In this document: in pieces, positions 1 to 64,000 of the stretch
Position numbering within the stretch: position 1 is the first letter of the stretch
How the letters are laid out: each line of letters begins with the position of its first letter
Assembly (NCBI GenBank): GCA_041649575.1
Contig: JBAZMW010000005.1
Location: forward strand, 38,734 to 102,733
Length of the DNA: 64,000 bases
Origin: Patescibacteria group bacterium
GTDB taxonomy: Bacteria > Patescibacteriota > Patescibacteriia > 2-01-FULL-39-33
Direction: 5' to 3'
Made by a program: the position numbers and the translations under genes
The notes under the pieces: generated by a model
Databases searched by the model: none
What the model was told of the DNA's origin: nothing
What the model saw: only the letters and a program-made list of their open reading frames with translations

Positions 1-7
1 GCTAAAA

Positions 8-1753
8 TTGATTAATCAGGCCAAGGCTTTTGATAGGCCGCTTTCCTATAAATCCGATGACACTTTGGTGACGGCTGACGGCAAGATCAAGGTTTGGTAT
101 CTGGAAAAAAAGGAAATGGTTAACGGCGAAGAAAAAATCACCAAACTTTATTATAATGTGGCTCAAAAAATTGTCTCAAACTTGAACACTGACGGCGCCT
201 ACGCTCAGTTCGTCGGACTACTGGGCAAGACTCCGCCATCAGACGGCACTTTGGGCGGCGACAATAAAACCGATATTTTTATCGCCACCGGCGCTCATGT
301 TCATCTGGCTGATTCTAAAGGCGGCTCGCCTTCCCAGGGCGTGAATGTGCCGGATAATGGCACAGGCAAAAGCAGCTATATCATCCTGCGAGAAAATTTA
401 AATGACAAATACTTGAGGACCACAACCGTTCATGAATTATTTCATGCTTTCCAGCGGGCGTTTGATTGCGTACTAACAGTTAAAAATTGGTGGTGGATTG
501 AAGGCACGGCCACTTGGTCAGAAGATATGATTTATCCAAACGACAATACTGAACAAGGTTATCTTGAAAGTTATATTAAAAACCCGGAGTTAAGCTTATT
601 TAGCAATGGTAAAAATTTTGAATATGGCGCTTATGTTTTCCCTTTTTTCTTGTCAAACACTTATGACCGGATGATCGTCACCAAAATCTTTGAAGGCTGC
701 ACTGGCGGCAAAAATCCGCTGGCTTCGGTGGATAAAACCATTGATGGCGGCTTCAAAAAAAATTGGAAAGAATTTACCCTTTTAAATTTCAATAAAAAAC
801 CAGTGGAAAAATACAAGGATTTTGACAAAAGCAAAAAATTCCCCAAAGACTCTACTCAAAGCGGTGCTAATGCCGACATGGCATTTTTATCTCCGGGAGA
901 AACTTCAGTCCCCAGTAAAGAGTTGCCGGCCTTGACTTCGCAAGTAATGGAAACTTATTTTGCGGAAAGAGCCGGAGTACGAAAAGCGGTCTTTAAAGAT
1001 CTTAAAAATTTCACCGGCAAAAACCCAAACGCCGCGATTAAAGCCATAATTTATCCAAGAAACAACGGCCAACCCTACACTGAGGATTGGACCGAAAAAG
1101 AAAGCCGCAGCTTTTGTTTTGACAAAGCCGATGAGGATTTTGATAGAATTATTCTGATATTCAGTAATGCCGACATGAAAAATAAAATAACCGAAAGCCA
1201 GATTAAGGTCAAAACCCAAGAATCGTGCTTTGAAATCAACCAAAGTGAAACCATGACTTCCAAACCGATATTTAGTGTTAATCCCGAATATAGAGGCACG
1301 GTAAAATACCAGGCCGAGGGCGAATTGGTCAAAGATTCGGTGCCGGCTAATGCCAAATATGCCTATTTAGGCAAATGGAAAGTCAAAGTGATTTATCGCG
1401 AAGATTGGCCGGGCCAAACTGCAATGTTCATCACCTCAAGTGCAATGTATTTTTCTTATGATCATTACCTGGAATTTGATTTAAGCGGGCAATCGGTCAT
1501 GAAAGACGGCACGTTTGAAGCCGTGACCAAGGAAGGCAAATTTGAATCTCCGGGCTGGACGATTCATAATGAAATTTCCGGTGACAGCGTCACTGTCCCG
1601 AAAAATGACACTTCTTGGGACGTGCCCAAAAAAGGCGTGATTTCGGAAATGACGGAAAACGGCGCAAAAATCAGTCTGCCCGATTTTGTCTTATACAACT
1701 CCGGCGGCTACCGCGAGTTGCCGCACCCGATTATTTTTGAGATCAAGAAATAA
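8..1753 (+). CDS. Putative zinc metallopeptidase (HEXXH motif), possibly 5-prime partial
   Basis: 581-aa ORF starting with TTG at the window edge. Contains VHELFHAFQ (a HExxH zinc-binding signature). No signal peptide is seen, consistent with N-terminal truncation at the window start. Confidence 0.45.
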   Translation: MINQAKAFDRPLSYKSDDTLVTADGKIKVWYLEKKEMVNGEEKITKLYYNVAQKIVSNLNTDGAYAQFVGLLGKTPPSDGTLGGDNKTDIFIATGAHVHLADSKGGSPSQGVNVPDNGTGKSSYIILRENLNDKYLRTTTVHELFHAFQRAFDCVLTVKNWWWIEGTATWSEDMIYPNDNTEQGYLESYIKNPELSLFSNGKNFEYGAYVFPFFLSNTYDRMIVTKIFEGCTGGKNPLASVDKTIDGGFKKNWKEFTLLNFNKKPVEKYKDFDKSKKFPKDSTQSGANADMAFLSPGETSVPSKELPALTSQVMETYFAERAGVRKAVFKDLKNFTGKNPNAAIKAIIYPRNNGQPYTEDWTEKESRSFCFDKADEDFDRIILIFSNADMKNKITESQIKVKTQESCFEINQSETMTSKPIFSVNPEYRGTVKYQAEGELVKDSVPANAKYAYLGKWKVKVIYREDWPGQTAMFITSSAMYFSYDHYLEFDLSGQSVMKDGTFEAVTKEGKFESPGWTIHNEISGDSVTVPKNDTSWDVPKKGVISEMTENGAKISLPDFVLYNSGGYRELPHPIIFEIKK

Positions 1754-1767
1754 ATAAACCATTTTTT

Positions 1768-1974
1768 ATGCCGATTAAAATCGATTATCAAAAGTGTTGT
1801 TTTAAAGACGGCAAGTGTGTTTCTTGCTGTGGCAGCAGTTGCAGCGGCTGCGTGGAGGCTTGTCCTGGTGGCGCCTTGTCCAGGGGTAAGCTGGTGGAAT
1901 ATGCGGAAGATAAGTGCAATAATTGCGGCAGCTGTATCAGCGCCTGTAAATATCAAGCCATCACCTTTTGTTAA
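1768..1974 (+). CDS. Small 4Fe-4S dicluster ferredoxin-like protein
   Basis: 68 aa with two cysteine clusters (CCGSSCSGCVEACP and CNNCGSCISAC), typical of Cx2Cx2Cx3C(P) ferredoxin motifs. Its stop sits immediately before the tsaD start. Confidence 0.5.
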   Translation: MPIKIDYQKCCFKDGKCVSCCGSSCSGCVEACPGGALSRGKLVEYAEDKCNNCGSCISACKYQAITFC

Positions 1975-1976
1975 TT

Positions 1977-3008
1977 ATGAAAATTTTAGCCATTGAGACC
2001 TCATGCGATGAGACATCAGCCAGTGTTTTGTCTGGCCAGAAAAACAAGCTGGAAATTTTATCTAATGTCGTTTCCTCGCAAATTGATATTCACAAAAAAT
2101 ATGGCGGCGTGGTACCGGAGGTGGCCGCGCGCCATCATGTGCAAAATATTTTGCCGGTGGTGGACGAGAGTTTGGCGTTAGCCAAAGCGGGGCCAAAAGA
2201 GATTGATCTACTGGTGACGACGGCCGGGCCGGGGCTGGTCACTTCTCTGATCATCGGTGTGGAAGCGGCCAAGACACTAAGCTTCGCTTGGCAGAAGCCG
2301 CTACTGGCTATTAATCATATGTACGGCCACATCGCCGGCAATTTTTTGAACGACAAAATAACTTTTCCGGCTGTTTGTCTGGTGGTTTCTGGCGGCCACA
2401 CGGAGATCGTTTATTTAAAAAATTATTGGCAATTCAAAAAAATTGGTCAGACAGTCGACGACGCGGCCGGCGAGGCCTTTGACAAAGTGGCCAAGCTTTT
2501 GGGCCTGGGTTATCCCGGGGGGCCGATTGTTTCATCCAAGGCCGAGGAATTTAAAAACATTAACTTGCAGAGCAAACTAAAACTGCCGCGGCCGATGCTT
2601 AAAAGCGCGGATTTTAATTTTTCCTTTTCCGGGCTCAAGACGGCGGTTTTGTATTTGGTTCAGAAGATGTCTGAAGCTGAAAAAAGGGAAAGAATTCCCG
2701 AGATTTGTTTTGAGTTTCAGCAGGCGGTGATTGATGTTTTGGTGACTAAGACCGTCAGAGCCGCCAGGGAATATAGGGTAAAAACGGTGATGCTGGCCGG
2801 CGGCGTGGCGGCTAATAAAAAATTAAGAGAAAGTTTGCGGCTGGCAGCCGAAAGAGGTGGCTATAAGTTTCTGGTGCCGGAATTTAAGTTGTGCACCGAT
2901 AACGCGGCGATGGTCGCTTTGGCTGGTTATTATCTGGCGCGAAAGAAAAAGATTAAGCTGGATAATTGGAAAAGAGTTAAAGTCGATCCGAATTGGGAGT
3001 TGAAGTGA
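1977..3008 (+). CDS. tsaD: tRNA N6-adenosine threonylcarbamoyltransferase TsaD (Kae1/Gcp family)
   Basis: MKILAIETSCDETS N-terminus, HHMYGHIAGN and VVSGGHTEIV motifs of the Kae1/TsaD family. The likely true start is the ATG at 1977, just after the upstream stop. Confidence 0.9.
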   Translation: MKILAIETSCDETSASVLSGQKNKLEILSNVVSSQIDIHKKYGGVVPEVAARHHVQNILPVVDESLALAKAGPKEIDLLVTTAGPGLVTSLIIGVEAAKTLSFAWQKPLLAINHMYGHIAGNFLNDKITFPAVCLVVSGGHTEIVYLKNYWQFKKIGQTVDDAAGEAFDKVAKLLGLGYPGGPIVSSKAEEFKNINLQSKLKLPRPMLKSADFNFSFSGLKTAVLYLVQKMSEAEKRERIPEICFEFQQAVIDVLVTKTVRAAREYRVKTVMLAGGVAANKKLRESLRLAAERGGYKFLVPEFKLCTDNAAMVALAGYYLARKKKIKLDNWKRVKVDPNWELK

Positions 3009-3012
3009 TTTG

Positions 3013-3070
3013 TCACTTTTCTTTTTTTAGAAAAAAGAAAAGCTGACGCAAAAGAAAAAAGCGCGAGCTA
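3013..3070. repeat. Conserved ~58-nt intergenic element, copy A (palindrome TTTTCTTTTTTTAGAAAAAAGAAAAG plus AAAAGAAAAAAGCGCGAGC)
   Basis: About 85% identical to a second copy at 14473-14530. Contains a TCTAGA-centred inverted repeat. Confidence 0.45.
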
Positions 3071-3225
3071 GATGAAAATTTGGCGCTTTAAGGCAAAATT
3101 CTAACAAAATTTTTAAACTCCCCCGCCAAAGGCGGGGTCAAACAATAAAAATTTAGTAACGAATTTTACCTTACGCTTATTCCAAATTTTCATAGGCTCG
3201 CAGTGAAGAATCTTTAAAAAATGTT

Positions 3226-3696
3226 ATGAGGTTTATTTCCAAGTCCGAAAAAGAAACCTATAATCTTGCCAAAAAATTTGCCGCCAAGTTGAAAGGCGGA
3301 GAGGTCTTGTGTTTGATTGGCGATTTGGGTGCCGGCAAGACGGCTTTTACCAAAGGTCTGGCTAAGGGCTTGGGCGTAAAAGATATTATTACCAGCCCGA
3401 CTTTTGTGTTGATGAAAAATTATCCAATAATCAATAACCGGAAACAGTCAGCCGCAAAAACGGTTGGCGGTAAAGGGTCAGCGGTAGACATGTTAGCGCA
3501 TATTGACGCCTATCGTTTGGATAGCGGCGCGCAGTTGCAGTATATTGGCGTGGAGGAATATTTCAAGGATAAAAATTGCGTGACAGTGATAGAGTGGGCG
3601 GACCGGGTTCGTGACATTTGGCCCAAGAAGGTGATTAAAATTAAATTTAAGATTCTTAGCGAAAATAAAAGGGAAATAAAAATCACCACGGATTAA
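3226..3696 (+). CDS. tsaE: tRNA threonylcarbamoyladenosine biosynthesis ATPase TsaE (YjeE)
   Basis: 156 aa with P-loop GDLGAGKT followed by ITSPTFVL, characteristic of TsaE. Adjacent to tsaD. Confidence 0.8.
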   Translation: MRFISKSEKETYNLAKKFAAKLKGGEVLCLIGDLGAGKTAFTKGLAKGLGVKDIITSPTFVLMKNYPIINNRKQSAAKTVGGKGSAVDMLAHIDAYRLDSGAQLQYIGVEEYFKDKNCVTVIEWADRVRDIWPKKVIKIKFKILSENKREIKITTD

Positions 3697-3724
3697 TGTG
3701 GTGATTTTAAAAATTTTTATATTT

Positions 3725-6700
3725 TTATTTAGCTACCCGAAAGACTTCTTCCACGGTCGTCTCGCCGTCGACGGCTTTGAGAATGCCATCTTGGAGGACC
3801 AGGATAGCGCCATTTTTGACCGCCGCTTTTTCGATGTCGGTATTGGTGACGTCTTCCAGCTGAATTAATTTTTGCAACTCCGGCGTCATTTCCAAAACCT
3901 CATAAAGCCCGAGTCGGCCCTTGTAGCCGATATTGCCGCACTTAGAGCAACCCTTGGCCTGATAGAATTCCAGCGGCTGGGGAATTTTTATGTTGGCTTT
4001 GGGGCTGATTTGGGAGAGGATTTCTTCTACCTCTTTGAGTACTGCCGGCTCCAGTTTGGTCTTGACTTTGCAATAGGGGCAGATTTTTCTAACCAATCTT
4101 TGGCCAATAGAGCATTCGATGGAATTGGCCAGCATCTGGCGGTCGATGCCCAGGCCGACAAAACGGGGAATGGCGCCGGCGGCGCTATTGGTATGAATGG
4201 TAGAGAGAACCAGGTGGCCGGTCATGGCCGCCTCAATAGCGACTTTGGCAGTCTCCGGATCGCGGATTTCACCAATCATCATGATGTTGGGATTTTGCCG
4301 CAGGAGCGAACGCATGGCGCTGGCAAAAGTATAGCCCTGCTCGGTGTTTATCTGGGTCTGCATGATGCCCTCCAGGTGGTATTCGATCGGGTCTTCCACG
4401 GTAATAATTTTGATATCCGGACGGTTGAGTTTGTTTAAAATACTGTAGAGCGTGGTGGTTTTGCCGCTGCCAGTGGGGCCGGTGGTAATGATAATGCCCT
4501 TGGTTTTGGCCATGGATTTTTCCAATGAGGACAGGGAGTACGGCCGCATGCCCAAATCTTTAATATCCAAGGCGCTGGCCTGGCTGGAAAGCAGGCGGAT
4601 AACCACGGTCTCGCCATAGCCGCCGGAAATAATGGAAACGCGAGAATCCATTTTGGCGTCTTTTAGAAAAATAGCAAAGCGCCCGTCCCAGGCGGCTTTT
4701 TTGACGTTGGTGGGGAAGCCGGCCAGGATTTTAATATTGGAGAGCAGCGGCAAATACTGTTCTTTGGGCAAGTCGACAATATCGTGCAAGATGCCATCGA
4801 TGCGAAAACGAATTTTGACGTCGGTGTCGGTGGGCTCAATATGGATGTCGCCCGCCTCGCTCTTTAGAGCGGCGGCAATTACCAAATTGATCATCTCTTT
4901 GGTGGGGGTGTCGGCGATGGCTCTGGTGACACTGGTCAGATCTTTGGATAGTTCGGCGCCGCGGGCCAGTTCTGCCTCGCTGATTTTGATGCCACGGCCG
5001 ATGGTTTGCGAGATAACAATATCGTACAAAGCGTCGACGTAATCTAGTTTGCCGATAACACGATAAACTTCCTCTAGAGAAGTGATGCCGGACAGACATT
5101 TCAAGACGCCATCTTGCAGCATGGTGATCATGCCGCTCTCAATGGCCTGTTCCAGGATTTTGAAAGTGGGAGCGCCTTCGGAAGTCAGCTGCTTGATCTC
5201 TTCGTTCATGACAAAAATCTCATAAATGCCGACGCGGCCTTGGTAGCCGATACCGTTACAATAATCACAGCCGTCAGGTTTGGCCTGGTAGACCCTGGAC
5301 AAAACGGTGGGAATATCAACTCCTGATTTAGGGGAGATGACCGCCAAAATTTTTTCTACGGTTTCTTTTTCTGCTTCGCCAAGCTGATGCTCGATTTTGC
5401 ACCGGGGGCAGAGTTTGCGCACCAGACGCTGGCCGATAATCGCATTAATAGAGGGAACAATAAAAAAAGGTTTGACGCCCATATCTACCAACCTGGGAAT
5501 AACGCCGGCGGCATCATTGGTGTGGACGGTAGAGAGAACCAAGTGCCCGGTCAGACTGGATTGAATGGAGATTTCGGCGGTTTCCAAATCGCGGATTTCG
5601 CCAACCATAATAATATCGGGGTCTTGCCTTAGAACTGAACGCAAACCATTGGCAAAAGTATAACCTTTTTTAACATCGACTTGGCTCTGATTGATGCCTT
5701 TGAGCTGGTATTCGATGGGATCTTCCAGGGTAATTATTTTGACATCGGGCTGGTTGAGTTTGTTTAAGATGGCATAAAGCGTGGTGGTTTTGCCGCTGCC
5801 CGTGGGGCCGGCAGTCAGGAGCAGGCCGTTGGGCTTTTTAATTTCCTGTTCCAGGATTTTGTAGGCCTGGGGCATCAGCCCTAGATCCTCAAAGGACAGG
5901 ACGACCGAAGCAGACTTTAAGAGGCGCATGACCACGCTCTCGCCGTAAGCGGTGGGCAGAAAAGAACAGCGGACTTCGATTTTTTCTTTGGTCAGGAAGA
6001 TGGAAAAACGGCCGTCCTGAGGCCTGCCCTCGATGTTGATTTTTACTTTGGCCATTATTTTCAGGCGGGAGATGATTTTTTTCCAATTCTCTTTGTTGAC
6101 TGTCGCCGCTTCTTGCAAAACGCCATCGACTCGGAAGCGAACGGTCACGCCAAACTCCTCGGCTTCGATGTGGATGTCGGAAGCGTCGATTTTGATGGCG
6201 GTGGCGACAATCAGAGTGACGGTATCGCTGATATTGACTTGATTGATTTTTTCGTTGAGTTCGCGGAAATCTTTCAGCTCATTCTCAAAACGCTCCAAGT
6301 CCGCTTGTTTTATTTCGATGCCGGGGACAAATTTTCTGATTTTTGGCAGAGAGTCGTAGAGCCTGACGGCAGTTTCAAGGCTGTGTTGGGAAACCAGATA
6401 GGTAGAAACGTTGGTGTGGAATTTATCTCTCAACTCGTTTTCCAATTGTTTTATCTCGTCGTTGTAGCCGACGGCAGCCAGGCGAATATCCGAGCCATTG
6501 TTTAGAAAACAAACGACCTGCAGCTTGAGGCTGGTTTCTTTGGGCAGAGTGGTCAGGGTATCGGGAGAAATACCAAAGCCTATCAAATTAATGTAAGGCA
6601 GGCCGATGATGGCGGCTTTGTTTTCGACTTCCCGCTCTTTTTCTTTGAGAGTGATTTCCTGAATCTTTTTTTGCAACTGTCCTTGGGTGGAATCGTCGTC

Positions 6701-6757
6701 GCTAGCCGATGGTTGCTTACTGGGAAGCAGGTCTTCCAGTGAAGGGCCGATAGTCAT
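3725..6757 (-). CDS. pilB: Tandem-duplicated (fused) type IV pilus / type II secretion assembly ATPase PilB/GspE
   Basis: 1010 aa containing two complete GspE/PilB modules. Each has Walker A GPTGSGKTTTLY, an Asp box, Walker B with the His box (GEIRD..LVLST(V/I)HTN) and a tetracysteine zinc motif (CPRCK..CDYCNGIGYQGR; CPYCK..CSKCGNIGYKGR). A GspE_N-like domain is present at the N-terminus. Confidence 0.85.
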   Translation of the reverse strand: MTIGPSLEDLLPSKQPSASDDDSTQGQLQKKIQEITLKEKEREVENKAAIIGLPYINLIGFGISPDTLTTLPKETSLKLQVVCFLNNGSDIRLAAVGYNDEIKQLENELRDKFHTNVSTYLVSQHSLETAVRLYDSLPKIRKFVPGIEIKQADLERFENELKDFRELNEKINQVNISDTVTLIVATAIKIDASDIHIEAEEFGVTVRFRVDGVLQEAATVNKENWKKIISRLKIMAKVKINIEGRPQDGRFSIFLTKEKIEVRCSFLPTAYGESVVMRLLKSASVVLSFEDLGLMPQAYKILEQEIKKPNGLLLTAGPTGSGKTTTLYAILNKLNQPDVKIITLEDPIEYQLKGINQSQVDVKKGYTFANGLRSVLRQDPDIIMVGEIRDLETAEISIQSSLTGHLVLSTVHTNDAAGVIPRLVDMGVKPFFIVPSINAIIGQRLVRKLCPRCKIEHQLGEAEKETVEKILAVISPKSGVDIPTVLSRVYQAKPDGCDYCNGIGYQGRVGIYEIFVMNEEIKQLTSEGAPTFKILEQAIESGMITMLQDGVLKCLSGITSLEEVYRVIGKLDYVDALYDIVISQTIGRGIKISEAELARGAELSKDLTSVTRAIADTPTKEMINLVIAAALKSEAGDIHIEPTDTDVKIRFRIDGILHDIVDLPKEQYLPLLSNIKILAGFPTNVKKAAWDGRFAIFLKDAKMDSRVSIISGGYGETVVIRLLSSQASALDIKDLGMRPYSLSSLEKSMAKTKGIIITTGPTGSGKTTTLYSILNKLNRPDIKIITVEDPIEYHLEGIMQTQINTEQGYTFASAMRSLLRQNPNIMMIGEIRDPETAKVAIEAAMTGHLVLSTIHTNSAAGAIPRFVGLGIDRQMLANSIECSIGQRLVRKICPYCKVKTKLEPAVLKEVEEILSQISPKANIKIPQPLEFYQAKGCSKCGNIGYKGRLGLYEVLEMTPELQKLIQLEDVTNTDIEKAAVKNGAILVLQDGILKAVDGETTVEEVFRVAK

Positions 6758-6821
6758 GGGAAAAAGTTAAAGTTTATTGAAGCTACTATAATTATAGTTT
6801 TTATGGAGGTTTATTTCAAGC

Positions 6822-6866
6822 AACAAAAACTCGCCGAACTGACAGGCGGGCCAAGTTCAGCGAGTT
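6822..6866. terminator. Bidirectional hairpin terminator downstream of the 6877-7902 gene
   Basis: 13-bp imperfect stem AACTCGCCGAACT/AGTTCAGCGAGTT flanked by A-run and T-run. Confidence 0.4.
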
Positions 6867-6876
6867 CTGTGATTGT

Positions 6877-7902
6877 TTATTTTTTCGAAAAGAGACTAGG
6901 CAGCTTGAGATTCTGCGAGCTGCGGATAATTCTGCTAAGGCCTTCGCCGGAGCTGAGGCGGTTGAAGAGCAGTGTCCAACTAGACCACTGAAAAGCGGAG
7001 AGGAAAGCAGTGATAAAAAAGGTAATGGCCAGCAGTAGCAGAAACAGGATCAGGCCGAAAATACCGGCCAGCCACAGGGGCGCCGCGTAGCCGTAGAAAA
7101 CCAGGAACAAGAGGGCCAAAAACAGTTCGCCGATCAGCCCGGTAATGATAGCGGCCACCAGGTAAATGATAAAGATTATCAGAGCCATTTCCAGCGATAC
7201 CAGCCAGTTGGCCAAAAATAATTTTTTGGCGGAAAAAAAGGATTCGCCCAGGCGCTGTTTTTTAAGAATTAAATAAAAAATTTGATAGCGTAACAGGAAA
7301 GAGACAGAAAAAATAATGATTATGAAAACAATAAACGACAGGTAATAGATTGTTCTGCCAAAAATTCCCTGGTCGGTCAGGGCCAGCAGCTCGGCGCCAA
7401 GAATCATAAAGAGCAGAAAGAGGACAACCTTAAGGATGAAATTAATCAAAAGTACCGGCCAGAATTTGCCCAGGGCAAAATCGATGCCTTCGTTGATGGT
7501 GGCAACTTTGTTCTTATTGGCCAGGTCGATGTTTCTGATCAGGCCGACTTGGGAGACAATGGCCAGCCAGATGATGAAGATAATAATAGCGACGGCGATG
7601 ATGACAACCACAATGGCAAACAACAGTCCTTGCGGATAATGGATAATGGCCGACCAAATATTAAGCCAGAGATTGCCGCCGGCCTTAAGGCCATCGGCCA
7701 GGCCGTTTTGAAAACTGTTTAGCGTGTCAGCCAGGATACCGCGGCTGTTGAAAGGATTGATAAGGGCGCGGCCTAGAATTTCGTATTCGCCGCCAGTGCC
7801 CAACAGCGCGGCGAAGAGACCAAAAAACCACAGGCCTTTCTTTTTTCTGACTAATTGCCAAGATTTTTTCAGAATTGGCCGATAAAGAGCGGAGTCCTCC
7901 AT
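6877..7902 (-). CDS. Integral membrane protein, function unknown
   Basis: 341 aa, highly hydrophobic with multiple predicted TM helices and no recognisable catalytic motif. Confidence 0.5.
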   Translation of the reverse strand: MEDSALYRPILKKSWQLVRKKKGLWFFGLFAALLGTGGEYEILGRALINPFNSRGILADTLNSFQNGLADGLKAGGNLWLNIWSAIIHYPQGLLFAIVVVIIAVAIIIFIIWLAIVSQVGLIRNIDLANKNKVATINEGIDFALGKFWPVLLINFILKVVLFLLFMILGAELLALTDQGIFGRTIYYLSFIVFIIIIFSVSFLLRYQIFYLILKKQRLGESFFSAKKLFLANWLVSLEMALIIFIIYLVAAIITGLIGELFLALLFLVFYGYAAPLWLAGIFGLILFLLLLAITFFITAFLSAFQWSSWTLLFNRLSSGEGLSRIIRSSQNLKLPSLFSKK

Positions 7903-8035
7903 ATATTTTGATTTATTTTATAATTGTCGGTTATGATTATTATAACATAATTATAACACAAGATAAAAATAACTGAAACTCGTCGGCGAGAGTTGCCGGG
8001 TTTTGAAATTAATAAAATTTTCTGCTGATATCAAA

Positions 8036-8066
8036 AAGTCAGCCCAAGCGGGCTGACTTTTTGGCT
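8036..8066. terminator. Bidirectional intrinsic terminator downstream of ftsH
   Basis: AAAAAGTCAGCCC-AAGC-GGGCTGACTTTTT: an 8-bp GC stem flanked by A and T runs. Confidence 0.55.
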
Positions 8067-8092
8067 ATTGATTTGGCAGGCGCTGGAAATTT

Positions 8093-9901
8093 TTAAGCTT
8101 TAAAGATGGCGGCAAATTCCTCGCTTTCAAGAGTTTCTTTTTCCAAAAGCTGGGTGACTATCTTTTCTAAATAATCTCTTTTTGCAATAATTATGCTTTC
8201 GGCCAGTTTGGCCGCTTCCTCGGTGAGGCGATGAATTTCTTTGTCGATTTCTTCGGCGCTTTTTTCCGAATAGTCGCGTTGCTCATGGAGCTCGCGTCCC
8301 AAAAAGATCAGCTCTTCTTTTTCGCCAAAAGTCCTTAGTCCTAATTTGTCGCTCATGCCATATTCGGCGATAAGTTTCTTGGCCAGCCGAGTGGCTTCAT
8401 GCAAATCGCTTTGGGCGCCGGTAGTGACTTCGCTGAAAACAATTTTTTCGGCAATCCGGCCGGCCAAAAGTACGGCCAGCTCTTCCAAAAATTCGGATTT
8501 GGAATGGAGTTTTCGGTCTTCGGAAGGCAGCTTCAGAGTGAAACCGGCGGCCAGGCCGCGGGCAATGATAGAAACTTTTCGAACCGGATCGGTGTGCGGC
8601 AATTCGTGAGCCACCAAAGCGTGGCCAGCTTCGTGGTAGGCGGTGATTTTTTTCTCGTTTTCGTTGAGGATGTGGCTTCTTCTTTCCGGGCCCAAGATAA
8701 TTTTGTCGATACTTTTTAAAATATTGTCAGAATTGATTTCTTTTTTGTTTTGCAGCGCAGTGAGAATGGCCGCTTCATTGAGCAGGTTGGACAAATCGGC
8801 GCCGGAAAAACCGGGAGTGCGTTCGGCCATCTTTCTTAGTTCTACTTCTTTGGCCAGCGGTTTTTCTCTGGCGTGGACTTTCAGAATCGCCTCGCGGTCG
8901 TTGATGTCGGGCATATCCAGAGTGACGCGGCGGTCAAAGCGGCCGGGGCGCAACAGGGCGGCGTCCAAGACATCGGGACGGTTGGTGGCGGCCATAATGA
9001 TAACGTTGGTGGCCGGGTCAAAGCCGTCCATTTCCACCAGTATTTGATTGAGGGTTTGCTCGCGTTCATCATGAGACCCGCCCAGCCCCGCTCCGCGCTG
9101 GCGGCCGACGGCGTCTATTTCATCGATAAAGATAATGCAAGGGGCGCTCTTTTTGGCGCGGCGGAACAAATCGCGGACACGAGAAGCGCCTACGCCGACA
9201 AACATCTCCACAAATTCGGAGCCGGAAATGCTGAAAAAAGGCACATTGGCTTCGCCGGCGACGGCGCGTGCTAGTAGGGTTTTACCGGTGCCGGGAGCGC
9301 CCAAAAGCAAAACTCCTTTGGGAATGCGCGCGCCTAGCGCTAGAAACTTTTTGGGATTTTTCAGAAAATCGACTACTTCCAGCAGTTCTTGCTTGGCCTC
9401 TTTGACTCCGGCCACGTCGACAAAAGTGATTTTATTCTTGTCGGGATTGAACTCCCGAGCGCCGCTTTGGCCGAAGCTCATGGCTTTGTTGTTGGCGCCC
9501 TGGGCCTGACGCATCATAAACCAGATAAAACCGACAAAGAAAATCAGAGGAATAATAAAAGGCAAAGTGGCCGACAACCAAAATTTCAGGCTGGTATCGC
9601 TTTTTATTTCAACAGAAACTTTTTCTAATTTTTTGGTGTCAATGTTGTAGTTTTTCAGCAGGGTGCTCAAACTGTCCAGGCTTTCTTTCTGCAGCGTTTC
9701 TTTTTGTTCGTCGGTGGTGACTATTTCCAGCTGGTTTTCTTTGACCACCACGGACTTGATTTGTTCCTGGTTGATTTGGTTGATAAATTCGCTGATATTG
9801 ATTTTTTTGGTTTTTTCGGTCGGCAGGCTGTACAAACTAAGCAGAGCCAACAGCGCCAGAAAGATCAGGGCGGCGATCAGTATTTGTTTGGTTATTTTCA
9901 T
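8093..9901 (-). CDS. ftsH: ATP-dependent zinc metalloprotease FtsH
   Basis: N-terminal TM, AAA module [31 protein letters not shown] zinc motif, 602 aa. Confidence 0.93.
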
Positions 9902-10001
9902 TTGTTTAATTTAAGTTTTTAGTTAAGGCCAAGGATCGGGCCTTTCCGATCAATTGGGCAAACTGTTATAATTTATATTATAAATAGGATAATGATTTTT
10001 T

Positions 10002-10598
10002 TTGAAAATGTCAAACCGACAGATAAAAATAGTCGATGTCATTTGGCAAAAAACTTTATTTAGAATTTTGCCAGAAAAAATTACGCCTAATTTTTTCACA
10101 GTGGTTCGTTTACTGTTGATACCGACGATACTGGTGTTTCTGGCTTTGGAAAATTTCATTTTAGCTTTGGTTTTTTTTGTTTTGGCCGCCGTCGTTGACA
10201 CGATCGACGGCGCTCTGGCCAGATACCGAAAACAGACTTCTTTTTGGGGAACCTGGCTCGATCCTTTGGCCGACAAACTGCTGGTCGTTTTGGTGGTTTT
10301 GTTTTTGTTTTATTATTACCCTTATCCCGCTCTGCTAGTGGGAGCGATATTTTTTGATTTGCTTTTGGGCTTGGGCGCCCTGGCTTTTCTGGTAGTGTTT
10401 AGAAACAAAGAAGCGATACCGGCCAATTGGCTGGGCAAAAGCAAAATGGTTTTGGCGGTGGCCGGCGTTTTACTGGTTTTTGTTTATTTGATTTCTGGCC
10501 AATTAATTTTTTTATGGTTGTCGGTTGTTATTTTATTCTTGGCCATTATTTTTGGCGCTTTAAGCTTCATAGTCTACGGCTTGAAGGCCATGGTTTAA
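10002..10598 (+). CDS. pgsA: CDP-alcohol phosphatidyltransferase (PgsA-like)
   Basis: DTIDGALARYRKQTSFWGTWLDPLADK matches D-G-x2-A-R-x8-G-x3-D-x3-D. Multi-TM, 198 aa. Confidence 0.7.
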   Translation: MKMSNRQIKIVDVIWQKTLFRILPEKITPNFFTVVRLLLIPTILVFLALENFILALVFFVLAAVVDTIDGALARYRKQTSFWGTWLDPLADKLLVVLVVLFLFYYYPYPALLVGAIFFDLLLGLGALAFLVVFRNKEAIPANWLGKSKMVLAVAGVLLVFVYLISGQLIFLWLSVVILFLAIIFGALSFIVYGLKAMV

Positions 10599-10669
10599 TT
10601 TTTGATTTTTAATAGTCCCGACCAAGCGCGTTAACGCTCGGTCGGGACTAGTTGTAACTGGTTGGCGGA

Positions 10670-11551
10670 TCAGAATTCGAACCGGAGTCCGAGTCCTGCC
10701 ACCAACTTATTGCCGTCGACATAGTCCTTGTCGCCGTCGGTTTGACCCGGTCCGGCGATTTGGTACATCAGAGACGGCACGAGGAACAGCCCTTCGTGCA
10801 GACGGAAGTCGGTGCTGACCACTATCCTGGTGTAGACATAGCCGCCGTCCTTGCCAAGGAACCCGGTGGTTAGGGCGCTTCTGACGCCCAAATCCAGCTT
10901 TTGTTCCTTGCCCAGCGGCAGGTGGAAATTGACACCGGGAAACAGATACCAACCTCCTTGGGGACTGTGGTGGCCAACCTCGCCGTAGTAGGTCAGCTTC
11001 AGGTAAGGTTCGACCCACTTGGCCTTGGTGACCGTGGCTTGGACTTGAGCTCCCCACTGGTCGTCGTCGAGCTTTTCCAGCTCGTTGAAGCCGTAGTAGG
11101 ACAGGTTCAGGTCGAGCTTGAGCCAATCTCTTAGCTGGCATTCACGACCAAGGTAGAGGTCGATCTCGCCCTCAAACGGCGGAGCTGGTTCGGGCGGGGG
11201 GTTGAGCAGCAACTGCAGCTTGCCGACAGCGTCAGCCAGTTTGTCCAGATCGGGATTTTCCGGCACTTGACTGGTCGTCGCCGCTGTTTCGGCGTCGGGT
11301 TCGGCCGCTTCCTGCCGTTCGAACGGGAAGGAAGACCAGATGCCAGCATACCAACCAGACTCACCAAACCTCAAGGTCAGTTCGTTCTCCCAGACCGGCT
11401 GGTCGTGAACTAAGATGCCGGCCTCGGCGATGTAGGCGCCCTTTATTTCGCTGCGCCAGCTACCTTTCAGTTGAAGCTTGCCCGCTTCGTCCGCGCTGGC
11501 GGCGAAGACGATCGAGGTGATGACCAATATTGTACCCATGATTTTCTTCAT
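10670..11551 (-). CDS. Secreted beta-barrel-like outer-membrane protein (C-terminal Phe)
   Basis: Signal peptide MKKIMGTILVITSIVFAASA. Alternating amphipathic strands. Ends ..LGLRFEF with a terminal aromatic as in OMP beta-barrels. Strong SD (AAGGAG). GC-rich segment. Confidence 0.5.
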   Translation of the reverse strand: MKKIMGTILVITSIVFAASADEAGKLQLKGSWRSEIKGAYIAEAGILVHDQPVWENELTLRFGESGWYAGIWSSFPFERQEAAEPDAETAATTSQVPENPDLDKLADAVGKLQLLLNPPPEPAPPFEGEIDLYLGRECQLRDWLKLDLNLSYYGFNELEKLDDDQWGAQVQATVTKAKWVEPYLKLTYYGEVGHHSPQGGWYLFPGVNFHLPLGKEQKLDLGVRSALTTGFLGKDGGYVYTRIVVSTDFRLHEGLFLVPSLMYQIAGPGQTDGDKDYVDGNKLVAGLGLRFEF

Positions 11552-11620
11552 GCTAGTGCTCCTTAGTTGCGGGAACGATTTGCGTGTTCCCTGACAGTCA
11601 ATTGATCCAGTTCATCCGGT

Positions 11621-12952
11621 TCAGGCCATCAGGGATTTGGGCACATGATCTATCCTCTCGAACGCCCCCAGGCTTAGATGTGAAACCGTCACGACCATTA
11701 ATTGCTCGACTACTTCTATTACCGCCAGCAGAACTCTCTCTGGCAGAAGCGTCGGATTGCTGGTCGGCCCGTCTCTAGCGCAGTGCACCAGCGTTTCAGT
11801 ACTGGAGACGGAACAAACCATGGTCGGCTGTCGTTCTTCCAGCGCTTGCGCTCGGGCCAGGGCAGAACAAATCAGCCCGAAGAGCATCAGCAGGCCCACC
11901 GTCGCCAACGCTTTGCGCCTGGCCAAGTCTTGCTCGGCTTGGATTAGCGCCAGGAGTTGGTGGAGCTGGAAGCGTGGCTGACTGGCCAATTCGGCGAGGT
12001 AGGCTTTCTCGGCCGCGGACAACTGATAGCCGCTCGGTTTGTCGCGCAGGTATTCCGCCTTGAGACGCAGGCGTCTCAGCTCGGTGGCCGCCGTGGTTTC
12101 GTGCGGGTAGAGCCAGACATACACCGGCCAACCAACCAGCATTTTGGCGAAACGTAACGGCGCCAAACCTATTTCGCTACGCAACCCTAGGGTGTCGTCA
12201 GCCCAAAGGCGAACGAGGTAGAGGATAAAACAGACCACTATTCCCTTAAGGTAGGTAGTGAGAAGCCACCGGGCGATGGCCAGCCAGTCGATCTTGGGGT
12301 CGGCAATTGCTGTCGCCCTCGAATACCAGTTGCTGTATTGCTCCTCTCTCTTCATCTGTGCCAGACTGTCGAAGTCCTCTTCATTCTTCTTGTCTCGCCA
12401 GCCGTTTTTCATGGCTAGCTGCTGGGCGTCGTCCATACCACTTCCCCAGGCATCAACGTCGAAAGAGTAGCGCAGGGGCATGAGGTTGGCCTTACAAAGA
12501 TCCAGTTGCTTCTGGAGATCTGCAAAGTAGTCTTCGAGGAAGTACTGTTCTTCTTTGGCCAACCCTTGTTGCCAGAGGTTCTTGACTGTGGTCGAGTAGA
12601 ACTTAGCCGTCTCTTCTGGAGACGGCCTGGTCGGCCTGATCTCCGGCAGGATGACACAGTTGTTCATCCGACCGATGATTTGCCACTGTTTTTCGATTTC
12701 TTCGGCCGTCGGGTGATGCACGAAGCAGGCGCCCTTGAAGACAAAGAAGCGGTCTCCTTGCGGATTCCAGGGGATGACTATTCCCTGAATAGCCCAGACT
12801 ACCCCGAGCAGACACAGGATGGCCGTGATTCGGTTCAGCCAGCTGGCTGGTCTCCAAGGCCACCTTGTTTCTGATGGTGGATGGTCGATGTTGCAGTCGT
12901 CGACCAACACTCGCACCGAACCAGCTGGTCCGTCGTGATATCGCCAAGCCAT
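11621..12952 (-). CDS. Hypothetical membrane protein (GC-rich island)
   Basis: 443 aa with a few TM segments and a strong SD (AAGGAGGTG). No recognisable motifs. Confidence 0.5.
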   Translation of the reverse strand: MAWRYHDGPAGSVRVLVDDCNIDHPPSETRWPWRPASWLNRITAILCLLGVVWAIQGIVIPWNPQGDRFFVFKGACFVHHPTAEEIEKQWQIIGRMNNCVILPEIRPTRPSPEETAKFYSTTVKNLWQQGLAKEEQYFLEDYFADLQKQLDLCKANLMPLRYSFDVDAWGSGMDDAQQLAMKNGWRDKKNEEDFDSLAQMKREEQYSNWYSRATAIADPKIDWLAIARWLLTTYLKGIVVCFILYLVRLWADDTLGLRSEIGLAPLRFAKMLVGWPVYVWLYPHETTAATELRRLRLKAEYLRDKPSGYQLSAAEKAYLAELASQPRFQLHQLLALIQAEQDLARRKALATVGLLMLFGLICSALARAQALEERQPTMVCSVSSTETLVHCARDGPTSNPTLLPERVLLAVIEVVEQLMVVTVSHLSLGAFERIDHVPKSLMA

Positions 12953-13049
12953 GGCTTTTGTTCACCTCCTTCCGTATAGATTGTAGAGTGCATTGTTCAG
13001 CGGAATGCTAAACATTATATTTTATACTAATTTCTAGTTTTTGTCAAGT

Positions 13050-13093
13050 TTGAATTTGAAAAAACAAAATCCCCGACTTTAGTCGGGGATTGG
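13050..13093 (-). terminator. Intrinsic terminator of rpsA
   Basis: Hairpin ATCCCCGAC-TTTA-GTCGGGGAT followed on the minus strand by TTTTGTTTTTT. Confidence 0.5.
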
Positions 13094-13104
13094 GTAGTTA
13101 ATTT

Positions 13105-14322
13105 TTATTCTTCTTCTTTTTCTTCTTCCGTCTTTGGTGCTGGCGCTGCTTTTGGCTCTTCGGTTTTTTCCGGTTCAATTTTTTCTTTGGGTTCCGCTGT
13201 TTTTTTGGCTTCTTCGGCCGGCTTTTCTTTTGGCTTGGTCAAACTAAGTCCCAGCCGATGATTTTTGGAATCCATGGAAACAATATAAAAATCCATTTGG
13301 TCGCCGGCCTTGGCGATTTCTTCGATATTATTTATCGGCTTGTCGCTTAATTGGGAAATATGGGCCAAGCCCTGGATGTCTTTGTCTATTTCCACAAACA
13401 AGCCAAAAGGGTTGGCTTTGATTACGGTGCCAGAGATTTTTTGGCCGATCTGAAAGCGATTTTCCAAGCCTTCCCAAGGATCTTTCTGCAGCTTTTTGGT
13501 TGATAAAAATATTTTGGAATTTTCAATGGAGATAATTTCCGCTTTGATTCGCTGGCCCACTTTGACAAAATCATTGGGATCGTCGATTCTTTGCCAGGCG
13601 ATTTCCGAAATGTGAATCAGCCCTTCCAGCTTGTCGAATTCCACAAAAATGCCGAAGTCGGTGACGGCGGTGACCAAGCCATCAACCACCTCGCCCACTT
13701 TATATTTATTGATAATGTCTTGCTGGGTTTCTTCCCAAGCGGCTTTTTCGGAAACTATTAATTTGTCTTCGCCCTCATTGGCGTCAATCACTTTGACTTC
13801 GAATTTTTTGCCGATATAGGATTTGAGAATTTCCAGAATTCGATTTTTGTCGCCGCCAGGCACGCGCGGGTAATGCTCGGGAGACAACTGGGAAACCGGC
13901 AGAAAGCCCACCGTGCTTTCCAGCTTGACCATTAGGCCGCCTTTGTTGGCGTCGGTGACCGTCACCTCGATAATGGAGGCCCCTTTCTCGTATTGTTTGA
14001 TGCTTTGCCAGGCCCTTTGGCGGCCGGCATAGCGGAAAGACAATTCTACTTCGCCGTTTTCGTTTTCCAATTCCAAAACAGTGGCTTCGACTTCGTCGCC
14101 AGGTTTGAGGTTGCGGTATTCATCGGCTTCGCTGTAGCGTTCTTTGCCGCGCACCAAACCGGTGGCGATGCCGTTTAAATCCAGATGCGCTTCGTTTTTG
14201 TTGGCGCTAATAACCGTGCCTCTGACCAAATCGCCGATTTTTGGCAAATTAAAATACTGCTTATCTTCAAGCAGTTTGGCCATAGGTGAATCTTTCTTTT
14301 CTTTCTTTTCCTTAGTTTTCAT
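13105..14322 (-). CDS. rpsA: 30S ribosomal protein S1 (multiple S1 RNA-binding domains)
   Basis: 405 aa with repeated S1-domain signatures (GDLVRGTV.., GEVVDGLVTAVTDFGIFVE, GQKISGTVIKANPFGLFVE) and a Lys/Glu-rich tail. Confidence 0.8.
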   Translation of the reverse strand: MKTKEKKEKKDSPMAKLLEDKQYFNLPKIGDLVRGTVISANKNEAHLDLNGIATGLVRGKERYSEADEYRNLKPGDEVEATVLELENENGEVELSFRYAGRQRAWQSIKQYEKGASIIEVTVTDANKGGLMVKLESTVGFLPVSQLSPEHYPRVPGGDKNRILEILKSYIGKKFEVKVIDANEGEDKLIVSEKAAWEETQQDIINKYKVGEVVDGLVTAVTDFGIFVEFDKLEGLIHISEIAWQRIDDPNDFVKVGQRIKAEIISIENSKIFLSTKKLQKDPWEGLENRFQIGQKISGTVIKANPFGLFVEIDKDIQGLAHISQLSDKPINNIEEIAKAGDQMDFYIVSMDSKNHRLGLSLTKPKEKPAEEAKKTAEPKEKIEPEKTEEPKAAPAPKTEEEKEEE

Positions 14323-14472
14323 AAAAATTTATTTAGCCCTCGTCTTGAATAGCGACAGAGCCCCGCTTTTTAATAATTAAATTAGTGGTTGCGGGTATTA
14401 ATTAGCTAAGCATTAGCATAGCAGATTGACGAGAGAATGTCAATGGAGTATATTTAGAATAATTTATTTTAT

Positions 14473-14530
14473 GTAAATATGTTTTACTTTTTCTTTTCTA
14501 GAAAAGAAAAAGCTAACAAAAAGAAAAAAG
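14473..14530. repeat. Conserved ~58-nt intergenic element, copy B
   Basis: TTTTTCTTTTCTAGAAAAGAAAAAGCTAACAAAAAGAAAAAAGCGCTCGC, about 85% identical to 3013-3070. Confidence 0.45.
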
Positions 14531-14556
14531 CGCTCGCAGAATAATGTTTATAAATC

Positions 14557-14871
14557 ATGTCATTTACTAGAAAAAAAGAGGATTTTGTCTGCGGTAACTG
14601 CGGACACGAAGTTGAGGGCGACGGTTATACCAATCACTGTCCGAAGTGTTTATGGTCTAAGCATGTGGACAAGAATCCCGGCGATCGGCAAGAGGAATGC
14701 GGCGGGCTGATGAAGCCAGTTGATATATATCTGGAGCATCAAAATTGGATTATTGTGCATCAGTGTCAGACTTGCAGCGCCCAGAAGCGCAATCGAGTGA
14801 ATGACGGCGATGATTTTGAAGAGGTGATCAGATTGGAAAAAGAAATAAATGACAAAAAAATAAAGGGCTAA
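14557..14871 (+). CDS. RNHCP-domain zinc-ribbon protein
   Basis: FVCGNCGHEV..YTNHCPKCLWSKHVD..CQTCSAQKRNR: paired CxxC motifs with the NHCP signature of RNHCP domain proteins. Confidence 0.65.
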   Translation: MSFTRKKEDFVCGNCGHEVEGDGYTNHCPKCLWSKHVDKNPGDRQEECGGLMKPVDIYLEHQNWIIVHQCQTCSAQKRNRVNDGDDFEEVIRLEKEINDKKIKG

Positions 14872-14928
14872 AAATAATTGGATTGCTATTAAAAGTAGCG
14901 TTTTAGGCGCTATTTTTTATTTTTTTAA

Positions 14929-14979
14929 GTTATCCACAGAAAAGCTATTGACCATAAATATTAAAAGAGTTAGTATAAT
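14929..14979 (+). promoter_or_regulatory. DnaA-box 11-mer GTTATCCACAG followed by a sigma70-like promoter (TTGACC-17-TAGTATAAT)
   Basis: TTATCCACA at 14930-14938. -35 TTGACC at 14948-14953, a 17-nt spacer, -10 TAGTAT(AAT) at 14971-14979. Identical architecture at 20088-20148. Confidence 0.45.
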
Positions 14980-14984
14980 TATAC

Positions 14985-15239
14985 GAACATTGGAAGGCCT
15001 AGTGAGAGAATCTAGGGAGTAGAAACTCTCACAGAAAAGGCGAGTGCCCTCTATGTACTCAACACCGCGGAACTTTCCAGGGTTCCAACCATCACGCATT
15101 GTACTGGACGAGAGGAGTACACAGGGTAACTCAACGTTGCAAACCGCTAGCTCACGACCCGAGCGCGCATCCGAAGCGTTTAGCAACGCACATCACTCCC
15201 ATCGCCGAGACCATCGCAAGACGGTCTCTTCCTTTTTTT
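14985..15239 (+). ncRNA. Candidate structured small RNA (about 250 nt), class unknown
   Basis: GC-rich segment with no credible ORF. It starts just after the promoter above and ends in a rho-independent terminator (GAGACCATCGCAAGACGGTCTC plus TTCCTTTTTTT at 15207-15239). Not matched by me to tmRNA, RNase P or SRP consensus. Confidence 0.3.
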
Positions 15240-15394
15240 ATGAAAAATTTTTGATTTTAATTTTTTAAAGGTAGTAAGGGATTATATTAGAGACATGAAT
15301 TTATTAAGTCATTTTTTAGATACAAAAAAAGACGGGCATGGAGAGTGAGATTCAACTCTCCGCCCGTCTTCGTGAGGTGCAAAGGCCACTATCG

Positions 15395-16603
15395 TCAGAA
15401 TTTCCACGCCGTTTCGGCGAAACAGCGTGGATTTTCTCGATATTGACCCATGAAGGTGTCCTTTTCTCCCAAAGGCACACCCAGGCCAGCCTTAACCTCG
15501 AAGTCGTCCTTCCTCCAAGTCAGGGACGGTTCAAAGTAGGCGTCGCCGTGTTCAAGGTTCAGAGAGCCGCTGAGCTCCACCGACCAACGACCCGTGTCAT
15601 TGGGAGTATACTTTATCCGGTAGAGCAGGGCTCCGTCGAGGCCTCGACGAAAGTCTTTCGCCCGGAACAAATCCGGGGTTTCTTTCCGAGTCTCGACTTC
15701 GAAAGCGTACTGCAGCAGGACAGACAAGCTGTCTGTTTTCCTGAATGGCTTGTTCCATTCGTGATCCACTCCCACGACACACTGGAGGAAATCGTCGGCG
15801 TTCTTCTGTCTGAAGTAGCCGGCTTCGGCGCGCAGGTTGTAGCCGCTAGAGATTTCCGTCGCCAGGGAGATGGCGATGACTTGTTCTTCGCGGTAGGTGG
15901 GAATAATCTGTTTCGGTAGCTTCAGCTCAAACGACGGAGTGTAGCTCAAGCCGTCGTAGAAGCTTGCGCCCAGGTCCCAGCCCTTTATTGTACAACCAGC
16001 ACGAAGCGCGAGTTGGCCGTGGCCGTTTTCTGGTTCGCCTAGCTCCAGATTGTTTGGGAGCGCTTGTCCCCAACGTTCACTGGCAGGGAGTCTTGACGGG
16101 GTGAACCACGGAACGTAGACCAGTTCCAGGTACTTGTCATAGCCTAGGCGGATATCAACGGCTGGCACTCCCATTCTCTCCCAGTCAATAACATCTGTCA
16201 GGTCGCGGGGACAGATATTGTCGTTTGGCGAGACGGTGTCGGTCACCGACCAGTCGAATACCTGTTTGCCAAGACGTAGCCGAAGCCACTTCCAAGAGGT
16301 TTCTGCGTACAGTTCCCTCGCGCCGACTATCGGTCGGTGTCCAGTCGAGTCGTCGAACACGCCTTGGGCAAATCCGGCGCTGTCCAAGCGAAGGTCGCCT
16401 TCGGCATGAATTAGGAAATGCTTTGAGAATACGGCCGTCACCTTTGGCTTAAGCCGCATTTCTGCAAAAGCATCTTCCGCTTCACTGGACTTGTGGCTGA
16501 AATAGCCATCTCCCCGCAACTCGAGCTGCCCGCCGGTTTTCCATTCCAACCCTTGGGCGACTAGCGACAGGGAGATCAGGAGCAGGATAGTAGTACCTTT
16601 CAT
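15395..16603 (-). CDS. Outer-membrane beta-barrel-like protein (partner of the MMPL/LolA-like cassette)
   Basis: 402 aa. Signal peptide MKGTTILLLISLSLVAQG. Beta-strand-rich. Ends ..ETAWKF (C-terminal Phe). GC-rich. Confidence 0.5.
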   Translation of the reverse strand: MKGTTILLLISLSLVAQGLEWKTGGQLELRGDGYFSHKSSEAEDAFAEMRLKPKVTAVFSKHFLIHAEGDLRLDSAGFAQGVFDDSTGHRPIVGARELYAETSWKWLRLRLGKQVFDWSVTDTVSPNDNICPRDLTDVIDWERMGVPAVDIRLGYDKYLELVYVPWFTPSRLPASERWGQALPNNLELGEPENGHGQLALRAGCTIKGWDLGASFYDGLSYTPSFELKLPKQIIPTYREEQVIAISLATEISSGYNLRAEAGYFRQKNADDFLQCVVGVDHEWNKPFRKTDSLSVLLQYAFEVETRKETPDLFRAKDFRRGLDGALLYRIKYTPNDTGRWSVELSGSLNLEHGDAYFEPSLTWRKDDFEVKAGLGVPLGEKDTFMGQYRENPRCFAETAWKF

Positions 16604-16607
16604 CGCG

Positions 16608-17384
16608 TTACTCCTTTGTCAGGTGAGCGGTTGTGAAGATGGAAGGCTCAATAGAGTCAGGAAACTCTCTCTTCACGACTCGCAACACAGTCGTCCTTCC
16701 TAGCGCGACATTCTCAATCGCGGTAGCGCCAGCTCGCCATAGCCCGCCTTCTTTTGCTTCGACGTCTTTGTTGACAAGCGTTTTGACTAGCCTGTCGGCT
16801 TGGTCGTAGAAGCGAATCTCCCTGGTGATGAAGCTTCTATCTATCAGAAAGACCCTCTTTCCGTAGCCGGATTTGATTCCAGGCTTGGATCGCGCTTCAA
16901 CCGCCCAGACGCCCTCCTTGCACTCCAGTGTCTGGTAATCGAAGTCATCGAGGCGTTCGCCGGTGAGTTGCCTGGCGTCCTCGTAGCTGAAATCAGTCCC
17001 GGCGAAATACTTACTCTCGTCACCGACAGAGATTCGTCGAACCTTGTCGAACGATGGCAGCTTGAGCCATAGGTCGTCAGCATTTCCCGGATGACGGTTG
17101 ACCAGCAGGCCTAACCCGCGATCCATGGCTGGTTCGCCAAAGATCATGCACGTCTTGTCCTCGCCATTTGGCTCGAACAAGATCCAGCGAGTATAGGCCT
17201 TTTCCGTCTTCCGGCCGCTGTATCCCGTCACGACGACTTGCACGTTCTCGATTTCGTAGACTGACTGGCGATACAGCTGCCAGCTTTTGCCTACGATTTC
17301 TCGGCCGTTGTCGGTGGTGGTTTGCGCCGAAGCGACAACTGTCGACAACATGGCCGCTATTACTATTAGCATGGTTTTCTTCAT
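16608..17384 (-). CDS. LolA-like outer-membrane lipoprotein-sorting-like protein
   Basis: Start placed at MKKTMLIVIAAM (ATG 17384, RBS GGGAGA) with a signal peptide. Only the genomic position next to the MMPL gene supports the LolA-like/DUF1329-type call; no LolA motif was identified. The longer track ORF overlaps the MMPL gene and is rejected. Confidence 0.5.
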   Translation of the reverse strand: MKKTMLIVIAAMLSTVVASAQTTTDNGREIVGKSWQLYRQSVYEIENVQVVVTGYSGRKTEKAYTRWILFEPNGEDKTCMIFGEPAMDRGLGLLVNRHPGNADDLWLKLPSFDKVRRISVGDESKYFAGTDFSYEDARQLTGERLDDFDYQTLECKEGVWAVEARSKPGIKSGYGKRVFLIDRSFITREIRFYDQADRLVKTLVNKDVEAKEGGLWRAGATAIENVALGRTTVLRVVKREFPDSIEPSIFTTAHLTKE

Positions 17385-17446
17385 GTTGTGTCTCCCGATG
17401 TGGTTGAGCCGGGCAAGCAACCAAAGGTTGCCGCCCGGCTTGTTTC

Positions 17447-19894
17447 TCATTTCTTTTCTCGCCCTACCACGCAGAGTGGCAGAGCGGCCAGCATGGCCAC
17501 CATGGCGCCGAAGCCGCAAGCGATTAGCATGGCAATCATCACCCATCCCAGCCGTGCGACCGGAATGAAATTTGATGCCGTAAGAGGCAAGAAACAAAAG
17601 CAGTTCAGCGTAATGTCAACCAAAACCGCTCGTCCCTTGTCTCTCATACTGCCTCGCAGCGCTTCAAGTCGGCCTGTGGTCTGGATGATCGGTTGATACG
17701 CAGCTACCAAGTACAAGCCGAAGTCCATGGCCGCGTTTATCGCCATGGCGGTAACGCAGGCAGTGGCTTGGTCTAGCGGTATTCTTAGTACCATCATTAA
17801 TACAGCGATGACCGCAGTAGCGAAGATAAACGGCACGTTCATGACCAGTCCGGTGCGCCAGCTGCTAAGGCACGTCGTACCTCCTCTTATTCCGCGGTTG
17901 CGCCAGAAGATCCAGAGCCCGCAGATAATAGCGACAATCCATTGCGAAGTCAGCAGGTTTAGCGGCTTGCCTTCACGGATGTATTTGTCGTTACGAGGAT
18001 AGATCGGTACTTTGCCAAACGGCAAGATTTGCAGTCCGGGAAATTGCTCTCCCAGTTCTCTTATCTCGTCGCAGAGCTGGCCCAGGACATTGGAGTCTTC
18101 CATGGCTGTAGAGGCAAAGATCACGACCCCTTGGTCGAACCACAGTTGTTGCTGCACTGGTGGTCCTACGTCCCAGGAGATGATCTCCCAGATGTCGTGA
18201 GCTTGCTGAGTGGTTGTTGGCCACTTTACGCCATATGACTCTCGCGATACCACGCCGACCGTGTCTAGAGCGGATTTGACTTCTCGGACATTGGCCAGCC
18301 TGGCGATCGCGTTTTGGAACTCGACCGCTTTTTGGATGAAGGCGGGGTCGTCCACCGTTGTCGCTCTTGAGGGCATAACCAGGACTGACACGCGGTCGAA
18401 ACCGTACCTGTCGTTCTCGTTGAGGAATTTGCTGGCGCGATATACTATCGTGCCAGGGATATATTCCAAGGGTCTGGTCCGGACTTCTATGAAGTCAAAG
18501 TCCTTGCTAACCCCAGGGATATAATCCAAACTGATCATGCCGATCGTGGCAACAACCAGCGCCCCAACCAGAGACAGTGACAGCCAGCCAATCTTTCGGT
18601 AGGCAAAGCGCCCTTTCTTGTTTCGGCCGATGACAGCGGTGATCAGACGGACGATGCCACAGAGGAATCTGTCCCAGATCGCCGCCGCCCAGGCTATACG
18701 ACTCAGACTGTTTTTCACAGATACCGCTTCGCCACCCACCAACGAGTGGAGGGCTGGCAAAAACAGTAGTGATAACAGGATGAGATACGCGATGCCGAGA
18801 CTGGCGAAAATCCCTACCTCCATAATTCCTCTGACGCCGATCTGGTAGAGGGTCAGGAAGTTGAGGATGGCAATCAGCGCTGTCACGCCTATCACGCCAT
18901 TGATGGATCGGGATCGGCGCCAGACAGCAGCCATCGTGGCCTGGTTGTCGGCTAGTCGGTTTTCGTTGTAGGCACAGAACTTGTGCACTGCGAACGAAAT
19001 GCCGGCTACGATGATGGCGGTGTCAACCAGCAGGAAATACACCCGTTCGTAAACAGGCAGTCCTGCTATTTGTGCCAGCCCGATTGATCCCCGCGCCCAG
19101 ATAAAGCAGATCAAAACCACGAGAGTGGCAATCACTGCCTGTCTTAGCGATCTTAGAGACACCCAGGCGATGAGGCAGACAAGACCCAGTCCGATCGTAG
19201 ACAGCCTCATGACGTCGGCTGTAAGCGAAGAGAAGATCAGGCCTCGGCCAATCACCCAGCCAGCCGGCATGACTCTTTCGAATCTGCCTGTCGGCTTAAT
19301 GTCTGACTTGAAAAACCACTCCCATTCGGGGATCTCCCTCTGCTCCAGCATATTCGCCACGTTTCGAAACGTCTTCATCTCCTCGTAGCCGACCGGTAGC
19401 AGCAGGATTATTTGGGAGTAATCAAATTCTTTCCCAATCAGCAGGCCGTATACCCCGGAATCCCGGCGAACATCAGCTTTCCATCTTTCGATGTCAAACC
19501 GAGGATCGTCCAGGAGTTTCTGGGATATGTAGGGGTCACTGGAGAGAGCGTCACCAGTGTCTTGGTAGTGGGCCGCTTTGGACAAACTCAGAATTCCAAA
19601 ACCCGGAAAGCTTTTTTCCAGCGTTTCCGTGAACCAAGAGACGTACTCCATGTCTTCTTTGGTGATGGCTTTTGGAAACTGAACTACGAAAGAAATGGCA
19701 TCTCCGGTTTTCAGGCCTTGAGAAGCCAGTCCTTTCACTCGTTCATCTAGGAGGCGGTAGGGGTCTTGCTTGTTAAGCAGGGCGTCGTCGAGATCTCCCG
19801 CTTTTTTGACGTAGAGATTGCCATACAACATCGGTACGGTCAATACCAATACGGCGATCACTACAACCAGAGCAAAACGCTTGTCGTGCTTCAT
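17447..19894 (-). CDS. MMPL/RND-superfamily exporter
   Basis: 815 aa. Two blocks of about 6 TM helices each follow large extracytoplasmic loops, typical of MMPL/RND (HpnN-like) architecture. RBS GGGAGGA. Confidence 0.75.
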   Translation of the reverse strand: MKHDKRFALVVVIAVLVLTVPMLYGNLYVKKAGDLDDALLNKQDPYRLLDERVKGLASQGLKTGDAISFVVQFPKAITKEDMEYVSWFTETLEKSFPGFGILSLSKAAHYQDTGDALSSDPYISQKLLDDPRFDIERWKADVRRDSGVYGLLIGKEFDYSQIILLLPVGYEEMKTFRNVANMLEQREIPEWEWFFKSDIKPTGRFERVMPAGWVIGRGLIFSSLTADVMRLSTIGLGLVCLIAWVSLRSLRQAVIATLVVLICFIWARGSIGLAQIAGLPVYERVYFLLVDTAIIVAGISFAVHKFCAYNENRLADNQATMAAVWRRSRSINGVIGVTALIAILNFLTLYQIGVRGIMEVGIFASLGIAYLILLSLLFLPALHSLVGGEAVSVKNSLSRIAWAAAIWDRFLCGIVRLITAVIGRNKKGRFAYRKIGWLSLSLVGALVVATIGMISLDYIPGVSKDFDFIEVRTRPLEYIPGTIVYRASKFLNENDRYGFDRVSVLVMPSRATTVDDPAFIQKAVEFQNAIARLANVREVKSALDTVGVVSRESYGVKWPTTTQQAHDIWEIISWDVGPPVQQQLWFDQGVVIFASTAMEDSNVLGQLCDEIRELGEQFPGLQILPFGKVPIYPRNDKYIREGKPLNLLTSQWIVAIICGLWIFWRNRGIRGGTTCLSSWRTGLVMNVPFIFATAVIAVLMMVLRIPLDQATACVTAMAINAAMDFGLYLVAAYQPIIQTTGRLEALRGSMRDKGRAVLVDITLNCFCFLPLTASNFIPVARLGWVMIAMLIACGFGAMVAMLAALPLCVVGREKK

Positions 19895-20087
19895 GTTCTA
19901 TATCCTCCCGAAGCCATTTCAGGCCCCGTAGTTTAGGTCTTAATTGTCAACGTTCTTGGCTTTAAGTTGCTTTTTAAGCAACTATTAATATTAACATATT
20001 TATTTTTTTATGTCAAGTATTATTAAAGTAATATTATCTTTAAAATGCTGTTATAAATATTTTATTTTGTTAATATTTTATTTTTGA

Positions 20088-20148
20088 GTTATCCACAGCT
20101 ATTGATTTTATTGCTATTGACAAACTTATATTTTTTTGCTAGTATAAT
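20088..20148 (+). promoter_or_regulatory. DnaA-box 11-mer GTTATCCACAG followed by a sigma70-like promoter (TTGACA-17-TAGTATAAT)
   Basis: TTATCCACA at 20089-20097. TTGACA at 20117-20122, a 17-nt spacer, TAGTAT(AAT) at 20140-20148. Confidence 0.45.
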
Positions 20149-20154
20149 CATACT

Positions 20155-20330
20155 AAGTAGTGTACCTTGGCTTCATCTTTGGGCAGCTCTCTATAGTAGG
20201 GGTAGAGGGCAAGTAGTTGTGAGGCCGATTGCTGCGGCGATCGCGACCAAAATCGACAGGGCGGACCTAGTTCGCCCATCCCCTCATTCTGAAGTGGCTG
20301 GCACAGGTATGTGTTCAGCCCCTTTTTTGT
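20155..20330 (+). ncRNA. Candidate small RNA (about 175 nt) ending in a terminator, class unknown
   Basis: Begins after the promoter above. GC-rich with internal hairpins (for example GGGCG..CGCCC). Ends with GGCTGGCACAGGTATGTGTTCAGCC plus CCTTTTTT (20296-20328). The overlapping 94-aa ORF starts upstream of the promoter and is judged spurious. Confidence 0.25.
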
Positions 20331-20345
20331 TTAAGTGGTTAGATG

Positions 20346-20374
20346 TTGACAAAATTTTATACTTGTGATACAAT
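20346..20374 (+). promoter_or_regulatory. Sigma70-like promoter of the methyltransferase gene
   Basis: TTGACA (20346-20351), 17 nt, TACAAT (20369-20374). The RBS AAGGAGACGGG precedes the ATG at 20444. Confidence 0.45.
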
Positions 20375-20443
20375 AATATGAAACCCTCTTGGTTTCGTTT
20401 GGCACATTGAAAGCCGAATTATTCGGCAACAAGGAGACGGGAC

Positions 20444-21412
20444 ATGTCGCACAGAGGAAGTCTAGGAAGACTTTTGCGACGCCATCCCGCGTCGCCAAAA
20501 GTAGCAGCCGAGATGATTCGTCGTCGCACCAGGATTCACTTCGCGCAAGTCACTGACGATTTGATTCCGGATGCCTTCGAGATATACGAAGGGGATTGTT
20601 TCAAGACCGCGATCAAGAAGCATCCCAGGGTGAAAGGGTTCATAAAGGATTTCTGGCGGTGGAATGAATACGCCTTGTCGCTTATGAACCAGAACTCATT
20701 CCCCTACATCAGCATGCAGCAGCTTCTGGCCAAGATGATCGCTCCCTTTACCGGGGAAGTTCTGGCCGACATCGGCTGTGGCGCTGGTGATTTCTGTGCT
20801 CGTTTGCTTCAGCAAGACGGACACTGGATCCGGAAGATCTTCGCTGTCGATATTGATGCTTGGGGCTCACTCGCCAGGGTGCCGCAGACTCTCAAGGATG
20901 CTGGGTACAGGGGGAAAGTGGCCTTGGCTCAAGACTCGACGATGTCCAGACTGCCAATCTGGGACGAAACCGTGGACTGTGTTGTTTCCAGTCTGGGCGG
21001 TGTCACCTATGCGGGTTGGTGGTTCGAAGACGGCGAGCTGGTTTGTGAAGGAAGGGAGGCACTGCGGAGAAGCCTGAAAGACATCCGTCGCATTCTGAAG
21101 CCGGGTGGGTATCTAGGATTTTCAGGTTTGATGCCGAATCCCGACTTCATGATGATCTTCAAGTATTCGCTGTGGGAGCCGCTACGTCACTGTCGCCTCA
21201 AGCCGTTGTGGATGACTCTTAAGCACGGCTTGCGGATCAAGAAGATCTCCGCTTTCATGCACGAGTGTGAGTGCAAGCAGACCGCGCACTACCTCACCCT
21301 GGAGGAGTGGGCTGCTTATCTAAAGGAAGCGGGATTCGAAGTTGTCGACGCTAGCGTCGGCGAGTCGTACGCTAAGCAGGGCATCGTAGTAGTCGCACGT
21401 AAGGTCAGTTGA
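20444..21412 (+). CDS. Class I SAM-dependent methyltransferase
   Basis: Motif I VLADIGCGAGDF. 322 aa. GC-rich. Confidence 0.7.
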   Translation: MSHRGSLGRLLRRHPASPKVAAEMIRRRTRIHFAQVTDDLIPDAFEIYEGDCFKTAIKKHPRVKGFIKDFWRWNEYALSLMNQNSFPYISMQQLLAKMIAPFTGEVLADIGCGAGDFCARLLQQDGHWIRKIFAVDIDAWGSLARVPQTLKDAGYRGKVALAQDSTMSRLPIWDETVDCVVSSLGGVTYAGWWFEDGELVCEGREALRRSLKDIRRILKPGGYLGFSGLMPNPDFMMIFKYSLWEPLRHCRLKPLWMTLKHGLRIKKISAFMHECECKQTAHYLTLEEWAAYLKEAGFEVVDASVGESYAKQGIVVVARKVS

Positions 21413-21424
21413 CTTCGATCCTCT

Positions 21425-21470
21425 CAAGATCGCGAGATTGAGAGGGGGTCGGAGTTTTATTTTTCCATAA
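21425..21470 (+). terminator. Intrinsic terminator after the methyltransferase gene
   Basis: CCTCTCAA-GATCGCGAGAT-TGAGAGG hairpin followed by GGGGTCGGAGTTTTATTTTT. Confidence 0.4.
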
Positions 21471-21507
21471 ATAATGATAAAATATTTATATAAAGACGGG
21501 AAGAATT

Positions 21508-23151
21508 ATGGATATAAGAAACATAATTTTATTTATTGTATCGGTTTTGGATATAATCGTAGCGCTGGTTATATTTATTCATAACCCCAAAAAGGTTATG
21601 AATATAGCTTATTCTCTGACTGCTGTCTGGGCTGGCTTGTGGGGTTTTGGCATTGCAATGTTTAGGATGTCCACTATTCACTTAGAACAATTGGTTTGGA
21701 ACCAGTTTTTTATTTTTGTAGCGGCGTTGGTCGGCAGCGGTTTTTTACACTTCTCTTTGGTTTTCGGCGACAAGGCCGCAAAGTTGGATTTGAGAAGGTT
21801 TATATTGGTATACGCCCCTAATCTGATAGTTTTATGGGCAGTTTTGACTCCGGGAGTCATGATTAAGGATATCGTTGTCAGGAGCTGGGGCAACGAGAGT
21901 ATTTTGGGTTGGGGCTATATTTATTACGGCTTGTATTTTGCCTTGTTGTGGCTGTGGGCGACTTTCAACTTGTTTAAAAAATATGCTAAAGGCGAACCAT
22001 CCCTAAGACAACAAATACTTTTTATCTATATTGGCATTGGCGTATCAATAGTTTTTGGCGCCACCTTTAACCTGATTTTTATTTTACTGGGCAATTATCA
22101 ATACATTTGGCTGGGGCCATATGCCATGTTTTGCTTTGTTATCGCCACTTCTTATGCGGTGGCCAAACATCAGCTATTGGATATAAAGGTGGTGACAACA
22201 GAAATTTTTGCTATCTTTTTGAGTCTGTTGACCTTTTCCGATCTGTTCAGGACTAGTGGTGGTTGGGAGTTTTCCGGAAAATTAGCTTTATTTTTATTAA
22301 CTTTATTTTTTTCCATCCTTCTCATCCGCTCTGTCCTAAATGAAGTTCGCCGCCGCGAAGAAATGGAAAAACTCACCGAAGAATTAAAAAAGACCACCAA
22401 GAAGTTGGCTTCTGCCAACAAGGAACTGGAAAGGCTGGACGAAGCCAAGTCGGAATTTTTGTCCATCGCCAGCCACCAGCTGCGCACTCCCTCCACCATT
22501 ATCAAAGGCTATATTTCCATGATGCTCGAGGGCAGTTTTGGCAAGGTGCCAAAAATAATCAAAGAGAATTTAGATAAGGTCTATATTTCCAACGAGCGCT
22601 TGTTAAATTTGATAGAAACATTATTAAATATTTCCCGCATTGAATCTGGCCGACTAGAATTCAACACCCAGCCGGTGGATTTGGTGAAGACCATCGAGCC
22701 GATTGTGGCCGACTTTCAGAAGAAGGCCAAGGAGAAGGGCTTGAAACTGGAATTTAGAGCCGAAAAAGATATCCCACAGGCCAAGGCCGACCCGCAGAAA
22801 GTCAAGGAAGTGATTTCCAACCTGATAGACAACTCTGTCAAATATACCAAGGAGGGTGAGGTGATTATCGGTTTGCATCAGGAGGGCCAGTCGGTGGTTT
22901 TTACCTGCCAGGACACGGGTATTGGCATTGATCCAGAAGATGTGCCGCGGCTGTTTAATAAGTTTGTGCGCGGCAAGGGCATGATGCAGGTGTATACCGA
23001 AGGCACGGGCTTGGGACTATACTTCGCGCGGATGGTGATAGAAAATATGGGCGGCCGTATTTGGGCGGAATCGCCAGGCAAAGGCAAGGGCAGCAAATTT
23101 TCTTTTTCTCTGACGATGGCCGATAAAAATAAGGCTAAGAAAGTGAGCTAG
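21508..23151 (+). CDS. Sensor histidine kinase with N-terminal 7TM sensor domain
   Basis: About 7 TM helices, then a coiled coil. HisKA H-box SIASHQLRTP. HATPase_c G-boxes DTGIGI and GTGLGLYFARMV. 547 aa. Confidence 0.85.
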   Translation: MDIRNIILFIVSVLDIIVALVIFIHNPKKVMNIAYSLTAVWAGLWGFGIAMFRMSTIHLEQLVWNQFFIFVAALVGSGFLHFSLVFGDKAAKLDLRRFILVYAPNLIVLWAVLTPGVMIKDIVVRSWGNESILGWGYIYYGLYFALLWLWATFNLFKKYAKGEPSLRQQILFIYIGIGVSIVFGATFNLIFILLGNYQYIWLGPYAMFCFVIATSYAVAKHQLLDIKVVTTEIFAIFLSLLTFSDLFRTSGGWEFSGKLALFLLTLFFSILLIRSVLNEVRRREEMEKLTEELKKTTKKLASANKELERLDEAKSEFLSIASHQLRTPSTIIKGYISMMLEGSFGKVPKIIKENLDKVYISNERLLNLIETLLNISRIESGRLEFNTQPVDLVKTIEPIVADFQKKAKEKGLKLEFRAEKDIPQAKADPQKVKEVISNLIDNSVKYTKEGEVIIGLHQEGQSVVFTCQDTGIGIDPEDVPRLFNKFVRGKGMMQVYTEGTGLGLYFARMVIENMGGRIWAESPGKGKGSKFSFSLTMADKNKAKKVS

Positions 23152-23191
23152 CTTATGCCAGCAAAACAATTTTTGCTAAAAGGTTGTCTTT

Positions 23192-23220
23192 TACCATAAC
23201 TATGGTATAATTATACCATA
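23192..23220. promoter_or_regulatory. Operator-like nested palindrome overlapping the -10 region upstream of the MNT/HEPN pair
   Basis: TACCATA-AC-TATGGTA-TAATTA-TACCATA. TATGGTATAATTATACCATA is a perfect 20-bp palindrome containing TATAAT. Confidence 0.45.
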
Positions 23221-23239
23221 ATCAAGGTGATAATAACTT

Positions 23240-23779
23240 ATGGTTTTCAAGGGTAAAGCAGAGAATAAAATTCTAGACTACTTTTTTGTAAACGTGTCAG
23301 CCAGGCATTATATTAATGAATTGGCGAGAATTTTGGATCTTGACCCCAAAAATACCTACCGCAAGCTTCTAGAGCTGGAAGAAAGAGGGGTGTTGGGAAG
23401 TGAATTTTCAGGCAAACAGAGGTATTTTTTTCTGGCTGCCAAAAATCGGTCGTTAAAAAATTTGCGATCACTTTTTTTGAGCACAGCGGGGCTGGAAAGA
23501 CGGCTAAGAGAGATAATGAAAGTAGATAAAAAAATAAAGCAAGCCTATCTTTTTGGCTCTTATGCCCAAGACAAAATGAGTCTTTCCAGTGATATTGATC
23601 TTTTGGTTGTCGGCCATCACTCGCCTTTGAAATTACAAAAAGAGATAGGCAGGATTCAAAAGGAAGTCGGGCGAGAGATCAACGTGATCAATTTAAGCGA
23701 AACCGAGTTTAAGGAAAAAAGGGAAAAGGATGCTTTTTTAAAGAATATTTTTTCAAAAAAAATAATCAGATTGAAGTGA
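23240..23779 (+). CDS. Minimal nucleotidyltransferase (MNT) with N-terminal wHTH; antitoxin-like partner of HEPN
   Basis: GSYAQDKMSLSSDIDLLVVG nucleotidyltransferase signature (GS..D.D). Its stop overlaps the start of the downstream HEPN gene (ATGA). Confidence 0.7.
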   Translation: MVFKGKAENKILDYFFVNVSARHYINELARILDLDPKNTYRKLLELEERGVLGSEFSGKQRYFFLAAKNRSLKNLRSLFLSTAGLERRLREIMKVDKKIKQAYLFGSYAQDKMSLSSDIDLLVVGHHSPLKLQKEIGRIQKEVGREINVINLSETEFKEKREKDAFLKNIFSKKIIRLK

Positions 23780-24180
23780 CGATTTTTGAAAATGACTATT
23801 TCCAGCCGCTGAAGTTTGAACCGGAGCAAATCAGTCAATATGTGGCCTCGGCCAAAAGAGATTTTTCCATAGCTAAAAACTCATCTGAGCCCGAGGTGGT
23901 CTTTAGGTTTGCTTATGACGCGATGATAAAATTAGGCCTGGCTTTAATTGCCAAACACGGGTATCGGGTCAGAAGCGCGCCCGGACACCATATCAAAATT
24001 ATAGAAAAGATAGGATCGGTTTTGCATGACGGAGACATTGAAATGATGGGCAACCAGATGAGACAAAAACGCAACCTTGACTTATACAGCGGCGGATTTT
24101 TGATTTCAGAAAAAGATAGCAAAGAATATCTAGTTTTTGTGGAGAAGCTTTTTAAAAAGGCGGATAATCTTTTGTTATGA
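23776..24180 (+). CDS. HEPN-domain protein (toxin-like partner of MNT)
   Basis: 134 aa. Rx4-6H motif RVRSAPGHH. Translationally coupled to the upstream nucleotidyltransferase. Confidence 0.6.
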   Translation: MTIFENDYFQPLKFEPEQISQYVASAKRDFSIAKNSSEPEVVFRFAYDAMIKLGLALIAKHGYRVRSAPGHHIKIIEKIGSVLHDGDIEMMGNQMRQKRNLDLYSGGFLISEKDSKEYLVFVEKLFKKADNLLL

Positions 24181-24220
24181 TTCCTAAAGTAATCTTTTGT
24201 TACGTCTGTATTTAAATTAT

Positions 24221-24964
24221 ATGTGCAGACTCTTAGCCATTAAAGGAAAGATAAGCCAGGCCGACTTGGCTTTTGTTTTAGGTGAATTCAAAAAACAGGC
24301 GGTAATCGGCCGAGTGCCTCATGGCGTTAAGCCCGGTCATCGCGATGGCTGGGGTTTTTCGGTTTATCAAAAAGGCAAGGTAAAAATATATGAGCGCAGC
24401 AACCAAGATGCCAGCCAGGACAAAAAATATGATCAAACTGTAAATAAGATTTTAAAAATTGATAGCCAGATAATTATCGGGCATCTAAGAAAGGCGTCGG
24501 TCGGAGAAAATAATGCCAAAAACAACCATCCGTTTGTGTATAAGAATTTTTCTTTCTGCCATAACGGCAAAATACTTGAAAGTGACAAGATAAAAATCAA
24601 AGCCAAATTTAAAAAATCAATCAAGGGCAGTACCGATTCGGAGCGGCTGTTTTATTTTATCCTTGGCAATCTGACCACCAGCATTAAGTTAAAAGTTGAT
24701 TTTATAAAAGCGATTAAGAAGATAAAAAAAGATTTTGATTATACCGGTTTGAACTTACTGTTTTCTAACGGCCGGAAACTGATCGCCATAAGGGAAGTGA
24801 ATTTAAAGAATAAGGTAGTAAAAGAAAAGAAGATGCTGGGCTATTATGGTTTGTTTGTTGGCATTAATAAAAAATATAGCTATCAGATAGTCGCCTCTGA
24901 AAAAATAAAACTACCAGGAACAAGCTGGCGGTTGATGAAGAATGCAGAAATAATAGAATTATAA
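24221..24964 (+). CDS. Class II (Ntn-type) glutamine amidotransferase, YafJ-like
   Basis: Start placed at MCRLLAIKG so that Cys2 is the Ntn nucleophile. Downstream GHLRKAS..NNHPF and TDSERLFY motifs are typical of class II GATases. Confidence 0.65.
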   Translation: MCRLLAIKGKISQADLAFVLGEFKKQAVIGRVPHGVKPGHRDGWGFSVYQKGKVKIYERSNQDASQDKKYDQTVNKILKIDSQIIIGHLRKASVGENNAKNNHPFVYKNFSFCHNGKILESDKIKIKAKFKKSIKGSTDSERLFYFILGNLTTSIKLKVDFIKAIKKIKKDFDYTGLNLLFSNGRKLIAIREVNLKNKVVKEKKMLGYYGLFVGINKKYSYQIVASEKIKLPGTSWRLMKNAEIIEL

Positions 24965-25087
24965 AATTCAGCTCAGCCTTCAAAGGTTGGGCTGAATTGT
25001 TTTTGTTTGACACTGATATGGCCGGGTGATAAGATAATCTCGGTTCCTTCAACAGCCGTAATGATACGGCAGAAAGAGAGGTGCATC

Positions 25088-26188
25088 ATGGGAACTGCAG
25101 TGTCTACGTCGCCAACGCCGACTTCCACCGAGACGGCGGAAGAAAGCGTCCCCGACCACCATTCGGAAAGTGAGGTGGCAGGAGAATTGACGAGGCTGTA
25201 CGCTTTCACCTGGGATTTGGGAGAGAAAATGCAGTGTTTCTCCGCGCTCGGGCTGAACGTACCTCCCGCCAACGCCAAGATCTACACCGAGACGGTAAAC
25301 GACGTGATCAACGAGCTCAACCGCGTTCTCAAACCGACGCAAGCCAGAGTGGAGGCCAGGTCGACGCAGGATTTGGCCAGGGCAATCGTGTCCAGGGCCT
25401 TGCGTCATCAATCGGATCTCAGGTCGCGTGCTATGCGAGAATCGTTTGTCGTCAGCACCTGTCCGGAGATCGCCAATATCCGCCAGGGCGTTTCCTTGCA
25501 GATCAATCGTCTCATCGATGAGAACGGTCGGGTGATTGGCCTGGGTCCGCGTCCGGGTACTGAGCCAATCGAGGACCAAATGGAGGCCATCGCACACGCT
25601 TCGGGTGGGCATCCGGTGATACTCATGGAGGATGGAGCGTTCACCGGCGGCACGATGCGTTTTGTGATCGAGAAGATGCGCGAGTATCGTCTCCAGGTGA
25701 TCGCTGTGGTCATCGGCATGGCCTTTCCTACGGCCAAAGAGAAGATCGCCGAGGTCTTCGACGGTGAGATTATCTGCGAGGAGGAGAAAGACTGGCTGGA
25801 CTGGATGCCCGACCACGACTTCTTCCCCTTCGTGCCCAACAGCGGCCGAGTATTCGGCGTTTCTTGGCGAGGCAATCTGGGCCCGCTCTACACTCGCGAG
25901 GGTATCAGTCTGAGCGCGCCATACATCCAACCCTTCGCTCCGTCGAGCAAGTGGGCGAGTATCCCGGAGGCGAGCTTCCTGGAATTCTCGCGTTTCTGTC
26001 TGGACAAGACGTTGCGGATTTTCCAGGATCTCTGCCACCGCAACGGCGATCGCCAGCTCACTATCGGTGACATCATCGACACAAAACCGCGCGTCAGCGT
26101 TCCGATGGGCATGGGCCAGAAGCGCTTTCCGTCTCCGAGTACGCGGATTCTCGATTACCTCAAAGACTGCATCGAGGAGATCGACTGA
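25088..26188 (+). CDS. Phosphoribosyltransferase (type I PRT fold)-domain protein, function unknown
   Basis: PRPP-binding-like motif VILMEDGAFTGGTMR. GC-rich. Start chosen at MGTAVS (RBS AGAGAGG); the track ORF begins at 25007. The fully overlapping minus-strand ORF is rejected. Confidence 0.45.
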   Translation: MGTAVSTSPTPTSTETAEESVPDHHSESEVAGELTRLYAFTWDLGEKMQCFSALGLNVPPANAKIYTETVNDVINELNRVLKPTQARVEARSTQDLARAIVSRALRHQSDLRSRAMRESFVVSTCPEIANIRQGVSLQINRLIDENGRVIGLGPRPGTEPIEDQMEAIAHASGGHPVILMEDGAFTGGTMRFVIEKMREYRLQVIAVVIGMAFPTAKEKIAEVFDGEIICEEEKDWLDWMPDHDFFPFVPNSGRVFGVSWRGNLGPLYTREGISLSAPYIQPFAPSSKWASIPEASFLEFSRFCLDKTLRIFQDLCHRNGDRQLTIGDIIDTKPRVSVPMGMGQKRFPSPSTRILDYLKDCIEEID

Positions 26189-26247
26189 TCCATGATGCAC
26201 TACAACACTAACAACCAGCCTGTTTCCCGCGAGGGAGATGGGCTGTA

Positions 26248-26787
26248 TTATTTTTTATTTTTTGCTAGTTTGATGGCCAGTTTTACGGCCACCGCCGGAT
26301 TTTTTGCGGTCTGAATCTTTAATCTTTTTCTGCGGTCAAAATATTTACCGGCCATTTCATCGGCCCAACCGCCAGTTCCTTTGATGGCGACAATGGGAAT
26401 ATTGAGCTGATAGGCAATGGCCATTTCGGTCAGCGTGCCGGAACCGCCGGAGATGGCAACGATAGCATCACAGCTGTTAACTAAGACAAATTCACGTCCA
26501 CCGCCACGCTCCATCCCGCTGACAATTAATACATCGGTGTTGATGCCCTTGTCCCAGATTTCTTTGCCTTGTCCGTAAGTCACTCCGACGGTTAGGCCCT
26601 TGCCGGCTTTAGCGCCTCGAGCAGCGGCGGTGGAAAGTGAATCATAATCTTTTTCGGCGCCGTAAACGGTGATATTACCAGACTCGGCTATCAGTTTGCC
26701 AGCCTGGTAGGCCAATTTTTCAAGCTCTGAGGAGTATTTGAGATCAGCTGCGGAACCCATGACTCCGATTTGTAATTTTTTGCCCAT
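26248..26787 (-). CDS. LOG-family / TIGR00725-like Rossmann-fold protein
   Basis: GGSGTLTE matches the LOG PGGxGTxxE motif. 179 aa. Confidence 0.65.
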   Translation of the reverse strand: MGKKLQIGVMGSAADLKYSSELEKLAYQAGKLIAESGNITVYGAEKDYDSLSTAAARGAKAGKGLTVGVTYGQGKEIWDKGINTDVLIVSGMERGGGREFVLVNSCDAIVAISGGSGTLTEMAIAYQLNIPIVAIKGTGGWADEMAGKYFDRRKRLKIQTAKNPAVAVKLAIKLAKNKK

Positions 26788-26788
26788 A

Positions 26789-27496
26789 TTATTTATTTAT
26801 TTTTTTCATTTTATAGCAAAGAATTCCCAAGCGGGCGTACTGATTTACCAATAAGGGATAGAACTCTTCTCCCTGGAAAGTGTTGGCTTGGAAATTTTCC
26901 GGCAACGGGCGGTCTTTTTCCCAATCAGTTAGACTAATAGTGCCATCAACGCGATAAACCGTTTTTTCTTTTGGAGAATGATTTTGATTTTTTTCCATGG
27001 CCAAAATAAAATTTTCTACTACCTCTGTCGCTTCTGTGACCACTTGTTGGTAGTCGCGTCCCATTATTCCAAACTCCAACTCAACGCAATTATCCAAGAT
27101 ACCGCCCAATGGTCCTTGCGGGTCGGGCCAGAGCAACACGGTATCCAAGCTCAACCAATCGAGCGGAAATTTAGTCGGCAAGTCTGGTCTAGGCGCAATA
27201 ATGAAATTATTATTGCCTTTGCCGGCTTTATGAATATCAATGATGTATTGGTATTTTTTGGCCACTTCCAAATTTTCGGCCGCTCGGCGCAGTTCGTATT
27301 TGTCGCTTTTAGGATCTCCCGGGTAAGCACGATTTAAATCATAGTCGATGAAGCGTTCGTTTTTTTCCAAAGCCAAAGGGTTGCCGATAAGCACATCAAA
27401 ATAGTCGGATAATTTTTTATCATTCAGATTCTTTATCACTTCAAGTCCGATTGGTTCATCACCATGAGTGGCGGCGATTAGTAGTAGTTTTTTCAT
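26789..27496 (-). CDS. Succinylglutamate desuccinylase/aspartoacylase (AstE/AspA) family zinc hydrolase
   Basis: N-terminal LLLIAATHGDEPIG (HxxE zinc ligands of the AstE_AspA/M14-like family). 235 aa. Confidence 0.65.
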   Translation of the reverse strand: MKKLLLIAATHGDEPIGLEVIKNLNDKKLSDYFDVLIGNPLALEKNERFIDYDLNRAYPGDPKSDKYELRRAAENLEVAKKYQYIIDIHKAGKGNNNFIIAPRPDLPTKFPLDWLSLDTVLLWPDPQGPLGGILDNCVELEFGIMGRDYQQVVTEATEVVENFILAMEKNQNHSPKEKTVYRVDGTISLTDWEKDRPLPENFQANTFQGEEFYPLLVNQYARLGILCYKMKKINK

Positions 27497-27565
27497 ATTT
27501 AAAGTTGGTTAAAAATGGTGTTGAGGAACAGCCGGAGCTGTTCCTCGGTAAGGTGCGGTTACGGT

Positions 27566-28120
27566 TTAGAGCGCCAATAACCAGTAGCTGCGATCGGTTT
27601 CCGCGCCGTCGCGAACGTCAAGCTCGCGAAAGCCCAAATTGGCGTAGAGTGAACGCGCCGGTACGGCGCGCATGTCGGTGCGCAGGATAGCCTGCTGGTG
27701 GCCCAAGGTCTTGGCGCGCGCAATCAGTATGCGGCTTAGCAACTTACCCAGGTTTTTGCCGCGAAAACGCGAGTCGACGCCCAGCTCATCAACGTAGAAT
27801 ACGCGTCGGTCATCAGTGAAGATGAAGTCGAGCTGTCGGGAGCTGGCGATCAGTCTCATATCCTCTTGACTGACGGTATAGCCAAGCGTGAAGCCAGCGA
27901 GTTCTGGTTGCGGCTTACCGTTTTGTGCAAAAACCAGTAAGGCGGCAACCCCGGGTAGCCGGAGATGATTAGCAATATCGCCTTTGACTCCCCGCGGTGT
28001 CCAAAAGTCCTCTAGCCACGGCGGCTCTTTCCAGATTTGACAATACAGGGCAGCGTAAGCATCGTGTATCCAACTGTCGAGATGGGATATGTTGAATTCC
28101 GAGATTTCGAAGTTCGCCAT
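27566..28120 (-). CDS. GNAT family N-acetyltransferase
   Basis: Motif A FRGKNLGKLLL. 184 aa. GC-rich. Confidence 0.6.
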   Translation of the reverse strand: MANFEISEFNISHLDSWIHDAYAALYCQIWKEPPWLEDFWTPRGVKGDIANHLRLPGVAALLVFAQNGKPQPELAGFTLGYTVSQEDMRLIASSRQLDFIFTDDRRVFYVDELGVDSRFRGKNLGKLLSRILIARAKTLGHQQAILRTDMRAVPARSLYANLGFRELDVRDGAETDRSYWLLAL

Positions 28121-28460
28121 GGTGTCTCTCCTTGGTTGTCACGAGCCGGGCTCGATGATCGCTTCTAAAAAGATGGGGTACAAAAAACCCCTTTCTCTAT
28201 CCGAGAAAGGGATTATCTCAAAGCCAATTCTAACTTATGGAATTAGCTTCGCAATAATCCCTTTTTTGTGATGATGTCTTAAAATTGTTTTAGGACTCCC
28301 GATCATATTAATCAAATTATAGATGGAATTTATTAAAAAGTCAAATAAAAATTACAGTTGACAGAAAAAATTTTTAATGGTAGTTTATAAATACCTTTTT
28401 AATTAAGGCAGGAAAACAGGCTTGCCGACGGCAAGAACTATAAGGAAAGGATCCGATACC

Positions 28461-29849
28461 ATGTCAAACAAAACCGTAAAGCCAGAAATTCTGGGTGGCT
28501 TCCGCGATATGCTACCCAGGGACGCATTGATGTTGCAGGAGATAGTCGACATTGTCAGAAGGGTGTATGAATCCTTTGGCTTCTTGCCGCTGGAGACGCC
28601 CTGTATGGAACGGCAAGAGGTGCTGACGGGCGGCGATCCGCATTTCAACAAAACCATCTTCATTGCCCGCACTTTGCGCGGCACGGAAGACAGGGGCGTT
28701 GAGGAGAGCTGGGACAACGACTTCGCGCTGAGGTTTGATCTGACTGTGTCTCTGGCTCGGGTGGTGGCTGCCTATCCCGACTTGCTCAAGCCGTTCAAGC
28801 GCTACCAGTTGGGCAAGGTGTGGCGCGGCGAGAGCCAGCAGTCGGGGCGTTTTCGTGAGTTCTTTCAGTTGGACTTTGACACCATCGGTTCGCGTTCGCT
28901 CAACGCCGACATCGAGACCATCCAGGTGATTTACGAGTGCCTCAAGGAGCTCGGCATCGCCAACTTCACTATTCGGTTCAACACCCGTAAGGTTCTCAAC
29001 GGGTTGGCCCAGGTGGTGCAAGTGGGTGATCGGGCCAGGAATTTCTTCCGCATTCTCGACAAGCTGGACAGGATCGGCGCCGACGGAGTGAAGGCCGATT
29101 TGATGCGTCAGCCGGACAACGAGTTCGACGAATCGGCCGTGGCCTTGAGTGAGTCGGAAGCGGACAAGGTTCTGGGTTTTTTGTCCATCAAGGATGAACG
29201 ACCCGAGGACACCTTGGCACGGCTGGAGGAGTTTTTTGCCGGTGCTCAAGGCGATGGTCAGGAAGGTCTGGCCGAACTGCGGGGCATTGTCGAGGCGCTT
29301 GATCTCTTGGGCATTCCTCGCGCCAACTGGAAGCTGGATTTGTCGGTAGCCCGTGGCCTGGACTACTACACCGGGCCGGTGTTTGAGACGATACTCAATG
29401 ACTATCCGGAGCTCGGTTCGGTGGTCGGCGGCGGGCGTTTCGATGGCCTGACCAACCGTTTCATCCCGGACAGCAATATTGCGGGCGTGGGTGCCTCGGT
29501 CGGCGTGGACCGGCTGATCGTGGGTATGCAGAAACTCGGTCTGCTCAAGGCCAAGGACTCTCTGACTCAGGTGCTGGTCACCATCTTCGATCCCAAGTAC
29601 GAGCGCGAGTCAAGGGCGATGGCGGCCTACTTGAGACGTTTCGGAGTACGAACCGAGCTCTACCTGGGCGAGGATCGCACACTGCGGGCGCAGTTCGCTT
29701 ACGCCACCAAGAAGGGCATCCCGTTCGTCGTGGTTCTGGGCGAAGAGGAAATCGAGGCCGATAAGGTAGCCTTGAAGGATATGGCCAGTCGCAGCCAGGA
29801 GCTCTTGACAAGAGAGGAGGTTCTTGCTAAGCTGGCAAGAGCAGAATAA
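28461..29849 (+). CDS. hisS: Histidine--tRNA ligase (class II aaRS)
   Basis: Start at MSNKTVKPE (RBS AAGGAAAGG). ILGGFRDMLP N-terminal motif, GGGRFDGL (HisRS GGGRYDGL motif), C-terminal anticodon-binding domain. The tRNA-His gene follows. Confidence 0.85.
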   Translation: MSNKTVKPEILGGFRDMLPRDALMLQEIVDIVRRVYESFGFLPLETPCMERQEVLTGGDPHFNKTIFIARTLRGTEDRGVEESWDNDFALRFDLTVSLARVVAAYPDLLKPFKRYQLGKVWRGESQQSGRFREFFQLDFDTIGSRSLNADIETIQVIYECLKELGIANFTIRFNTRKVLNGLAQVVQVGDRARNFFRILDKLDRIGADGVKADLMRQPDNEFDESAVALSESEADKVLGFLSIKDERPEDTLARLEEFFAGAQGDGQEGLAELRGIVEALDLLGIPRANWKLDLSVARGLDYYTGPVFETILNDYPELGSVVGGGRFDGLTNRFIPDSNIAGVGASVGVDRLIVGMQKLGLLKAKDSLTQVLVTIFDPKYERESRAMAAYLRRFGVRTELYLGEDRTLRAQFAYATKKGIPFVVVLGEEEIEADKVALKDMASRSQELLTREEVLAKLARAE

Positions 29850-29870
29850 GACGCATGTTCGTTCTTAGGT

Positions 29871-29947
29871 GGGCATGTAGCTCAGTTGGCCAGAGCGCAG
29901 GGTTGTGGCCCCTGAGGTCGTGGGTTCGAGCCCCATCGTGCCCCCCA
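29871..29947 (+). tRNA. tRNA-His (anticodon GTG) with encoded CCA
   Basis: Acceptor GGGCATG/CGTGCCC, D-arm GCTC AGTTGGCCAGA GAGC, anticodon arm CAGGG-TTGTGGC-CCCTG (GTG at positions 34-36), T-arm GTGGG TTCGAGC CCCAT, discriminator C plus CCA. Position -1 is T rather than the usual encoded G. Confidence 0.85.
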
Positions 29948-29960
29948 GGCAATCCTAGGT

Positions 29961-29997
29961 CGTTTCCGAAGTTTCAGGAAACGGCCTTTCTTTTTTT
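29961..29997. terminator. Intrinsic terminator between tRNA-His and the thrS 3-prime end
   Basis: CGTTTCC-GAAGTTTCAG-GAAACG hairpin followed by GCCTTTCTTTTTTTTT. A second perfect 12-bp palindrome CACCGCTCCTAG/CTAGGAGCGGTG lies at 30012-30035. Confidence 0.55.
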
Positions 29998-30046
29998 TTG
30001 TTTTTAAATCACCGCTCCTAGCTAGGAGCGGTGGTTGGCTTTTATT

Positions 30047-31801
30047 TTATTTTTTTTCTTTGATTTCCATTTCTATCTCTTCGATAAACTGGGCCACTTT
30101 TTTGCTACCTAGGTCGCCCTCACCACGTTTTCTAATAGCCACGGCGGCGGCGGATTCTTCTTTCTCTCCAACCACTAAAATGTAAGGCACCTTTTCTTTC
30201 TCCGCGTTTCTGATTCTTTTGCCCAGACTCTCGTCGCTGTTGTCCAATTCGACGCGGACATTTTTTTTGAATAATTGGTCTCTAACTTTTTGGCCATAAT
30301 TGTTGAATTTTTCGGAGACGGGGATAATAACTGCTTGCACCGGAGCCAGCCAGGTCGGGAAAGCTCCTGCATAGCGTTCGATCAAAAAGGCCATGGTGCG
30401 CTCCAGGCAGCCGATAGAAGAACGGTGGATGACGATGGGCCGCTCATTTTTCCCTTCTTTGTTGGTGAAAGTTAGGTCGAAGCGTTCCGGCATAACAAAG
30501 TCATATTGGACAGTAAAGGCAGTTTCTTCTTTGCCGCCGGTTCTTTTCATTTGGATATCGATTTTCGGGCCATAGAAAGCGGCTTCGTTGGCGGCCTCAT
30601 AGAACGGAGCCTTAACTTCTATCAGAACCTCGCGCAAAACATTTTCGGCAAAATCCCAGGCATCGTCGTCTTTATAATATTTTTTGGTGTCCGAACGGTC
30701 GCCCAGAGACAGACGATAGCGATAGTCCACGCCCTTTTCCAGGCCCAGCGTCCCATTGATAAAATCAATAAGGTCGAGAACTTCCTTGATGACTTGTTTG
30801 GCCTGGTCTTTGGCAGCGATGATGTGGGCGTCGGCCAAGCAAAACATGCGGACACGGGTCAGACCGGACAATTCGCCGCTTTTCTCGTAGCGATATTGAT
30901 GAGCGATTTCGCCGATGCGGTAAGGCAGCTCGCGGTAGCTGTGCTTTTCGGATTTATAAAACATGAAATGATGCGGGCAGGTCATGGGCTTGAGGATCAA
31001 TTCTTCCTCATCGATTTTCATCACCGGATACATGGTGTCTTTGTAGTAAGGATAGTGGCCGGATTTTTTGTAGAGATCGACTTTGGCCAAATCGGGAGTG
31101 ACCACATGGTGATAACCGCGTTTTAATTCTTCGTCTATAGTAAAGCGCTCAAGCTCTCTTTTGATGGTGGCGCCTTTGGGGCCGAAAGTCGGCAGGCCTT
31201 TGCCAACAAGCTCGGAAAAGACGAAGAGCTTTAAATCTTGGCCGATAACTCGGTGGTCTCTTTTTTTGGCTTCTTCTTGCAGTTTTAAATATTCGTCCAA
31301 TTCTTTTTGGGTGGCAAAAGCAGCGCCATAAATCCGCTGGAGCATTTTATTTTTCTCATTGCCTCGCCAATAAGCGCCAGCGACAGATAATAGCTTGAAA
31401 ATCTTAACTTCGCCGGTGGACTTCAAATGGGGACCACGGCACATATTGGAGAAGTCGCCTTGCTCATAGAAACCAACTTCTTTCTCATCCGCTTGTTTCA
31501 GTTCTTTAGCCAACTCCGCAGTGTAGGTGTATTTTTTGCTTTTTAGAAGTTTGATCGCCTCATCAATCGGCAACAGCTTTTTTTCAATTTTTAAATCTTC
31601 TTTGACAATTTTTTTCATTTCAGCCTCGATGTCGGCCAGGTCGTCTTCGGTCACTTGATTTTGGGCTTCAAAATCATGATAAAAGCCGTTTTCAATGGCC
31701 GGGCCGACACCGGGAACGGCGCCATAAAGTCGTTCAAGCGCCTGCATCATGATGTGTGCCGCGCTGTGATTGAGGATTTCTTGCTGGTCTTGGTTATTCA
31801 T
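30047..31801 (-). CDS. thrS: Threonine--tRNA ligase
   Basis: HSAAHIM editing-domain motif, class II catalytic core, C-terminal anticodon-binding domain. 584 aa with no TGS domain. Confidence 0.9.
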   Translation of the reverse strand: MNNQDQQEILNHSAAHIMMQALERLYGAVPGVGPAIENGFYHDFEAQNQVTEDDLADIEAEMKKIVKEDLKIEKKLLPIDEAIKLLKSKKYTYTAELAKELKQADEKEVGFYEQGDFSNMCRGPHLKSTGEVKIFKLLSVAGAYWRGNEKNKMLQRIYGAAFATQKELDEYLKLQEEAKKRDHRVIGQDLKLFVFSELVGKGLPTFGPKGATIKRELERFTIDEELKRGYHHVVTPDLAKVDLYKKSGHYPYYKDTMYPVMKIDEEELILKPMTCPHHFMFYKSEKHSYRELPYRIGEIAHQYRYEKSGELSGLTRVRMFCLADAHIIAAKDQAKQVIKEVLDLIDFINGTLGLEKGVDYRYRLSLGDRSDTKKYYKDDDAWDFAENVLREVLIEVKAPFYEAANEAAFYGPKIDIQMKRTGGKEETAFTVQYDFVMPERFDLTFTNKEGKNERPIVIHRSSIGCLERTMAFLIERYAGAFPTWLAPVQAVIIPVSEKFNNYGQKVRDQLFKKNVRVELDNSDESLGKRIRNAEKEKVPYILVVGEKEESAAAVAIRKRGEGDLGSKKVAQFIEEIEMEIKEKK

Positions 31802-31944
31802 ATATTTTGTATTAATTTTAGAGTTTTTTTATGAATTGGTCAAATATTATAATTGTCAGAAAAGAAAAGCCTTGTTAAGATAATTATTGCTCGTTACGGA
31901 GCGCACTCTGCACGCTTGAGTCGAGTATGGCAGCGTCTACTCTG

Positions 31945-31990
31945 GCAGCGCGCACCAAGGGATGGGGTTTTCGATGAGAGAATCCCATCA
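31945..31990 (+). repeat. Boundary copy of the GC-hairpin repeat family, followed by a T-run
   Basis: CCAAGGGATGGGG..TCCCATC plus ATTATTTTTG. Preceded by a GGAGCGCACTCTGCACGC-type motif like the array units. Confidence 0.5.
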
Positions 31991-32037
31991 TTATTTTTGT
32001 TTAAATTTAGATATTTAAAAATTTTTAATTTTTAGTA

Positions 32038-32066
32038 TTGACAAAAATATTAATATATGTTAGGAT
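32038..32066 (+). promoter_or_regulatory. Putative promoter of the 226-aa orphan gene, with a ~130-nt leader
   Basis: TTGACA, 17 nt, TAGGAT. The leader contains the palindrome ATGACGCGTCGTCAT. The RBS GGTAGGAG precedes the ATG at 32196. Confidence 0.3.
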
Positions 32067-32195
32067 ATGGGGTCAATGACGCGTCGTCATCTGACGGGAC
32101 AGGCAACTGTGTTGTCCTGGCCAAAGCGAGGGCGGTTTGAGTCATTGAGGCTTAAATCGCAAGTGAGTATTTCAACAAGGTAGGAGTAACTAGTC

Positions 32196-32876
32196 ATGGC
32201 GAAAGTCAAGCCGGAAGTCGAGCCGGAAGTCAAGTCGGGAGAATCGAAATCGAAGGTAGTGAGAGTGAAAGTGGAGGGGGTTTACCCAATCCTCATGAAT
32301 CCCATGACCGAGGCCACGCTCGACAGCTTGATCACGGGCAATCGCCTGCCGCCGACCAAGGATTTGGCGTTCGAGGAGGTCGCGAGCAGGAAGATTTACC
32401 GTGAAGGCGGCGAGCCCGATGGCGCTATCGGTATTCCCGTGGAGAATCTGTGCTCCTGTCTGGTGCGGGCGGGACGCGAAGTCAAGAATGGCAAGAAGCA
32501 GATCAGCACGGCGGAAAGCACCACGCTGTTCTCATTTCTCTCCATTCGCGGCGAGTTCCTGCCGTTCACCAACGATCTGACCCGGCACGGCGACGGCAAG
32601 GGTTGGGTTGTCGACAAACGTCGCGGTTGCCTGCACGACAAGGGCAAATCCACGGCGGTCGGCATCCTGCGGCCGAAATTCCCCGTCTGGGCATTCGAGT
32701 TCGTCATGGACCTCGACTTGACCGAGATCGACGAGGGCGTCGTGCGGAAGCTTGTCGAGGTCGCGGGCAAGAAAGTCGGCCTGGGCGATTTCCGGCCCAC
32801 CTGCAAGGGGCCGTTCGGTCGGTTCCAGGTCGTGAGCTGGGAAGAGGCCAAGAAAGAAGTTCCGGCCGCGGCCTAG
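32196..32876 (+). CDS. Hypothetical protein (226 aa), first gene of the hairpin-array island
   Basis: GC-rich ORF with a good RBS and no motif recognised by me. Immediately followed by the hairpin repeat array. Confidence 0.55.
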   Translation: MAKVKPEVEPEVKSGESKSKVVRVKVEGVYPILMNPMTEATLDSLITGNRLPPTKDLAFEEVASRKIYREGGEPDGAIGIPVENLCSCLVRAGREVKNGKKQISTAESTTLFSFLSIRGEFLPFTNDLTRHGDGKGWVVDKRRGCLHDKGKSTAVGILRPKFPVWAFEFVMDLDLTEIDEGVVRKLVEVAGKKVGLGDFRPTCKGPFGRFQVVSWEEAKKEVPAAA

Positions 32877-32949
32877 CTCCGGTGTACATCATGTAACACG
32901 GCTACCCTGTCACGTGGGGTTTTCCAACCTCGTGCCAGGCACGCCGCAC

Positions 32950-34990
32950 CATGGGGCGGGAGAGCAGCAATGTTCTCCCGCCAGCACTTATACATTATTA
33001 TCAATGCGTGCCGATGCCACCAAAGGCACGGCTTGGTCCGGTGGCGTCCGCTGCTGCAATGAGCTGCATGGGGTGGGAGTTCGCAAGAATTCCCGCCAAC
33101 TAATCAATGCGTGTTATAATGAAAATAATAAATATTGATTAGTACATTCTTCTGCGTGTGGTGTTGTTTCGCTCGGTTGCGTAGAGCGTCGCATCGCATG
33201 GTCGACCTCACCACGGGGCGAGGGTTCATCGCAATCCTCGCCGACTAATCAGTGATTATTACGGTTTAATAATTAGTGATCAGTTCTTTTTCACAGTCCT
33301 TGGTGCGGCTAAGCTCCGCTCCGCGCAGTCCGCTCTGCTGTTGTTTGCCAGGGGGCGGGAGAGCAGAGATGTTCTCCCGCCAGAGTGTATCACCCATTTT
33401 CCCAACTGGCCAAGGCGTGGCCCGGCGGTGTGGGCAATGGTTCGGCTCGGGGCGGGAGTCCATCGCGACTCCCGCCAGCTAATCAATGGTTGTTAAAAAA
33501 TTTAGTAATTATTGATTAGTTCGTTTATAAATCATGATGTGGCTGGCCGTCGCATGTCTTAGTTGCGTATCGTGTAGCCGCGCTTTCCCTGGGGCGAGGA
33601 TTGAAATACATCCTCGCCAGCTAATCAATGTCCATTAATTAATTAGTGGTTATTGATTAGTACCTTTTCACTTTGACTCAGCTAGCCGCCGTAGCGCGGA
33701 GTAAGCTGCAGTGGGGCTCACCCCAGCTATGTTGAGCTCGCCATGGGGCGGGGATGGGAAACTGTCTCCGCCAAAACTACTATCACCGTGTCGTTGGGTC
33801 GGCTTCGGCTACCTTTGATCCGGCGAACCGGCGCAGAGCGTGGGGCGGGGATTGTAACAAATCCCCGCCAACTAATCAGTGTGTATTATGCAAATAGTAA
33901 ATATCGATTAGCTCTTTCTGGTCCTAGCATTCTTGGCCGCCGTGGTGTGAGGCACTGCAAGACGGAGCGGAGCTGCGCACGGGGCGGGAGGTAGCAATAC
34001 TCTCCCGCCAATATCTACCAAACACTTCTCAATGGCAGGGCTTTCCGGCGCGTAGTTCAGCCCCGCCAGGCGAAGCGTTCTGTTGCAAGGGGCGGGGGTT
34101 CAGTGATGTTCTCCCGCCGTACCTTTTGCTTTTTAGGCCGCCCAGAGCAGTCAGCGGTAGAGCCTGGTCCTCTGTGGCAGTCCATGGGCGGGAGTCCTCA
34201 CCCGGCTCCCGCAACTATTTATTGGCGTTTGTTCCTCGGCGGAGCTACGCAGCCTGCCGCATAGTTCGGCCAGGTGTAGCGACGCACTCCCTGGGGCGGA
34301 GGTCGGTAGTCATGATCTCCGCCGACTAATCAGTGTTCATAATAATTTGTGATTAATGATTAGTTCATTTGTTAGACGGTTATGCTCAGGCGCAGTTCCG
34401 CGGAGCAGAGTATAGCTCGGCAGACACCGGCGTACTTGTCCATGGGGCGGAGACGGGAAACTGTTTCCGCCGAGCGATCAACCAGCTTCGGCTGTCAGAA
34501 AAGGATAATCGGTATGACTGGTGGTATGGGCATGCACAAACATGGCACGAGCGGTCATGTGCATAATGACCAGCATTTCACTGGCAAGAAGGGCGGCAAG
34601 CGTGCTGAGCGGAAAGGAAAGACGCACAAACAGCGTCGCCTGAACCGCGGGACGCACAAGAACAGGTTCAAGGAAGACTAGCTGACATTAGGCCATGGTG
34701 CCGCGGAGCAAACATCTCTCCGGCATTGCGGGCTGTGGCGCGGGGCGGAAATCGGCAACGGTTTCCGCCATTAATCAATGTTTATTAAGAATTTAGTAAT
34801 TATTGATTAGTTTTAGTTCTTTCGGCAAAGCTGAGTAAAGCTGCCTGTTGTCCGCCGACGCACGGGGCGGGAGTTCGCAAGAATTCCCGCCAAGCACATC
34901 TCATCTTTGGCGGCATCGTTGGGCGCAGTATGGCTCGGCATGCTTTGCCAGAGTGCGGCGCGGAACGGAGATCGGTAACGGTCTCCGTTA
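32950..34990 (+). repeat. Array of 16 compound hairpin repeat units (GC stem-loop GGCGGGAG-N9-14-CTCCCGCC, 7 of them followed by an AT-rich hairpin with CTAATCAATG/CATTGATTAG arms)
   Basis: GC hairpins start near 32953, 33070, 33215, 33352, 33449, 33591, 33745, 33842, 33981, 34089, 34186, 34294, 34444, 34742, 34864 and 34964. All are in the same orientation, preceded by CCAWGG/CACGG. Loops vary. Stems show compensatory changes. No ORF over 2.2 kb except a 55-aa candidate. Confidence 0.8.
34514..34681 (+). CDS. Candidate small basic His-rich protein (55 aa) inside the repeat array
   Basis: MTGGMGMHKHGTSGHVHNDQHFTGKKGGKRAERKGKTHKQRRLNRGTHKNRFKED. SD-like AAGGA upstream. Occupies the one long (about 300 nt) gap between hairpins. 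Confidence 0.3.
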   Translation: MTGGMGMHKHGTSGHVHNDQHFTGKKGGKRAERKGKTHKQRRLNRGTHKNRFKED

Positions 34991-35013
34991 TTATATTTTT
35001 AATAAATTTATTG

Positions 35014-35042
35014 TTGACAATTTTAATATTTTTTGTTAATAT
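35014..35042 (+). promoter_or_regulatory. Near-consensus sigma70 promoter upstream of the helicase gene
   Basis: TTGACA (35014-35019), a 17-nt AT-rich spacer, TAATAT (35037-35042). The leader carries a 9-bp hairpin CAGGCCAAA/TTTGGCCTG. Confidence 0.5.
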
Positions 35043-35150
35043 ATGGTGTCAGGCCAAAATCAATAACAAGCAGTTCTTTGACACTTTGGCCTGTGAGAAT
35101 ATAGGAAATTGAAGAAGCGAAGTAAAACCAGGCGAGAAGGAAGACAAATC

Positions 35151-36938
35151 ATGAAACATCCGAAACATCTGGACCTTTGGAGTTGTTTCCCGCATGACTG
35201 TTATCCAAATATCTTGGATAATCAGAGGGACGCTCTCCGGGTCATCGAGCAGGAAGGCGGTTGCGCTCTATTGCAACTGCCGACCGGCTCAGGCAAGACA
35301 GCAGTGGGGTACGCTTTTCTCAAGGCCGTCTTGAAGAGGGCTGAGGGGCCGGTGTACTATGTCGTTCCCACCAAGACGCTGGTGGAGCAGGTCAGAAGGC
35401 TCCACCCCGACGTCAAGATCATATTTGGTCGAAACGAATACTCATGTCTGTTCTACCCCGATCAGGAGCTGAAGGCCGACGAAGTGCCTTGCTCGATGCT
35501 GCACGATTGCCCGCATCGCGTGGACCAGGAAACTGGCCAGACCGCTGTGCCCGGCGTCAAGCCCTGTCCTTATTTGCAGAAGAAGTGGGAGGCGAGCCAA
35601 GGCGGTATCGTGGTTTGCACTACGGCGTTCTTTCTCTTCACCCACTTGTTCGCCAGCGAAGACGCCAAGCCGGCAGCGCTGGTGATCGACGAAGCCCATG
35701 GCATTGCTCATACGGTTCGCGGTTGTCTCTCCTACGAGATTACCGACTACCATCTTGGGCGGGCGGTGGAGCTACTACGGCCAGTGGACAACGAACAGGC
35801 CGAGCGACTTGACGCTTTCTTGCGGACGATGGTTCGTATCATCAAGAAGAAGGCGTCTGGCGAGCGGCAGATCATCGAGGATGAGGAGGTCGCCAAGCTG
35901 CTGGATAAGCTCAAGCAGATCAACATCACGCGACTGGGAGAAAAGGTGCGCCAGGCGATTAGGCAGGGAGTAATCGACGCCAAAGCGGAACGCGAAACCC
36001 TGCGTCGGCTGGAGATTGTCTTACGCGACTTGTCGCATTATGCCCGATCGCTCGAATACTCCCGGCCTAACGAGAAGCGTAACGCCCTCAACTACACCTA
36101 TGCGTTTTGGAGCCAGGAGCGCGCCGAAGGCGAGCGGGTGAAGTACCGTCTGTTCATCAAGTGCTACTATGTGGCGCCGCTCATACGGCGGATGTTGCCG
36201 GAGATGACTGTGGCTTACTCGGCGACCATCGGCGATCCCGAAGTGTTCGGTTTCGAGACTGGCATTGAGGCGCCGTTTCACAGCTTCGGTTCGGACTTCC
36301 CGGTTGGCAAAACGCAGATTTTTGTGCCGACCGATACGCCGAATTTGGCCGTCAACGTTCGTGGTCGTCAGGATCGCACCAGGGCGCTAAGGAGGATCGC
36401 CAAGGCCTGCCGCCGTTTTGCCGATCAAGGCAGGCGGTCGCTGGTGGTGGTGATCTCCAACGAGGAACGCGCTAAGTTCCTGACGCTCGCCGGCGAGGAA
36501 GGCGTCGCAGCCGTCAGCTACGGTAATGGCGTCAAGCCAAAAGACGCGGCCCTGAAGTTCAAGGAGGGTGAGGGTGATGTCTTGGTTGGCACAGCGGCCA
36601 ATTACGGAGAGGGCTTTGACTTACCCAAGGGCATCGCTCCGGTCATCTTCTTTCTCCGGCCAGGATTTCCGCATCCGCACGATCCGGCGACAGTGTTTGA
36701 GGAGAGGCGATTCGGCGGCATGCGTTGGCGGATCTGGAATTGGCGTGTGATGATGGAGGCCTTGCAGGTGCGGGGTCGCAACATCAGAAGCGCCGAGGAT
36801 GTGGGCGTCTGCTTCTTCATTTCCCAGCAGTTCCGGCGGTTCGTTTTCGCCGCCCTGCCCGACTGGTTGCAGCCGGCGTATTGTGGCGATAAGGACTGGG
36901 AGGAGTGCCTTGAAGAGGCGGAGCGATTGCTTTCCTAG
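35151..36938 (+). CDS. XPD/Rad3/DinG-family Fe-S DNA helicase (superfamily 2, DEAH)
   Basis: Walker A LQLPTGSGKT, motif Ia YYVVPTKTL, four Cys between Ia and II (C-SCLF..PCSM..DCPH..KPCPY) as in the XPD/DinG Fe-S domain, motif II LVIDEAHG, motif VI QVRGRNIRSAEDVGV. Start at ATG 35151 (RBS GAAGGAAG); the track start at 35109 is TTG. Confidence 0.8.
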   Translation: MKHPKHLDLWSCFPHDCYPNILDNQRDALRVIEQEGGCALLQLPTGSGKTAVGYAFLKAVLKRAEGPVYYVVPTKTLVEQVRRLHPDVKIIFGRNEYSCLFYPDQELKADEVPCSMLHDCPHRVDQETGQTAVPGVKPCPYLQKKWEASQGGIVVCTTAFFLFTHLFASEDAKPAALVIDEAHGIAHTVRGCLSYEITDYHLGRAVELLRPVDNEQAERLDAFLRTMVRIIKKKASGERQIIEDEEVAKLLDKLKQINITRLGEKVRQAIRQGVIDAKAERETLRRLEIVLRDLSHYARSLEYSRPNEKRNALNYTYAFWSQERAEGERVKYRLFIKCYYVAPLIRRMLPEMTVAYSATIGDPEVFGFETGIEAPFHSFGSDFPVGKTQIFVPTDTPNLAVNVRGRQDRTRALRRIAKACRRFADQGRRSLVVVISNEERAKFLTLAGEEGVAAVSYGNGVKPKDAALKFKEGEGDVLVGTAANYGEGFDLPKGIAPVIFFLRPGFPHPHDPATVFEERRFGGMRWRIWNWRVMMEALQVRGRNIRSAEDVGVCFFISQQFRRFVFAALPDWLQPAYCGDKDWEECLEEAERLLS

Positions 36939-36989
36939 TATCACGGACTGGCTCGCCATGGCTGCGCCTTGCTTGCCACTGCCTGCCGT

Positions 36990-37486
36990 CGTCCGCCAAG
37001 GGGCGGAGATCTGGTCCATCCGGGTCTCCGCCACATTCTTTGTTTTCAAACGTCGCTCGGCAACGTTGGGTCTTCAATGGCTTACCGCTGTTGCGCGTCG
37101 CAAGGGGCGAGGATGGTCTTTGACTAATTCTCGCCATTCTACACTTGTCAAAGAGATTCTTTGGCAGATGTGGTCTTTATGAGGTAGCGTATTCTTCAGT
37201 TGAGCTCAGTCTAGCTCGGTACAGCTGAGCGCCGCAGCCATTTCCAAGGGGCGGGGGTTGGGCTTGCCCAAATCTCCGCCAACGCTTATCTTCTCGGCAA
37301 TGCTTGGCACAGTATCCCAGTGTTGTGCGTCGCTGAGTTAGCCAAGGGATGGGACTGGTCAAACGGTCTCATCAAGATTATTTTTCTGGGCACGTCTCAG
37401 TATTCAATGGCCCGCTGCTGTTGAGTAGTGCAGAGCCCCCAGTCCAAGGGGCGGGAATCCATCGTGGTTCCCGTCGATTTTTTTTA
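36990..37486 (+). repeat. Second block of the GC-hairpin repeat family (5 copies) downstream of the helicase, ending in a T-run
   Basis: Copies near 37000, 37105, 37248, 37342 (variant GATGGGAC/GTCTCATC) and 37448. All are preceded by CCAAGGGG. The last is followed by TTTTTTTT. Confidence 0.7.
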
Positions 37487-37540
37487 TTTAAAATTAATTG
37501 CTAAATTCTAGGTTTTAAGCTAAAATATTCGTAAATCCCC

Positions 37541-39247
37541 ATGTCTTACACCATAGAAAAAATCAAAAAGCAAATTATCGAACAGGTCTCTGGCGCCGTA
37601 GGCCAGAAAATCGATAAAAGCCAGCTGGAAGTGACGGTGCCGCCGGACGCCTCTTTAGGCGATTTGGCCGTGCCCTGTTTTTATCTGACCAAACTGCTGC
37701 GGCGTTCGCCCAACCAGATTGCCGACGAGCTGCAGGCCAGAATCCGTCCGACAGGACTGATCAAGTCGGTGCAAAATGTCGGGCCTTATTTGAATTTTTT
37801 TGTCAGTAGCGGAGTTTTTGGCAAGGAGGTTTTAAAAGAAATAGCCAGATTAAAAGATAAATACGGCCGCGGCAAATTAGGCGAAGAAAAAGTAATGATT
37901 GAGTTTTCCCAGCCCAATACCCACAAAGAATTTCATATCGGCCACGTGCGTAATGCGGTTTTGGGTGATAGTTTGGTGAAGCTTAATAAGTTCGCCGGAC
38001 GCAAAGTGGTGGCGGTCAATTATATTGGCGATATCGGCGCTCATGTGGCCAAGTGTTTGTGGGCGCTTAAAAAATTTCACCAGCAGGAAGAACCGCCAAA
38101 GAATAAAGGCAAATTTTTAGGTCAGATTTATACCGAAGCGGTGAGAAAAATAGAAAGCAATCCCCAGTTCAAGCGAGAGGCCGATGAGGTTTTGCAAAAA
38201 TTGGAGCGAGGCGACAAAAAGATGCTGGCTTTGTGGCAGAAAACCAGGAAGTGGAGTTTGGTGGAGTTTGAGGCGATTTACAAAACGCTGGGCATCAAGT
38301 TTGATCAAATTTTTTATGAGAGCGAGGTGGAGCAGCCGGGCAAAAAGATCGTTGAGAAGCTGCTAAAAGACGGCTTGGCCGAAAAATCGGAAGGTGCCGT
38401 AATTATCAATTTGGAAAAATACAATTTAAAAAATTTTTTACTGCTCAAATCCGACGGCTCATCGCTTTATTCCACCAAAGACCTGGCCTTGGCCGAGCTC
38501 AAATTCAAAAAATTCAAAATTGACAAAAGCGTGGTGGTAGTCGACAGCCGACAAACTTTTTATTTGCAGCAACTATTCAAAACCCTGGAAGTCATCGGCT
38601 TCAAAAAAAAGATGGAACATATCGCTTACGAGTTCGTCACCTTAAAGGATGGCGCCATGTCTTCGAGAGCGGGCAACGTGGTGTTGTTTGAAGATTTTTT
38701 TGAAGAAATGAAAGCTCTGGCCAAAAACGAAACCAAGAAAAGGCACGAGAATTGGCCGGCCAAAAAAATCAGCCAAGTGGCCCGACAGCTGACTTTATCG
38801 GCTGTTAAATTCAATATGCTGAAAATCAGCAACAGCAGCATCATTGTTTTTGACAAAAATGAAGCTTTGAGTTTTGAGGGCTTTACCGGCCCTTACCTGC
38901 AATACACTTTAAGCCGCATTGCCAGTTTGCTAAAAAAGAGCCAGACCGTTGTCGCCGCCAACATTGATTACAGTAAATTAAACAGTGACTTGGAAAAAGA
39001 AATTATTTTGAAGCTGGCGGAGCTGCCGGAGGTTATTAAGCGGGCGACAGCAACCAGCGAACCCAGCGAACTGGCCAAGTATTTATTTGATTTGTCCAGG
39101 CTGTTTTCTAATTTTTATCAGAGTTTGTCGATTTTGACCGCCGAAGAAAAAACCAAAAAAGCGCGATTGACGCTAGTGGTGGCGGTCAGGCAGGTTTTGG
39201 TTAACGGTTTGAATCTGTTGGGCCTGGAAGCACTGGAGCAAATGTAG
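37541..39247 (+). CDS. argS: Arginine--tRNA ligase
   Basis: HIGH motif HIGHVRNAVLGD, class I core, DALR anticodon-binding C-terminus ending in ..EQM. 568 aa. Confidence 0.9.
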   Translation: MSYTIEKIKKQIIEQVSGAVGQKIDKSQLEVTVPPDASLGDLAVPCFYLTKLLRRSPNQIADELQARIRPTGLIKSVQNVGPYLNFFVSSGVFGKEVLKEIARLKDKYGRGKLGEEKVMIEFSQPNTHKEFHIGHVRNAVLGDSLVKLNKFAGRKVVAVNYIGDIGAHVAKCLWALKKFHQQEEPPKNKGKFLGQIYTEAVRKIESNPQFKREADEVLQKLERGDKKMLALWQKTRKWSLVEFEAIYKTLGIKFDQIFYESEVEQPGKKIVEKLLKDGLAEKSEGAVIINLEKYNLKNFLLLKSDGSSLYSTKDLALAELKFKKFKIDKSVVVVDSRQTFYLQQLFKTLEVIGFKKKMEHIAYEFVTLKDGAMSSRAGNVVLFEDFFEEMKALAKNETKKRHENWPAKKISQVARQLTLSAVKFNMLKISNSSIIVFDKNEALSFEGFTGPYLQYTLSRIASLLKKSQTVVAANIDYSKLNSDLEKEIILKLAELPEVIKRATATSEPSELAKYLFDLSRLFSNFYQSLSILTAEEKTKKARLTLVVAVRQVLVNGLNLLGLEALEQM

Positions 39248-39345
39248 GAAAAATTTAAAACTAAAAGTTTAAAGCTCAAAAGGTAAAGTAGGTTAGAGGG
39301 AATGTTTTAAGTTTTTAGTTGTTTGTGCTATAATATAACTGCAAT

Positions 39346-39729
39346 ATGAATAGTAGCGACTATAAAATCTTATTAGTCGAAGACGAGCCGGAACTGGTCC
39401 AGTTGTTCAGTAACGCTCTGAAAAACGAGGGTTTTAAGATGGAGTTGGCCACTGACGGCCATATTGCTTTGAAAAAAATCGCCGAATTCAAGCCAGATTT
39501 AATGCTTTTGGATTTGGTAATTCCCCAGCTGGATGGTTTTCAGGTTTTGGAAAAAATTAAAAAAGAAAAACAGGACAAGAAGATGCTGGTCTATGTTTGG
39601 AGCAATCTGACCCAGGAGAGCGAAATCGGCCGTGCCAAGAAATTAGGCGCTAGCGGCTATCTAATCAAGTCGGATTATACGCCCACCAAACTAGTTGCCA
39701 AAATAAAAGAAATTTTACGGATTCAATAA
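39346..39729 (+). CDS. Single-domain response regulator (CheY-like receiver)
   Basis: KILLVEDEPEL.. and DLMLLDLVIPQLDGF (phospho-acceptor Asp). 127 aa. Extended -10 TGCTATAAT upstream. Confidence 0.8.
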   Translation: MNSSDYKILLVEDEPELVQLFSNALKNEGFKMELATDGHIALKKIAEFKPDLMLLDLVIPQLDGFQVLEKIKKEKQDKKMLVYVWSNLTQESEIGRAKKLGASGYLIKSDYTPTKLVAKIKEILRIQ

Positions 39730-39769
39730 AATATTAAATTGAAAATAGATAATTAATAAAGAAATTGTT

Positions 39770-39964
39770 ATGAAACCAGCAGTTAACGACAGTTGCATCG
39801 GTTGCGGCACTTGCGAAAGTATTTGCCCGGCAGTCTTTAAGGTGACCGAAAAGGATGGCCGAATGGTCGCCATAGTTTTGGAAGCCGACTTGGCGGCGGA
39901 AAAAGCCAAGATCGAGGAATCTATCAGTTCTTGTCCGGTGCAAGCCATTACTTTGGGAGAGTAA
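39770..39964 (+). CDS. Ferredoxin (single 4Fe-4S/3Fe-4S cluster)
   Basis: CIGCGTCESICP plus a distal CP motif. 64 aa. Confidence 0.7.
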   Translation: MKPAVNDSCIGCGTCESICPAVFKVTEKDGRMVAIVLEADLAAEKAKIEESISSCPVQAITLGE

Positions 39965-40073
39965 GGGAATTGTAAAAAAGGTGTCCGCGAGTCGGGCGTC
40001 TTTTTTGTTTAATTAAAAATTGACTAAAACAGCAGAAATTGTTAAGATAAGAGCAATTTTTAAATTAAAAATT

Positions 40074-43000
40074 ATGAACAATATAATTGCTGACAAAGAA
40101 AAAGAAATTCAAAAATTTTGGCAAGATAATCAAATTTTTGAAAAGTCATTGGCGCAAACCAAAAACGGCCAGCGTTACAGTTTTTATGATGGCCCGCCGT
40201 TTGCCACCGGCACCCCGCATTACGGGCACCTAGTGGCCAGTCTTATGAAAGACGTGGTGCCGCGGTTTTGGACGATGCGCGGGCATTATGTGGAGCGGCG
40301 TTGGGGCTGGGATTGCCACGGACTGCCGATAGAAAACATGGTGGAGAAAGAGCTGGGTTTTAAGAATAAAAAAGACATTGTCGAATATGGCATTGCCAAC
40401 TTCAACGAGTACTGCCGCAGCAAAGTTTTGACGTATGTGGCGGAATGGAAAAAAACCATCAAACGATTCGGCCGCTGGGCAGACATGGAAAACCCCTACA
40501 AGACCATGGACGTGGATTATATGGAAAGTATTTGGTGGGTTTTCAGACAGTTGTGGGACAAAGGCTTAATTTATGAGGGCTACCGCTCAATGCATATTTG
40601 TCCCAGGTGCGAAACGACTCTAAGTCAGTCGGAAGTGAGTGAGGGCTATCGCGACGTTGAAGATCTTTCCGTCACTTGGAAATTCAAAGTGCTCCCACCC
40701 CCCCATTCCCCCCCTCGGGCAGAGGGGGAAGATATTCCCACCTATTTATTGGCCTGGACAACAGTGCCTTGGAGCACCCTGAGCACCATGGGCCTGGCCA
40801 TTGGCGCTGATTTTGATTATGTCAAAGCTAAAGTAAAAAACGAACACCTTATTTTTATCAAAGATAAACTGGAAGAAGTAATGGCCGGTGTTAGCAATTA
40901 TGAAATTATTGAAGAGTTTAAGGGCAGCAAGATGATTGGCTGGGAATATGAGCCGGTCAGCGATATTTTCAAAAATTTGCCGGAAGTGAAAAATAAAAAA
41001 AATGCCTATCATGTTTTTGCCGCCGATTATGTGGAAGCGACCGAGGGCACGGGCATCGTGACGATTAACGGCTCATATGGCGAGGTGGATTTGCTCTCCG
41101 CCCAGCAAAATGATTTGCCGGTACTGATGGATGTGAAGCTGGATGGCAGGTTTGCCGATTTTGCCGGTGCTTATGCCGGCCTGGATGTCAAAGACGCCCA
41201 GGTCAAGTTTGTGGCTGATATGGAAAAGAAGGGTTTGGTTTGGAGCAGTGAGAAATACACCCATTCCTATCCCCATTGCTGGCGCTGTGATACCCCGCTT
41301 TTAAATTATTCGACTTCCTCCTGGTTTGTCAAAGTGACAAAAATCAAAAACCAGGCGCTGGCTTTGGCCAAACAGATCAATTGGTCGCCAGCGCATATCA
41401 AGGAAGGCCGTTTTGGCAAGTGGCTCGAAGGCGCACGCGACTGGTCGATTAGTCGTCAGCGGTTTTGGGCGAGCGTGATTCCGATTTGGAAATGCGTTTG
41501 TGGCGAGATGAAGGTCTTGGGTTCGGTCGACGAGTTATATAAAAGCTCTAGCGATAACCCCCCGCAGATTACTAAGGTTATTTTTGTCAGGCACGGTGAA
41601 GCCGAAAACAATATTAGCCATATTAATTCCAACTCCTTGGATAAATATCCATTAACCAAAAAGGGCGCTGGACAAGTAAGTGAATCGGCGGCAAAAATAA
41701 AAGAAATTTTGGCAGAATCTTCGACAAAAGCCGTAATTTTCAGTTCTCCTGTCTTAAGAACTAAAGAAAGCGCGGAAATAATTTCTCATTATTTGGGATT
41801 GAAATATGAATTATCCGACGAAATTAAAGAGGTTGATTTTGGTATCGTGGAAGGAAAACAACTGGATGAATTAATGGATGAATATAATCCTTTGCCGGCG
41901 GATAAAAAGTGGAATTTTAAAAATGGTCAAACCGGAGAATCTCAAAAAGATATACAAGAACGGATGTATAAATGGTTCAAAAAAGTTTTAGAGGAAAATA
42001 AAAACAAAATAATAATCATAATTTCTCATGGCGACCCCCTTATGGCGTTGATAAATAAGATTAAAGGCAAGACAATAGAGGAACATGTTTTATCTTTAGA
42101 GAGCGATTCATATATTCAAAAAGGAGAAGTCAGAGTTGCTTATGTTATGAATGAAACTAAATTGGAAATAGATTTACATAAGCACAGCATCGATAGGGTG
42201 GTTTTAAAATGCGAGAAGTGCGGAAACGAGATGAGTCGTATTCCCGATGTTTTGGACACCTGGTTTGATAGCGGCTCTATGCCTTATGCGCAGCAGCACT
42301 ATCCGTTTGCCAATAAGGAAAAATTTGAAGCCGGCTTTCCGGCGCAGTTCATTGCCGAAGGCGTGGATCAGTGTCGCGCTTGGTTTTACTATCTGCACGT
42401 CAACGCCGCCGCCATTACAAACAAAATCGCCTACGAAAACGTCATTGCCAACGGTATTGTACTCGCCCAGGACGGTCGCAAAATGAGTAAAAAATTACAA
42501 AACTATCCGGAGCCAGAAGCGTTGATGGAAAAGTATGGCGCCGATGCCCTGCGTTTTTATTTATTATCCGCGCCGGTGATGGCGGCCGAGAATTTGAATT
42601 TCTCCGAAGCCGGAGTAAAAGAAGCGATGCAGAAAGTGGTGATGCTTTTAAATAACATTTTGAATTTTTATAAGTTGTATGCTGATGTCATCCCGACTGA
42701 AGCTGTGGGTCGAGTGGAAGGATCCCTTAGAAAAGAAAGGGATTCCTCCGTTACTTCGCCAGCTGGCGACTCCGGTCGGAATGACAATGTGCTGGATCAG
42801 TGGCTCTTGGCCAAATTAAATTTATTAATTAAAGAGGTGGCTGGAGCGATGGAGGCGTATGACCTGCCGCGGGCGGTGCGTCCGATCGCCGGATTTATAG
42901 ATGAATTTTCCACTTGGTGGCTAAGGCGTTCGCGTGACAGATTTAAGGGGGCAGACGAAAAAGATAAACAGCAAGCCCTGGCTGTTTTTGGGCATACGCT

Positions 43001-43670
43001 TTTAGAATTATCAAAAGTGATGGCGCCGTTTACTCCGTTTATCGCCGAGCAGGTTTATAAGGAAGTGGGCCCGTCCAGCCAGGGTGGCCGGGCAAGCGGT
43101 GAGCAGGAATCAGTGCATTTAGAAAAATGGCCTGAAGAATCAGAAATATTAATTAAGGAAGAGGTTATTAAACAAATGGAACAGGTGAGAAAAATCGTAG
43201 AATTAGGCTTGGCCAAACGGGCCGAAGCGGGAATTAAGATTCGGCAGCCGCTCGGAAACTTTCAATTTTCAATTTTCAATTTTCAAAATAACGCCGACCA
43301 GTATTTAAAAATTATCGCCGACGAACTTAATGTAAAAAAAGTTGTTTATAACAAAAATCTCGGCCAAGAAATAGAGTTAGACACGGAGATTACCAAGGAG
43401 CTGAAGCTGGAGGGCGTGGCGCGAGAATTGGTTCGCACTATTAATAATTTGCGCAGAGAGGCCGGGCTGACAATTCAAGATCAGATTAAAATTGACTGGC
43501 AATCGGAGGGCGAAACAATCAGGCAGGTTTTTGCGGTTGAAAGTTTAGTCGAGGAGTTGAAAAGGGCAACGATTACCAAGGAATTTTTAGACAAGGACAA
43601 CCAGGGCCAAGTGGCGGAAATCAATGGTGAAAAAATTAAGCTGGAAATAAACAGGACCATACCTTCTTAA
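40074..43670 (+). CDS. ileS: Isoleucine--tRNA ligase with an inserted histidine-phosphatase (PGAM-like) domain
   Basis: HIGH (PHYGHL) and KMSKKLQNYP motifs. About 230 extra residues between the two halves of the zinc knuckle (WKCVCGE ... KCEKCGNEM) carry RHGEAENN, SSPVLRTKESAE, EVDFGIVEG and ISHGDPL. Start placed at MNNIIADKEKE. Confidence 0.9.
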   Translation: MNNIIADKEKEIQKFWQDNQIFEKSLAQTKNGQRYSFYDGPPFATGTPHYGHLVASLMKDVVPRFWTMRGHYVERRWGWDCHGLPIENMVEKELGFKNKKDIVEYGIANFNEYCRSKVLTYVAEWKKTIKRFGRWADMENPYKTMDVDYMESIWWVFRQLWDKGLIYEGYRSMHICPRCETTLSQSEVSEGYRDVEDLSVTWKFKVLPPPHSPPRAEGEDIPTYLLAWTTVPWSTLSTMGLAIGADFDYVKAKVKNEHLIFIKDKLEEVMAGVSNYEIIEEFKGSKMIGWEYEPVSDIFKNLPEVKNKKNAYHVFAADYVEATEGTGIVTINGSYGEVDLLSAQQNDLPVLMDVKLDGRFADFAGAYAGLDVKDAQVKFVADMEKKGLVWSSEKYTHSYPHCWRCDTPLLNYSTSSWFVKVTKIKNQALALAKQINWSPAHIKEGRFGKWLEGARDWSISRQRFWASVIPIWKCVCGEMKVLGSVDELYKSSSDNPPQITKVIFVRHGEAENNISHINSNSLDKYPLTKKGAGQVSESAAKIKEILAESSTKAVIFSSPVLRTKESAEIISHYLGLKYELSDEIKEVDFGIVEGKQLDELMDEYNPLPADKKWNFKNGQTGESQKDIQERMYKWFKKVLEENKNKIIIIISHGDPLMALINKIKGKTIEEHVLSLESDSYIQKGEVRVAYVMNETKLEIDLHKHSIDRVVLKCEKCGNEMSRIPDVLDTWFDSGSMPYAQQHYPFANKEKFEAGFPAQFIAEGVDQCRAWFYYLHVNAAAITNKIAYENVIANGIVLAQDGRKMSKKLQNYPEPEALMEKYGADALRFYLLSAPVMAAENLNFSEAGVKEAMQKVVMLLNNILNFYKLYADVIPTEAVGRVEGSLRKERDSSVTSPAGDSGRNDNVLDQWLLAKLNLLIKEVAGAMEAYDLPRAVRPIAGFIDEFSTWWLRRSRDRFKGADEKDKQQALAVFGHTLLELSKVMAPFTPFIAEQVYKEVGPSSQGGRASGEQESVHLEKWPEESEILIKEEVIKQMEQVRKIVELGLAKRAEAGIKIRQPLGNFQFSIFNFQNNADQYLKIIADELNVKKVVYNKNLGQEIELDTEITKELKLEGVARELVRTINNLRREAGLTIQDQIKIDWQSEGETIRQVFAVESLVEELKRATITKEFLDKDNQGQVAEINGEKIKLEINRTIPS

Positions 43671-43733
43671 GCTTAAATAAAAAAGACGAGCCCGATCCTT
43701 GCGTCTCGGGCTCTAACCTGCCGGTAGCAGTCC

Positions 43734-43862
43734 CTTATTCTTCGGGGCTGCTCCCATCGTCTTCTTCATCGCCAGTCCGCTCGCCTCTGGCGCCCACTAG
43801 ATGGGCTACCATTGGTGCTTGCAGGACTGCCTGAAGGTGTTCTGGCAGAATTTCTGTCGGCA
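43734..43862 (-). CDS. Candidate small acidic protein (42 aa), GC-rich
   Basis: MPTEILPEHLQAVLQAPMVAHLVGARGERTGDEEDDGSSPEE. A strong SD AAGGAG lies 7 nt upstream of the ATG. Below the ORF-track size cutoff. Confidence 0.25.
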
Positions 43863-43971
43863 TGCTTTTCTCCTTGTATCAGCCAATGTGCGTAGGGTTT
43901 ATTATATGTTATAAAGCTTCTTTCGTCAAGCTTTCTAGAATTTTTACTATTTTTATGTATAATAAAGGTAT

Positions 43972-44550
43972 ATGATCGCTTATCTCAAGGGCCAAATTTA
44001 TCATAAGTCCAGTTTTTTAAAAAAGGACAATTTTGTTGTTGTCAGTGTCGGCGGGGTGGGCTATAAAGTTTTTATTTTAAACAGGGAGGCGGAACATTTC
44101 AGTGTTAATGAGGAAGTGGAATTTCATGTTTACACTCAAGTGGCCGAGGGAGTGTTGGATTTGTATGGCTTTGTTTCCCGCGAAGAACTGGAGTTTTTTG
44201 AAGTGTTGATTTCTATTTCCGGCATCGGGCCGCGAAGCGCCCTGGGAATTTTACAAAAAGCCAAACTTGATGATTTGAAAAAAGCGGCGCAATCGGGCAA
44301 TGCCGAAGTGCTCAATAAAATTTCCGGCATCGGGCCCAAAACTGCGCAAAAAATAGTTATTGGACTGAAAGACAAGCTGGCCGACAGCGATGGTGGCGGC
44401 GAGTGGGACGCACGGTTCGGCGACGCTTTGGAAGCGCTCATAGGGCTGGGTTACTCTGCCAGTCAGGCACGAGAAGCGCTGAATTTGTGTCAGTCGCAAG
44501 AGATGACGGAAAAAGTCAAAGAGGCTTTAAAAATTCTAAGTCAAAAATAG
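43972..44550 (+). CDS. ruvA: Holliday junction DNA helicase subunit RuvA
   Basis: MIAYLKGQI N-terminus, OB domain, two HhH motifs (ISGIGPRSALGIL, ISGIGPKTAQKIV), C-terminal domain III. Confidence 0.85.
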   Translation: MIAYLKGQIYHKSSFLKKDNFVVVSVGGVGYKVFILNREAEHFSVNEEVEFHVYTQVAEGVLDLYGFVSREELEFFEVLISISGIGPRSALGILQKAKLDDLKKAAQSGNAEVLNKISGIGPKTAQKIVIGLKDKLADSDGGGEWDARFGDALEALIGLGYSASQAREALNLCQSQEMTEKVKEALKILSQK

Positions 44551-44566
44551 ATCAAAAAATAAAAAC

Positions 44567-44594
44567 AGACCGCCAGTTGGCGGCCTGTTTTTAG
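44567..44594. terminator. Bidirectional terminator between ruvA and typA
   Basis: AAAAACAGACCGCCA-GT-TGGCGGCCTGTTTTT. Confidence 0.5.
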
Positions 44595-44602
44595 CTAAAA
44601 AG

Positions 44603-46390
44603 TTAAGAAGCTTTTCGGGCCTGTCTTAGTCTGTCTATTTCGGTCAGCAGTTGTTTGCGCAGGCGGATGCTCTGGGGAGTGATTTCTAAATATTCATCCT
44701 CGGCCATGGTTTCCAGCCCTCTTTCCAGGGTCAGCTGCCAAGGCGGAGTCAGCTTGATAGTTTCATCCGAGCCGGAGGCACGCATATTGGTTAGGTTTTT
44801 ACCCTTAATGGGATTGACGGTTAAATCGTTGCCTTTGGCCACGTTGCCAATAACTTGTCCCTCATAGAGATTCTCTCCCGGACCGATATAAAGCCAGCCG
44901 CGATTTTGCAGATTTTCCAAAGCATAGGCGGCGGCTTTGCCGCTGGACAGGGAAACCATCGAACCAACATCACGCTTATCGATGTTGCCAGCATAGGGCT
45001 TAAAGCCGATGAAGCGCGAGCAAAGAATGCCCTCGCCCCTGGTGTCGATGGTAAATTCGCCACGATAACCCAAAAGTCCGCGAGTCGGGATGTTAAAAAT
45101 AATTTGATTCTGATTGTTGGTTTGTTTCATTTCCAAAATATTGGCGCGGCGTTTGGAGAGTTTTTCAATTACTACCCCGGCATAATCGCCAGGGACGCTA
45201 ATGGTCACTTCTTCGTAAGGCTCTAGTTTTTGCCCGTCGGTTTCTTTGATAATTACCTGTGGTTGGGAGATTTGCAGCTCAAAACCCTCGCGGCGCATGT
45301 TCTCTATCAGAATGGCGATATGCAATTCGCCGCGGCCGTAGACTTTGTAGAATTCCGAAGCGGAAAAATCAACCTTTAGACCGACGTTAACCTCCAGTTC
45401 TTTAAGCAGACGTTCTTTAATTTGTTTGCTGGTGACCAGCTTACCTTCGCGGCCGCCGAACGGCGAGTTATTGACCAAAAAATTCAGACAGATGGTCGGC
45501 TCGTCAATGGAAATCGCCGGCAACGGCTCCTGGTCGGCGAAAGAACAGACGGTTTCCCCGATATAAATATCGGGCAGCCCCGCAATAATTATAATATCGC
45601 CGGCAGTGGCGCTCTGCGCCTCTTCTCTTTTTAGGCCGTTGAAAGTAAAAAGTTTGGTGATTTTTCCGCTGCGGGTTTCGCCGTTGGCTTTTTTTATTAT
45701 CACATTGTCGCCGGTTCCAACCAGGCCTTCATAAATACGGCCAATAGCCAGACGCCCCAAAAAATCATCATAAGCCAGATTGAAAGGTTGGAGCCGCAGG
45801 GGCTTGGCGGTGTCGGAAAGGGCGGGAGCGACTTTGGCAATAATTGTCTCCAGTAGCGGCGTTAAATCATTTGAGCGGTCGTCTAGGTTTAATTTGGCGA
45901 CTCCTTCACGGGCCACCGTATAAACCACCGGAAAATCCAATTGTTCATCACTGGCTCCCAAATCCAAAAATAACTCATAGACTTCTTCTTGCACTATTTC
46001 CGGCCGGGCGGCGGTTTTGTCGATTTTATTGATCACCACTATCGGTTCGAGTCCCAATTCCAGTGATTTTTTTAGAACAAAACGGGTTTGAGGCATGGGG
46101 CCTTCCTGGGCGTCAACCACCAAAATGACCGAGTCGATTGAGCGCAATACCCGCTCCACTTCCGAACCAAAATCAGCGTGTCCGGGAGTATCGACGATGT
46201 TGATTTTGGTGTTTTTATAGAATAAAGAAGCGTTTTTTGAATAAATAGTTATGCCACGTTCTTTTTCCAAGGCATTGGTGTCCATGCTAAAATCAGCCGT
46301 CACCATGCCGGTTTGTTTAAGCAACTGATCGGTTAAAGCGGTTTTGCCATGATCGACGTGAGCGATGATGGCGATATTTCTGATTTCCAT
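44603..46390 (-). CDS. typA: Translational GTPase TypA/BipA
   Basis: [20 protein letters not shown]1 motif. EF-G-like domain layout without domain IV. 595 aa. Confidence 0.9.
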
Positions 46391-46506
46391 GAATTTTTAA
46401 AAATAAATCGTCTGAGTAGAAACTCTAACACATTTTTTGTTTTTAGTCAAAATAAAAAAGCCAACATAGCTTTAAAAGATGGTTGATTATTAATTTTTTA
46501 CGGAGA

Positions 46507-47145
46507 TTATTTTTTACTAGGCAGTTTGCGTCTTAGTAATTCGACCAATATAGGGACTAAGGAAATGACTATAATTGCCATGATAGCCAGACTGAAGTTT
46601 TCTTTCACCCAACTAATATTGCCGAAGAAATAGCCGGTTAAAAAGAAGAGGAGTACCCAAATAATCCCCCCAAAAATATTATAAGCTAAAAATTTGGGAT
46701 ACTTCATCTTGCCCATGCCGGCGACAAAAGGAGCAAAAGTCCTGATAATAGGAATGAACCGGGCAAGGATAATTGTTTTGGCACCGTGCTTTTCATAAAA
46801 ATTTTCAGCCCTTTTCAGATTACCCTGGTTAAAGAACCAGCTGTTTTCTCGGGTAAAAAGCTTCCTGCCGAATTTTTTCCCCAGCCAGTAATTGACGGAA
46901 TCGCCCAAAACTGCCGCCAAGCAGAAAATAAGAAGAGTCAGATAAAAGTGAAGCAAACCGATAGCGGCAAAAGTTCCAGCCGCGAACAATAAAGAATCGC
47001 CGGGCAGAAAGGGCATAACAACCAATCCGGTCTCCACAAAAATAATCAGAAATAACAAAGAATAAATCAAAGAGCCATAGGTGTTAATTATTAATCCCAG
47101 GTACTCGTCGATGTGTAAAATGATTTCTAGCAGTTGAATAAACAT
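46507..47145 (-). CDS. DedA/SNARE-associated family membrane protein
   Basis: VMPFLPGDSLLFAAG signature. 212 aa with multiple TM helices. Confidence 0.7.
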   Translation of the reverse strand: MFIQLLEIILHIDEYLGLIINTYGSLIYSLLFLIIFVETGLVVMPFLPGDSLLFAAGTFAAIGLLHFYLTLLIFCLAAVLGDSVNYWLGKKFGRKLFTRENSWFFNQGNLKRAENFYEKHGAKTIILARFIPIIRTFAPFVAGMGKMKYPKFLAYNIFGGIIWVLLFFLTGYFFGNISWVKENFSLAIMAIIVISLVPILVELLRRKLPSKK

Positions 47146-47207
47146 AAAAATATTATAACCTCTGGCTGTTTTTCTGGCAATTGTCAGAAAAATAAGGAAG
47201 TGATAAG

Positions 47208-48593
47208 ATGTTGGTAATAAAGAAAATTATAAGGATGAAAACACTGTTAAAAAAAATAATTCCCAAAAATTTACTAAACCAATATTATAGAATGTTGGCG
47301 CTTTTTGCTAATTATTTTTACTTAAAACCAGCGGAGAAGATGGTGGTTATTGGTGTCACTGGCACCAATGGCAAATCCACCACCTGCCTGCTAATAGCCA
47401 AAATCTTAGAAGAGGCTGGCTATAAGGCAGGAATCACCTCCACCGCGATTTTTAAAGTGGCCGACCAGGAATGGCTCAATGATATTAAAATGACTATGCC
47501 GGGCCGTTTGGCTTTGCAAAAAATGTTAAAGAGAATGCTAAAAGCCGGCTGCAGGTATGCGGTGGTCGAGACCTCGTCAGAAGGGATCAAACAGTTCAGG
47601 CATTTGGGAATCCATTATGATCTCGGCGTTTTTACCAACCTAACCCCAGAGCACATAGAGTCGCACGGCGGTTTTGCCAACTATAAAAAAGCCAAATTAA
47701 AATTATTTGAGCATTTAGAGAAGCAGCCGAACAAAATCATAGCAAACAAAAAAATTAAAGAGGTAATCGTGGCCAATGGCGATGATGAGCACGTCAAGGA
47801 CTTTCTAAATTTTAAAGTTGATGAAAAATATGTTTATCAAGTTCAAGGTTCAGAAGCGGAAATCTCGGACAAATTTAGGACTGAAAATTTAGAACTGAAA
47901 ATTCTCAAAGCCGAAGAAGTTAGGTTTTTGAATCAAGGAATTTATTTTAGGCTGGAAAACATAGAATTTAATTTGAAATTGTTTGGGCGGTTTAATGTTT
48001 ATAATGCCTTGGCGGCGATAGCGGTGGCGTTGTCGCAAGGCGTGCCGCTAACAATTTGTAAGGCGGCTCTGGAAAAGGTGGAGGTGATGCCCGGCCGGAT
48101 GGAATTCATAAACGAAGGTCAGGATTTTAAATTTTTGGTTGATTACGCGCCCGAACCGGAGAGTATGAAGCAACTTTATCAGGCTATAGACGATTATAAC
48201 ATCAGGGCCGGAGGTAGAATTATACATATTTTTGGTTCTTGTGGCGGCGGGCGGGATAAGGCGCGTCGGCCGATTTTGGGACAGATGGTGGCGCAGAGGG
48301 CGGATTTTTTGATTATAACCAACGAAGATCCTTATGACGACAGTCCCCAACTGATCATTGATCAGGTGGCTCAAGGGGCGCAAAGCGAAGGAAAAGTAGT
48401 AGGAGAAAATTTATTTAAAATTTTAGATCGGCGTGAAGCCATAAAATTTGCTTTAAATTTAGCCAAGAAAAATGATTTAATAATACTTACCGGAAAGGCC
48501 TGTGAGCAAGCAATCTGCGTGGCTAATGGTCAAAAAATTCCCTGGGACGATCGAAAAGTGGCCAGAGGAGAATTAAAAATGATTAAAAAATAA
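47208..48593 (+). CDS. murE: Mur ligase family protein, probably UDP-MurNAc-tripeptide synthetase MurE
   Basis: VIGVTGTNGKSTT P-loop, DYAPEPESM (the DYAHTP-like motif of MurE), C-terminal ligase domain. The true start may be downstream of 47208. Confidence 0.7.
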   Translation: MLVIKKIIRMKTLLKKIIPKNLLNQYYRMLALFANYFYLKPAEKMVVIGVTGTNGKSTTCLLIAKILEEAGYKAGITSTAIFKVADQEWLNDIKMTMPGRLALQKMLKRMLKAGCRYAVVETSSEGIKQFRHLGIHYDLGVFTNLTPEHIESHGGFANYKKAKLKLFEHLEKQPNKIIANKKIKEVIVANGDDEHVKDFLNFKVDEKYVYQVQGSEAEISDKFRTENLELKILKAEEVRFLNQGIYFRLENIEFNLKLFGRFNVYNALAAIAVALSQGVPLTICKAALEKVEVMPGRMEFINEGQDFKFLVDYAPEPESMKQLYQAIDDYNIRAGGRIIHIFGSCGGGRDKARRPILGQMVAQRADFLIITNEDPYDDSPQLIIDQVAQGAQSEGKVVGENLFKILDRREAIKFALNLAKKNDLIILTGKACEQAICVANGQKIPWDDRKVARGELKMIKK

Positions 48594-48607
48594 GGAATTT
48601 TTTAATA

Positions 48608-48700
48608 ACTGTGGATAACTTGGGTAAATTATTTTTTAATATAAAGGCATTTTTTGATTTTAATTGTTAATTTTTATCAATTTTTATCTAAATTTAGATA
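48608..48700. promoter_or_regulatory. rpoB upstream region with a DnaA-box 11-mer (minus strand) and a TATCTAAATTTAGATA palindrome
   Basis: TGTGGATAA at 48610-48618 (CTGTGGATAAC is the reverse complement of GTTATCCACAG). Perfect 16-bp palindrome at 48685-48700 followed by AAAAATAAATTAATT, also found at 56211-56245. Confidence 0.35.
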
Positions 48701-48972
48701 AAAAATAAATTAATTTGACTTTTTTATTTTTTTTACTTAAAACCGTTGACTTTTTAAGGTCGTTTCTGTTAATATAAAGTTAATGGTTTTTTAGTTCGAT
48801 TTTTTCTAAAAATCACTCTAACAAACCCTACTATTAGAAGTCATTGGGTTAATAACCTTCAGAAATAGTGGGTAAAAGCAAAAAACAAACCTAAATTCAC
48901 ATCTGACTCATTTCTAGTTTAATCAAAATCCGGCCGGGAACCGGAAAAAAACGAAAGAAATGAGGATTTTTT

Positions 48973-51900
48973 ATGTCTCAACAAAACCAGGACAATAAAA
49001 AAGTCATTAATGGCCGGGTTAGTTTTTCTGGCCAAGATTCTTGGCAGCAACCGCCAGATCTTATAGAATTGCAAAAAAAGTCTTACAAACTTTTTTGGCA
49101 GGAAGGATTGAACGAGTTGTTTGAGGAAGTCTCTCCGATTACGGATTTTATTGGCCGTGACCTGGAACTCTATTTTGGTAATTACTTTTTGGACGAAGCC
49201 AAATTTGACGAAGCTACTTCCAAGGAAAAGAATATTTCTTTTGAAGCGCCGCTAAGAGTCAACGCCAAGCTGGTCAATAAAAAAACAGGCCAGACAATGG
49301 AGCAGGAAGTTTTCTTGGGCGATTTTCCGCTAATGACCGAAAGGGGAACTTTCATTATTAATGGTATTGAGAGAGTAGTGGTGTCGCAACTAATCCGCTC
49401 GGCCGGAGTTTTTTTTACGGCTCAAAAATGGGGTGACCGTAATTTTTATGGCGCTAAAATCATTCCCAACCGAGGCTCCTGGCTGGAGTTTGAAACAGAT
49501 TCCAATGGAGTGGTTTGGGTAAAAATCGATCGCAAAAGAAAAGTAGCCGCCACCGCCCTGTTAAGAGCCTTTGGTTTTTCTAGCGATGAAGAGATAACGA
49601 ATTTATTTAAAGAGACGACGGATAAGTTTGAAATTAACAATATCGAAGCCACCTTAAGAAAAGATTCTTCCAAAAACGAGGTTGACGGTCTGATAGAGGT
49701 TTATAAACGCATTCGGCCTGGTGATTTGGCGACTGCCGATAACGCCAAGCAGCTGATTGACAATATGTTTTTTAATTTTGCTCGCTATGATTTTGGCAGC
49801 ATTGGCCGTTACAAAATGAACCAACGTTTTGTTCAGAAGTTGGCAATCAATAAAGAAAACAGAGTTTTATTGAAGGACGACATTATTAATATTTTGAAAG
49901 AAATCGTCCGTCTGAACAACACCCAAGAGGGGCCGGACGACATCGATCATTTGGGTAATCGCCGGGTGCGCGCCGTGGGCGAATTGATTCAAAATAAATT
50001 TCGAATCGGTTTGATCAGGATGGAACGCATCGTCAAAGATCGGATGAGCACCCTAGACATTAATACCTTGACGCCCAACAAGCTGATTAACGCTCGGCCG
50101 GTTATCAGCGCGGTAAAAGAATTTTTTATGTCCAGCCAATTGTCGCAATTTATGGATCAGGTCAATCCTTTGGCTGAACTGGAGCACAAAAGAAGGTTGT
50201 CAGCCATGGGTCCGGGTGGCTTGTCCAGAGAACGGGCCAGTTTTGAAGTTCGTGACGTGCACCAAACTCATTATGGTCGCATTTGTCCGATTGCCACTCC
50301 GGAAGGCCCGAATATCGGTTTGGTGGGGCATTTATCAACTTTTGCTCGGGTCAACAATTACGGTTTTATTGAGACGCCCTATTATAAAACGGAAAAGGAT
50401 CAAGCTGGCCGGCCGCGAGTCACCAAAGAGCTGGTTTATATCGACGCTATCGAAGAAAGCCGTTCTACTACCACTCCTTCAACCACCAAAATTGATAAAG
50501 ACGGGTATTTTTTGGAAGAAAAAACGGAGGCCAGAGTTAGGCTTAACCCGACTATCACCAATGTTAAAAACATTGATTATATGGACGTGGCCTCCAATCA
50601 GATTGTCTCGGTGGCGACATCCTTGATTCCTTTTTTGGAGCATGACGACGCGGTGAGAGCGCTGATGGGAACGAACATGCAACGCCAGGCGGTTTCTTGC
50701 ATCAGGCCACAGGCGCCGCTAGTGGGCACGGGCATCGAGGCCAAGGCCGCTTATGATTCTGGTCATTTGATTATTGCCGAAGAGGCGGGCGAAGTGATAG
50801 ATATTAGCGGCGATAAAATCGAGGTTCTGAACAAAAATAATCACATTAATTCTTATCGTTTGAATAAGTTTGTCCGTTCCAACGCCACCACCTGCATCAA
50901 TCAAAAGCCGCTAGTGGAAAAGGGACAGAAGGTTAAAAAGGGCGAGATTCTGGCTGACGGACCGTCTATTGATCATGGCGAACTGGCTTTGGGCCAAAAT
51001 ATTCTGGTGGCCTTCATGCCTTGGCAAGGCTATAACTACGAAGACGCGATTATTATCTCTGAACGTTTAATCCAGCAAGATCGTTACTCTTCGATTCATA
51101 TAGAAAATTATGTTTGCGAAGTGCGGGAAACCAAACTGGGTCCGGAAGTGGTCACTTCCGACATACCAAACGTTTCGGAAGAAAAATTAAAAGATTTGGA
51201 TGAAGAGGGAATTGTGCGAATCGGCGCCAATGTGAGAAGCGGCGATATTTTGGTCGGCAAAATCACACCCAAAGGCGAAACGGAATTATCGGCGGAAGAA
51301 AAGCTACTGCGGGCAATTTTCGGAGAAAAAGCCAGAGACGTCCGTGATTCTTCTCTGTATCTCGAGCACGGGTCTTCGGGCAAGGTGATTGATATCAAGA
51401 TTTTTTCCAGAGAGAATGGCGATAAATTGTCGGCTGGCATGATTAAGATGGTCCAGGTGACGGTGGCTTCTTTACGCAAGGTTCAGGTGGGCGACAAAAT
51501 GGCCGGCCGTCATGGCAATAAGGGAGTTATTTCCAAAGTGGTGCCGGTGGAAGACCTGCCTTATTTGGAAGATGGCCGGCCGGTGGATATCATTCTTTCT
51601 CCTTTAGGCGTTGTTTCGCGTATGAATCTGGGACAAATTTTGGAAACCCACATGGGTCTGGCCGCCAAAGCCCTGGGTTACAAAGTGATGACGCCGGTTT
51701 TCAACGGAATTAGCGAAGAGACGATAAGAGACGAACTAGAACTGGCCGGCTTTAGTCGCGATGGCCGGATTCAGCTCTATGACGGCCGAACCGGAGAGCC
51801 TTTCGATAAAAAAACCACGGTGGGTTATATTTATATGATGAAATTAAATCATCTGGTGGAAGATAAAATCCACCAGCGATCTATTGGCCCTTATTCTTTG

Positions 51901-52245
51901 ATTACTCAGCAGCCTTTGGGCGGCAAGGCGCAGTTTGGCGGCCAGAGATTTGGCGAGATGGAAGTCTGGGCCCTGGAAGGTTATGGCGCGGCTCATACTT
52001 TGCAAGAAATTTTAACCATCAAATCCGACGACGTGGTCGGCCGCTCCAAAACCTATGAAGCCATCATCAAAGGCGAGCCGATAGATAATTTGAATATCCC
52101 AGAGAGTTTCAACGTTTTGGTCAGGGAGTTGAAAGGATTGTGCCTGAACGTGGATTTGCTCGGTGGCGGCAAAGTACAGCCCGAACCATCGGTGGAAGAA
52201 GAAATTGAGGCGGAAGAGATGCCCAAAAAAAGAAAAAATAAATAA
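48973..52245 (+). CDS. rpoB: DNA-directed RNA polymerase subunit beta
   Basis: 1090 aa. Conserved beta-subunit blocks (for example [20 protein letters not shown]). Confidence 0.95.
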
Positions 52246-52271
52246 TCGTTTTAATTTTTTCAGCAAAGCCT

Positions 52272-55200
52272 ATGATTACCAGTCAGGATCCCAATTTAGA
52301 CTTTGAGGCCATCAAGCTTAGGCTGGCTTCTTCAAATGATATAAAAGCCTGGTCTCATGGCGAAGTGACTCGGCCGGAAACCATTAATTACCGCACCCAA
52401 AAACCGGAGCGGGATGGTTTGTTTTGTGAGAGAATTTTTGGTCCGGTCAAGGATTGGGAATGTTATTGCGGTAAATACAAAAAAATTCGCTATAAGGGGA
52501 TTGTTTGCGATAAGTGCGGCGTGGAAGTGACAAAAGCCATTGTTCGCCGGGAGCGCATGGGTCATATTGAACTGGCGTCGCCGGTTTCTCATATTTGGTT
52601 TTTGCGGGGCGTGCCTTCTCGCATCGGCTTAGCTTTGGATTTATCGGTTCAGTCTCTGGAAAAGGTTGTTTATTTCGCCAGCTTTATTATTACTTCCGTC
52701 AACGAGGAGTTAAAGGCGGAGACGCTGGGTCAAATCAAGGCTGAGTATAAACAATATCGTAAACAAATTGAAAATGAATCGGAAAGAAAGGTGGAACAAC
52801 TGAAAAAAATTGGCGAAACCAAGGCGGGTGTTCTAGAAAAAGAAACGGAGAAAATATTTGTCCAAAAAGAGGACAAATTAAAAGAGCTGGAAAATACCAT
52901 GATAGTGGCGGAAAACGAATTGAAAGACTTGAAACCCTTGAAAATTATTTCGGAACACGCTTTTCACGATTTGTCTTTGAAATATGGTCATATTTTTGAG
53001 GCCGATACCGGCGGCGAAGCGGTGCGCCGGCTGCTGTCGAAAATCAATCTGGAAGAAACTGTAAAAAAACTGGAAATAGAAACCGTTAAGGCGACGGGAG
53101 TCAAAAGAGGCAAGTTGATTAGGCGGGCTAAATTTTTTAACCAGCTTATCAAAAATGGAATTCGTCCCGAATGGATGATTTTAACTACCATCCCCGTTAT
53201 TCCTCCGGATTTACGGCCGATGGTGCCTTTGGACGGCGGTCGTTTTGCCACCTCTGATTTGAATGATCTTTATCGTCGGGTGATTAACCGCAATAATCGT
53301 TTAAAACAACTCTTGGAGTTAAACGCCCCGGAGGTCATTACCAGAAACGAGAAAAGAATGCTTCAGGAAGCGGTTGATGCCTTAATTGATAATAACGCCC
53401 GCCATGGTAAAACCGTGGTGGCTTCAACCGGCCAAAAAAGAATGTTAAAAAGTATCGCCGATATGCTCAAAGGCAAGCAGGGCCGTTTCCGACAAAATTT
53501 ATTAGGCAAAAGAATTGACTACAGCGGCCGCAGCGTGATCGTTGTCGGTCCGGAGCTCAAGATGGATCAGTGCGGTCTGCCCAAAATTATGGCCCTGGAA
53601 TTGTTTAAGCCGTTTATTATTTCCAAATTAATCCAGCGCGGGTTGGTTCATAATGTTAGAAGCGCTAATCGCTATATCGAAAGTGGACACGAAGAAATTT
53701 GGGATTTACTAGAAGAAGTAGTGGAGGGTTCATATGTTTTATTGAATCGCGCTCCCACTTTGCATCGCCTGGGCATCCAGGCCTTCCGCCCGATTTTAAT
53801 CGATGGTCGGGCAATCCAGGTTCATCCCTTGGTTTGTCCGGCGTTTAATGCCGACTTTGATGGCGACCAAATGGCGGTTCATGTGCCATTGACCGAAGGG
53901 GCCCGCAAAGAAGCCAAGGAAATCATGCTCTCCACCAATAATATTTTGAAGCCGGCCGACGGCCGGCCAGTGGTGACGCCGCAGCAAGATATTATTTGGG
54001 GCTGCTATTACTTGACCACCATTAAAGAGACCGCAGAGCCAAAAGTTTTTTCGTCCCAAAATGAAGCGTTGTTGGCTTTTGAAAAGAAGCAAATAACCTT
54101 TCAGGATAAAATCAGGATTCGTTTTAAAAAGGGAGTCAAAAAAAGCAAAAAACAAGCCGCGGAAAAAATAGAGCTATTGGAAACCACTTTGGGCAGGATT
54201 CTTTTTAATTCGGTTTTGCCGGTCAGTTTGGATTTTATCAATGAAAGAGTGGGCAAAAAAGAATTGAGCAAAATTTTAAGCAATATTTTACGTCGGTTTG
54301 GTTCGGAGGAAACCGTTCGGACTCTTGATGATCTAAAAGAGCTTGGTTTTCGCCATTTGACCCGATCGGGACAGTCGCTGGGTATGGATGACTTGTCAGA
54401 AATTAAGGAACGAGAGGAGTTAATTAAGCAAGGTAATAAGAATTTGGATGAGATTGAGCAACAGTATCAGATGGGGCTTTTAACCGATGACGAAAGGCAT
54501 GAAAAAATCGTGGAAATGTGGCTAAACATCAATAACAGCATTTTAAGCAAAGTAAAGGACTCTCTTTCCCAGGATAATTCTATTTTTAGCATGATTGATT
54601 CCGGCGCTCGTGGTTCTTGGGGGCAGCTGAGCCAGCTTATCGGCATGAAAGGCCCCGTGGTCAACCCAGCCTATGAAGTCATTGAATTGCCGGTTAAAGG
54701 TAATTTCAAAAAAGGTTTTGATGTTTTGGAATTTTTTATCTCCACTCACGGCGCTCGCAAAGGATTAACCGATACCGCTCTGCGCACTTCTTCCGCCGGC
54801 TATCTGACCAGAAGGCTGGTTGACGTCTCTCAAGACGTGGTGGTGGCCGAAGAGGATTGCGGCGACAAAGACGGATTGGTTCTGACCAGGACGGAAAGCG
54901 AAGCCATGAATAAAAATTTAGTCGACAGAATAGTTGGCCGTTATTTGGCTGAAGATATCAGCGATCCCAAAACCGGTAAGACCGTAGTGGCCAAGGGAGA
55001 ATTAGTCAAAGAAGAATTAGTTGATAAACTGAAGGAATTAAAGCTAAATCAGGTTCGTATTCGTTCGGTTTTGACTTGTAAGAGCCTGGAAGGCGCTTGT
55101 CAGAAATGTTATGGCTATGATCTGGCTCATAATCAATTGGTGGAAAAGGGCACGGCGGTGGGAATTATCGCGGCGCAAAGCGTGGGCGAACCGGGCACCC

Positions 55201-56168
55201 AGCTGACCATGAGAACCTTTCATACCGGCGGCGTGGCTTCGGAAGGCGATATCACTCAAGGCTTGCCCAGAGTAGAAGAATTGTTTGAGGCTCGAATGCC
55301 AAAAGCAAAAGCGGTAATTGCCGAGGTGGCCGGAAAATTAAGTATCAAAGAAGGACAAAGAGAGGTCAAAAACACCGAAGGTAAAACCGTCATGGCCACT
55401 TCAAGTCGGGAAAGAATCTTGCAGATTAGCTATAAAGATCAGGTTGAAGATAAAATCAATTTCACCAGCAAGAGCGCCAAGTTAAAAGTCAAGGATAGTG
55501 AGAAGGTAAAATTGGGACAAGTATTATTTGTTGAAGACGAGAAAGAGACTACCAGTCCTTTTGAGGCCAAGGTGCGATTAGAAAAAGACGGCGTGGTTTT
55601 GATCAGTGACGGTTTGGGAGTGAAGGAATATATTATTCCGATTTCTCGTGCCATATTGGTCAAAGATGGCGACGAGGTGGAGGCCGGCGATCAATTAACC
55701 GAAGGCAGTCTGGATTTACATCAGACTTACAGTCTGAAAGGACAGGAGTTCACCCAGAAATACATCATGAAAGAGATTCATCTGGTTTATTCTTCCCAGG
55801 GACAAAATTTGAACGACAAACACGTGGAAATTATTGTCAGGCAAATGTTTTCCAAGGTTTACATTAAAGACGCTGGCGACAGCGATCTGATGCCGGGAGA
55901 GGTGATCGGCTACATGGAAATCGCCAATATCAACAAAGAACTGAAAAAACAGGGTAAAAAAGAAGTTGCATTCGACAGATTACTCTTGGGCATTACCAAG
56001 GTTTCTTTGTCCACCAGCAGCTGGTTGGCGGCCGCCTCTTTCCAGGAGACAGCCAAGGTATTAATTGATGCTTCCATTTCCGGTCGAACAGACGACCTTT
56101 CCGGATTAAAAGAAAATATAATTATCGGCCGCCTGATTCCGGCCGGTACCGGTTTCAAAAAAACCTAG
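52272..56168 (+). CDS. rpoC: DNA-directed RNA polymerase subunit beta-prime
   Basis: 1298 aa. Zn-finger [18 protein letters not shown] and catalytic NADFDGDQM. Confidence 0.95.
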
Positions 56169-56187
56169 CGAATCTTAATAAAATTAA

Positions 56188-56213
56188 GCCCCGTTAAAAG
56201 CGGGGTTTTTTTT
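56188..56213 (+). terminator. Intrinsic terminator after rpoC
   Basis: GCCCCG-TTAAAA-GCGGGG followed by TTTTTTTT. Confidence 0.7.
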
Positions 56214-56320
56214 ATTTAAATTTAGATAAAAATAATTTAATTAATAAGACTTTAAGAGACATTAGAGATATTCAGTGATATGTATTACTTATAATTTGAC
56301 ATTAATATACAATTTTTGTT

Positions 56321-56569
56321 ATGCTGAAAGTAGTTGGGGAAAAGTTAAATTTTTATTATCTAATGTTTAACTCGGAATATAATTTGTTGACAATGGAACA
56401 GGTGGCCCAGCGTCTGGGAGTTTCGTTAAAGACGATTTATCGCTGGATAGAATCCGGCCAATTACCGGTATCTTTGGTTGGCCGGAGAACTTATCGTATT
56501 TTTGAACGTGATTTTGTCAGATTTGTTTATTCCAGACAAATCAACAGACACGTAAATAAAAAAAGATAA
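56321..56569 (+). CDS. Excisionase-family (Xis/MerR-like) helix-turn-helix DNA-binding protein
   Basis: MEQVAQRLGVSLKTIYRWIESGQLP HTH. Paralog of the 61731 ORF. The true start may be the internal Met at about 56366. Confidence 0.6.
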   Translation: MLKVVGEKLNFYYLMFNSEYNLLTMEQVAQRLGVSLKTIYRWIESGQLPVSLVGRRTYRIFERDFVRFVYSRQINRHVNKKR

Positions 56570-56580
56570 TTTTTAAAGAA

Positions 56581-57297
56581 ATGTTAAAACGAAGTAAAAA
56601 ATTTATTTTACTGATGGCAGCGGTCGGCGTGTTGTTTTTTGGCGTTAATTTCTCCGGTGCCGCCATGAGTTCTGATAATTATCAGATTTGGGCGGACGTT
56701 ATTTCCGTCGGCGGGATTGAGAAGGCTAGCTCCACTAATTATCGGATGCACACCACCTTGGGCGAAGGAGCCAGTGGTCGCTTCTCCTCCAGCGGTGATT
56801 CGGGCCGAGCCGGCTTCAGAGAAATGCAAAAGTTTCATTTAACCTTGAGTCTCGGCGCCAGCGCTTTGGCCCTGGGCGAATTAAAAACAACAGAAACCAA
56901 GTCCGCCAGCCATACCTTAACCGTCGAATCAAATTCTGACACGGGCATCAGCGTCACTTTTTCTGGCAGCACTCTGGCTTGCGCCAGTTGCTCCGGCACC
57001 AATAGTGTCAGCGGCATCGGAGGCACCGCTGCCAGCTCGGCGATTGGCACCAGCCAGTTCGGCTTTAACTCGATTATTGATTTGAGCCAGAGCGCCTCGA
57101 CTCCGCTGGCGGGCGCGGTGTCTCCTTATAACACTTCCGGCCAATACGCTTTTAGTAGCGGCTCACAGGTTATTAGCGCCACCACGGCAGTCAATCGAAG
57201 CGTTTTTAATATTAATTATATCGCCAACATCAATGGCAATGAAACGGGCGGCAGCTACAACACAACCATTACCTACACGGCGACTGCCAACTTTTAA
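56581..57297 (+). CDS. Secreted Ser/Thr/Gly-rich protein
   Basis: Signal peptide MLKRSKKFILLMAAVGVLFFG. Low complexity. 238 aa. Confidence 0.5.
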   Translation: MLKRSKKFILLMAAVGVLFFGVNFSGAAMSSDNYQIWADVISVGGIEKASSTNYRMHTTLGEGASGRFSSSGDSGRAGFREMQKFHLTLSLGASALALGELKTTETKSASHTLTVESNSDTGISVTFSGSTLACASCSGTNSVSGIGGTAASSAIGTSQFGFNSIIDLSQSASTPLAGAVSPYNTSGQYAFSSGSQVISATTAVNRSVFNINYIANINGNETGGSYNTTITYTATANF

Positions 57298-57317
57298 TTA
57301 ACAAATACTTAATCAAA

Positions 57318-58277
57318 ATGAGGATAAAAAAAATTTATATTTTACCGGCAATTTTGTTTCTGGCCATTATTTTGCCCAATTTGGCCAAGGCGTTCTCGGT
57401 TTCGCCGCCGATAATAGAGACAGATTTGAATCCCGGCCAATCTGGTCTAGAAAATCTGGTTTTGTTTAACGAAACCGAACAGGAAGTTTTTTTAAACGGC
57501 TACGTAGAGACATTTAGGCCCAGAGGCGAGGCGGGCGAGGTGGAAGTGGTGCCACCGGCTGTTTCCCAGCAGGCGGTTGCCTGGCTTAAATTGCCTGAAA
57601 ATTCTCTAAGCTTGAAGCCGGGAGAAGAAAAAACAGTGCCTCTGATAATTAACGTGTCCAAAACCGCCCAGGTTGGCGGCTATTATTTGGCGGTTATGTG
57701 GGAAACGTCGCTAGGGCCCAAAAAACAAACCAACCAGGTTCAGGTTTCCGGGCGGCTGGGCGTTTTGATTTTTTTGCGGGTTGAAGGCGCAGCCAAGGAA
57801 GAAATTTCTTTGAAGGATTTTCGGCTGGCAGAAAAAAAACAGGTGTTCGATCGTTTGCCGGTCGGTTTTGTGAGTCGCCTAGAAAACACCGGCAACGTTC
57901 ATCTAAAACCAAAAGGATTAATTATCATCAAAAGTATTTTTGGCGTTGACGAGGTTTTGCCTTTTAACGAGGAGGAAAAAAATATCATGCCCCAGAGCAT
58001 CAGAAGTTTTAACAATGACTGGGTTAAGGCCGGAGACAGGGCAAAGGCTGGTGGTTTTTGGTCGGAACTGAAGGCGGAACTAGGGCAATTTGCCTGCGGC
58101 CGGTTTTCGGCCCAGTTACAAGCGGAATACGGTCCAGATCATCAAAAAATAAATTCGGAAAAAATTTATTTTTGGGTGTTGCCCTGGCGCCTCTTACTTT
58201 TAGCCGCAATCGGATTAATAATTTTTTTAGTTGCAACATTAACCTTAAGAAAAATTAGCAAAAATAAGAGCGCTTAA
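57318..58277 (+). CDS. Cell-surface protein with N-terminal signal peptide and C-terminal TM anchor
   Basis: Signal peptide MRIKKIYILPAILFLAIILPNLAKA. C-terminal LLLLAAIGLIIFLVATLTL plus a basic tail. The 1-nt stop/start overlap (TAATG) with the next gene indicates an operon. Confidence 0.5.
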   Translation: MRIKKIYILPAILFLAIILPNLAKAFSVSPPIIETDLNPGQSGLENLVLFNETEQEVFLNGYVETFRPRGEAGEVEVVPPAVSQQAVAWLKLPENSLSLKPGEEKTVPLIINVSKTAQVGGYYLAVMWETSLGPKKQTNQVQVSGRLGVLIFLRVEGAAKEEISLKDFRLAEKKQVFDRLPVGFVSRLENTGNVHLKPKGLIIIKSIFGVDEVLPFNEEEKNIMPQSIRSFNNDWVKAGDRAKAGGFWSELKAELGQFACGRFSAQLQAEYGPDHQKINSEKIYFWVLPWRLLLLAAIGLIIFLVATLTLRKISKNKSA

Positions 58278-61200
58278 TGAAAAAAATATTTTTTTTAATA
58301 ATCATTTTTATCGTTTTAACCAGCTTGATCTGGGCGGGTGTGGTTTTGGCTGTTAGCGAGAGTCGCGGCAGTAGTGTCAATATTAATGCCACCATTCCTA
58401 CTTCCGGCGGCCCGCCGGGCTGTCCGCCGAATTGTCCGCCCAAGCCGGATTCTTTGGTAATCGACCAGATTTCGGCTGTCGGCTTCTGCACCTCGGCCAC
58501 GGTTAACTGGCATACCTACCTTAGTCCCAGCGGCAAAGTAGCCAAAAGTACCGGCGTAGTCAGCTACTGGCCCAGTGGCCATCCAGAAGAAAAAGCTACA
58601 GTCAGCTCAACAGTGCCTTCGGAGTTTCACTCAGTGAATTTAAACGATTTAGAGCCACTGACTGCTTATGATTATGACATCACCGCTACCGCTGCAATCG
58701 GAGGAGCGTCTAGTGGCACCCTTAACTTCACTACCACTTGCGGCATCATTAATGCTTCGATTGTCGCCGAGCCGGAAGAGCGGGGAGTGAAAATTATCGT
58801 CAGCTATCCCGACGACCCGGATATTAGCAAAGTGATTATCAGAAAAAAAATCAACAGCGTTCCCCTTGATCAAAGCGATGGCGTTGAATTCTACTACGAC
58901 GCGCAGCCGCATCCGCCTTTAAGCAGTGAGTTATTTTTTGACCCGCATTTAGCCGGTGATCCGGGGCAACGCGATTATGACAATTTTTCTAATTTGAATG
59001 ATAATTACTGTTACGCGGTTTTTATTTGCAACAGCCACAATAACTGCTCCTCCGGTTCTTACGATTGCGCTCGCAGAGCCATACCAGAAGCCGATGGACT
59101 AATGGCTGTGCCCGGAAATGGGCGAATCGAGCTGCTCTGGTCCAATCCCGGCGATAATAGCGCCAGCGATTTTATTTTTAGCAAGACGCGACTGATAAAA
59201 ACCGGAGAGAATTGCTTGGCAGCTGACCCTACAGGAGGCGTGCTTCTAAGAGAAGGCGAGGCTACCGGCTATTTGGACGGCGCTTTGGAAAACAATCAGA
59301 CTTATTATTACAAACTATTTGTCAAAAATAGCTATGGCGAATATTCCGACGGCTTATGCTTAAGAGCCGTGCCTTCGGCTCAGGCTCAAGCCAGGTGTAT
59401 TAGCGGCGTTCGTTTGCAAAATGGCGACAAAAAAATAGAGGCTACTTGGATAAATCCGGAAAATGAAGCCGGGGTTTTTGAGCTGGACAGTGTCCAGTGG
59501 CAGAGAGATTCTTCTTGTGTTGTCTCTGCCGGTAGCGGCCAGACCATTTACAGCGGCCTGGGAAATAGTTTTTCTGATACCAACGTTAATAACGGTTCTC
59601 TCTATGCTTATAGCAGTTTTGTAAATTATAATAATGATAGTACCGCCAGCTGCGGTTGTTTTTACGGCTTACCTGCGACAGAAACCGAGTTGCCAGAAGA
59701 AGTTTGTCCGGAGTGTTCGCTTAGTTTACAGCGGCCCAGCTTTAAATTTTATGTCAACTCCGGAGCCTTAGAACTTTTGGCCAACCAAAACAAACTAGAC
59801 CTCCTGGCCGGCTACGATTTTTCAATCATCGCCGACCAAAGGGCTTTGCCTAAGCCGGTATCGCTTATGGTGGCCCAGCTTCAAGGCAAGAATTATTTTT
59901 TTTCGCTAAATAATTTACAGCAATCATATCAGGCTTCGCTAGCAACGCCTTTTAAGGAAGGAAGTTATAGTTTACAAATTACCACGGTTTACCAAGACAA
60001 AACCAAATCGGTGGAAACTTGGTATTTGATGATTTGGCCGCGCGGCGTGATCTTAGACGAAATCGGTCGTCCCATTAAAGGAGCCACTGTCTCGCTTTGG
60101 GCCGATAATGGCTCTTTGTCGGCCGGCCTGGGTTTTGCCAACCCCCAATCAACCGATACTTTTGGATCATACGGTTTAATGGTGGCCAGTGGCAAGTATT
60201 ATCTGGAAGTCGAATATAGGGGCTACCAAAAAGAGCGCTTGGCTGTCGAGATTAAAAACAACATTGTCAATGCCAACTTCAGGCTGATAAAAATAAAAAG
60301 TTTTTTGGAACAAGTTGTCGGGTCTTTGTCTAACTTGCTGCCGCCAGCCCGCCAAGCCAACAATTACATTGCTCCGGGCATAATGCTAATGGCTTTAATT
60401 AATACGGCGGCGGCTGTGCCTTTTTGGAATTTTGTTTATTATTTACAATATCTTTTCACCGAGCCGTTGGCTTGGCTGTTTAGGCGGCGGCGACAGGGCT
60501 GGGGAGTGGTCTTTAACTCTATCACTAAAAAACCGGTTGACCTGGCAGTAGTGCGGCTCTATGACCGTCAAGCGGGGCGGTTGTTGCGTTCACGGGTGAC
60601 GGATAAGGAGGGAAGATACAGTTTTTTGGTGGGTCAGGGAGTTTATTACTTGGAGGTGATCAAGGCGGGATTTGTCTTTCCCTCGAACATTTTAAAAGGC
60701 GTTAATGAGGACAGGAGTTACACCGATATTTATCATGGTCAAAACATTGAAATTAGAGACGACCAAAAAGGAATTATTATCGCCAACATACCTCTGGATC
60801 AAGAGGAACTAAAGATTACCGACAAACAGGTAATCAGTCGTGACTTTTGGAGAAAGGTTAAAGAGAATATTAGCGTTGTCAGCCCGATTTTAGCCATCAT
60901 TTCTTTCGCAGTGTCGCCCACGATTTTGATTGGTTCTTTTACCATCTTGCATCTGATTTTGTATCTTTTCTTTAGAAGGCTGGCCAAAACCAGACAGGCC
61001 AAGCCCTGGGGCGTCATTTACAATAAAGACAATAAAAAGTCATTGGCTAAGTCGGTAGTTCGAATTATCGCGCCGGAATACAACCGGATGCTCGAAGCCC
61101 AGGTGACCGACAATTATGGGCGTTATGGTTTTTTGGTGGACAATAATATTTATTATGTTACGGCCAACAAAGATGGTTACCGGGAGAAAAAGAGCGACGA

Positions 61201-61480
61201 GATTAATCTGGTTGGCAAAAAATCGAGCGAGGTGGTGGGGCAGGATTTGTCGCTGGAGCCGGTGAGCGGCAAGGGCGCAGTTGATTTTGGCGTCGGCTCG
61301 GAAACGGAAAAAACCACTGCAACGGAGGTTTTGGCTTCGCCCCAAGCGGCAGGTGGCCAGGATAATACCGCGCCAGAATCCAAGGAAGAAGCTAAGCAGC
61401 CGGACGAAATCGTCGCTGCCGCCGTTTCTGAAGTCAAAAGCGAAAACAAAGAAGTTATAAAAGAGGATTATCGTGGTTAA
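58277..61480 (+). CDS. Large envelope protein with three carboxypeptidase-regulatory-like (prealbumin-fold) repeats and internal TM helices
   Basis: 1067 aa. N-terminal signal/anchor. Repeats GATVSLWADNG..SGKYYLEV, GVVFNSITKKP..GVYYLEV, GVIYNKDNKKS..NIYYVTA. Two hydrophobic clusters. Acidic/Lys-rich tail. Confidence 0.55.
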   Translation: MKKIFFLIIIFIVLTSLIWAGVVLAVSESRGSSVNINATIPTSGGPPGCPPNCPPKPDSLVIDQISAVGFCTSATVNWHTYLSPSGKVAKSTGVVSYWPSGHPEEKATVSSTVPSEFHSVNLNDLEPLTAYDYDITATAAIGGASSGTLNFTTTCGIINASIVAEPEERGVKIIVSYPDDPDISKVIIRKKINSVPLDQSDGVEFYYDAQPHPPLSSELFFDPHLAGDPGQRDYDNFSNLNDNYCYAVFICNSHNNCSSGSYDCARRAIPEADGLMAVPGNGRIELLWSNPGDNSASDFIFSKTRLIKTGENCLAADPTGGVLLREGEATGYLDGALENNQTYYYKLFVKNSYGEYSDGLCLRAVPSAQAQARCISGVRLQNGDKKIEATWINPENEAGVFELDSVQWQRDSSCVVSAGSGQTIYSGLGNSFSDTNVNNGSLYAYSSFVNYNNDSTASCGCFYGLPATETELPEEVCPECSLSLQRPSFKFYVNSGALELLANQNKLDLLAGYDFSIIADQRALPKPVSLMVAQLQGKNYFFSLNNLQQSYQASLATPFKEGSYSLQITTVYQDKTKSVETWYLMIWPRGVILDEIGRPIKGATVSLWADNGSLSAGLGFANPQSTDTFGSYGLMVASGKYYLEVEYRGYQKERLAVEIKNNIVNANFRLIKIKSFLEQVVGSLSNLLPPARQANNYIAPGIMLMALINTAAAVPFWNFVYYLQYLFTEPLAWLFRRRRQGWGVVFNSITKKPVDLAVVRLYDRQAGRLLRSRVTDKEGRYSFLVGQGVYYLEVIKAGFVFPSNILKGVNEDRSYTDIYHGQNIEIRDDQKGIIIANIPLDQEELKITDKQVISRDFWRKVKENISVVSPILAIISFAVSPTILIGSFTILHLILYLFFRRLAKTRQAKPWGVIYNKDNKKSLAKSVVRIIAPEYNRMLEAQVTDNYGRYGFLVDNNIYYVTANKDGYREKKSDEINLVGKKSSEVVGQDLSLEPVSGKGAVDFGVGSETEKTTATEVLASPQAAGGQDNTAPESKEEAKQPDEIVAAAVSEVKSENKEVIKEDYRG

Positions 61481-61730
61481 ATTTTGTCAATTGAGAACAA
61501 TTAAGTATATAAATACTACAAATAGTAATTATTCTTTATTTAATTATCTAAATTAGGTATTTATATATAAATTTAATACCTGTTGATAACTTTTTATTGA
61601 CAATTGAGAACATAATCTTTTATAATTAACTTAAATACCAACAGCTAAAAATTAGCATAAAATGAGTAAAAACAGATTGTTTTATAAGCCATAATATTTT
61701 TTTATTCTGGCTTTTTATTTTTAAATAATA

Positions 61731-61925
61731 ATGAGCAATCGGATTCTGACAATTGAAGAAGTGGCCAAAACCATGAAGGTCAGTCTAAAAACTGTTTACC
61801 GCTGGATTAGTGCCGGCCAGTTGCCGGCTGCCAAAATTGGCTATAAAACCTACCGAGTTTTTGAAGGCGATTTAATTAAATTTTTAAGGCGCCATATGTT
61901 TTCTTCGGCGCGCCGTCTAAGATAG
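61731..61925 (+). CDS. Excisionase-family HTH DNA-binding protein (paralog of 56321)
   Basis: IEEVAKTMKVSLKTVYRWISAGQLP. Heads a second surface-protein gene. Confidence 0.6.
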   Translation: MSNRILTIEEVAKTMKVSLKTVYRWISAGQLPAAKIGYKTYRVFEGDLIKFLRRHMFSSARRLR

Positions 61926-61939
61926 AACAAACAACCGCC

Positions 61940-64000
61940 ATGTCTTTTTTAACGATAGAAAAATTTACTCCTAACTACAAAACCAGAATTATTAAAAAGC
62001 TAGTTTTAGCTATAGTTTTGCTTGTCGTGCCCCTAGTGGTTTTGGCGGCTTGGGCTTTTTTGGGAATGATGACCAATTCGGAATTCTTTTTGGCCCAAGC
62101 CGCCGTCGGGATTAACAAACAAATAAATTATCAGGGCAAGATTGCCAACTCCAGCGGCAATAATTTAACCGACGGTAATTACAGTTTTAAATTTGAATTA
62201 TACGATGCGCCGGATGCCGGCACCTTGCTTTGGAGCGAGGAATGGAAGACCGGCAGCGGGGCTGGTCCGGTGCAGTTAGTCGATAGTGTTTTTTCGGTGG
62301 CTCTGGGCACTTCGACGGCTTTGACCTCCAGTTTGTTTGCCAATGATAATTTATATTTACAGGTCTATTTGGATGCTGACAGTAACGGCGTTTATGAAGA
62401 AACTTTTTCTCCAAGAAAAAGAATTACCGCCAGTCCCTATGCTTTTAATTCCGATACGCTCGATGGTTATGACGCTACTACCACAGCCACAGCCAATAAG
62501 TTGTTGGTTTTAGACGGTAGCGCCGGTCTGACTTTAAATAGCGTGACCACCACTGGTTCTTTTTATGCCGGCAGTTATGCTTCTTCCACCGGCGGGCTCT
62601 ATAGCCAAGGCAACGGGCATTTTGGCGGGACTTTGACGGTTGATGGCAATGCCACCACCAGCGGCCATTATTATGTTGGAGGCGATCTGACTGTCGACGA
62701 CAATTTTTATGTCTTGGACAGCTCCAACGCCGCTGCATTATACAGCCTGAATCCAAGCTTGAATTTTTCTTTTCTGGCTTCCACCACCTTTACCAGTCTA
62801 AGCAATCATACTTACAGTTATACTTTCAATTCTTACCTTGATCCCAGCGCTGATTCGAGCTATTACCACTATAATTTTTTAAACGCCATAAATATTAACT
62901 CCAATAACACCAAAAACATACAAGCATTAGTAGCCGACAGCAACGTGGTTGTTCATTATGGCACCGGCAATTTGACTTACGGTTATGGCCAATTGAGCAC
63001 CGTGGAGTTAGCTGGCCTGGGCAACATAACCACGGCTAGCGGCGGCTGGTTTGAAGTCGCCAGTGGCGTGGATGTTGCGGCCGGTAATATTACCAACGCC
63101 TTGGGTGTTATGGGTAAGGTAAATAATGACGTTTATGGTGGCGCTATCACCAGCGCTCAAGCTATTTCGGGCATTATAAATAATGATGGCGGGACAATAA
63201 CCGATGCTTATGGCCTAAGAATATACGTGCCCAGCGGTAGTGGGGTCATTAATAATGACTATGGCGTTTATATCGAAAATCAAAATCGTGGCGGTAGCTT
63301 AAATTATAATATTTATTCCGCTGGTACCACGGGCCTTAATTATTTTGGCGGGCAGGTGGGCATTGCCACCACTACCCCCTGGTCTGGCTATGAACTAGCC
63401 GTTACTGGTGACGAAGTCTTGACGGGTAATCTCAAAGTCCTTGGCTACGGCCAATTTAACAATGTCTCCACCACCGATACTCTCTATGTTGGCGGTTATG
63501 CCTCTACCACCGGGGGCCTCTATACCCAAAGCAATGGCTGGTTTGGCAGTGCCGTGACAGTTGGTTCTAAACTGGGCATTGCCACCACCACTCCCTGGGA
63601 TAGCTACGAGTTAGCCATTACCGGTGACGCTATTTTGACGGGTAATCTCAAAGTGCTCGGCTACGGCCAATTCAACAATGTCTCCACCACCGATACCCTT
63701 TATGTGGGCGGCTATGCTTCCACCACCGGAGGATTATATACCCAGGGCAATGGGCATTTTGGTGGCAATCTCACAGTTGATAATAACGCCACCACCACCG
63801 GCTATCTCACGGTTGGCACTGCTCCCACGGGCGCCACTTTCTCCAGTGGCAACCTAAACATCCAGAATAGCTTGGTAGTGGGAGGCGGCATCACTCTGGG
63901 CGGAGTCTACCGCGACACTTGGCCCGCCGGCAGCGTTGGCAGCGCCGGTAGTTTCTGGGCCACCACCTCTAACAGTCTGATAGGTTATCCCGACCTAAGC
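61940..64000 (+). CDS. Large secreted repeat protein (3-prime partial, runs off the window), tail-fibre/adhesin-like
   Basis: The open frame from ATG 61940 shows no stop before the window end. N-terminal anchor LVLAIVLLVVPLVVLAAWAFLG. Repeated YVGGYASTTGGLYTQ(G/S)NG(H/W)FGG..T(V)DGNATTTG motifs. Two ~180-nt direct repeats (about 63349-63530 and 63560-63740). Absent from the ORF track because it has no in-window stop. Confidence 0.55.
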   Translation, partial: MSFLTIEKFTPNYKTRIIKKLVLAIVLLVVPLVVLAAWAFLGMMTNSEFFLAQAAVGINKQINYQGKIANSSGNNLTDGNYSFKFELYDAPDAGTLLWSEEWKTGSGAGPVQLVDSVFSVALGTSTALTSSLFANDNLYLQVYLDADSNGVYEETFSPRKRITASPYAFNSDTLDGYDATTTATANKLLVLDGSAGLTLNSVTTTGSFYAGSYASSTGGLYSQGNGHFGGTLTVDGNATTSGHYYVGGDLTVDDNFYVLDSSNAAALYSLNPSLNFSFLASTTFTSLSNHTYSYTFNSYLDPSADSSYYHYNFLNAININSNNTKNIQALVADSNVVVHYGTGNLTYGYGQLSTVELAGLGNITTASGGWFEVASGVDVAAGNITNALGVMGKVNNDVYGGAITSAQAISGIINNDGGTITDAYGLRIYVPSGSGVINNDYGVYIENQNRGGSLNYNIYSAGTTGLNYFGGQVGIATTTPWSGYELAVTGDEVLTGNLKVLGYGQFNNVSTTDTLYVGGYASTTGGLYTQSNGWFGSAVTVGSKLGIATTTPWDSYELAITGDAILTGNLKVLGYGQFNNVSTTDTLYVGGYASTTGGLYTQGNGHFGGNLTVDNNATTTGYLTVGTAPTGATFSSGNLNIQNSLVVGGGITLGGVYRDTWPAGSVGSAGSFWATTSNSLIGYPDLS

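Follow-up and report, generated by a model that had tools for sequence, protein, structure and literature searches.

We found that a 64,000-nt stretch of DNA (hereafter, the window) is a genuine, correctly assembled piece of chromosome from a Falkowbacteria-like bacterium within the Patescibacteria (CPR). Its AT-rich, Lys-rich backbone, which lacks Shine-Dalgarno (SD) motifs, is broken by a second class of genes in at least five islands; genes of this class have raised GC at all codon positions, are Arg-rich, and are SD-led (Table 1). With a probability of about 70%, we favor the explanation that this class consists of genes acquired laterally at various times and from various sources, including two envelope modules in blocks 1 and 2; the class would then mark several lateral entries into the lineage rather than one recent event.

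The window, part of a Patescibacteria MAG, is collinear with Falkowbacteria-like relatives across tsaE, T2SSE, FtsH, CDP-OH transferase, rpsA, RNHCP, histidine kinase, LDcluster4, thrS, and argS. The mosaic of GC-rich blocks described in the initial annotation is real, as GC content per 1-kb window ranged from 0.365 to 0.599 with a standard deviation of 0.055, compared to a binomial expectation of 0.016 and a maximum of 0.032 after shuffling 30-nt blocks. By GC content, the genes formed two non-overlapping classes (11 at 0.53–0.60 and 28 at 0.36–0.51), with the GC-rich class higher at all three codon positions. Transitions were located in intergenic spacers near the limits originally given for blocks 1 to 5 (10620–13000, 15300–21420, 25000–26200, 27500–29950, and 31900–37500), and the small patch at 43690–43870 corresponds to the last feature in Table 1. 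The strong SDs attributed to GC-rich genes were also found, an SD core (≥5 nt of AAGGAGG) preceding 9 of 11 GC-rich genes as compared to 1 of 28 AT-rich genes (Fisher p = 2e-6). The claim that GC-rich proteins are Arg-rich stood for 9 of 11 by K/(K+R) (0.27–0.47, vs 0.54–0.90 in the AT-rich class) and failed for bar293 (0.65) and p226 (0.61).

Table 1. Features of the window, in order of position
Coordinates	Strand	Feature	Remarks
10670..11551	-	bar293: signal peptide and putative small outer-membrane-type beta-barrel, ends RFEF	GC 0.58, SD AAGGAG
11621..12952	-	hyp443: 443-aa membrane protein, ~4 hydrophobic segments	GC 0.56, SD AGGAGG
15395..16603	-	p402: signal peptide and putative large outer-membrane-type beta-barrel, ends AWKF, operon gene 3	weakly DUF1302-like
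16608..17450	-	putative LolA-like soluble carrier (PF17131, TP_0789-like), operon gene 2	PF17131 126.6 bits
17447..19894	-	putative MMPL/HAE3-type RND transporter, 815 aa, operon gene 1	PF03176 over cut-off
20444..21412	+	SAM-dependent methyltransferase, class I, UbiE/BioC-like, divergent from operon	GC 0.54, SD AAGGAG
25088..26188	+	366/393-aa protein, CPR-conserved, function unassigned	GC 0.57, SD-like GAGAGG
27566..28120	-	GNAT acetyltransferase	GC 0.55, SD AAGGAG
28461..29849	+	hisS, histidine-tRNA ligase	GC 0.57; TIGR00442 346 bits
29871..29947	+	tRNA-His (GTG)	
32196..32876	+	p226: phage-family protein, function unassigned	GC 0.60; phrog_4652 E 5e-15
32945..34903	+	non-coding array of at least 14 GGGGCGRR...YYCGCC hairpins	
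35109..36938	+	DinG/XPD-family helicase	GC 0.58
36992..37487	+	four further GGGGCGRR...YYCGCC-family hairpins, T8 after last	
43738..43863	-	42-codon SD-led GC-rich ORF, then terminator-like hairpin	

Block 2 is a three-gene operon with an adjoining methyltransferase gene; the operon encodes an RND pump of MMPL/HAE3 type, a secreted LolA-like carrier, and a beta-barrel. The initial MMPL and LolA-like assignments were borne out by Pfam (PF03176 scored 25.7 bits, over its cut-off of 20.5; PF17131, Table 1). The MMPL protein matches the TIGR00921 HAE3 and HpnN profiles weakly, the sole PDB match of its family profile was HpnN (6WU0, E 1.4e-5), and its hydropathy (1+5 / 1+5 segments, with two loops of ~190–200 aa) suggests an RND-like topology. 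The gene for the LolA-like protein, as called, encodes 280 aa and overlaps the MMPL stop by 4 nt; the protein probably starts at 17384 (MKKTML...), yielding 258 aa with a signal peptide and without a lipobox Cys. Its PDB sequence matches were 9TP6, 3BK5, and 4Z48 (“outer membrane lipoprotein-sorting protein”), and DUF1329 matched its C-terminal part alone (32.2 bits). AF2 predicts p402 with good confidence (pLDDT 82.5, pTM 0.79) as a beta-barrel with about 18–20 strands, for which Foldseek returned MOMP, OmpU, and AlgE (E about 1e-10, TM 0.48–0.56); DUF1302 matched 3 of 12 members of the p402 family (best E 1e-4), and a p402-type gene adjoins the LolA-like gene in most loci. As had been noted, Phe is the last residue of each putative barrel, and the Foldseek matches of the two are porins and exporters of the outer membrane.

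Block 1 is a two-gene insertion, an envelope module in which a 443-aa membrane protein and a TorF-like beta-barrel form a mobile pair. On the unrelated contig L049 (GC 0.53), the two genes are adjacent as well, a 46% hyp443 homologue lying immediately upstream of a 55% bar293 homologue, and the syntenic Falkowbacteria locus L046 has no block 1 between the CDP-alcohol transferase gene and rpsA. A beta-barrel was predicted with good confidence for bar293 (AF2 pLDDT 89.6; Foldseek matches OmpG, NanC, KdgM, and PcoB), which has just 72 relatives among 1.84 billion representatives. Like the TorF-family putative porins (TIGR02001), it would be a small barrel (~12–14 strands) with a signal peptide, and it matches that family weakly, as do 9 of 28 of its relatives; however, it scores below the cut-off (23.8 vs 47.15 bits), carries a ~45-residue helical insert (residues 80–125), and is paired with the 443-aa membrane protein. 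The latter, hyp443, had no match in Pfam, NCBIfam, PADLOC, or PHROG.

The MMPL, LolA-like, and p402 genes lie side by side in one orientation in ~25 of 36 genome loci from Burkholderiales, Rheinheimera, Vibrio, Syntrophobacterales, Desulfuromonadales, and Nitrospirae. The cassette is common in Desulfobacterota, Nitrospirota, and Proteobacteria and is mainly a diderm family. The same three-gene arrangement is also present in at least five CPR loci other than the window: L002 (a 586-kb contig, adjoining rpsP and trmD), L004-6/L014 (Falkowbacteria, adjoining tyrS and argS), L009 and L010, and L017 (Moraniibacteriota, a 1.3-Mb contig). In neighbor-joining trees of all three proteins, which carry no support values, the window groups with CPR, Desulfobacterota, and Nitrospirae sequences. 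The dN/dS of 0.08–0.22 for all three genes in CPR-context pairs shows purifying selection on the CPR cassette.

Three other members of the GC-rich class are of CPR type. The hisS and tRNA-His (GTG) genes are both present as claimed, and the best named HisS matches are all Patescibacteria, with identity from 73% down to about 50%; hisS lies near the LDcluster4 gene in relatives L043 and L046 too, and its position is kept in all three relatives. Orthologues of the 393-aa protein were found in L043 (61%, GC-elevated) and L046 (42%), and GC-elevated methyltransferase orthologues in the CPR locus L010 (53%, directly downstream of the cassette) and in L046 (55%), where FadL and 3-hydroxyacyl-CoA dehydrogenase genes fill the slot between RNHCP and the methyltransferase. 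For HisS, the 393-aa protein, and the methyltransferase, orthologues are GC-elevated and SD-led in relatives of much lower genome GC, so that best hits in the same lineage, which had been proposed as evidence against a foreign origin, apply to this part of the GC-rich class and not to all of it. Because these three are CPR-type and syntenic, we can only infer their lateral origin. Foreign origin was supported for blocks 1 and 2 by the absence of block 1 from L046, the adjacent pair in the GC-0.53 contig, and the mainly diderm operon.

Block 5 combines phage-family and helicase genes with hairpin arrays. No match to p226 was found in Pfam, NCBIfam, or PADLOC, and none to the hairpin array in Rfam; 42-nt AT-rich palindromes follow about half of the hairpins in the larger array. 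The helicase, with Pfam domains Helicase_C_2, DEAD, and DEAD_2, matches PADLOC typeIV_DinG over its full length (E 2e-38) and phrog_2488 (E 1e-31).

The alternating composition is the sole point in favor of an assembly chimera or contamination, raised initially, in which GC-rich proteobacterial pieces would have been joined to a CPR contig, and we regard its probability as close to nil. In an independent (Logan) assembly of run SRR8542065, two contigs were 100% identical to the window, over 14498–29894 and 9095–14263, crossing the boundaries of blocks 1 to 3 on either side and that of block 4 on the left; the first is 25.8 kb long, of which the comparison covered the first 15.4 kb, and is thus expected to extend beyond block 5. 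Chimerism was rejected because a second assembler reproduced the boundary sequence at 100%; moreover, at least 10 alternations each fall exactly at an intergenic spacer, the cassette lies amid housekeeping genes on further CPR contigs as long as 1.3 Mb, and hisS, though GC-rich, is CPR-type. Identical proteins are on record in four sources (NCBI, JGI, ENA, and Logan). A recent, not yet ameliorated acquisition from a GC-richer diderm, with donor composition and SD sites still carried, would fit the sharp transitions at gene boundaries, the raised GC3, the Arg-rich proteins, the strong SDs, the lack of block 1 in L046, and the mostly diderm cassette family. The GC contrast of the cassette (+9 to +11 points) also exceeds that in L009 (+3 to +5) and L002 (+2 to +5), so that a fresh re-acquisition in this lineage may have occurred, and is about equal to that in L004, L010, and L017 (+2 to +10). 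As the general explanation first offered, however, recency did not hold up and is unlikely: the closest cassette homologues, other CPR among them, are merely 49–52% identical, the cassette is present and under purifying selection in at least five other CPR loci, HisS matches are all CPR, the offset is shared by relatives' orthologues of three GC-rich genes (GC3 r = 0.95 against L043, n = 6), and the blocks have no common tetranucleotide signature (r 0.30–0.42, a weak test on such short segments).

Selection rather than ancestry could instead keep a subset of genes (accessory, envelope, and some enzymes) SD-led and rich in GC-rich codons for translational control, with core genes translated without SD. 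Consistent with this, the class is conserved between orthologues despite overall genome GC 9–12 points apart, GC-SD coupling is seen again in L043, L046, and L004, and hisS is found at the same position in each of the three relatives. Yet hisS belongs to the AT-rich class in L046 but to the GC-rich class in the window and L043, which shows that class is no fixed property of a gene; gene-specific GC3 equilibria of +20 points have no known mechanism; and blocks 1, 2, and 5 are clearly accessory insertions of patchy distribution. We consider selection quite unlikely. Lateral acquisition at various times, our preferred reading, has its own difficulty, as simple amelioration should have erased a GC and SD offset that survives between orthologues with 55–72% amino-acid identity. 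Classical genomic islands stand out by atypical GC and by unusual codon and amino-acid usage, carry accessory functions, and appear as insertions when compared with syntenic relatives. The islands here share atypical composition, insertion, and accessory functions, but the edges of blocks 1 and 2 yielded no mobility genes (integrase included), tRNA-bounded ends, direct repeats, or att-like sites, and, contrary to the simple prediction of the amelioration model, the signature is common to orthologues in related species. No donor of the cassette could be identified, its best homologues being at most 52% identical. That the CPR cassette is a non-functional relic of transfer, useless without an outer membrane, would fit reports that CPR are monoderm and the apparent split of the barrel gene into 90-aa and 289-aa ORFs in L062 (taxon unassigned), but is very improbable given the intact ORFs with signal peptides, the C-terminal aromatic residue kept in every CPR barrel copy, a dN/dS of about 0.1 across the three genes in CPR-context pairs, and retention of the operon by five or more divergent CPR lineages.

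By analogy with HpnN and AmeABCD, we infer that the operon exports or traffics a lipid or other hydrophobic molecule, and the substrate class, transport direction, and barrel location proposed here follow that analogy. The proton-driven RND pump would pull a lipid, glycolipid, or other hydrophobic molecule out of the cytoplasmic membrane and pass it to the LolA-like carrier, which would shield it in the aqueous wall space and either deliver it to the beta-barrel, placed in an outer lipid layer, or collect it there. The link to lipids is suggested by the genes beside the cassette, as identified by Pfam: in L064 they encode a ketoacyl synthase, ACP, and an acyltransferase, and in L063 and L002 a GT4 glycosyltransferase and Wzy_C; ORFs in L009 resemble the L063/L002 neighbors by comparison of size and order alone. 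In L046, the FadL pair takes up the slot equivalent to that of the cassette. In the Lol pathway of diderms (LolCDE, LolA, LolB), acyl chains are presumed to be shielded by a soluble carrier of LolA fold as they pass from one membrane to the other. The window carrier belongs to a LolA-fold family, but it is PF17131 rather than LolA proper, the energy source would be an RND pump rather than the ABC transporter LolCDE, and the window has no LolB and no lipobox on neighboring proteins.

The closest known system is AmeABCD of Castellaniella defragrans, which, like the Pseudomonas DUF1302/DUF1329/BNR/RND clusters, is linked to hydrophobic substrates (monoterpenes, fatty esters; PMC6394551; bioRxiv 10.1101/2020.07.04.188060); in these systems an RND pump of HAE3 type in the inner membrane is encoded along with a periplasmic protein of the LolA superfamily and a beta-barrel of the outer membrane. 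The solved LolA-like structures cited for AmeB (3BK5, 4Z48) are PDB matches of the window carrier. However, the window operon has three genes rather than four, lacking an AmeC/BNR (Ycf48-like) protein; its carrier (PF17131, 258 aa) is shorter than AmeB (451 aa), with a partial DUF1329 match; its barrel (402 aa, vs 605 aa for AmeA) falls below the DUF1302 threshold; and its host is a presumed monoderm CPR bacterium. The hopanoid transporter HpnN (HAE3 RND, 6WU0) shares the RND topology and moves a membrane lipid outward, but the match to the window pump is weak and partial (TIGR03480, 24 bits vs a cut-off of 752), and HpnN functions without a dedicated carrier or barrel (PMC6394551). Patescibacteria are described as having no outer membrane (PMC12102498, PMC8871954), so the barrel has no obvious home, and no BAM, Lpt, or Lol component was found within the window. 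A conserved transporter of predicted lipid type, encoded by three genes and including an outer-membrane-style barrel, is unexpected in this group of ultra-small bacteria, thought to lack an outer membrane.

GC content in 1-kb windows ranges from 0.365 to 0.599 with a standard deviation of 0.055, against a binomial expectation of 0.016 and a highest value of 0.032 after 30-nt block shuffling. By gene, it falls into two classes with zero overlap (11 genes at 0.53-0.60 and 28 at 0.36-0.51), and the switches between classes sit in intergenic spacers close to where the initial annotation had drawn them, confirming the sharply bounded mosaic that it described. In the GC-rich class, GC is elevated at codon positions 1, 2 and 3 (GC3 0.63-0.79). 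The arginine richness claimed for the encoded proteins holds for nine of the 11, with K/(K+R) of 0.27-0.47, but not for the small barrel protein bar293 (0.65) or the 226-aa phage-family protein p226 (0.61); the 28 AT-rich genes span 0.54-0.90. The strong Shine-Dalgarno (SD) sequences attributed to the GC-rich genes are borne out as well: an SD core, taken as at least 5 nt of AAGGAGG lying 6-14 nt upstream, precedes 9 of 11 GC-rich genes versus 1 of 28 AT-rich genes (Fisher p = 2e-6), and SD presence serves as an independent discriminator. GC-rich stable RNAs were ruled out as the source of the blocks, as Rfam (at gathering thresholds) and ARAGORN found in the window no rRNA or other Rfam family accounting for the GC-rich stretches, the sole RNA gene being tRNA-His(GTG) at 29871-29947.

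The window proteins (MFA5029914-930) carry the record label 'MAG: Patescibacteria group bacterium', lie on contigs of 113,686 and 114,430 bp, and are present in NCBI, JGI, ENA and Logan. Two contigs of the Logan assembly of SRR8542065 are 100% identical to window positions 14498-29894 (a comparison covering 15.4 kb of a 25.8-kb contig) and 9095-14263, and together they run through blocks 1 to 3, across both boundaries of each, and enter block 4 across its left boundary. A chimeric contig, one of the two origins proposed earlier for the mosaic, is ruled out by this continuity across block edges in an independent assembly and by the occurrence of the proteins in four sources; the at least ten alternations located exactly at gene boundaries are also unlike a chimeric join. 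The AT-rich genes are typical housekeeping genes of the Patescibacteria (CPR), namely tsaD, tsaE, a T2SSE ATPase gene, ftsH, a CDP-alcohol phosphatidyltransferase gene, rpsA, a 7TM histidine kinase gene, thrS, argS, ileS, ruvA, typA, a Mur ligase gene, rpoB and rpoC. The gene order agrees with that of a 315-kb Falkowbacteria contig (L046, GC 0.34), and a closer relative, L043 (GCA_964350585.1, GC 0.36), is partially syntenic, sharing the neighborhood of RNHCP, AstE, LDcluster4, hisS, thrS and argS. The region 10620-21420 genuinely belongs to a CPR chromosome.

GC-rich features of the window, with coordinates and strand
Feature	Position	Strand	Content
Block 1	10670-12952	-	hyp443 and bar293
Block 2 operon	15395-19894	-	three genes, separated by a 4-nt overlap and a 4-nt gap
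Class I methyltransferase	20444-21412		divergent from the operon
Block 3			CPR-conserved 366/393-aa protein
Block 4			GNAT gene, hisS, tRNA-His
Block 5	31.9-37.5 kb		p226, DinG-family helicase, hairpin array
p226	32196-32876		phrog_4652 family, 226 aa
DinG-family helicase	35109-36938		PADLOC typeIV_DinG, E 2e-38, full length; phrog_2488
Hairpin array	32945-34903 and 36992-37487	+	at least 18 hairpins, between and after the p226 and helicase genes
Small patch (43690-43870)	43738-43863	-	42-codon GC-rich ORF (MPTEILPEHLQAV...)

The first gene of the block 2 operon encodes an 815-aa pump that scores 25.7 bits against PF03176 (MMPL; cut-off 20.5) and in which a crude hydropathy scan gives a putative 1+5 / 1+5 pattern, with 11 of the twelve transmembrane segments expected of the family and with two loops of about 190-200 aa where its large extracytoplasmic loops should lie. 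Its scores lie below the cut-offs for HAE3 (TIGR00921, 56 bits versus 351.9) and HpnN (TIGR03480, 24.4 versus 751.9), so that it is a relative of both and a member of neither curated subfamily. The second gene product is LolA-like, has a signal peptide but no lipobox, and matches profile positions 1-183 of 184 of PF17131 at 126.6 bits (threshold 30) and, in the PDB, 9TP6 and 3BK5 (E 1e-18) and 4Z48. Both genes had been named in the initial annotation, and both families are indeed above their Pfam thresholds. The third gene product, p402, has 402 aa, a signal peptide and the C-terminus AWKF; its AF2 model is a large beta-barrel (pLDDT 82.5, pTM 0.79) with best Foldseek matches to MOMP, OmpU and the 18-strand exporter AlgE, all top matches being outer-membrane (OM) barrels (E 1e-11). 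Against DUF1302 (PF06980), p402 remains below threshold (12.1 bits versus 23.2, E 0.096), and 3 of 12 members of its family match this domain, with a best E of 1e-4. A Pfam scan of the family gave only sub-threshold DUF1302 and Wzi matches, and a sequence-profile search of the family against the PDB returned one chance match only.

In block 1, the 443-aa hyp443 matches no family and has about four hydrophobic segments, and its partner bar293 (293 aa, signal peptide, C-terminus RFEF) is modeled by AF2 as a small beta-barrel (pLDDT 89.6). The Foldseek matches of bar293 include OmpG, NanC, KdgM and PcoB, its best matches all being OM barrels (E 1e-7), and the TorF porin family gives weak scores for bar293 and 9 of 28 relatives. 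With their signal peptides, predicted closed barrels and C-terminal aromatic residues, p402 and bar293 both have the expected features of OM barrels, and the earlier call of two beta-barrels ending in Phe (FEF in bar293, WKF in p402) is supported by AF2 and Foldseek. The bar293 family is rare, with 72 relatives in a set of 1.84 billion representatives; a single-protein search of JGI metagenomes found no close relatives, a five-sequence alignment retrieved four loci there, and a 28-sequence alignment was too divergent to serve as a query. Because rpsA and the CDP-OH transferase gene are direct neighbors in the Falkowbacteria contig, 68 bp apart and with no block 1 between them, block 1 is a 2.5-kb insertion; it is the only block missing from that contig. 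The pair occurs adjacent and in the same order in an unrelated metagenome contig of GC 0.53, at 46% (hyp443) and 55% (bar293) identity.

A profile search across GTDB, with one genome for each species, identified 36 loci with the block 2 cassette, most of them with the three genes adjacent and co-oriented. The hosts include Burkholderiales, Rheinheimera, Vibrio, Caulobacteraceae, Syntrophobacterales, Desulfuromonadales and Nitrospirae. Among CPR, the cassette is found in two 'Patescibacteria group' MAGs (L009 and L010), in a Falkowbacteria MAG between tyrS/argS and small CPR genes, on a 1.3-Mb polished contig of Moraniibacteriota (JAXHLG010000002.1), and on a 586-kb JGI contig (Ga0453683_0000006) beside rpsP, a KH-domain gene and trmD. 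In neighbor-joining trees of the three proteins, drawn with no support values, the window falls with CPR, Desulfobacterota and Nitrospirae in one subclade at 45-52% identity, and the Moraniibacteriota cassette branches apart from it, which suggests that the cassette may have entered CPR more than once. Ratios of dN/dS are 0.08-0.22 for each gene of the cassette, including that of the barrel (CPR-context pairs; approximate, as dS is partly saturated), and the C-terminal aromatic residue is kept in every CPR barrel copy. Since these ratios are far below 1 and this residue is kept, the cassette is maintained by selection in CPR; it is laterally derived and established in several CPR lineages. Two loci recorded outside CPR may be CPR contigs assigned to the wrong bin: a 4-kb 'Gammaproteobacteria' contig (L007, CAYIRS010000070.1), whose MMPL gene is 92% identical to that of the Patescibacteria MAG L010, and a 'Bdellovibrionales' MAG contig of GC 0.37 (L016, CAZDHE010000002.1), whose cassette is 75-83% identical to the Moraniibacteriota copy. 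At L062 (11287-12532), the barrel gene that follows the MMPL and LolA-like genes is split in the gene calls into ORFs of 90 and 289 aa, which may mean that the third component is frameshifted or decaying.

The second origin proposed in the initial annotation was recent horizontal acquisition that has yet to ameliorate. The blocks do have the atypical composition of a genomic island relative to their host: their tetranucleotide z-scores correlate with the AT-rich class at r = 0.39-0.56, whereas size-matched AT-rich controls reach 0.70 +/- 0.05. Correlations among the blocks (r = 0.30-0.42) reveal no mutual grouping, which argues, with the caution that the segments are short, against a single donor and leaves one donor for all blocks unsupported. 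A recent island would further be expected to have a close donor or to be absent from sister genomes; instead, the best identity of the cassette homologues is at most 52%, several other CPR carry the cassette, and orthologues keep their class. No integrase or transposase was found among Pfam matches in the window, no repeats were seen flanking block 5, and tRNA-His adjoins block 4 only.

The class of a gene is indeed largely shared with its orthologues. Those of the methyltransferase are GC-elevated by 9 points in L046 and 7 in L010, and those of the 393-aa protein and HisS by 10 and 9 points, respectively, in L043, while AT-rich genes follow the mean GC of each genome. Gene GC3 in the window and in L043 is correlated at r = 0.95 (n = 6, p = 0.003), and the two genomes differ in GC by 9 points. 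The GC-elevated genes are also the SD-bearing ones in L043, L046 and the Falkowbacteria cassette locus L004. GC elevation, preference for Arg over Lys and SD are coupled gene by gene there as in the window, and core housekeeping genes are free of SD. HisS (GC 0.57, GC3 0.72 in the window) is in the GC-rich class in the window and L043 but in the AT-rich class in L046, with GC3 of 0.22, no SD and its position kept; hisS is close to the LDcluster4 gene in each of the three relatives. Because orthologues across relatives keep their class, the mosaic is a lineage property that thus predates the species splits, and class persistence at 55-72% amino-acid identity is unexplained by simple amelioration. 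The initial annotation held that best hits within one lineage would refute a foreign origin, and the outcome is divided: all named HisS matches are Patescibacteria, at 73% down to about 50% identity, while the cassette is also found in diderms. Its observation stands and its interpretation is supported in part, in that 10620-21420 carries two laterally derived envelope modules (blocks 1 and 2), and the low identities and shared classes argue against recency as a general explanation.

Block 5 looks like a mobile or phage-derived insert, its genes and hairpin array forming a 5.7-kb insertion between thrS and argS. Neither p226 nor the helicase has relatives in IMG/VR, and p226 has one weak partial match in GenBank phages. 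Type IV-A systems combine DinG, Csf1-3/Cas6 and a CRISPR array; here only the helicase matches, and p226 has no Cas match. The hairpins, which flank the DinG-like helicase gene, have the consensus C..GG-GGCGRRnnn-loop-nnnYYCGCC, and their 9-bp stem is 99.4% paired with compensatory changes at 5 of 9 pairs (0 of 500 shuffles as good). G-U pairs favor the + strand, on which all 17 strict copies lie, and downstream of about half of the hairpins come ACTAATCA(A/G)TG and an AT-rich palindrome of 42 nt. A CRISPR reading was ruled out, as the repeats are non-identical (60-90% alike) and irregularly spaced (97-1022 nt). There is no ORF of at least 100 aa in 32877-35108, and the hairpins have no Rfam match at E <=1 and occur nowhere else in the window, in related loci or in any other locus compared; the hairpin-plus-CTAATCA motif gave nine single chance matches in IMG/VR, none in hairpin context. 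In the small patch, AAGGAG lies 8 nt before the ORF and a GC hairpin with a T-run comes after it, and the folding of the 221-nt region is better than that of shuffled sequences (z = -3.8).

Several features lie outside the blocks. The T2SSE ATPase ORF (3725-6757) has 1010 aa and two ATPase units, compared to 566 aa in the Falkowbacteria orthologue, a difference due to either tandem fusion or duplication. The isoleucine-tRNA ligase (40020-43670, 1216 aa) carries a His_Phos_1 domain (residues 520-688, E 2e-28) inserted within its class I catalytic domain. An AT-rich nucleotidyltransferase and its small partner (23240-24180) match PADLOC PDC-M05A/B (E 1e-30 and 2e-13), a candidate defense system of the MNT/HEPN-like toxin-antitoxin kind. 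At the GC-richer right end, a 216-nt tandem repeat (63357-63753; 1.8 copies, 83% match) probably lies inside a repetitive surface-protein gene.

The closest characterized relative of the block 2 operon is AmeABCD of Castellaniella defragrans, which is required for monoterpene tolerance and unites an RND pump of the HAE3 type with a LolA-superfamily protein (DUF1329), a barrel (DUF1302) and one further, periplasmic protein (PMC6394551); the Pseudomonas equivalents are co-fit on fatty esters (bioRxiv 10.1101/2020.07.04.188060). Three of the four components (RND pump, LolA-superfamily protein and OM barrel) are common to the cassette, and the BNR/Ycf48-like AmeC is absent from Pfam-annotated gene calls in the window and in the cassettes of L002 (the 586-kb contig), L004 and L062-L064. 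The operon is a compact three-gene variant of AmeABCD-type HAE3 systems. HpnN, which moves hopanoids outward (PMC6394551), is the only solved structure matched by the pump family profile. The genomic context is lipid-related: the cassette lies downstream of ketoacyl synthase, ACP and acyltransferase genes in L064 and near GT4 glycosyltransferase and Wzy_C genes (Pfam) in L063 and L002, and L009 has ORFs that resemble the neighbors in the latter two in size and order. In the slot between RNHCP and the methyltransferase, the RND cassette is replaced in L046 (11985-13166) by a 3-hydroxyacyl-CoA dehydrogenase and a FadL/Toluene_X barrel of 393 aa; this barrel, GC-elevated and SD-led, is a further diderm-type barrel in a CPR genome. 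From the kinship to AmeABCD and HpnN and from this context, we infer that the operon would relay a lipid, glycolipid or other hydrophobic molecule, driven by protons, from the RND pump through the LolA-like carrier to the barrel. The barrel lacks an obvious site, because CPR are described as having no outer membrane (PMC12102498, PMC8871954) and Pfam identified no BAM component (BamA/Omp85) in the 64-kb window. Among the papers searched, none pairs Patescibacteria with MMPL, and nothing relevant emerged on CPR with FadL or BamA.

The two inherited classes, into which GC, Arg/Lys usage and SD divide the genes of this clade, mean that compositional 'islands' here cannot be read as recent transfers or mis-assemblies. 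CPR are regarded as monoderms that cannot synthesize their own lipids, and the source of their membrane lipids is an open question. A far-reaching reading, which we consider unlikely, is that CPR, including Falkowbacteria-like members, keep an envelope-spanning lipid conduit of pump, carrier and barrel (with FadL in relatives). It would imply either an unrecognized outer lipid layer in CPR or an epibiont that secretes the barrel into the outer membrane of its diderm host and so draws host lipids into a cell unable to make them; in parallel, GC elevation and SD leaders, coupled in a conserved way, would mark a second translational regime of a laterally circulating CPR gene pool. The finding is moderately surprising because of the presumed envelope of the host and the conserved two-class gene architecture. 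Lying amid housekeeping genes and under purifying selection in several CPR lineages, the cassette is a testable candidate for the trafficking of lipids or other hydrophobes, be it through the envelope of CPR cells or between symbiont and host, and it raises the question of where its beta-barrel is assembled.

Follow-up and report, generated by a model that had tools for sequence, protein, structure and literature searches.

High-affinity DnaA boxes probably act as promoter-associated cis-regulatory sites in a lineage of Patescibacteria, a reading that we hold with a probability of roughly 0.58. It emerges from the analysis of the window, i.e. the whole 64,000-nucleotide stretch of DNA from a Patescibacteria group bacterium, and of related loci, in which boxes are kept at three of the four sites recognised here (sites 2, 3 and 4). 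DnaA would bind single strong boxes, so that the transcription of a few units would follow the concentration or nucleotide state of DnaA; as targets we propose two candidate small RNAs, RNA1 and RNA2, the rpoBC operon and the gene of a small HTH_17 regulator. We infer that DnaA is the protein bound, and equally which way it regulates and where transcription starts. An earlier, sequence-only reading of the same DNA had suggested DnaA-dependent control of small RNAs; its appeal to DnaA gains support from boxes kept at the promoters of the RNA2 orthologue, of rpoB and of the HTH_17 gene, while its restriction to small RNAs falls away, the candidate targets being wider.

Occurrence and placement of the DnaA boxes

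There are exactly three copies of the 11-mer GTTATCCACAG in the window: 14929-14939(+), 20088-20098(+) and 48609-48619(-). The sequence-only reading had recognised a perfect DnaA box within this 11-mer at the same three places, with the third start one base off (48608 instead of 48609), and its chance count of about 0.03 for an 11-mer in 64 kb is arithmetically right (2 x 64000 / 4^11). Indeed, the 11-mer was absent from 100 out of 100 dinucleotide-preserving shuffles of the window. The core 9-mer, TTATCCACA, which is the consensus DnaA box, is found in the window at these three places only, with 0.49 copies expected and at least three copies reached in 2 of 100 shuffles; it is matched at 9/9 positions by the three sites and by six further ones in the related loci. 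Identity among the three exact sites extends one base beyond the 11-mer, yielding the common 12-mer AGTTATCCACAG (Table 1). A fourth copy, AGTTATCAACAG, carries a single mismatch, agreeing with TTATCCACA at 8/9 positions, and all four copies in the window are intergenic.

Table 1. Coordinates of the boxes, promoters and genes considered in the window.
Feature	Position	Strand	Details	Basis
Site 1, perfect DnaA box in AGTTATCCACAG	14928..14939	+	9-mer 14930-14938	motif scan
RNA1 promoter	14948..14976	+	-35 TTGACC 14948-14953, 17-nt spacer, -10 TAGTAT 14971-14976	promoter scan
RNA1, candidate stand-alone small RNA	14983..15239	+	~255 nt; GC-rich; terminator hairpin 15207-15228, then T-run	
Site 2, perfect DnaA box in AGTTATCCACAG	20087..20098	+	9-mer 20089-20097	motif scan
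RNA2 promoter	20117..20145	+	-35 TTGACA, 17-nt spacer, -10 TAGTAT	promoter scan
RNA2, candidate small RNA	20152..20328	+	~175 nt; terminator 20297-20328	
Site 3, perfect DnaA box in AGTTATCCACAG	48609..48620	-	inverted relative to rpoB	motif scan
rpoBC promoter	48746..48775	+	TTGACT-18-TAATAT	conserved in four genomes
Site 4, DnaA box with one mismatch, AGTTATCAACAG	61580..61591	-	flanks as at the other sites	motif scan
HTH_17 gene promoter	61597..61626	+	TTGACA-18-TATAAT, 12/12 consensus matches	promoter scan
Small excisionase/MerR-like HTH_17 DNA-binding protein	61731..61925	+	64 aa; downstream of site 4	domain match

Relatives were reached via homologues of ribosomal protein S1 and of rpoB, the nearest named ones being Candidatus Buchananbacteria and Falkowbacteria. 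Over the 257 kb formed by the window and nine related loci, the perfect TTATCCACA is intergenic in nine out of nine cases, in DNA of which 12.4% is intergenic (0.124^9, p ~7e-9); two "coding" labels in the placement output are ORF-finder artefacts that the gene calls of the collection contradict. Boxes with one mismatch are devoid of such intergenic enrichment over the same 257 kb (11/72, p = 0.27), and in the genomes compared only specific one-mismatch variants are conserved. AGTTATCCACAG is a genuine cis-element under selection.

The role of DnaA as a transcription factor is well established, and sequence outside the 9-mer affects its affinity, as noted in PMC11317965. The strongest DnaA sites detected by ChIP-seq in E. 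coli (oriC, datA, purH and polA) read gag/aagTTATCCACAg/a/t (PMC11317965), with gagTTATCCACAg at oriC and datA, gagTTATCCACAa at purH and aagTTATCCACAt at polA (Stringer et al. 2024, PMC11317965). The window sites are flanked as a/gAG-box-G, equal to the flanks of these strongest in vivo sites, and across the clade a G precedes seven and follows six of the nine boxes. As to the protein itself, Patescibacteria encode DnaA and DnaN (PMC12102498) and DnaA-box-like repeats have been reported at a CPR origin (PMC4736985), while a dnaA gene was not found in the window or in the related loci fetched. Of 32 consensus single boxes in E. coli, only 13 are bound in vivo, and DnaA usually requires a pair 2-3 bp apart (PMC11317965). 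Such a double box is present in the relative L130, where TTATCCATAggTTATCCACA includes a partner matching 8/9 at 2 bp (background p ~0.001). Partner half-sites elsewhere match at 2-5/9 positions, no better than AT-rich background; statistical support for the double-box architecture is confined to L130. From its sequence and flanks, AGTTATCCACAG is most probably a high-affinity DnaA box of the R1/R4 type, used for transcription-linked functions.

The box upstream of rpoB

The third site was held to lie between murE and rpoB, which is indeed the case, the upstream gene being assigned to the murE subfamily of Mur ligases (342 bits vs a cut-off of 257). Site 3 is located 16 nt past the murE stop codon, 127 nt before the rpoB -35 element and 355 nt before the rpoB ATG, and with 127 nt to the core promoter it is too far for simple activation or repression.

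Conservation of sites 3 and 4 was followed in three relatives, L129, L130 and L131, whose rpoB is 85%, 83% and 82% identical to that of the window and whose rpoB upstream regions align well; a further locus, L132, obtained like L130 from Hainich groundwater, is identical to it over the 500 nt compared upstream of rpoB and is not counted as an independent genome. In the window, L129 and L130, a box of unchanged orientation precedes the rpoB ATG by 340-376 nt; the 12-mer is identical in the first two, L130 has TTATCCATAggTTATCCACA, and in L131 this position holds only a degenerate sequence. The gene preceding rpoB is not the same in these genomes. Where the window has murE, L129 has an unknown gene, whose stop codon is 7 nt ahead of the box, and L130 a divergent radical-SAM gene. 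At rpoB, DnaA would occupy a distal upstream site directly after the preceding gene, from where it may exert a remote effect or obstruct read-through; the latter option is raised because a search of the + strand from murE to the rpoB promoter revealed no intrinsic terminator.

We regard it as unlikely, though deserving serious weight, that the boxes bind DnaA without regulating their neighbours, serving as chromosomal titration sites that buffer free DnaA or, at site 3, as a roadblock into rpoBC. Box-bound DnaA can block transcribing RNA polymerase, as at asnC/mioC and guaB in E. coli. The short distances of the rpoB boxes to the stop codons ahead of them in the window and L129, together with the missing terminator, are in line with such a roadblock, and scattered high-affinity boxes are known to titrate DnaA in E. 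coli (PMC12371093). Titration has however no need for a fixed position relative to promoters, yet the boxes stay at orthologous promoter-proximal places as neighbouring sequence and genes change. As for a roadblock, the divergent orientation of the gene upstream of rpoB in L130 leaves no read-through to be blocked, and both site 1 and the box in the relative L002 are already preceded by intrinsic terminators. Promoter-linked regulation by DnaA accordingly remains our preferred reading.

A separate sequence element was observed in the same region. The AT-rich near-palindrome (C/T)TAAATTTAGATAAAAA is present in the window at 48686-48700, 56214-56228 and 32001-32012 and in L126 at 8176-8192; it recurs tens of bases upstream of -35 elements and is kept in the four-genome alignment of the rpoB upstream region. 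An UP-like element or a further operator are conceivable roles for the near-palindrome, for which the window shows no statistical enrichment. Similarly, CTAAATTTAG, which is present upstream of several promoters, displays no statistical enrichment in the window.

The box at the HTH_17 promoter

At site 4, the box precedes the -35 element of the HTH_17 gene promoter by 7 nt. Its sequence TGTTGATAAC is invariant in four out of four genomes (window, L129, L130 and L131), as is the adjoining TTGACAATTGAG; in L129 the HTH_17 ORF is present though uncalled. In L130 and L131 the -10 element of the HTH_17 promoter is immediately followed by another box, TTATCCACA or TTATTCACA. With one box abutting the -35 and, in these two relatives, another following the -10, the arrangement would be a repressor-like layout. 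Boxes located after a -10 or in a 5' UTR were recovered in L130, L131 and L126: L131 has a perfect box in the 5' UTR of a second HTH_17 gene, and the sole perfect box of L126 follows the -10 of a FadL-like gene and precedes its ribosome-binding site, again in the 5' UTR. No perfect box was found in L003, L004, L127 and L128, in 17-21 kb each.

Site 4 is also where a different protein deserves consideration, since the mismatch at a conserved box position is itself invariant. The motif may be the operator of another factor, e.g. one of the small HTH_17 proteins of excisionase/BldC-like type whose genes adjoin two of the sites, and only resemble a DnaA box. Congruent with this, the invariant site 4 variant TTATCAACA suggests selection for something besides the DnaA consensus, it is accompanied by a second conserved element, TTGACAATTGAG(A/G)ACA, HTH_17 promoters are flanked by boxes or box variants in four genomes, and the protein has a weak resemblance to the BldC family in NCBIfam (28.9 bits vs a cut-off of 77). 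Nevertheless, nine sites agree fully with the near-universal DnaA consensus, most of them with the best E. coli flanks, which would have to be coincidence, and no direct link connects HTH_17 proteins to the motif. We consider such a factor improbable, and favour DnaA as the protein that would recognise these boxes.

The same promoter harbours a further repeated element: CAATTGAGAACA occurs twice upstream of the HTH_17 gene, at 61487-61498 and 61601-61612, and the copy overlapping the -35 (TTGACAATTGAG) is conserved in four genomes (window, L129, L130 and L131). It is a candidate operator of the HTH_17 protein itself.

The promoters of RNA1 and RNA2

Sites 1 and 2 each precede a promoter of the form TTGAC(C/A)-17 nt-TAGTAT, in agreement with the shared architecture first described for these two copies. 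The spacing between box and promoter, originally taken to be identical, is not: the gap from the 9-mer to the -35 amounts to 9 nt at site 1 and 19 nt at site 2, next to 20 nt in L002 and 7 nt at site 4, with site 3 as an exception (127 nt). Similarly, the 11-mer is separated from CTATTGAC by 5 nt at site 1 and by 15 nt at site 2, where CTATTGAT immediately abuts the box. In the window, CTATTGAC is found at 14945 and 20114 only, and exact TAGTATAAT at 14971 and 20140 only. TATAAT, at 20 nt from the -35, is spaced too widely for a normal promoter. The -10 in use is probably TAGTAT at 17 nt, in agreement with TATGAT at 17 nt in the L002 orthologue.

Site 1 is situated between the terminator of an RNHCP gene (14891-14917) and the RNA1 promoter. 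With predicted transcription starts near 14983 for RNA1 and near 20152 for RNA2, the box centres are at about -49 and -59, respectively. The two boxes would hence sit upstream of the -35 on one face of the DNA, offset by a single helical turn, a position typical of an upstream activator or modulator.

Around the start sites themselves, the stretch TAGTATAATNATAC is common to the RNA1 and RNA2 promoters at 13 of 14 positions (window 14971-14984 and 20140-20153), spanning the -10, the discriminator and the predicted start, while the -35/-10 spacers and the RNA bodies are unrelated. Over this stretch, the likeness between the RNA1 and RNA2 promoters exceeds that between RNA2 and its L002 orthologue; it may reflect constraints common around the start site, or gene conversion inside the genome.

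The sequence-only reading had also put forward a duplicated mobile promoter cassette, and the 11-mer could in principle have been spread by such a cassette or as the end of a dispersed repeat (MITE, IS). Its appeal lies in the 12-mer, CTATTGAC and 13/14 positions of TAGTATAATNATAC being common to the RNA1 and RNA2 promoters, which are closer to each other than the RNA2 promoter is to its orthologue in L002. However, when five sites were aligned with ~80 nt on each side, no similarity extended beyond the 12-mer and the core promoter elements, the distance from box to promoter is 10 nt longer at site 2 than at site 1, and the 17-nt spacers bear no relation to each other. The expected cryptic homology downstream of the two promoters did not materialise, the RNA bodies being dissimilar, terminal repeats are absent, and no longer dispersed repeat around the 11-mer was found within the window and the fetched loci. 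Furthermore, CTATTGAC is not over-represented, with 7 occurrences in 257 kb vs 7.8 expected, and relatives carry it in promoters unrelated to these, the S1 promoter of L126 among them, while sites 2, 3 and 4 are orthologously conserved, unlike a recent mobile insertion. Spread as a cassette is thus very improbable.

Hardly credible is, finally, that the sites are chance occurrences or part of a replication origin: the shuffles that reached three copies of the 9-mer by itself favour chance, but the 11-mer is missing from every shuffle, the perfect boxes are all intergenic and three sites are conserved, and for an origin the cumulative GC skew climbs monotonically through the window, dnaA and dnaN were not found among its annotated ORFs and the boxes are single, 5-28 kb apart. 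The window was rejected as oriC, having no box cluster, no unwinding element, no dnaA/dnaN neighbourhood and no skew switch.

RNA1 and RNA2 as candidate small RNAs

Both promoters had been proposed to drive GC-rich transcripts, and the stretches that follow them are indeed GC-rich, at ~50-60% vs 12-25% in the flanks, with a hairpin and T-run at their ends. Folding yielded z = -3.1 for RNA1 and z = -1.7 for RNA2. Downstream of RNA1 lies the 3' end of a convergent gene, and downstream of RNA2 a separate strong promoter with a methyltransferase and histidine-kinase operon. Because of this downstream context, RNA1 and RNA2 look like stand-alone small RNA genes rather than leaders.

Neither RNA matched Rfam 15 when the whole window was searched at the gathering threshold, and at E <= 10 the RNA1, RNA2 and L002 RNA regions returned only noise or terminator-like matches; assignments as RNase P, SRP, 6S, tmRNA or riboswitch were discarded, as neither is recognisable as such by Rfam. 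ARAGORN detected a tRNA-His alone in the window. No homologue of RNA1 was found by blastn or nhmmer in all fetched CPR loci, and sequence comparison revealed no similarity between the bodies of RNA1 and RNA2.

RNA2, on the other hand, has a counterpart in L002, a relative whose S1 is 78% identical to that of the window and which contains one perfect box in 21 kb. There, the box is positioned just after a terminator, in the layout TTATCCACAG-N19-TTGACA-N17-TATGAT, with 20 nt from the 9-mer to the -35 and the box centre near -60, and it precedes a GC-rich RNA of roughly 210 nt with its own terminator. The L002 RNA and RNA2 have a 14-mer and a collinear 11-mer in common; the longest common substring is 14 nt, while 13 nt was reached in 0/5000 shuffles. 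Their 5' ends are alike as well (TAGTAGTnTA..TTGG), whereas the 19-20 nt between box and -35 have diverged. The box upstream of the predicted promoter of the RNA2 orthologue is, judging from these two loci, a phylogenetic footprint, because it was kept while the spacer to the -35 diverged. Moreover, the L002 RNA was found via the box and its likeness to RNA2 seen only afterwards, so that the two observations support each other. Conservation of site 2 refers to one orthologue, as L125 represents the same organism as L002. A search of genome contigs with the neighbouring MMPL protein found no relatives; homologues of this protein are at most 52% identical, too distant for synteny.

The RNA2 core consists of GTGAGGCCGAT-hairpin loop-GATCGCGACCAAA and is collinear in the L002 RNA. 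Together, RNA2 and the L002 RNA look like an undescribed small RNA family of the clade with two members, as far as the two sequences allow such a grouping. When genomes were scanned with the core motif, the four low-GC loci examined among the matches listed corresponded to a coding motif of the DNA polymerase I 5'-nuclease (EADDxIAT), with no CPR locus among them; a stricter motif run against metagenome contigs recovered the L002 organism alone, again as L125, and the viral contigs searched gave no match.

At the RNA level, the core can be written as GUGAGGCCGAU-(hairpin, variable tip)-GAUCGCGACCAAA, located at 20218-20251 in the window for RNA2 and at 667-697(-) in L002, and a 5' UUGG could pair with the CCAA. 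Outside the core the two differ, L002 carrying an insertion of ~50 nt. Another small RNA unit, running from promoter to terminator, was noted in L126 at 7945-8127(-) (~155 nt, fold z = -2.2); it precedes a methyltransferase gene and is oriented divergently to the FadL-like gene with the DnaA box in its 5' UTR. In position it looked analogous to RNA2, but the core motif is absent from it and homology to RNA2 is not demonstrable.

Other features of the window and its relatives

Two stretches of 2.2 kb and 0.6 kb without a convincing ORF (window 32877-35108 and 36939-37540, +) flank a DEAD/Helicase_C_2 helicase gene. They comprise ~15 diverged repeat units at an irregular spacing of ~100-250 nt, each with a GC-rich hairpin, GGGGCGGGAG-loop-CTCCCGCC, and in six of these the hairpin is followed by CTAATCA(A/G)TG, ~20 AT-rich nt and an inverted TATTGATTAG. 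The repeats have no Rfam match at E <= 1, are absent from the nine related loci and are not CRISPR-like; they could constitute an array of small RNA units.

An isoleucyl-tRNA synthetase-like gene (window 40020-43670, +; 1216 aa) has a His_Phos_1 (histidine-phosphatase) domain inserted at residues 520-688, between two tRNA-synt_1 stretches, and the same architecture is present in L129 (1-3321) and L130 (1-476). In L130 (1890-2771), and equally in L132, a bAvd-like gene adjoins a reverse-transcriptase gene upstream of ruvA, a pair that is absent from the window and looks like a diversity-generating retroelement.

Discussion

Regulation by DnaA of a small set of promoters may be extended to a broader proposal, in which DnaA would be a principal transcription regulator of the clade, coupling rpoBC, two lineage-specific small RNAs and small HTH regulators to the replication cycle, with RNA2 as a new family of DnaA-controlled small RNAs. 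The small HTH regulators would then head large surface-protein operons, in a clade that is genome-reduced and regulator-poor. We deem this proposal tentative and, on present sequences, rather doubtful.

The Patescibacteria, or CPR, are uncultured organisms with tiny genomes and few recognisable regulators, and their transcription regulation is almost unstudied; in the literature searched, we found no paper naming both DnaA boxes and Patescibacteria. With conserved boxes linked to promoters, a CPR lineage would gain a first regulon hypothesis that is concrete and inexpensive to test; through the box kept ahead of rpoBC, the capacity for transcription would be tied to the potential to initiate replication. 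Furthermore, two candidate small RNA genes are flagged, RNA2 with a conserved core. As DnaA is already established as a transcription factor in model bacteria, the new aspects are the lineage and the targets, not the principle.

DnaA is a global transcription factor in Bacillus subtilis, with sda, dnaA, ywlC and others as targets, and in Caulobacter crescentus. To our knowledge, neither of these DnaA regulons has been reported to include rpoBC or small RNA genes. The likeness to the present case lies in a replication initiator that couples other functions to replication status and, for B. subtilis, in boxes upstream of promoters of small regulators, sda encoding a small checkpoint protein. In contrast, clusters of several boxes are used in B. 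subtilis while single boxes are seen here, and the targets differ. For Caulobacter, DnaA is presented as a protein of dual function (PMC3193534).

Within E. coli, the R1 and R4 boxes of oriC have the extended sequence gagTTATCCACAg in common with the boxes described here, whereas the window is without the cluster, the unwinding element, the dnaA/dnaN neighbourhood and the skew switch of an origin. The datA and DARS loci and the dispersed titration boxes (PMC12371093) likewise comprise high-affinity boxes outside oriC with an identical extended sequence. However, datA and DARS combine clustered boxes with IHF sites and have defined roles in the hydrolysis or regeneration of DnaA-ATP, while the boxes here are isolated and held at fixed positions relative to promoters.

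Close parallels are also found in the DnaA-regulated promoters of E. coli (dnaA, nrdAB, polA, purH, rpoH and mioC; PMC11317965), which exhibit the perfect TTATCCACA with (g/a)agTTATCCACAg flanks and boxes close to sigma-70-type promoters, and whose double boxes with 2-bp spacing are mirrored in L130. In both cases the set of targets is compact and includes genes of RNA metabolism or transcription, rne and rpoH there and rpoBC here. Unlike the E. coli regulon, the one outlined here is a candidate built mostly on single boxes without a recognisable partner, and with two stand-alone small RNA genes among its putative targets in an uncultured Patescibacterium.

What the first reader, a model, noticed from the sequence alone, without database searches (positions are those of the whole stretch)
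31945..37486. GC-rich island between thrS and argS: orphan 226-aa gene and XPD/DinG-like Fe-S helicase embedded in ~22 copies of a compound hairpin repeat
thrS ends at 31801 and argS starts at 37541, both in AT-rich backbone. The 5.6 kb between them is GC-rich. It contains a hairpin copy plus T-run, a promoter, a 226-aa protein with no recognisable motif, 16 hairpin units spanning about 2.2 kb with no credible ORF, a near-consensus promoter, a 595-aa XPD/DinG-family helicase, and 5 more hairpin units ending in a T-run. This much structured non-coding DNA in an otherwise compact genome, tied to a helicase and an unknown protein, does not match any element class I know (CRISPR, REP/BIME, integron attC, retron, iterons). 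Candidate explanations are a non-canonical RNA-guided or RNA-structured defence or mobile module, an array of processed small RNAs, or a centromere-like binding array for the 226-aa protein.
Basis: seen in the sequence. Interest (0 to 1): 0.85.

Follow-up and report, generated by a model that had tools for sequence, protein, structure and literature searches.

The report
VIPR guide-RNA array with helicase
The island is a VIPR system, a non-CRISPR RNA-guided DNA-targeting system first described in 2026, here in a Patescibacteria chromosome with one small RAMP protein, 22 guide-RNA genes and an XPD-like helicase, so it is a real and elaborate member of a known class, not a new class.

Summary
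There are 22 same-strand hairpins, a 226-aa gene, a 595-aa Fe-S helicase and sigma-70-like promoters between thrS and argS. The hairpin occurs nowhere else in the 64 kb window.

Each hairpin is preceded by about 9-13 pentanucleotide repeats (n-G-Y-N-N). I found 14 such tracts, against 0.17 expected by chance.

The 226-aa protein is not an orphan. Its family profile matches the solved SUSP1 Vipr protein end to end (E=1.5e-10). It keeps the G-loop and thumb residues that hold the GGY anchor, and its model has a Cas7/Csm3-like RAMP fold.

The same tract scan recovers exactly the four published vrRNAs of phage SUSP1. Relatives in 23 of 28 Patescibacteria loci carry the same helicase and vrRNA arrays.

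This is therefore a VIPR system (Viral Interference Programmable Repeat, bioRxiv 2026) of a helicase-associated Patescibacteria clade.

Four points remain open:
- The targets: my searches found none above chance.
- The pairing rule: the first G of the anchor is not conserved here.
- The role of seven AT-rich palindromes that punctuate the array.
- The role of a conserved 55-aa basic ORF inside the array.

Verdict: a new member of a known kind, of moderate interest.

The parts
31853..31881 (+). promoter-like site (TTGTCA-17-TAAGAT, TG-extended) upstream of vrRNA u0
31909..31989 (+). vrRNA u0: about 10 pentanucleotide repeats plus tail hairpin 31961-31989, followed by a T-run. Lone guide upstream of vipr, as in phage SUSP1
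32038..32066 (+). promoter-like site (TTGACA-17-TAGGAT) for vipr and probably the downstream array
32196..32876 (+). vipr: 226-aa RAMP protein (GenBank MFA5029932.1). G-loop G195-F210, thumb hairpin about 138-162
32908..32982 (+). vrRNA u1 (tract, internally degenerate, plus hairpin 32955-32982)
33005..33097 (+). vrRNA u2 (hairpin 33072-33097)
33100..33142 (+). AT-rich palindrome 1 (CTAATCAATG...ATTGATTAG), about 19-bp AU hairpin
33155..33242 (+). vrRNA u3 (hairpin 33217-33242)
33243..33285 (+). AT-rich palindrome 2
33302..33381 (+). vrRNA u4 (hairpin 33354-33381)
33414..33476 (+). vrRNA u5 (hairpin 33451-33476)
33479..33519 (+). AT-rich palindrome 3
33541..33618 (+). vrRNA u6 (hairpin 33593-33618)
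33621..33660 (+). AT-rich palindrome 4 (20-nt arms, 85% complementary)
33680..33772 (+). vrRNA u7 (hairpin 33747-33772)
33787..33869 (+). vrRNA u8 (hairpin 33844-33869)
33872..33911 (+). AT-rich palindrome 5
33926..34009 (+). vrRNA u9 (hairpin 33983-34009)
34034..34118 (+). vrRNA u10 (hairpin 34091-34118)
34136..34212 (+). vrRNA u11 (hairpin 34187-34212; repeat register shifted by 1)
34238..34323 (+). vrRNA u12 (hairpin 34295-34323)
34324..34365 (+). AT-rich palindrome 6
34389..34471 (+). vrRNA u13 (hairpin 34446-34471)
34514..34681 (+). small ORF, 55 aa, pI 11.4, with a ribosome-binding site; conserved at 63% identity in L003. Possible extra accessory gene
34697..34769 (+). vrRNA u14 (hairpin 34744-34769)
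34770..34811 (+). AT-rich palindrome 7
34824..34891 (+). vrRNA u15 (hairpin 34866-34891)
34912..34989 (+). vrRNA u16 (hairpin 34964-34989 plus T-rich run; terminator-like end of array A)
35014..35042 (+). promoter-like site (TTGACA-17-TAATAT) for the helicase and array B
35151..36938 (+). accessory gene: 595-aa XPD/Rad3/DinG-family SF2 helicase. Walker A GSGKT46, DEAH180, four invariant Cys (99, 114, 120, 139) for a 4Fe-4S cluster
36950..37032 (+). vrRNA u17 (hairpin 37002-37032)
37054..37135 (+). vrRNA u18 (hairpin 37106-37135)
37183..37280 (+). vrRNA u19 (hairpin 37250-37280)
37296..37373 (+). vrRNA u20 (hairpin 37348-37373, T-rich tail)
37389..37475 (+). vrRNA u21 (hairpin 37450-37475 plus T8 run; terminator-like end of array B)

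Best explanation
The locus is a chromosomal VIPR (Viral Interference Programmable Repeat) system of a helicase-associated clade found in Patescibacteria.

Shown here:
- The 226-aa gene encodes a Vipr-family RAMP protein.
- The 22 'compound hairpin units' are vrRNA genes. Each has a G-poor linker, about 9-13 pentanucleotide repeats with a fixed G-Y anchor and variable flanking bases, a conserved CCA-N-GG junction and a 9-bp covarying 3' hairpin cap.
- The 595-aa XPD-like Fe-S helicase is the clade's conserved accessory gene.

Inferred from the published SUSP1 system:
- The + strand is transcribed from promoters at 31853, 32038 and 35014, giving one single-guide transcript and two long transcripts (vipr plus 16 guides; helicase plus 5 guides).
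- The long transcripts are cut into RNAs of about 65-100 nt.
- Vipr protomers polymerise along each RNA, one per repeat. They hold the G-Y anchor in the G-loop/thumb pocket and present the variable dinucleotides.
- The filament pairs those dinucleotides with double-stranded DNA while skipping one target base per repeat, which forms a gapped R-loop.

Inferred by analogy with CasDinG and Cas3:
- The helicase is loaded at that R-loop and unwinds or strips the targeted DNA. This would turn binding into interference against phages or other mobile elements of the host.
For: Protein:
- A 35-sequence family profile matches PDB 36pp 'SUSP1 Vipr protein' at E=1.5e-10 over positions 8-193 of 204. The single sequence gives E=0.0085.
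- SUSP1 residues D177, W178, R179 and R138, which hold the GGY anchor, align to D198, F199, R200 and R159. All four are conserved in the family.
- The AlphaFold2 model has pLDDT 87.8. Its best solved-structure matches are Csm3/Cas7 RAMPs (prob 1.0, E about 1e-6). Its best viral matches are about 200-aa phage proteins, one named RAMP.

RNA:
- In register with the hairpin, position 3 is G in 61% and position 4 is Y in 88% of 264 blocks, while the other positions carry no information.
- There are 14 tracts in 3,128 nt of non-coding DNA, against 0.17 +/- 0.41 in shuffles. G-Y autocorrelation peaks at lags 5, 10 and 15 only there.
- Of 15 + strand tracts in the 64 kb window, 14 lie in the locus.
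- Positive control: the same scan on the SUSP1 locus finds exactly one tract upstream and three downstream, as published.
- The tail hairpin is 99% paired. Eight of 9 pairs show compensatory changes, and no shuffle out of 500 does as well.
- 196 of 198 cells pair as + strand RNA, against 174 if read from the - strand.

Context:
- The helicase lies within a few kb of vipr in 23 of 28 Patescibacteria loci. It is absent from 32 other genome loci and 80 viral loci.
- Related loci carry up to 34 tracts and 44 further tail matches next to vipr or the helicase.
- In L003 the vrRNAs sit, singly or in pairs, between TTGACA promoters and hairpin/T-run terminators.

Literature: VIPR systems have vipr, a vap gene and vrRNAs of 9-16 YNNGG or related YNNNG repeats with a structured tail. 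Types III-V have nuclease or helicase vaps.
Against: - There are no expression or binding data for this locus.
- The first G of the GGY anchor is not conserved (34% G), so the pairing rule may differ from the published one.
- No target was found. Local searches under 0-3-nt skip and NNN rules equal the shuffled controls.
- Four viral-contig scans and one metagenome scan gave only two hits. Both are at chance level, and one lies in a cellular ABC-transporter gene.
- The tail is a plain hairpin, whereas the SUSP1 clade has a pseudoknot.
- Most units lack their own promoter or terminator, so a processing step must be assumed.
- The published type number (III, IV or V) cannot be assigned, because the figures and tables are not held.
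- The helicase's role at an R-loop is analogy only.
Confidence: 0.87

Rival explanations
1. It is a VIPR system by anatomy, but the host uses it to silence its own genes or a resident element (programmable repression), not to defend against invading phages. In this reading the helicase remodels or resets the complexes.
For: The characterised type II systems act by transcriptional silencing. The locus sits among housekeeping genes (aaRS genes, rpoB/C, FtsH) and not in a defence island or prophage. No phage target was found.
Against: No self-target above chance was found in the 64 kb window under any skip rule. The paper links enzyme-bearing types to antiviral roles. The system is GC-richer than its flanks in 17 of 19 related loci, and thrS/argS do not flank any related locus, which suggests a mobile island and not a fixed regulator.
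Confidence: 0.08
2. It is a degenerate or minimal type IV CRISPR-Cas system. The RAMP would be a Csf2-like backbone, the helicase a CasDinG, and the hairpin array a highly diverged CRISPR array.
For: The helicase matches the PADLOC typeIV_DinG (IV-A) profile at E=1.8e-38 over its full length. The 226-aa protein has a Cas7-like RAMP fold.
Against: There are no direct repeats with spacers. Tandem Repeats Finder and the repeat finder detect only the hairpin families, at irregular spacings of 67-272 nt. The stems covary and are not identical. The 226-aa protein has no PADLOC, Pfam or NCBIfam cas hit, and no Csf1, Csf3 or Cas6 is present. TIGR03117 Csf4 scores only 19.5 bits against a cutoff of 400. 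tblastn finds no plasmid CasDinG. The helicase has an intact 4-Cys cluster domain like XPD.
Confidence: 0.02
3. The hairpins are generic REP/BIME-like or terminator-like palindromes that accumulated in an intergenic island and have no functional link to the two genes.
For: The stems are GC-rich, and some are followed by T-runs.
Against: The hairpin is confined to this locus within the 64 kb window. All copies are on one strand. Each is preceded by a 5-nt periodic tract. The same pairing of tract and tail flanks vipr homologues in dozens of unrelated genomes.
Confidence: 0.01
4. The array acts at the DNA level as a centromere-like or iteron-like binding platform for the 226-aa protein.
For: There are many clustered repeats next to a small basic protein. 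The AT-rich palindromes have arms conserved in sequence, as operators do.
Against: The 22 G-U pairs make the stems complete only as + strand RNA. The protein is homologous to an RNA-binding RAMP that was solved bound to vrRNA. In L003 the units are promoter-terminator cassettes.
Confidence: 0.02

Closest known systems
VIPR type II (Escherichia phage SUSP1 and Pseudomonas fulva prophage; bioRxiv 10.64898/2026.04.26.720920 and 10.64898/2026.04.26.720927)
   Same: Both have a homologous Vipr RAMP of about 200 aa with the same G-loop (GxGD-aromatic-RP) and thumb arginine. Both have guide genes made of tandem pentanucleotide repeats capped by a structured 3' tail. In both, one guide lies upstream of vipr and an array lies downstream of the accessory gene. 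Neither has cas genes or a CRISPR array.
   Different: - Here the anchor is nGY, not GGY.
- The tail is a simple covarying hairpin, not a pseudoknot.
- There are 22 guides, not 4.
- The accessory gene is an XPD-like helicase, not a small DNA-binding Vap1.
- The host is a Patescibacteria chromosome, not a phage.
- AT-rich palindromes and a 55-aa ORF interrupt the array.
Enzyme-associated VIPR types III-V (same preprint; vap genes predicted to be nucleases or helicases, some in cellular genomes)
   Same: It is a cellular VIPR with an enzymatic accessory gene. The alternative repeat consensus YNNNG is mentioned for non-type-II systems.
   Different: I could not assign a type, because the figures and tables with type definitions are not held. 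The paper's text does not mention Patescibacteria, Fe-S helicases or palindrome-punctuated arrays.
Type IV-A CRISPR-Cas (Csf2/Cas7 backbone plus CasDinG/Csf4 helicase)
   Same: It works alike in outline: a RAMP filament on a guide RNA paired with a DinG/XPD-superfamily helicase, with no nuclease and no adaptation genes. One type IV-A DinG profile matches the helicase over its full length.
   Different: There is no CRISPR array and no Csf1, Csf3 or Cas6. The guide is non-contiguous. The helicase fails the Csf4 equivalog model, has no BLAST-level relative among plasmid CasDinG genes, and keeps four cluster cysteines.
XPD/Rad3/FANCJ/DinG family of 5'-3' Fe-S helicases
   Same: The profile matches XPD, FANCJ and archaeal XPD at E about 1e-16. 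Walker A, DEAH and four invariant cysteines are present between motifs Ia and II.
   Different: It is always encoded next to vipr and vrRNA arrays in Patescibacteria. It scores far below the cut-offs of the repair-helicase equivalog models.

Membership tests
VIPR system | Encodes a Vipr protein, a minimal single-RRM RAMP homologous to SUSP1 Vipr | tested here: met
   Family profile against PDB 36pp_D gives E=1.5e-10 over the full length. The AlphaFold2 model (pLDDT 87.8) has Csm3/Cas7 RAMPs as its top structural matches. phrog_4652 matches at E=4.7e-15.
VIPR system | G-loop and thumb residues that sequester the GGY anchor (SUSP1 D177, W178, R179, R138) | tested here: met
   They align to D198, F199, R200 and R159. 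R159 and R200 are invariant and F199 is at least 90% conserved in 35 sequences. The G1 contact H17 aligns to N35, so it is not conserved.
VIPR system | vrRNA genes flanking vipr: at least 4 (typically 9-16) tandem YNNGG or related (YNNNG, NNNGG) pentanucleotide repeats | tested here: met
   There are 22 tracts of about 9-13 repeats with G2 at 61%, Y3 at 88% and G1 at only 34-35%, which is YNNNG-like. 14 strict tracts were found against 0.17 expected. The scan recovers the 4 published SUSP1 vrRNAs.
VIPR system | Conserved structured 3' tail capping the repeat tract | tested here: met
   A 9-bp hairpin is 99% paired, with 8 of 9 pairs covarying. The covariance model finds 44 more tails beside vipr or the helicase in related loci. 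A pseudoknot was not tested.
VIPR system | Minimal locus of vipr plus an accessory (vap) gene, with no CRISPR array and no other cas genes | tested here: met
   Only vipr, a 55-aa ORF and the helicase lie between thrS and argS. No CRISPR-type repeats were found. The helicase co-occurs with vipr in 23 of 28 clade loci.
VIPR system | vrRNAs are expressed as RNAs of about 100 nt and co-purify with Vipr | not testable with these tools
   Indirect evidence only: G-U pairs fix the RNA strand, and L003 has promoter-terminator cassettes.
VIPR system | Variable NN dinucleotides specify a DNA target with a 1-nt skip | tested here: inconclusive
   No match above shuffled controls locally. There were 0, 0, 0 and 1 hits in viral contigs and 1 in metagenomes, all at chance level.
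Type IV CRISPR-Cas | CRISPR array of near-identical direct repeats separated by spacers | tested here: not met
   Tandem Repeats Finder and the repeat finder detect none. Hairpin stems differ and covary, and spacing is irregular at 67-272 nt.
Type IV CRISPR-Cas | Multi-subunit effector (Csf1, Csf2, Csf3, with or without Cas6/Csf5) | tested here: not met
   The 226-aa protein has no PADLOC or NCBIfam cas hit, and no further RAMP genes are present in the locus.
Type IV CRISPR-Cas | CasDinG/Csf4 helicase | tested here: inconclusive
   The PADLOC typeIV_DinG (IV-A) profile gives E=1.8e-38. TIGR03117 scores 19.5 bits against a cutoff of 400. tblastn finds no plasmid CasDinG. PDB profile hits are XPD and FANCJ.
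REP/BIME-type dispersed palindromes | Copies dispersed genome-wide in intergenic regions and at gene ends | tested here: not met
   Every + strand covariance-model hit in the 64 kb window lies in the locus. The rest of the genome was not available.
XPD/Rad3/DinG Fe-S helicase family | SF2 motifs plus a four-cysteine 4Fe-4S domain inserted in helicase domain 1 | tested here: met
   GSGKT46, DEAH180, and Cys99/114/120/139 invariant in 18 sequences. Pfam DEAD_2 and Helicase_C_2 match. XPD/FANCJ match at E about 1e-16.

The most novel reading that the evidence does not exclude
The Patescibacteria helicase-linked clade may be a mechanistically distinct VIPR variant. Its anchor would be reduced to G-Y, so three bases per repeat may be read or a different skip rule may apply. 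Its guides would be released from long polycistronic precursors at AT-rich, roughly 20-bp hairpin modules. Interference would run through a recruited XPD-like Fe-S helicase. That would make it a functional counterpart, and possibly an evolutionary bridge, between VIPR and type IV CRISPR-Cas (RAMP filament plus DinG-family helicase).
Probability: 0.25. Interest if true: 0.7.

Novelty: new member of a known kind. Interest (0 to 1): 0.45.

Why it matters
VIPR is a newly described way of reading DNA with RNA, using non-contiguous pairing. It has been proposed as older than CRISPR. The published experiments concern small phage-borne type II systems.

This locus shows the same building blocks used on a large scale in the chromosome of a reduced-genome Patescibacteria cell. 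There are 22 guides here and up to 34 tracts in relatives, always coupled to an Fe-S helicase.

It offers a concrete, compact test case (about 5.6 kb) for three open questions:
- What an enzymatic accessory gene adds to a binding-only guide complex.
- Whether the code tolerates a shortened anchor.
- How multi-guide arrays are transcribed and processed.

It also points to a defence or conflict system in Patescibacteria that would not be recognised as a CRISPR-Cas system.

Tried and rejected
- **Rfam:** nothing in the locus at gathering thresholds or at E<=1, so no hammerhead or other known RNA.
- **Tandem Repeats Finder:** it does not see the arrays, because the copies are too diverged.
- **Pfam, NCBIfam and PADLOC:** nothing for the 226-aa protein. 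Only PHROGs and the PDB sequence search gave the lead.
- **Foldseek against solved structures:** the library stops at April 2026 and holds no Vipr entry, so it shows only the RAMP fold. The afdb50 library was not available.
- **Target prediction with the published 1-nt-skip rule:**
  - All 22 guides were searched against the window and 142 loci under 0-3-nt skips and two NNN rules. The result equals order-shuffled controls.
  - u3, u13 and u12 gave no viral hit.
  - u19 (18 specified bases) gave one viral hit whose flanking dinucleotides match 2 of 4 bases.
  - u3 gave one metagenome hit inside an ABC-transporter ATPase on a cellular contig, also with a 2-of-4 extension.
  - All of these were treated as chance.
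- **Rejected readings:** CRISPR, REP/BIME, attC and DNA-level iterons (see the rival explanations).
- **AT-rich palindromes:** I looked for sigma-70 promoters in them and found none with both hexamers. Only a weak TG-N3-ATTA element is present.
- **Small ORF:** an HMM search across all loci finds it only in L003.
- **Synteny:** thrS and argS are not found flanking any related locus.
- **Link to the paper's seed proteins:** the cluster look-up did not provide UniProt accessions to connect relatives to them.

Full report
**1. What is there**

The window is a chromosomal segment of a Patescibacteria (CPR) metagenome-assembled genome. The 226-aa protein is GenBank MFA5029932.1, 'hypothetical protein WC518_04360 [Patescibacteria group bacterium]'. 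It lies on a 114-kb contig, and two assemblies of it are identical over 18 kb. The neighbours are housekeeping genes: hisS, tRNA-His, thrS, argS, ileS, rpoB, rpoC and ftsH.

Between thrS (30047-31801, -) and argS (37541-39247, +) lies a 5.6-kb block at 55% GC, against 46% for the rest of the window. All features in it are on the + strand:

| Coordinates | Feature |
|---|---|
| 31853 | promoter-like site |
| 31961-31989 | one hairpin unit ending in a T-run |
| 32038 | promoter-like site |
| 32196-32876 | 226-aa ORF |
| 32955-34989 | sixteen hairpin units |
| 35014 | promoter-like site |
| 35151-36938 | 595-aa helicase |
| 37002-37475 | five more hairpin units, the last ending in T8 |

**2. The hairpins are real and locus-specific**

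A strict pattern finds 16 copies in the locus and 1 elsewhere, against 0.4 expected. I aligned the 22 tails (A2) and counted a 9-bp stem.
- 99% of cells pair.
- 8 of 9 pairs show changes on both sides.
- 34 compensatory cells were seen, against 7.7 in shuffles, and no shuffle out of 500 did as well.
- Sliding the partner by one column drops pairing to 43-61%.
- 22 of the pairs are G-U. As a result 196 of 198 cells pair if the + strand is the RNA, but only 174 if the - strand is.

Selection therefore acts on an RNA structure made from the + strand. A covariance model built from the tails finds all 22 and nothing else on the + strand of the 64 kb window. Rfam has no match, even at E<=1.

**3.

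I read the sequence in 5-nt blocks backwards from each hairpin. The 50-65 nt upstream show a fixed phase.
- The third position of the block is G in 61% of cases.
- The fourth is a pyrimidine in 88%.
- The other three positions carry no information (264 blocks; unit-by-unit display).

Each unit has about 9-13 such repeats, some internally degenerate. A conserved C-C/G-A-N-G-G junction then runs into the stem.

A simple scan asked for 8 consecutive repeats with at least 14 of 16 anchor matches.
- It finds 14 tracts in the 3,128 nt of non-coding locus DNA, against 0.17 +/- 0.41 (maximum 2) in dinucleotide shuffles.
- The G-Y autocorrelation peaks at lags 5, 10 and 15 only there. It does not peak in the two coding regions or in the rest of the window.
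- Across the whole window, 14 of 15 + strand tracts fall in the locus.

**4. The 226-aa protein**

Pfam, NCBIfam and PADLOC are silent. PHROGs family 4652 matches at 4.7e-15. The PDB sequence search returns one chain, 36pp_D 'SUSP1 Vipr protein', at E=0.0085.

The family is large.
- 189 hits came from the indexed search. Nearly all come from unnamed metagenome assemblies, and the few that carry organism names are Patescibacteria/Paceibacterota/Parcubacteria or Pacearchaeota.
- A profile search of 1.84 billion representatives returned 6,410 clusters at E<=0.001 and 2,076 at E<=1e-10.

A 35-sequence profile (A1) matches SUSP1 Vipr at E=1.5e-10 over essentially its whole length. The C-terminal motif GLGDFRPxxxGPFGRF is the RAMP glycine-rich loop.

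The cryo-EM paper names the SUSP1 residues that hold the GGY anchor: D177, W178 and R179 in the G-loop and R138 in the thumb. These align to D198, F199, R200 and R159, all conserved in this family. H17, which contacts the first G, aligns to N35.

The AlphaFold2 model (pLDDT 87.8, pTM 0.82) has an RRM core, a beta-hairpin thumb and the G-loop.
- Its best matches among solved structures are Csm3/Cas7 subunits of type III and type VII effectors (prob 1.0, E about 1e-6, TM about 0.5). That library predates the Vipr depositions.
- Among viral models the three significant matches are 194-252-aa phage proteins, one annotated as a RAMP.

**5. What this corresponds to in the literature**

- A minimal RAMP (Vipr), usually one accessory gene (vap), and vrRNAs of about 100 nt.
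- Each vrRNA is made of 9-16 YNNGG repeats followed by a conserved structured tail.
- One Vipr protomer binds each repeat and sequesters GGY.
- The NN dinucleotides pair with double-stranded DNA while one target base per repeat is skipped.
- Seven types are reported. Alternative repeat consensuses are mentioned (NNNGG, YNNNG, NNNNG).
- Types III-V have vaps predicted to be nucleases or helicases, and a quarter of systems sit in cellular chromosomes.

As a positive control I fetched the SUSP1 locus (KT454805.2) and ran my tract scan on it. It returns exactly one tract upstream of vipr and three downstream of the second gene, all on the gene strand, as published. The window has the same layout on a larger scale: one guide upstream, then arrays downstream of vipr and of the accessory gene.

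**6. Related loci**

I fetched 60 genome loci and 80 viral loci that encode relatives.
- A homologue of the helicase (42-57% identity) lies within a few kb of vipr in 23 of 28 Patescibacteria loci. It usually lies downstream on the same strand.
- It lies in none of 32 loci from other phyla and none of 80 viral loci.
- Periodic tracts flank vipr almost everywhere. In Patescibacteria they form arrays of up to 34 (L006), 32 (L021) and 19 (L011) tracts.
- The tail model finds 44 further copies, all beside vipr or the helicase, in 15 of those loci. More distant loci use other hairpin sequences.
- In the closest long relative (L003, Vipr 54% identical) the guides sit, singly or in pairs, between canonical TTGACA-N17-TAnnnT promoters and tail-hairpin/T-run terminators. 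This is the best available indirect evidence that they are expressed as small RNAs.
- thrS and argS do not flank any related locus, and the block is GC-richer than its surroundings in 17 of 19 related loci. Both fit a horizontally moving island.

**7. The helicase**

It carries Pfam DEAD_2, Helicase_C_2 and ResIII, Walker A GSGKT46 and DEAH180. Four cysteines (99, 114, 120, 139) are invariant in 18 clade members, as expected for a 4Fe-4S domain.

A clade profile hits FANCJ and human and archaeal XPD at about 1e-16, and DinG at 3e-9.

- The best curated profile is PADLOC's type IV-A DinG (E=1.8e-38, full length, 130 bits).
- The NCBI Csf4 equivalog gives only 19.5 bits against a cutoff of 400.
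- tblastn against 72,556 plasmids finds no full-length relative and no gene annotated as csf4 or CasDinG.

I read this as an XPD/DinG-superfamily Fe-S helicase that is not an orthologue of canonical CasDinG. Its exact placement needs a phylogeny.

**8. How it most likely works**

Shown here:
- Homology of the protein.
- The anatomy and statistics of the guides.
- The RNA-level constraint on the tails.
- The conserved gene association.

Inferred from the SUSP1 work:
- Vipr polymerises on each guide, holds the G-Y anchor and presents the variable bases.
- The filament forms a gapped R-loop on matching DNA.

Inferred by analogy with CasDinG and Cas3:
- The helicase is recruited to that R-loop and makes binding destructive or disruptive for a mobile element.

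Transcription signals suggest three units: P31853 to u0 to a terminator; P32038 to vipr, u1-u16 and a terminator at u16; and P35014 to the helicase, u17-u21 and terminators at u20/u21. Most guides must therefore be released by processing.

**9. Open points**

(a) The first G of the anchor is only 34% G. The repeat is YNNNG-like, and the pairing rule may differ from the published one.

(b) I found no target.
- Local searches under six rules equal the controls.
- Four viral scans and one metagenome scan gave two exact hits at chance level. One lies in a cellular ABC-transporter gene, and both extend at only 2 of 4 further bases.
- Phages of Patescibacteria are poorly sampled and the scans need exact matches, so this says little either way.

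(c) Seven AT-rich palindromes of about 45 nt (CTAATCARTG-N20-ATTGATTAG) follow units u2, u3, u5, u6, u8, u12 and u14.
- They are locus-specific.
- They fold into 18-21-bp AU hairpins (z from -3.4 to -7.4).
- Their outer arms are invariant and their inner stems vary.
- They occupy the position that terminator-promoter modules hold in L003, and L011 has analogous elements.
- They could be RNase III-type processing sites, operator sites or compact transcription boundaries. No two-hexamer promoter is present in them.

(d) A 55-aa, very basic ORF with a ribosome-binding site (34514-34681) sits inside the array. It is 63% identical to an ORF at the same place in L003, but it was not found in other loci.

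**10. Verdict**

The finding is real and well observed. It is not a new class. It is a VIPR system, a class published in 2026, of a Patescibacteria clade whose accessory gene is an XPD-like Fe-S helicase.

I could not map it to a published type number because the figures and tables are not held. I file it as a new member of a known kind.

Its possibly new details are the reduced anchor, the palindrome-punctuated polycistronic arrays, the small basic ORF and the size of the arrays. These give it moderate interest and make it a good experimental test case.

Noticed in passing
window 34514-34681 (+); L003 9808-9981: A 55-aa, very basic (pI 11.4) ORF with a ribosome-binding site sits inside the guide array between u13 and u14. 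A 63%-identical ORF sits at the same place in the closest long relative, but it was not found in other clade loci. It may be an extra accessory protein.
   Followed up: partly
window 33100-33142, 33243-33285, 33479-33519, 33621-33660, 33872-33911, 34324-34365, 34770-34811: Seven locus-specific AT-rich palindromes (CTAATCARTG-N20-ATTGATTAG) fold into 18-21-bp AU hairpins. Their outer arms are invariant and their inner stems vary. They occupy the place of terminator-promoter modules in L003. Their function is unresolved: processing site, operator or transcription boundary.
   Followed up: partly
window units u1/u4, u2/u15, u7/u13: Non-adjacent guides share nearly identical tail hairpins, loops included, but have different repeat tracts. 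This suggests guides arise by duplication of a unit followed by change of the variable bases.
   Followed up: no
window 32983-33004, 33382-33413, 33773-33786, 36939-36949 and similar linkers: G-poor linkers of 15-25 nt precede the repeat tracts. Several contain TATCAC or TATCAA, which may be a 5' handle or processing signal.
   Followed up: no
window 35040-35058 / 35085-35103: A 19-nt inverted repeat lies in the 5' untranslated region of the helicase, just downstream of its promoter.
   Followed up: no
window 40020-43670 (+): The isoleucyl-tRNA synthetase (1216 aa) carries a histidine-phosphatase (His_Phos_1) domain inserted at residues 520-688, inside the catalytic domain.
   Followed up: no
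window 3725-6757 (-): A 1010-aa protein has two T2SSE (type II/IV secretion ATPase) stretches in one chain.
   Followed up: no
window 63357-63753: A 216-nt tandem repeat with 1.8 copies at 83% identity lies near the end of the window.
   Followed up: no
window 11621-12952 (-), 15395-16603 (-), 25007-26188 (+): Other GC-rich stretches (55-57% GC) hold long ORFs with no Pfam match, so the VIPR island is not the only compositionally odd part of this window. The one periodic G-Y tract found outside the locus (11912-11951) lies inside the first of these ORFs.
   Followed up: no
L006, L021, L022, L011 (related Patescibacteria loci): Some relatives carry very large arrays of 15-34 periodic tracts, spread on both sides of the helicase. 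In L006, L021 and L022 the arrays and helicase lie upstream of vipr on the opposite strand.
   Followed up: partly
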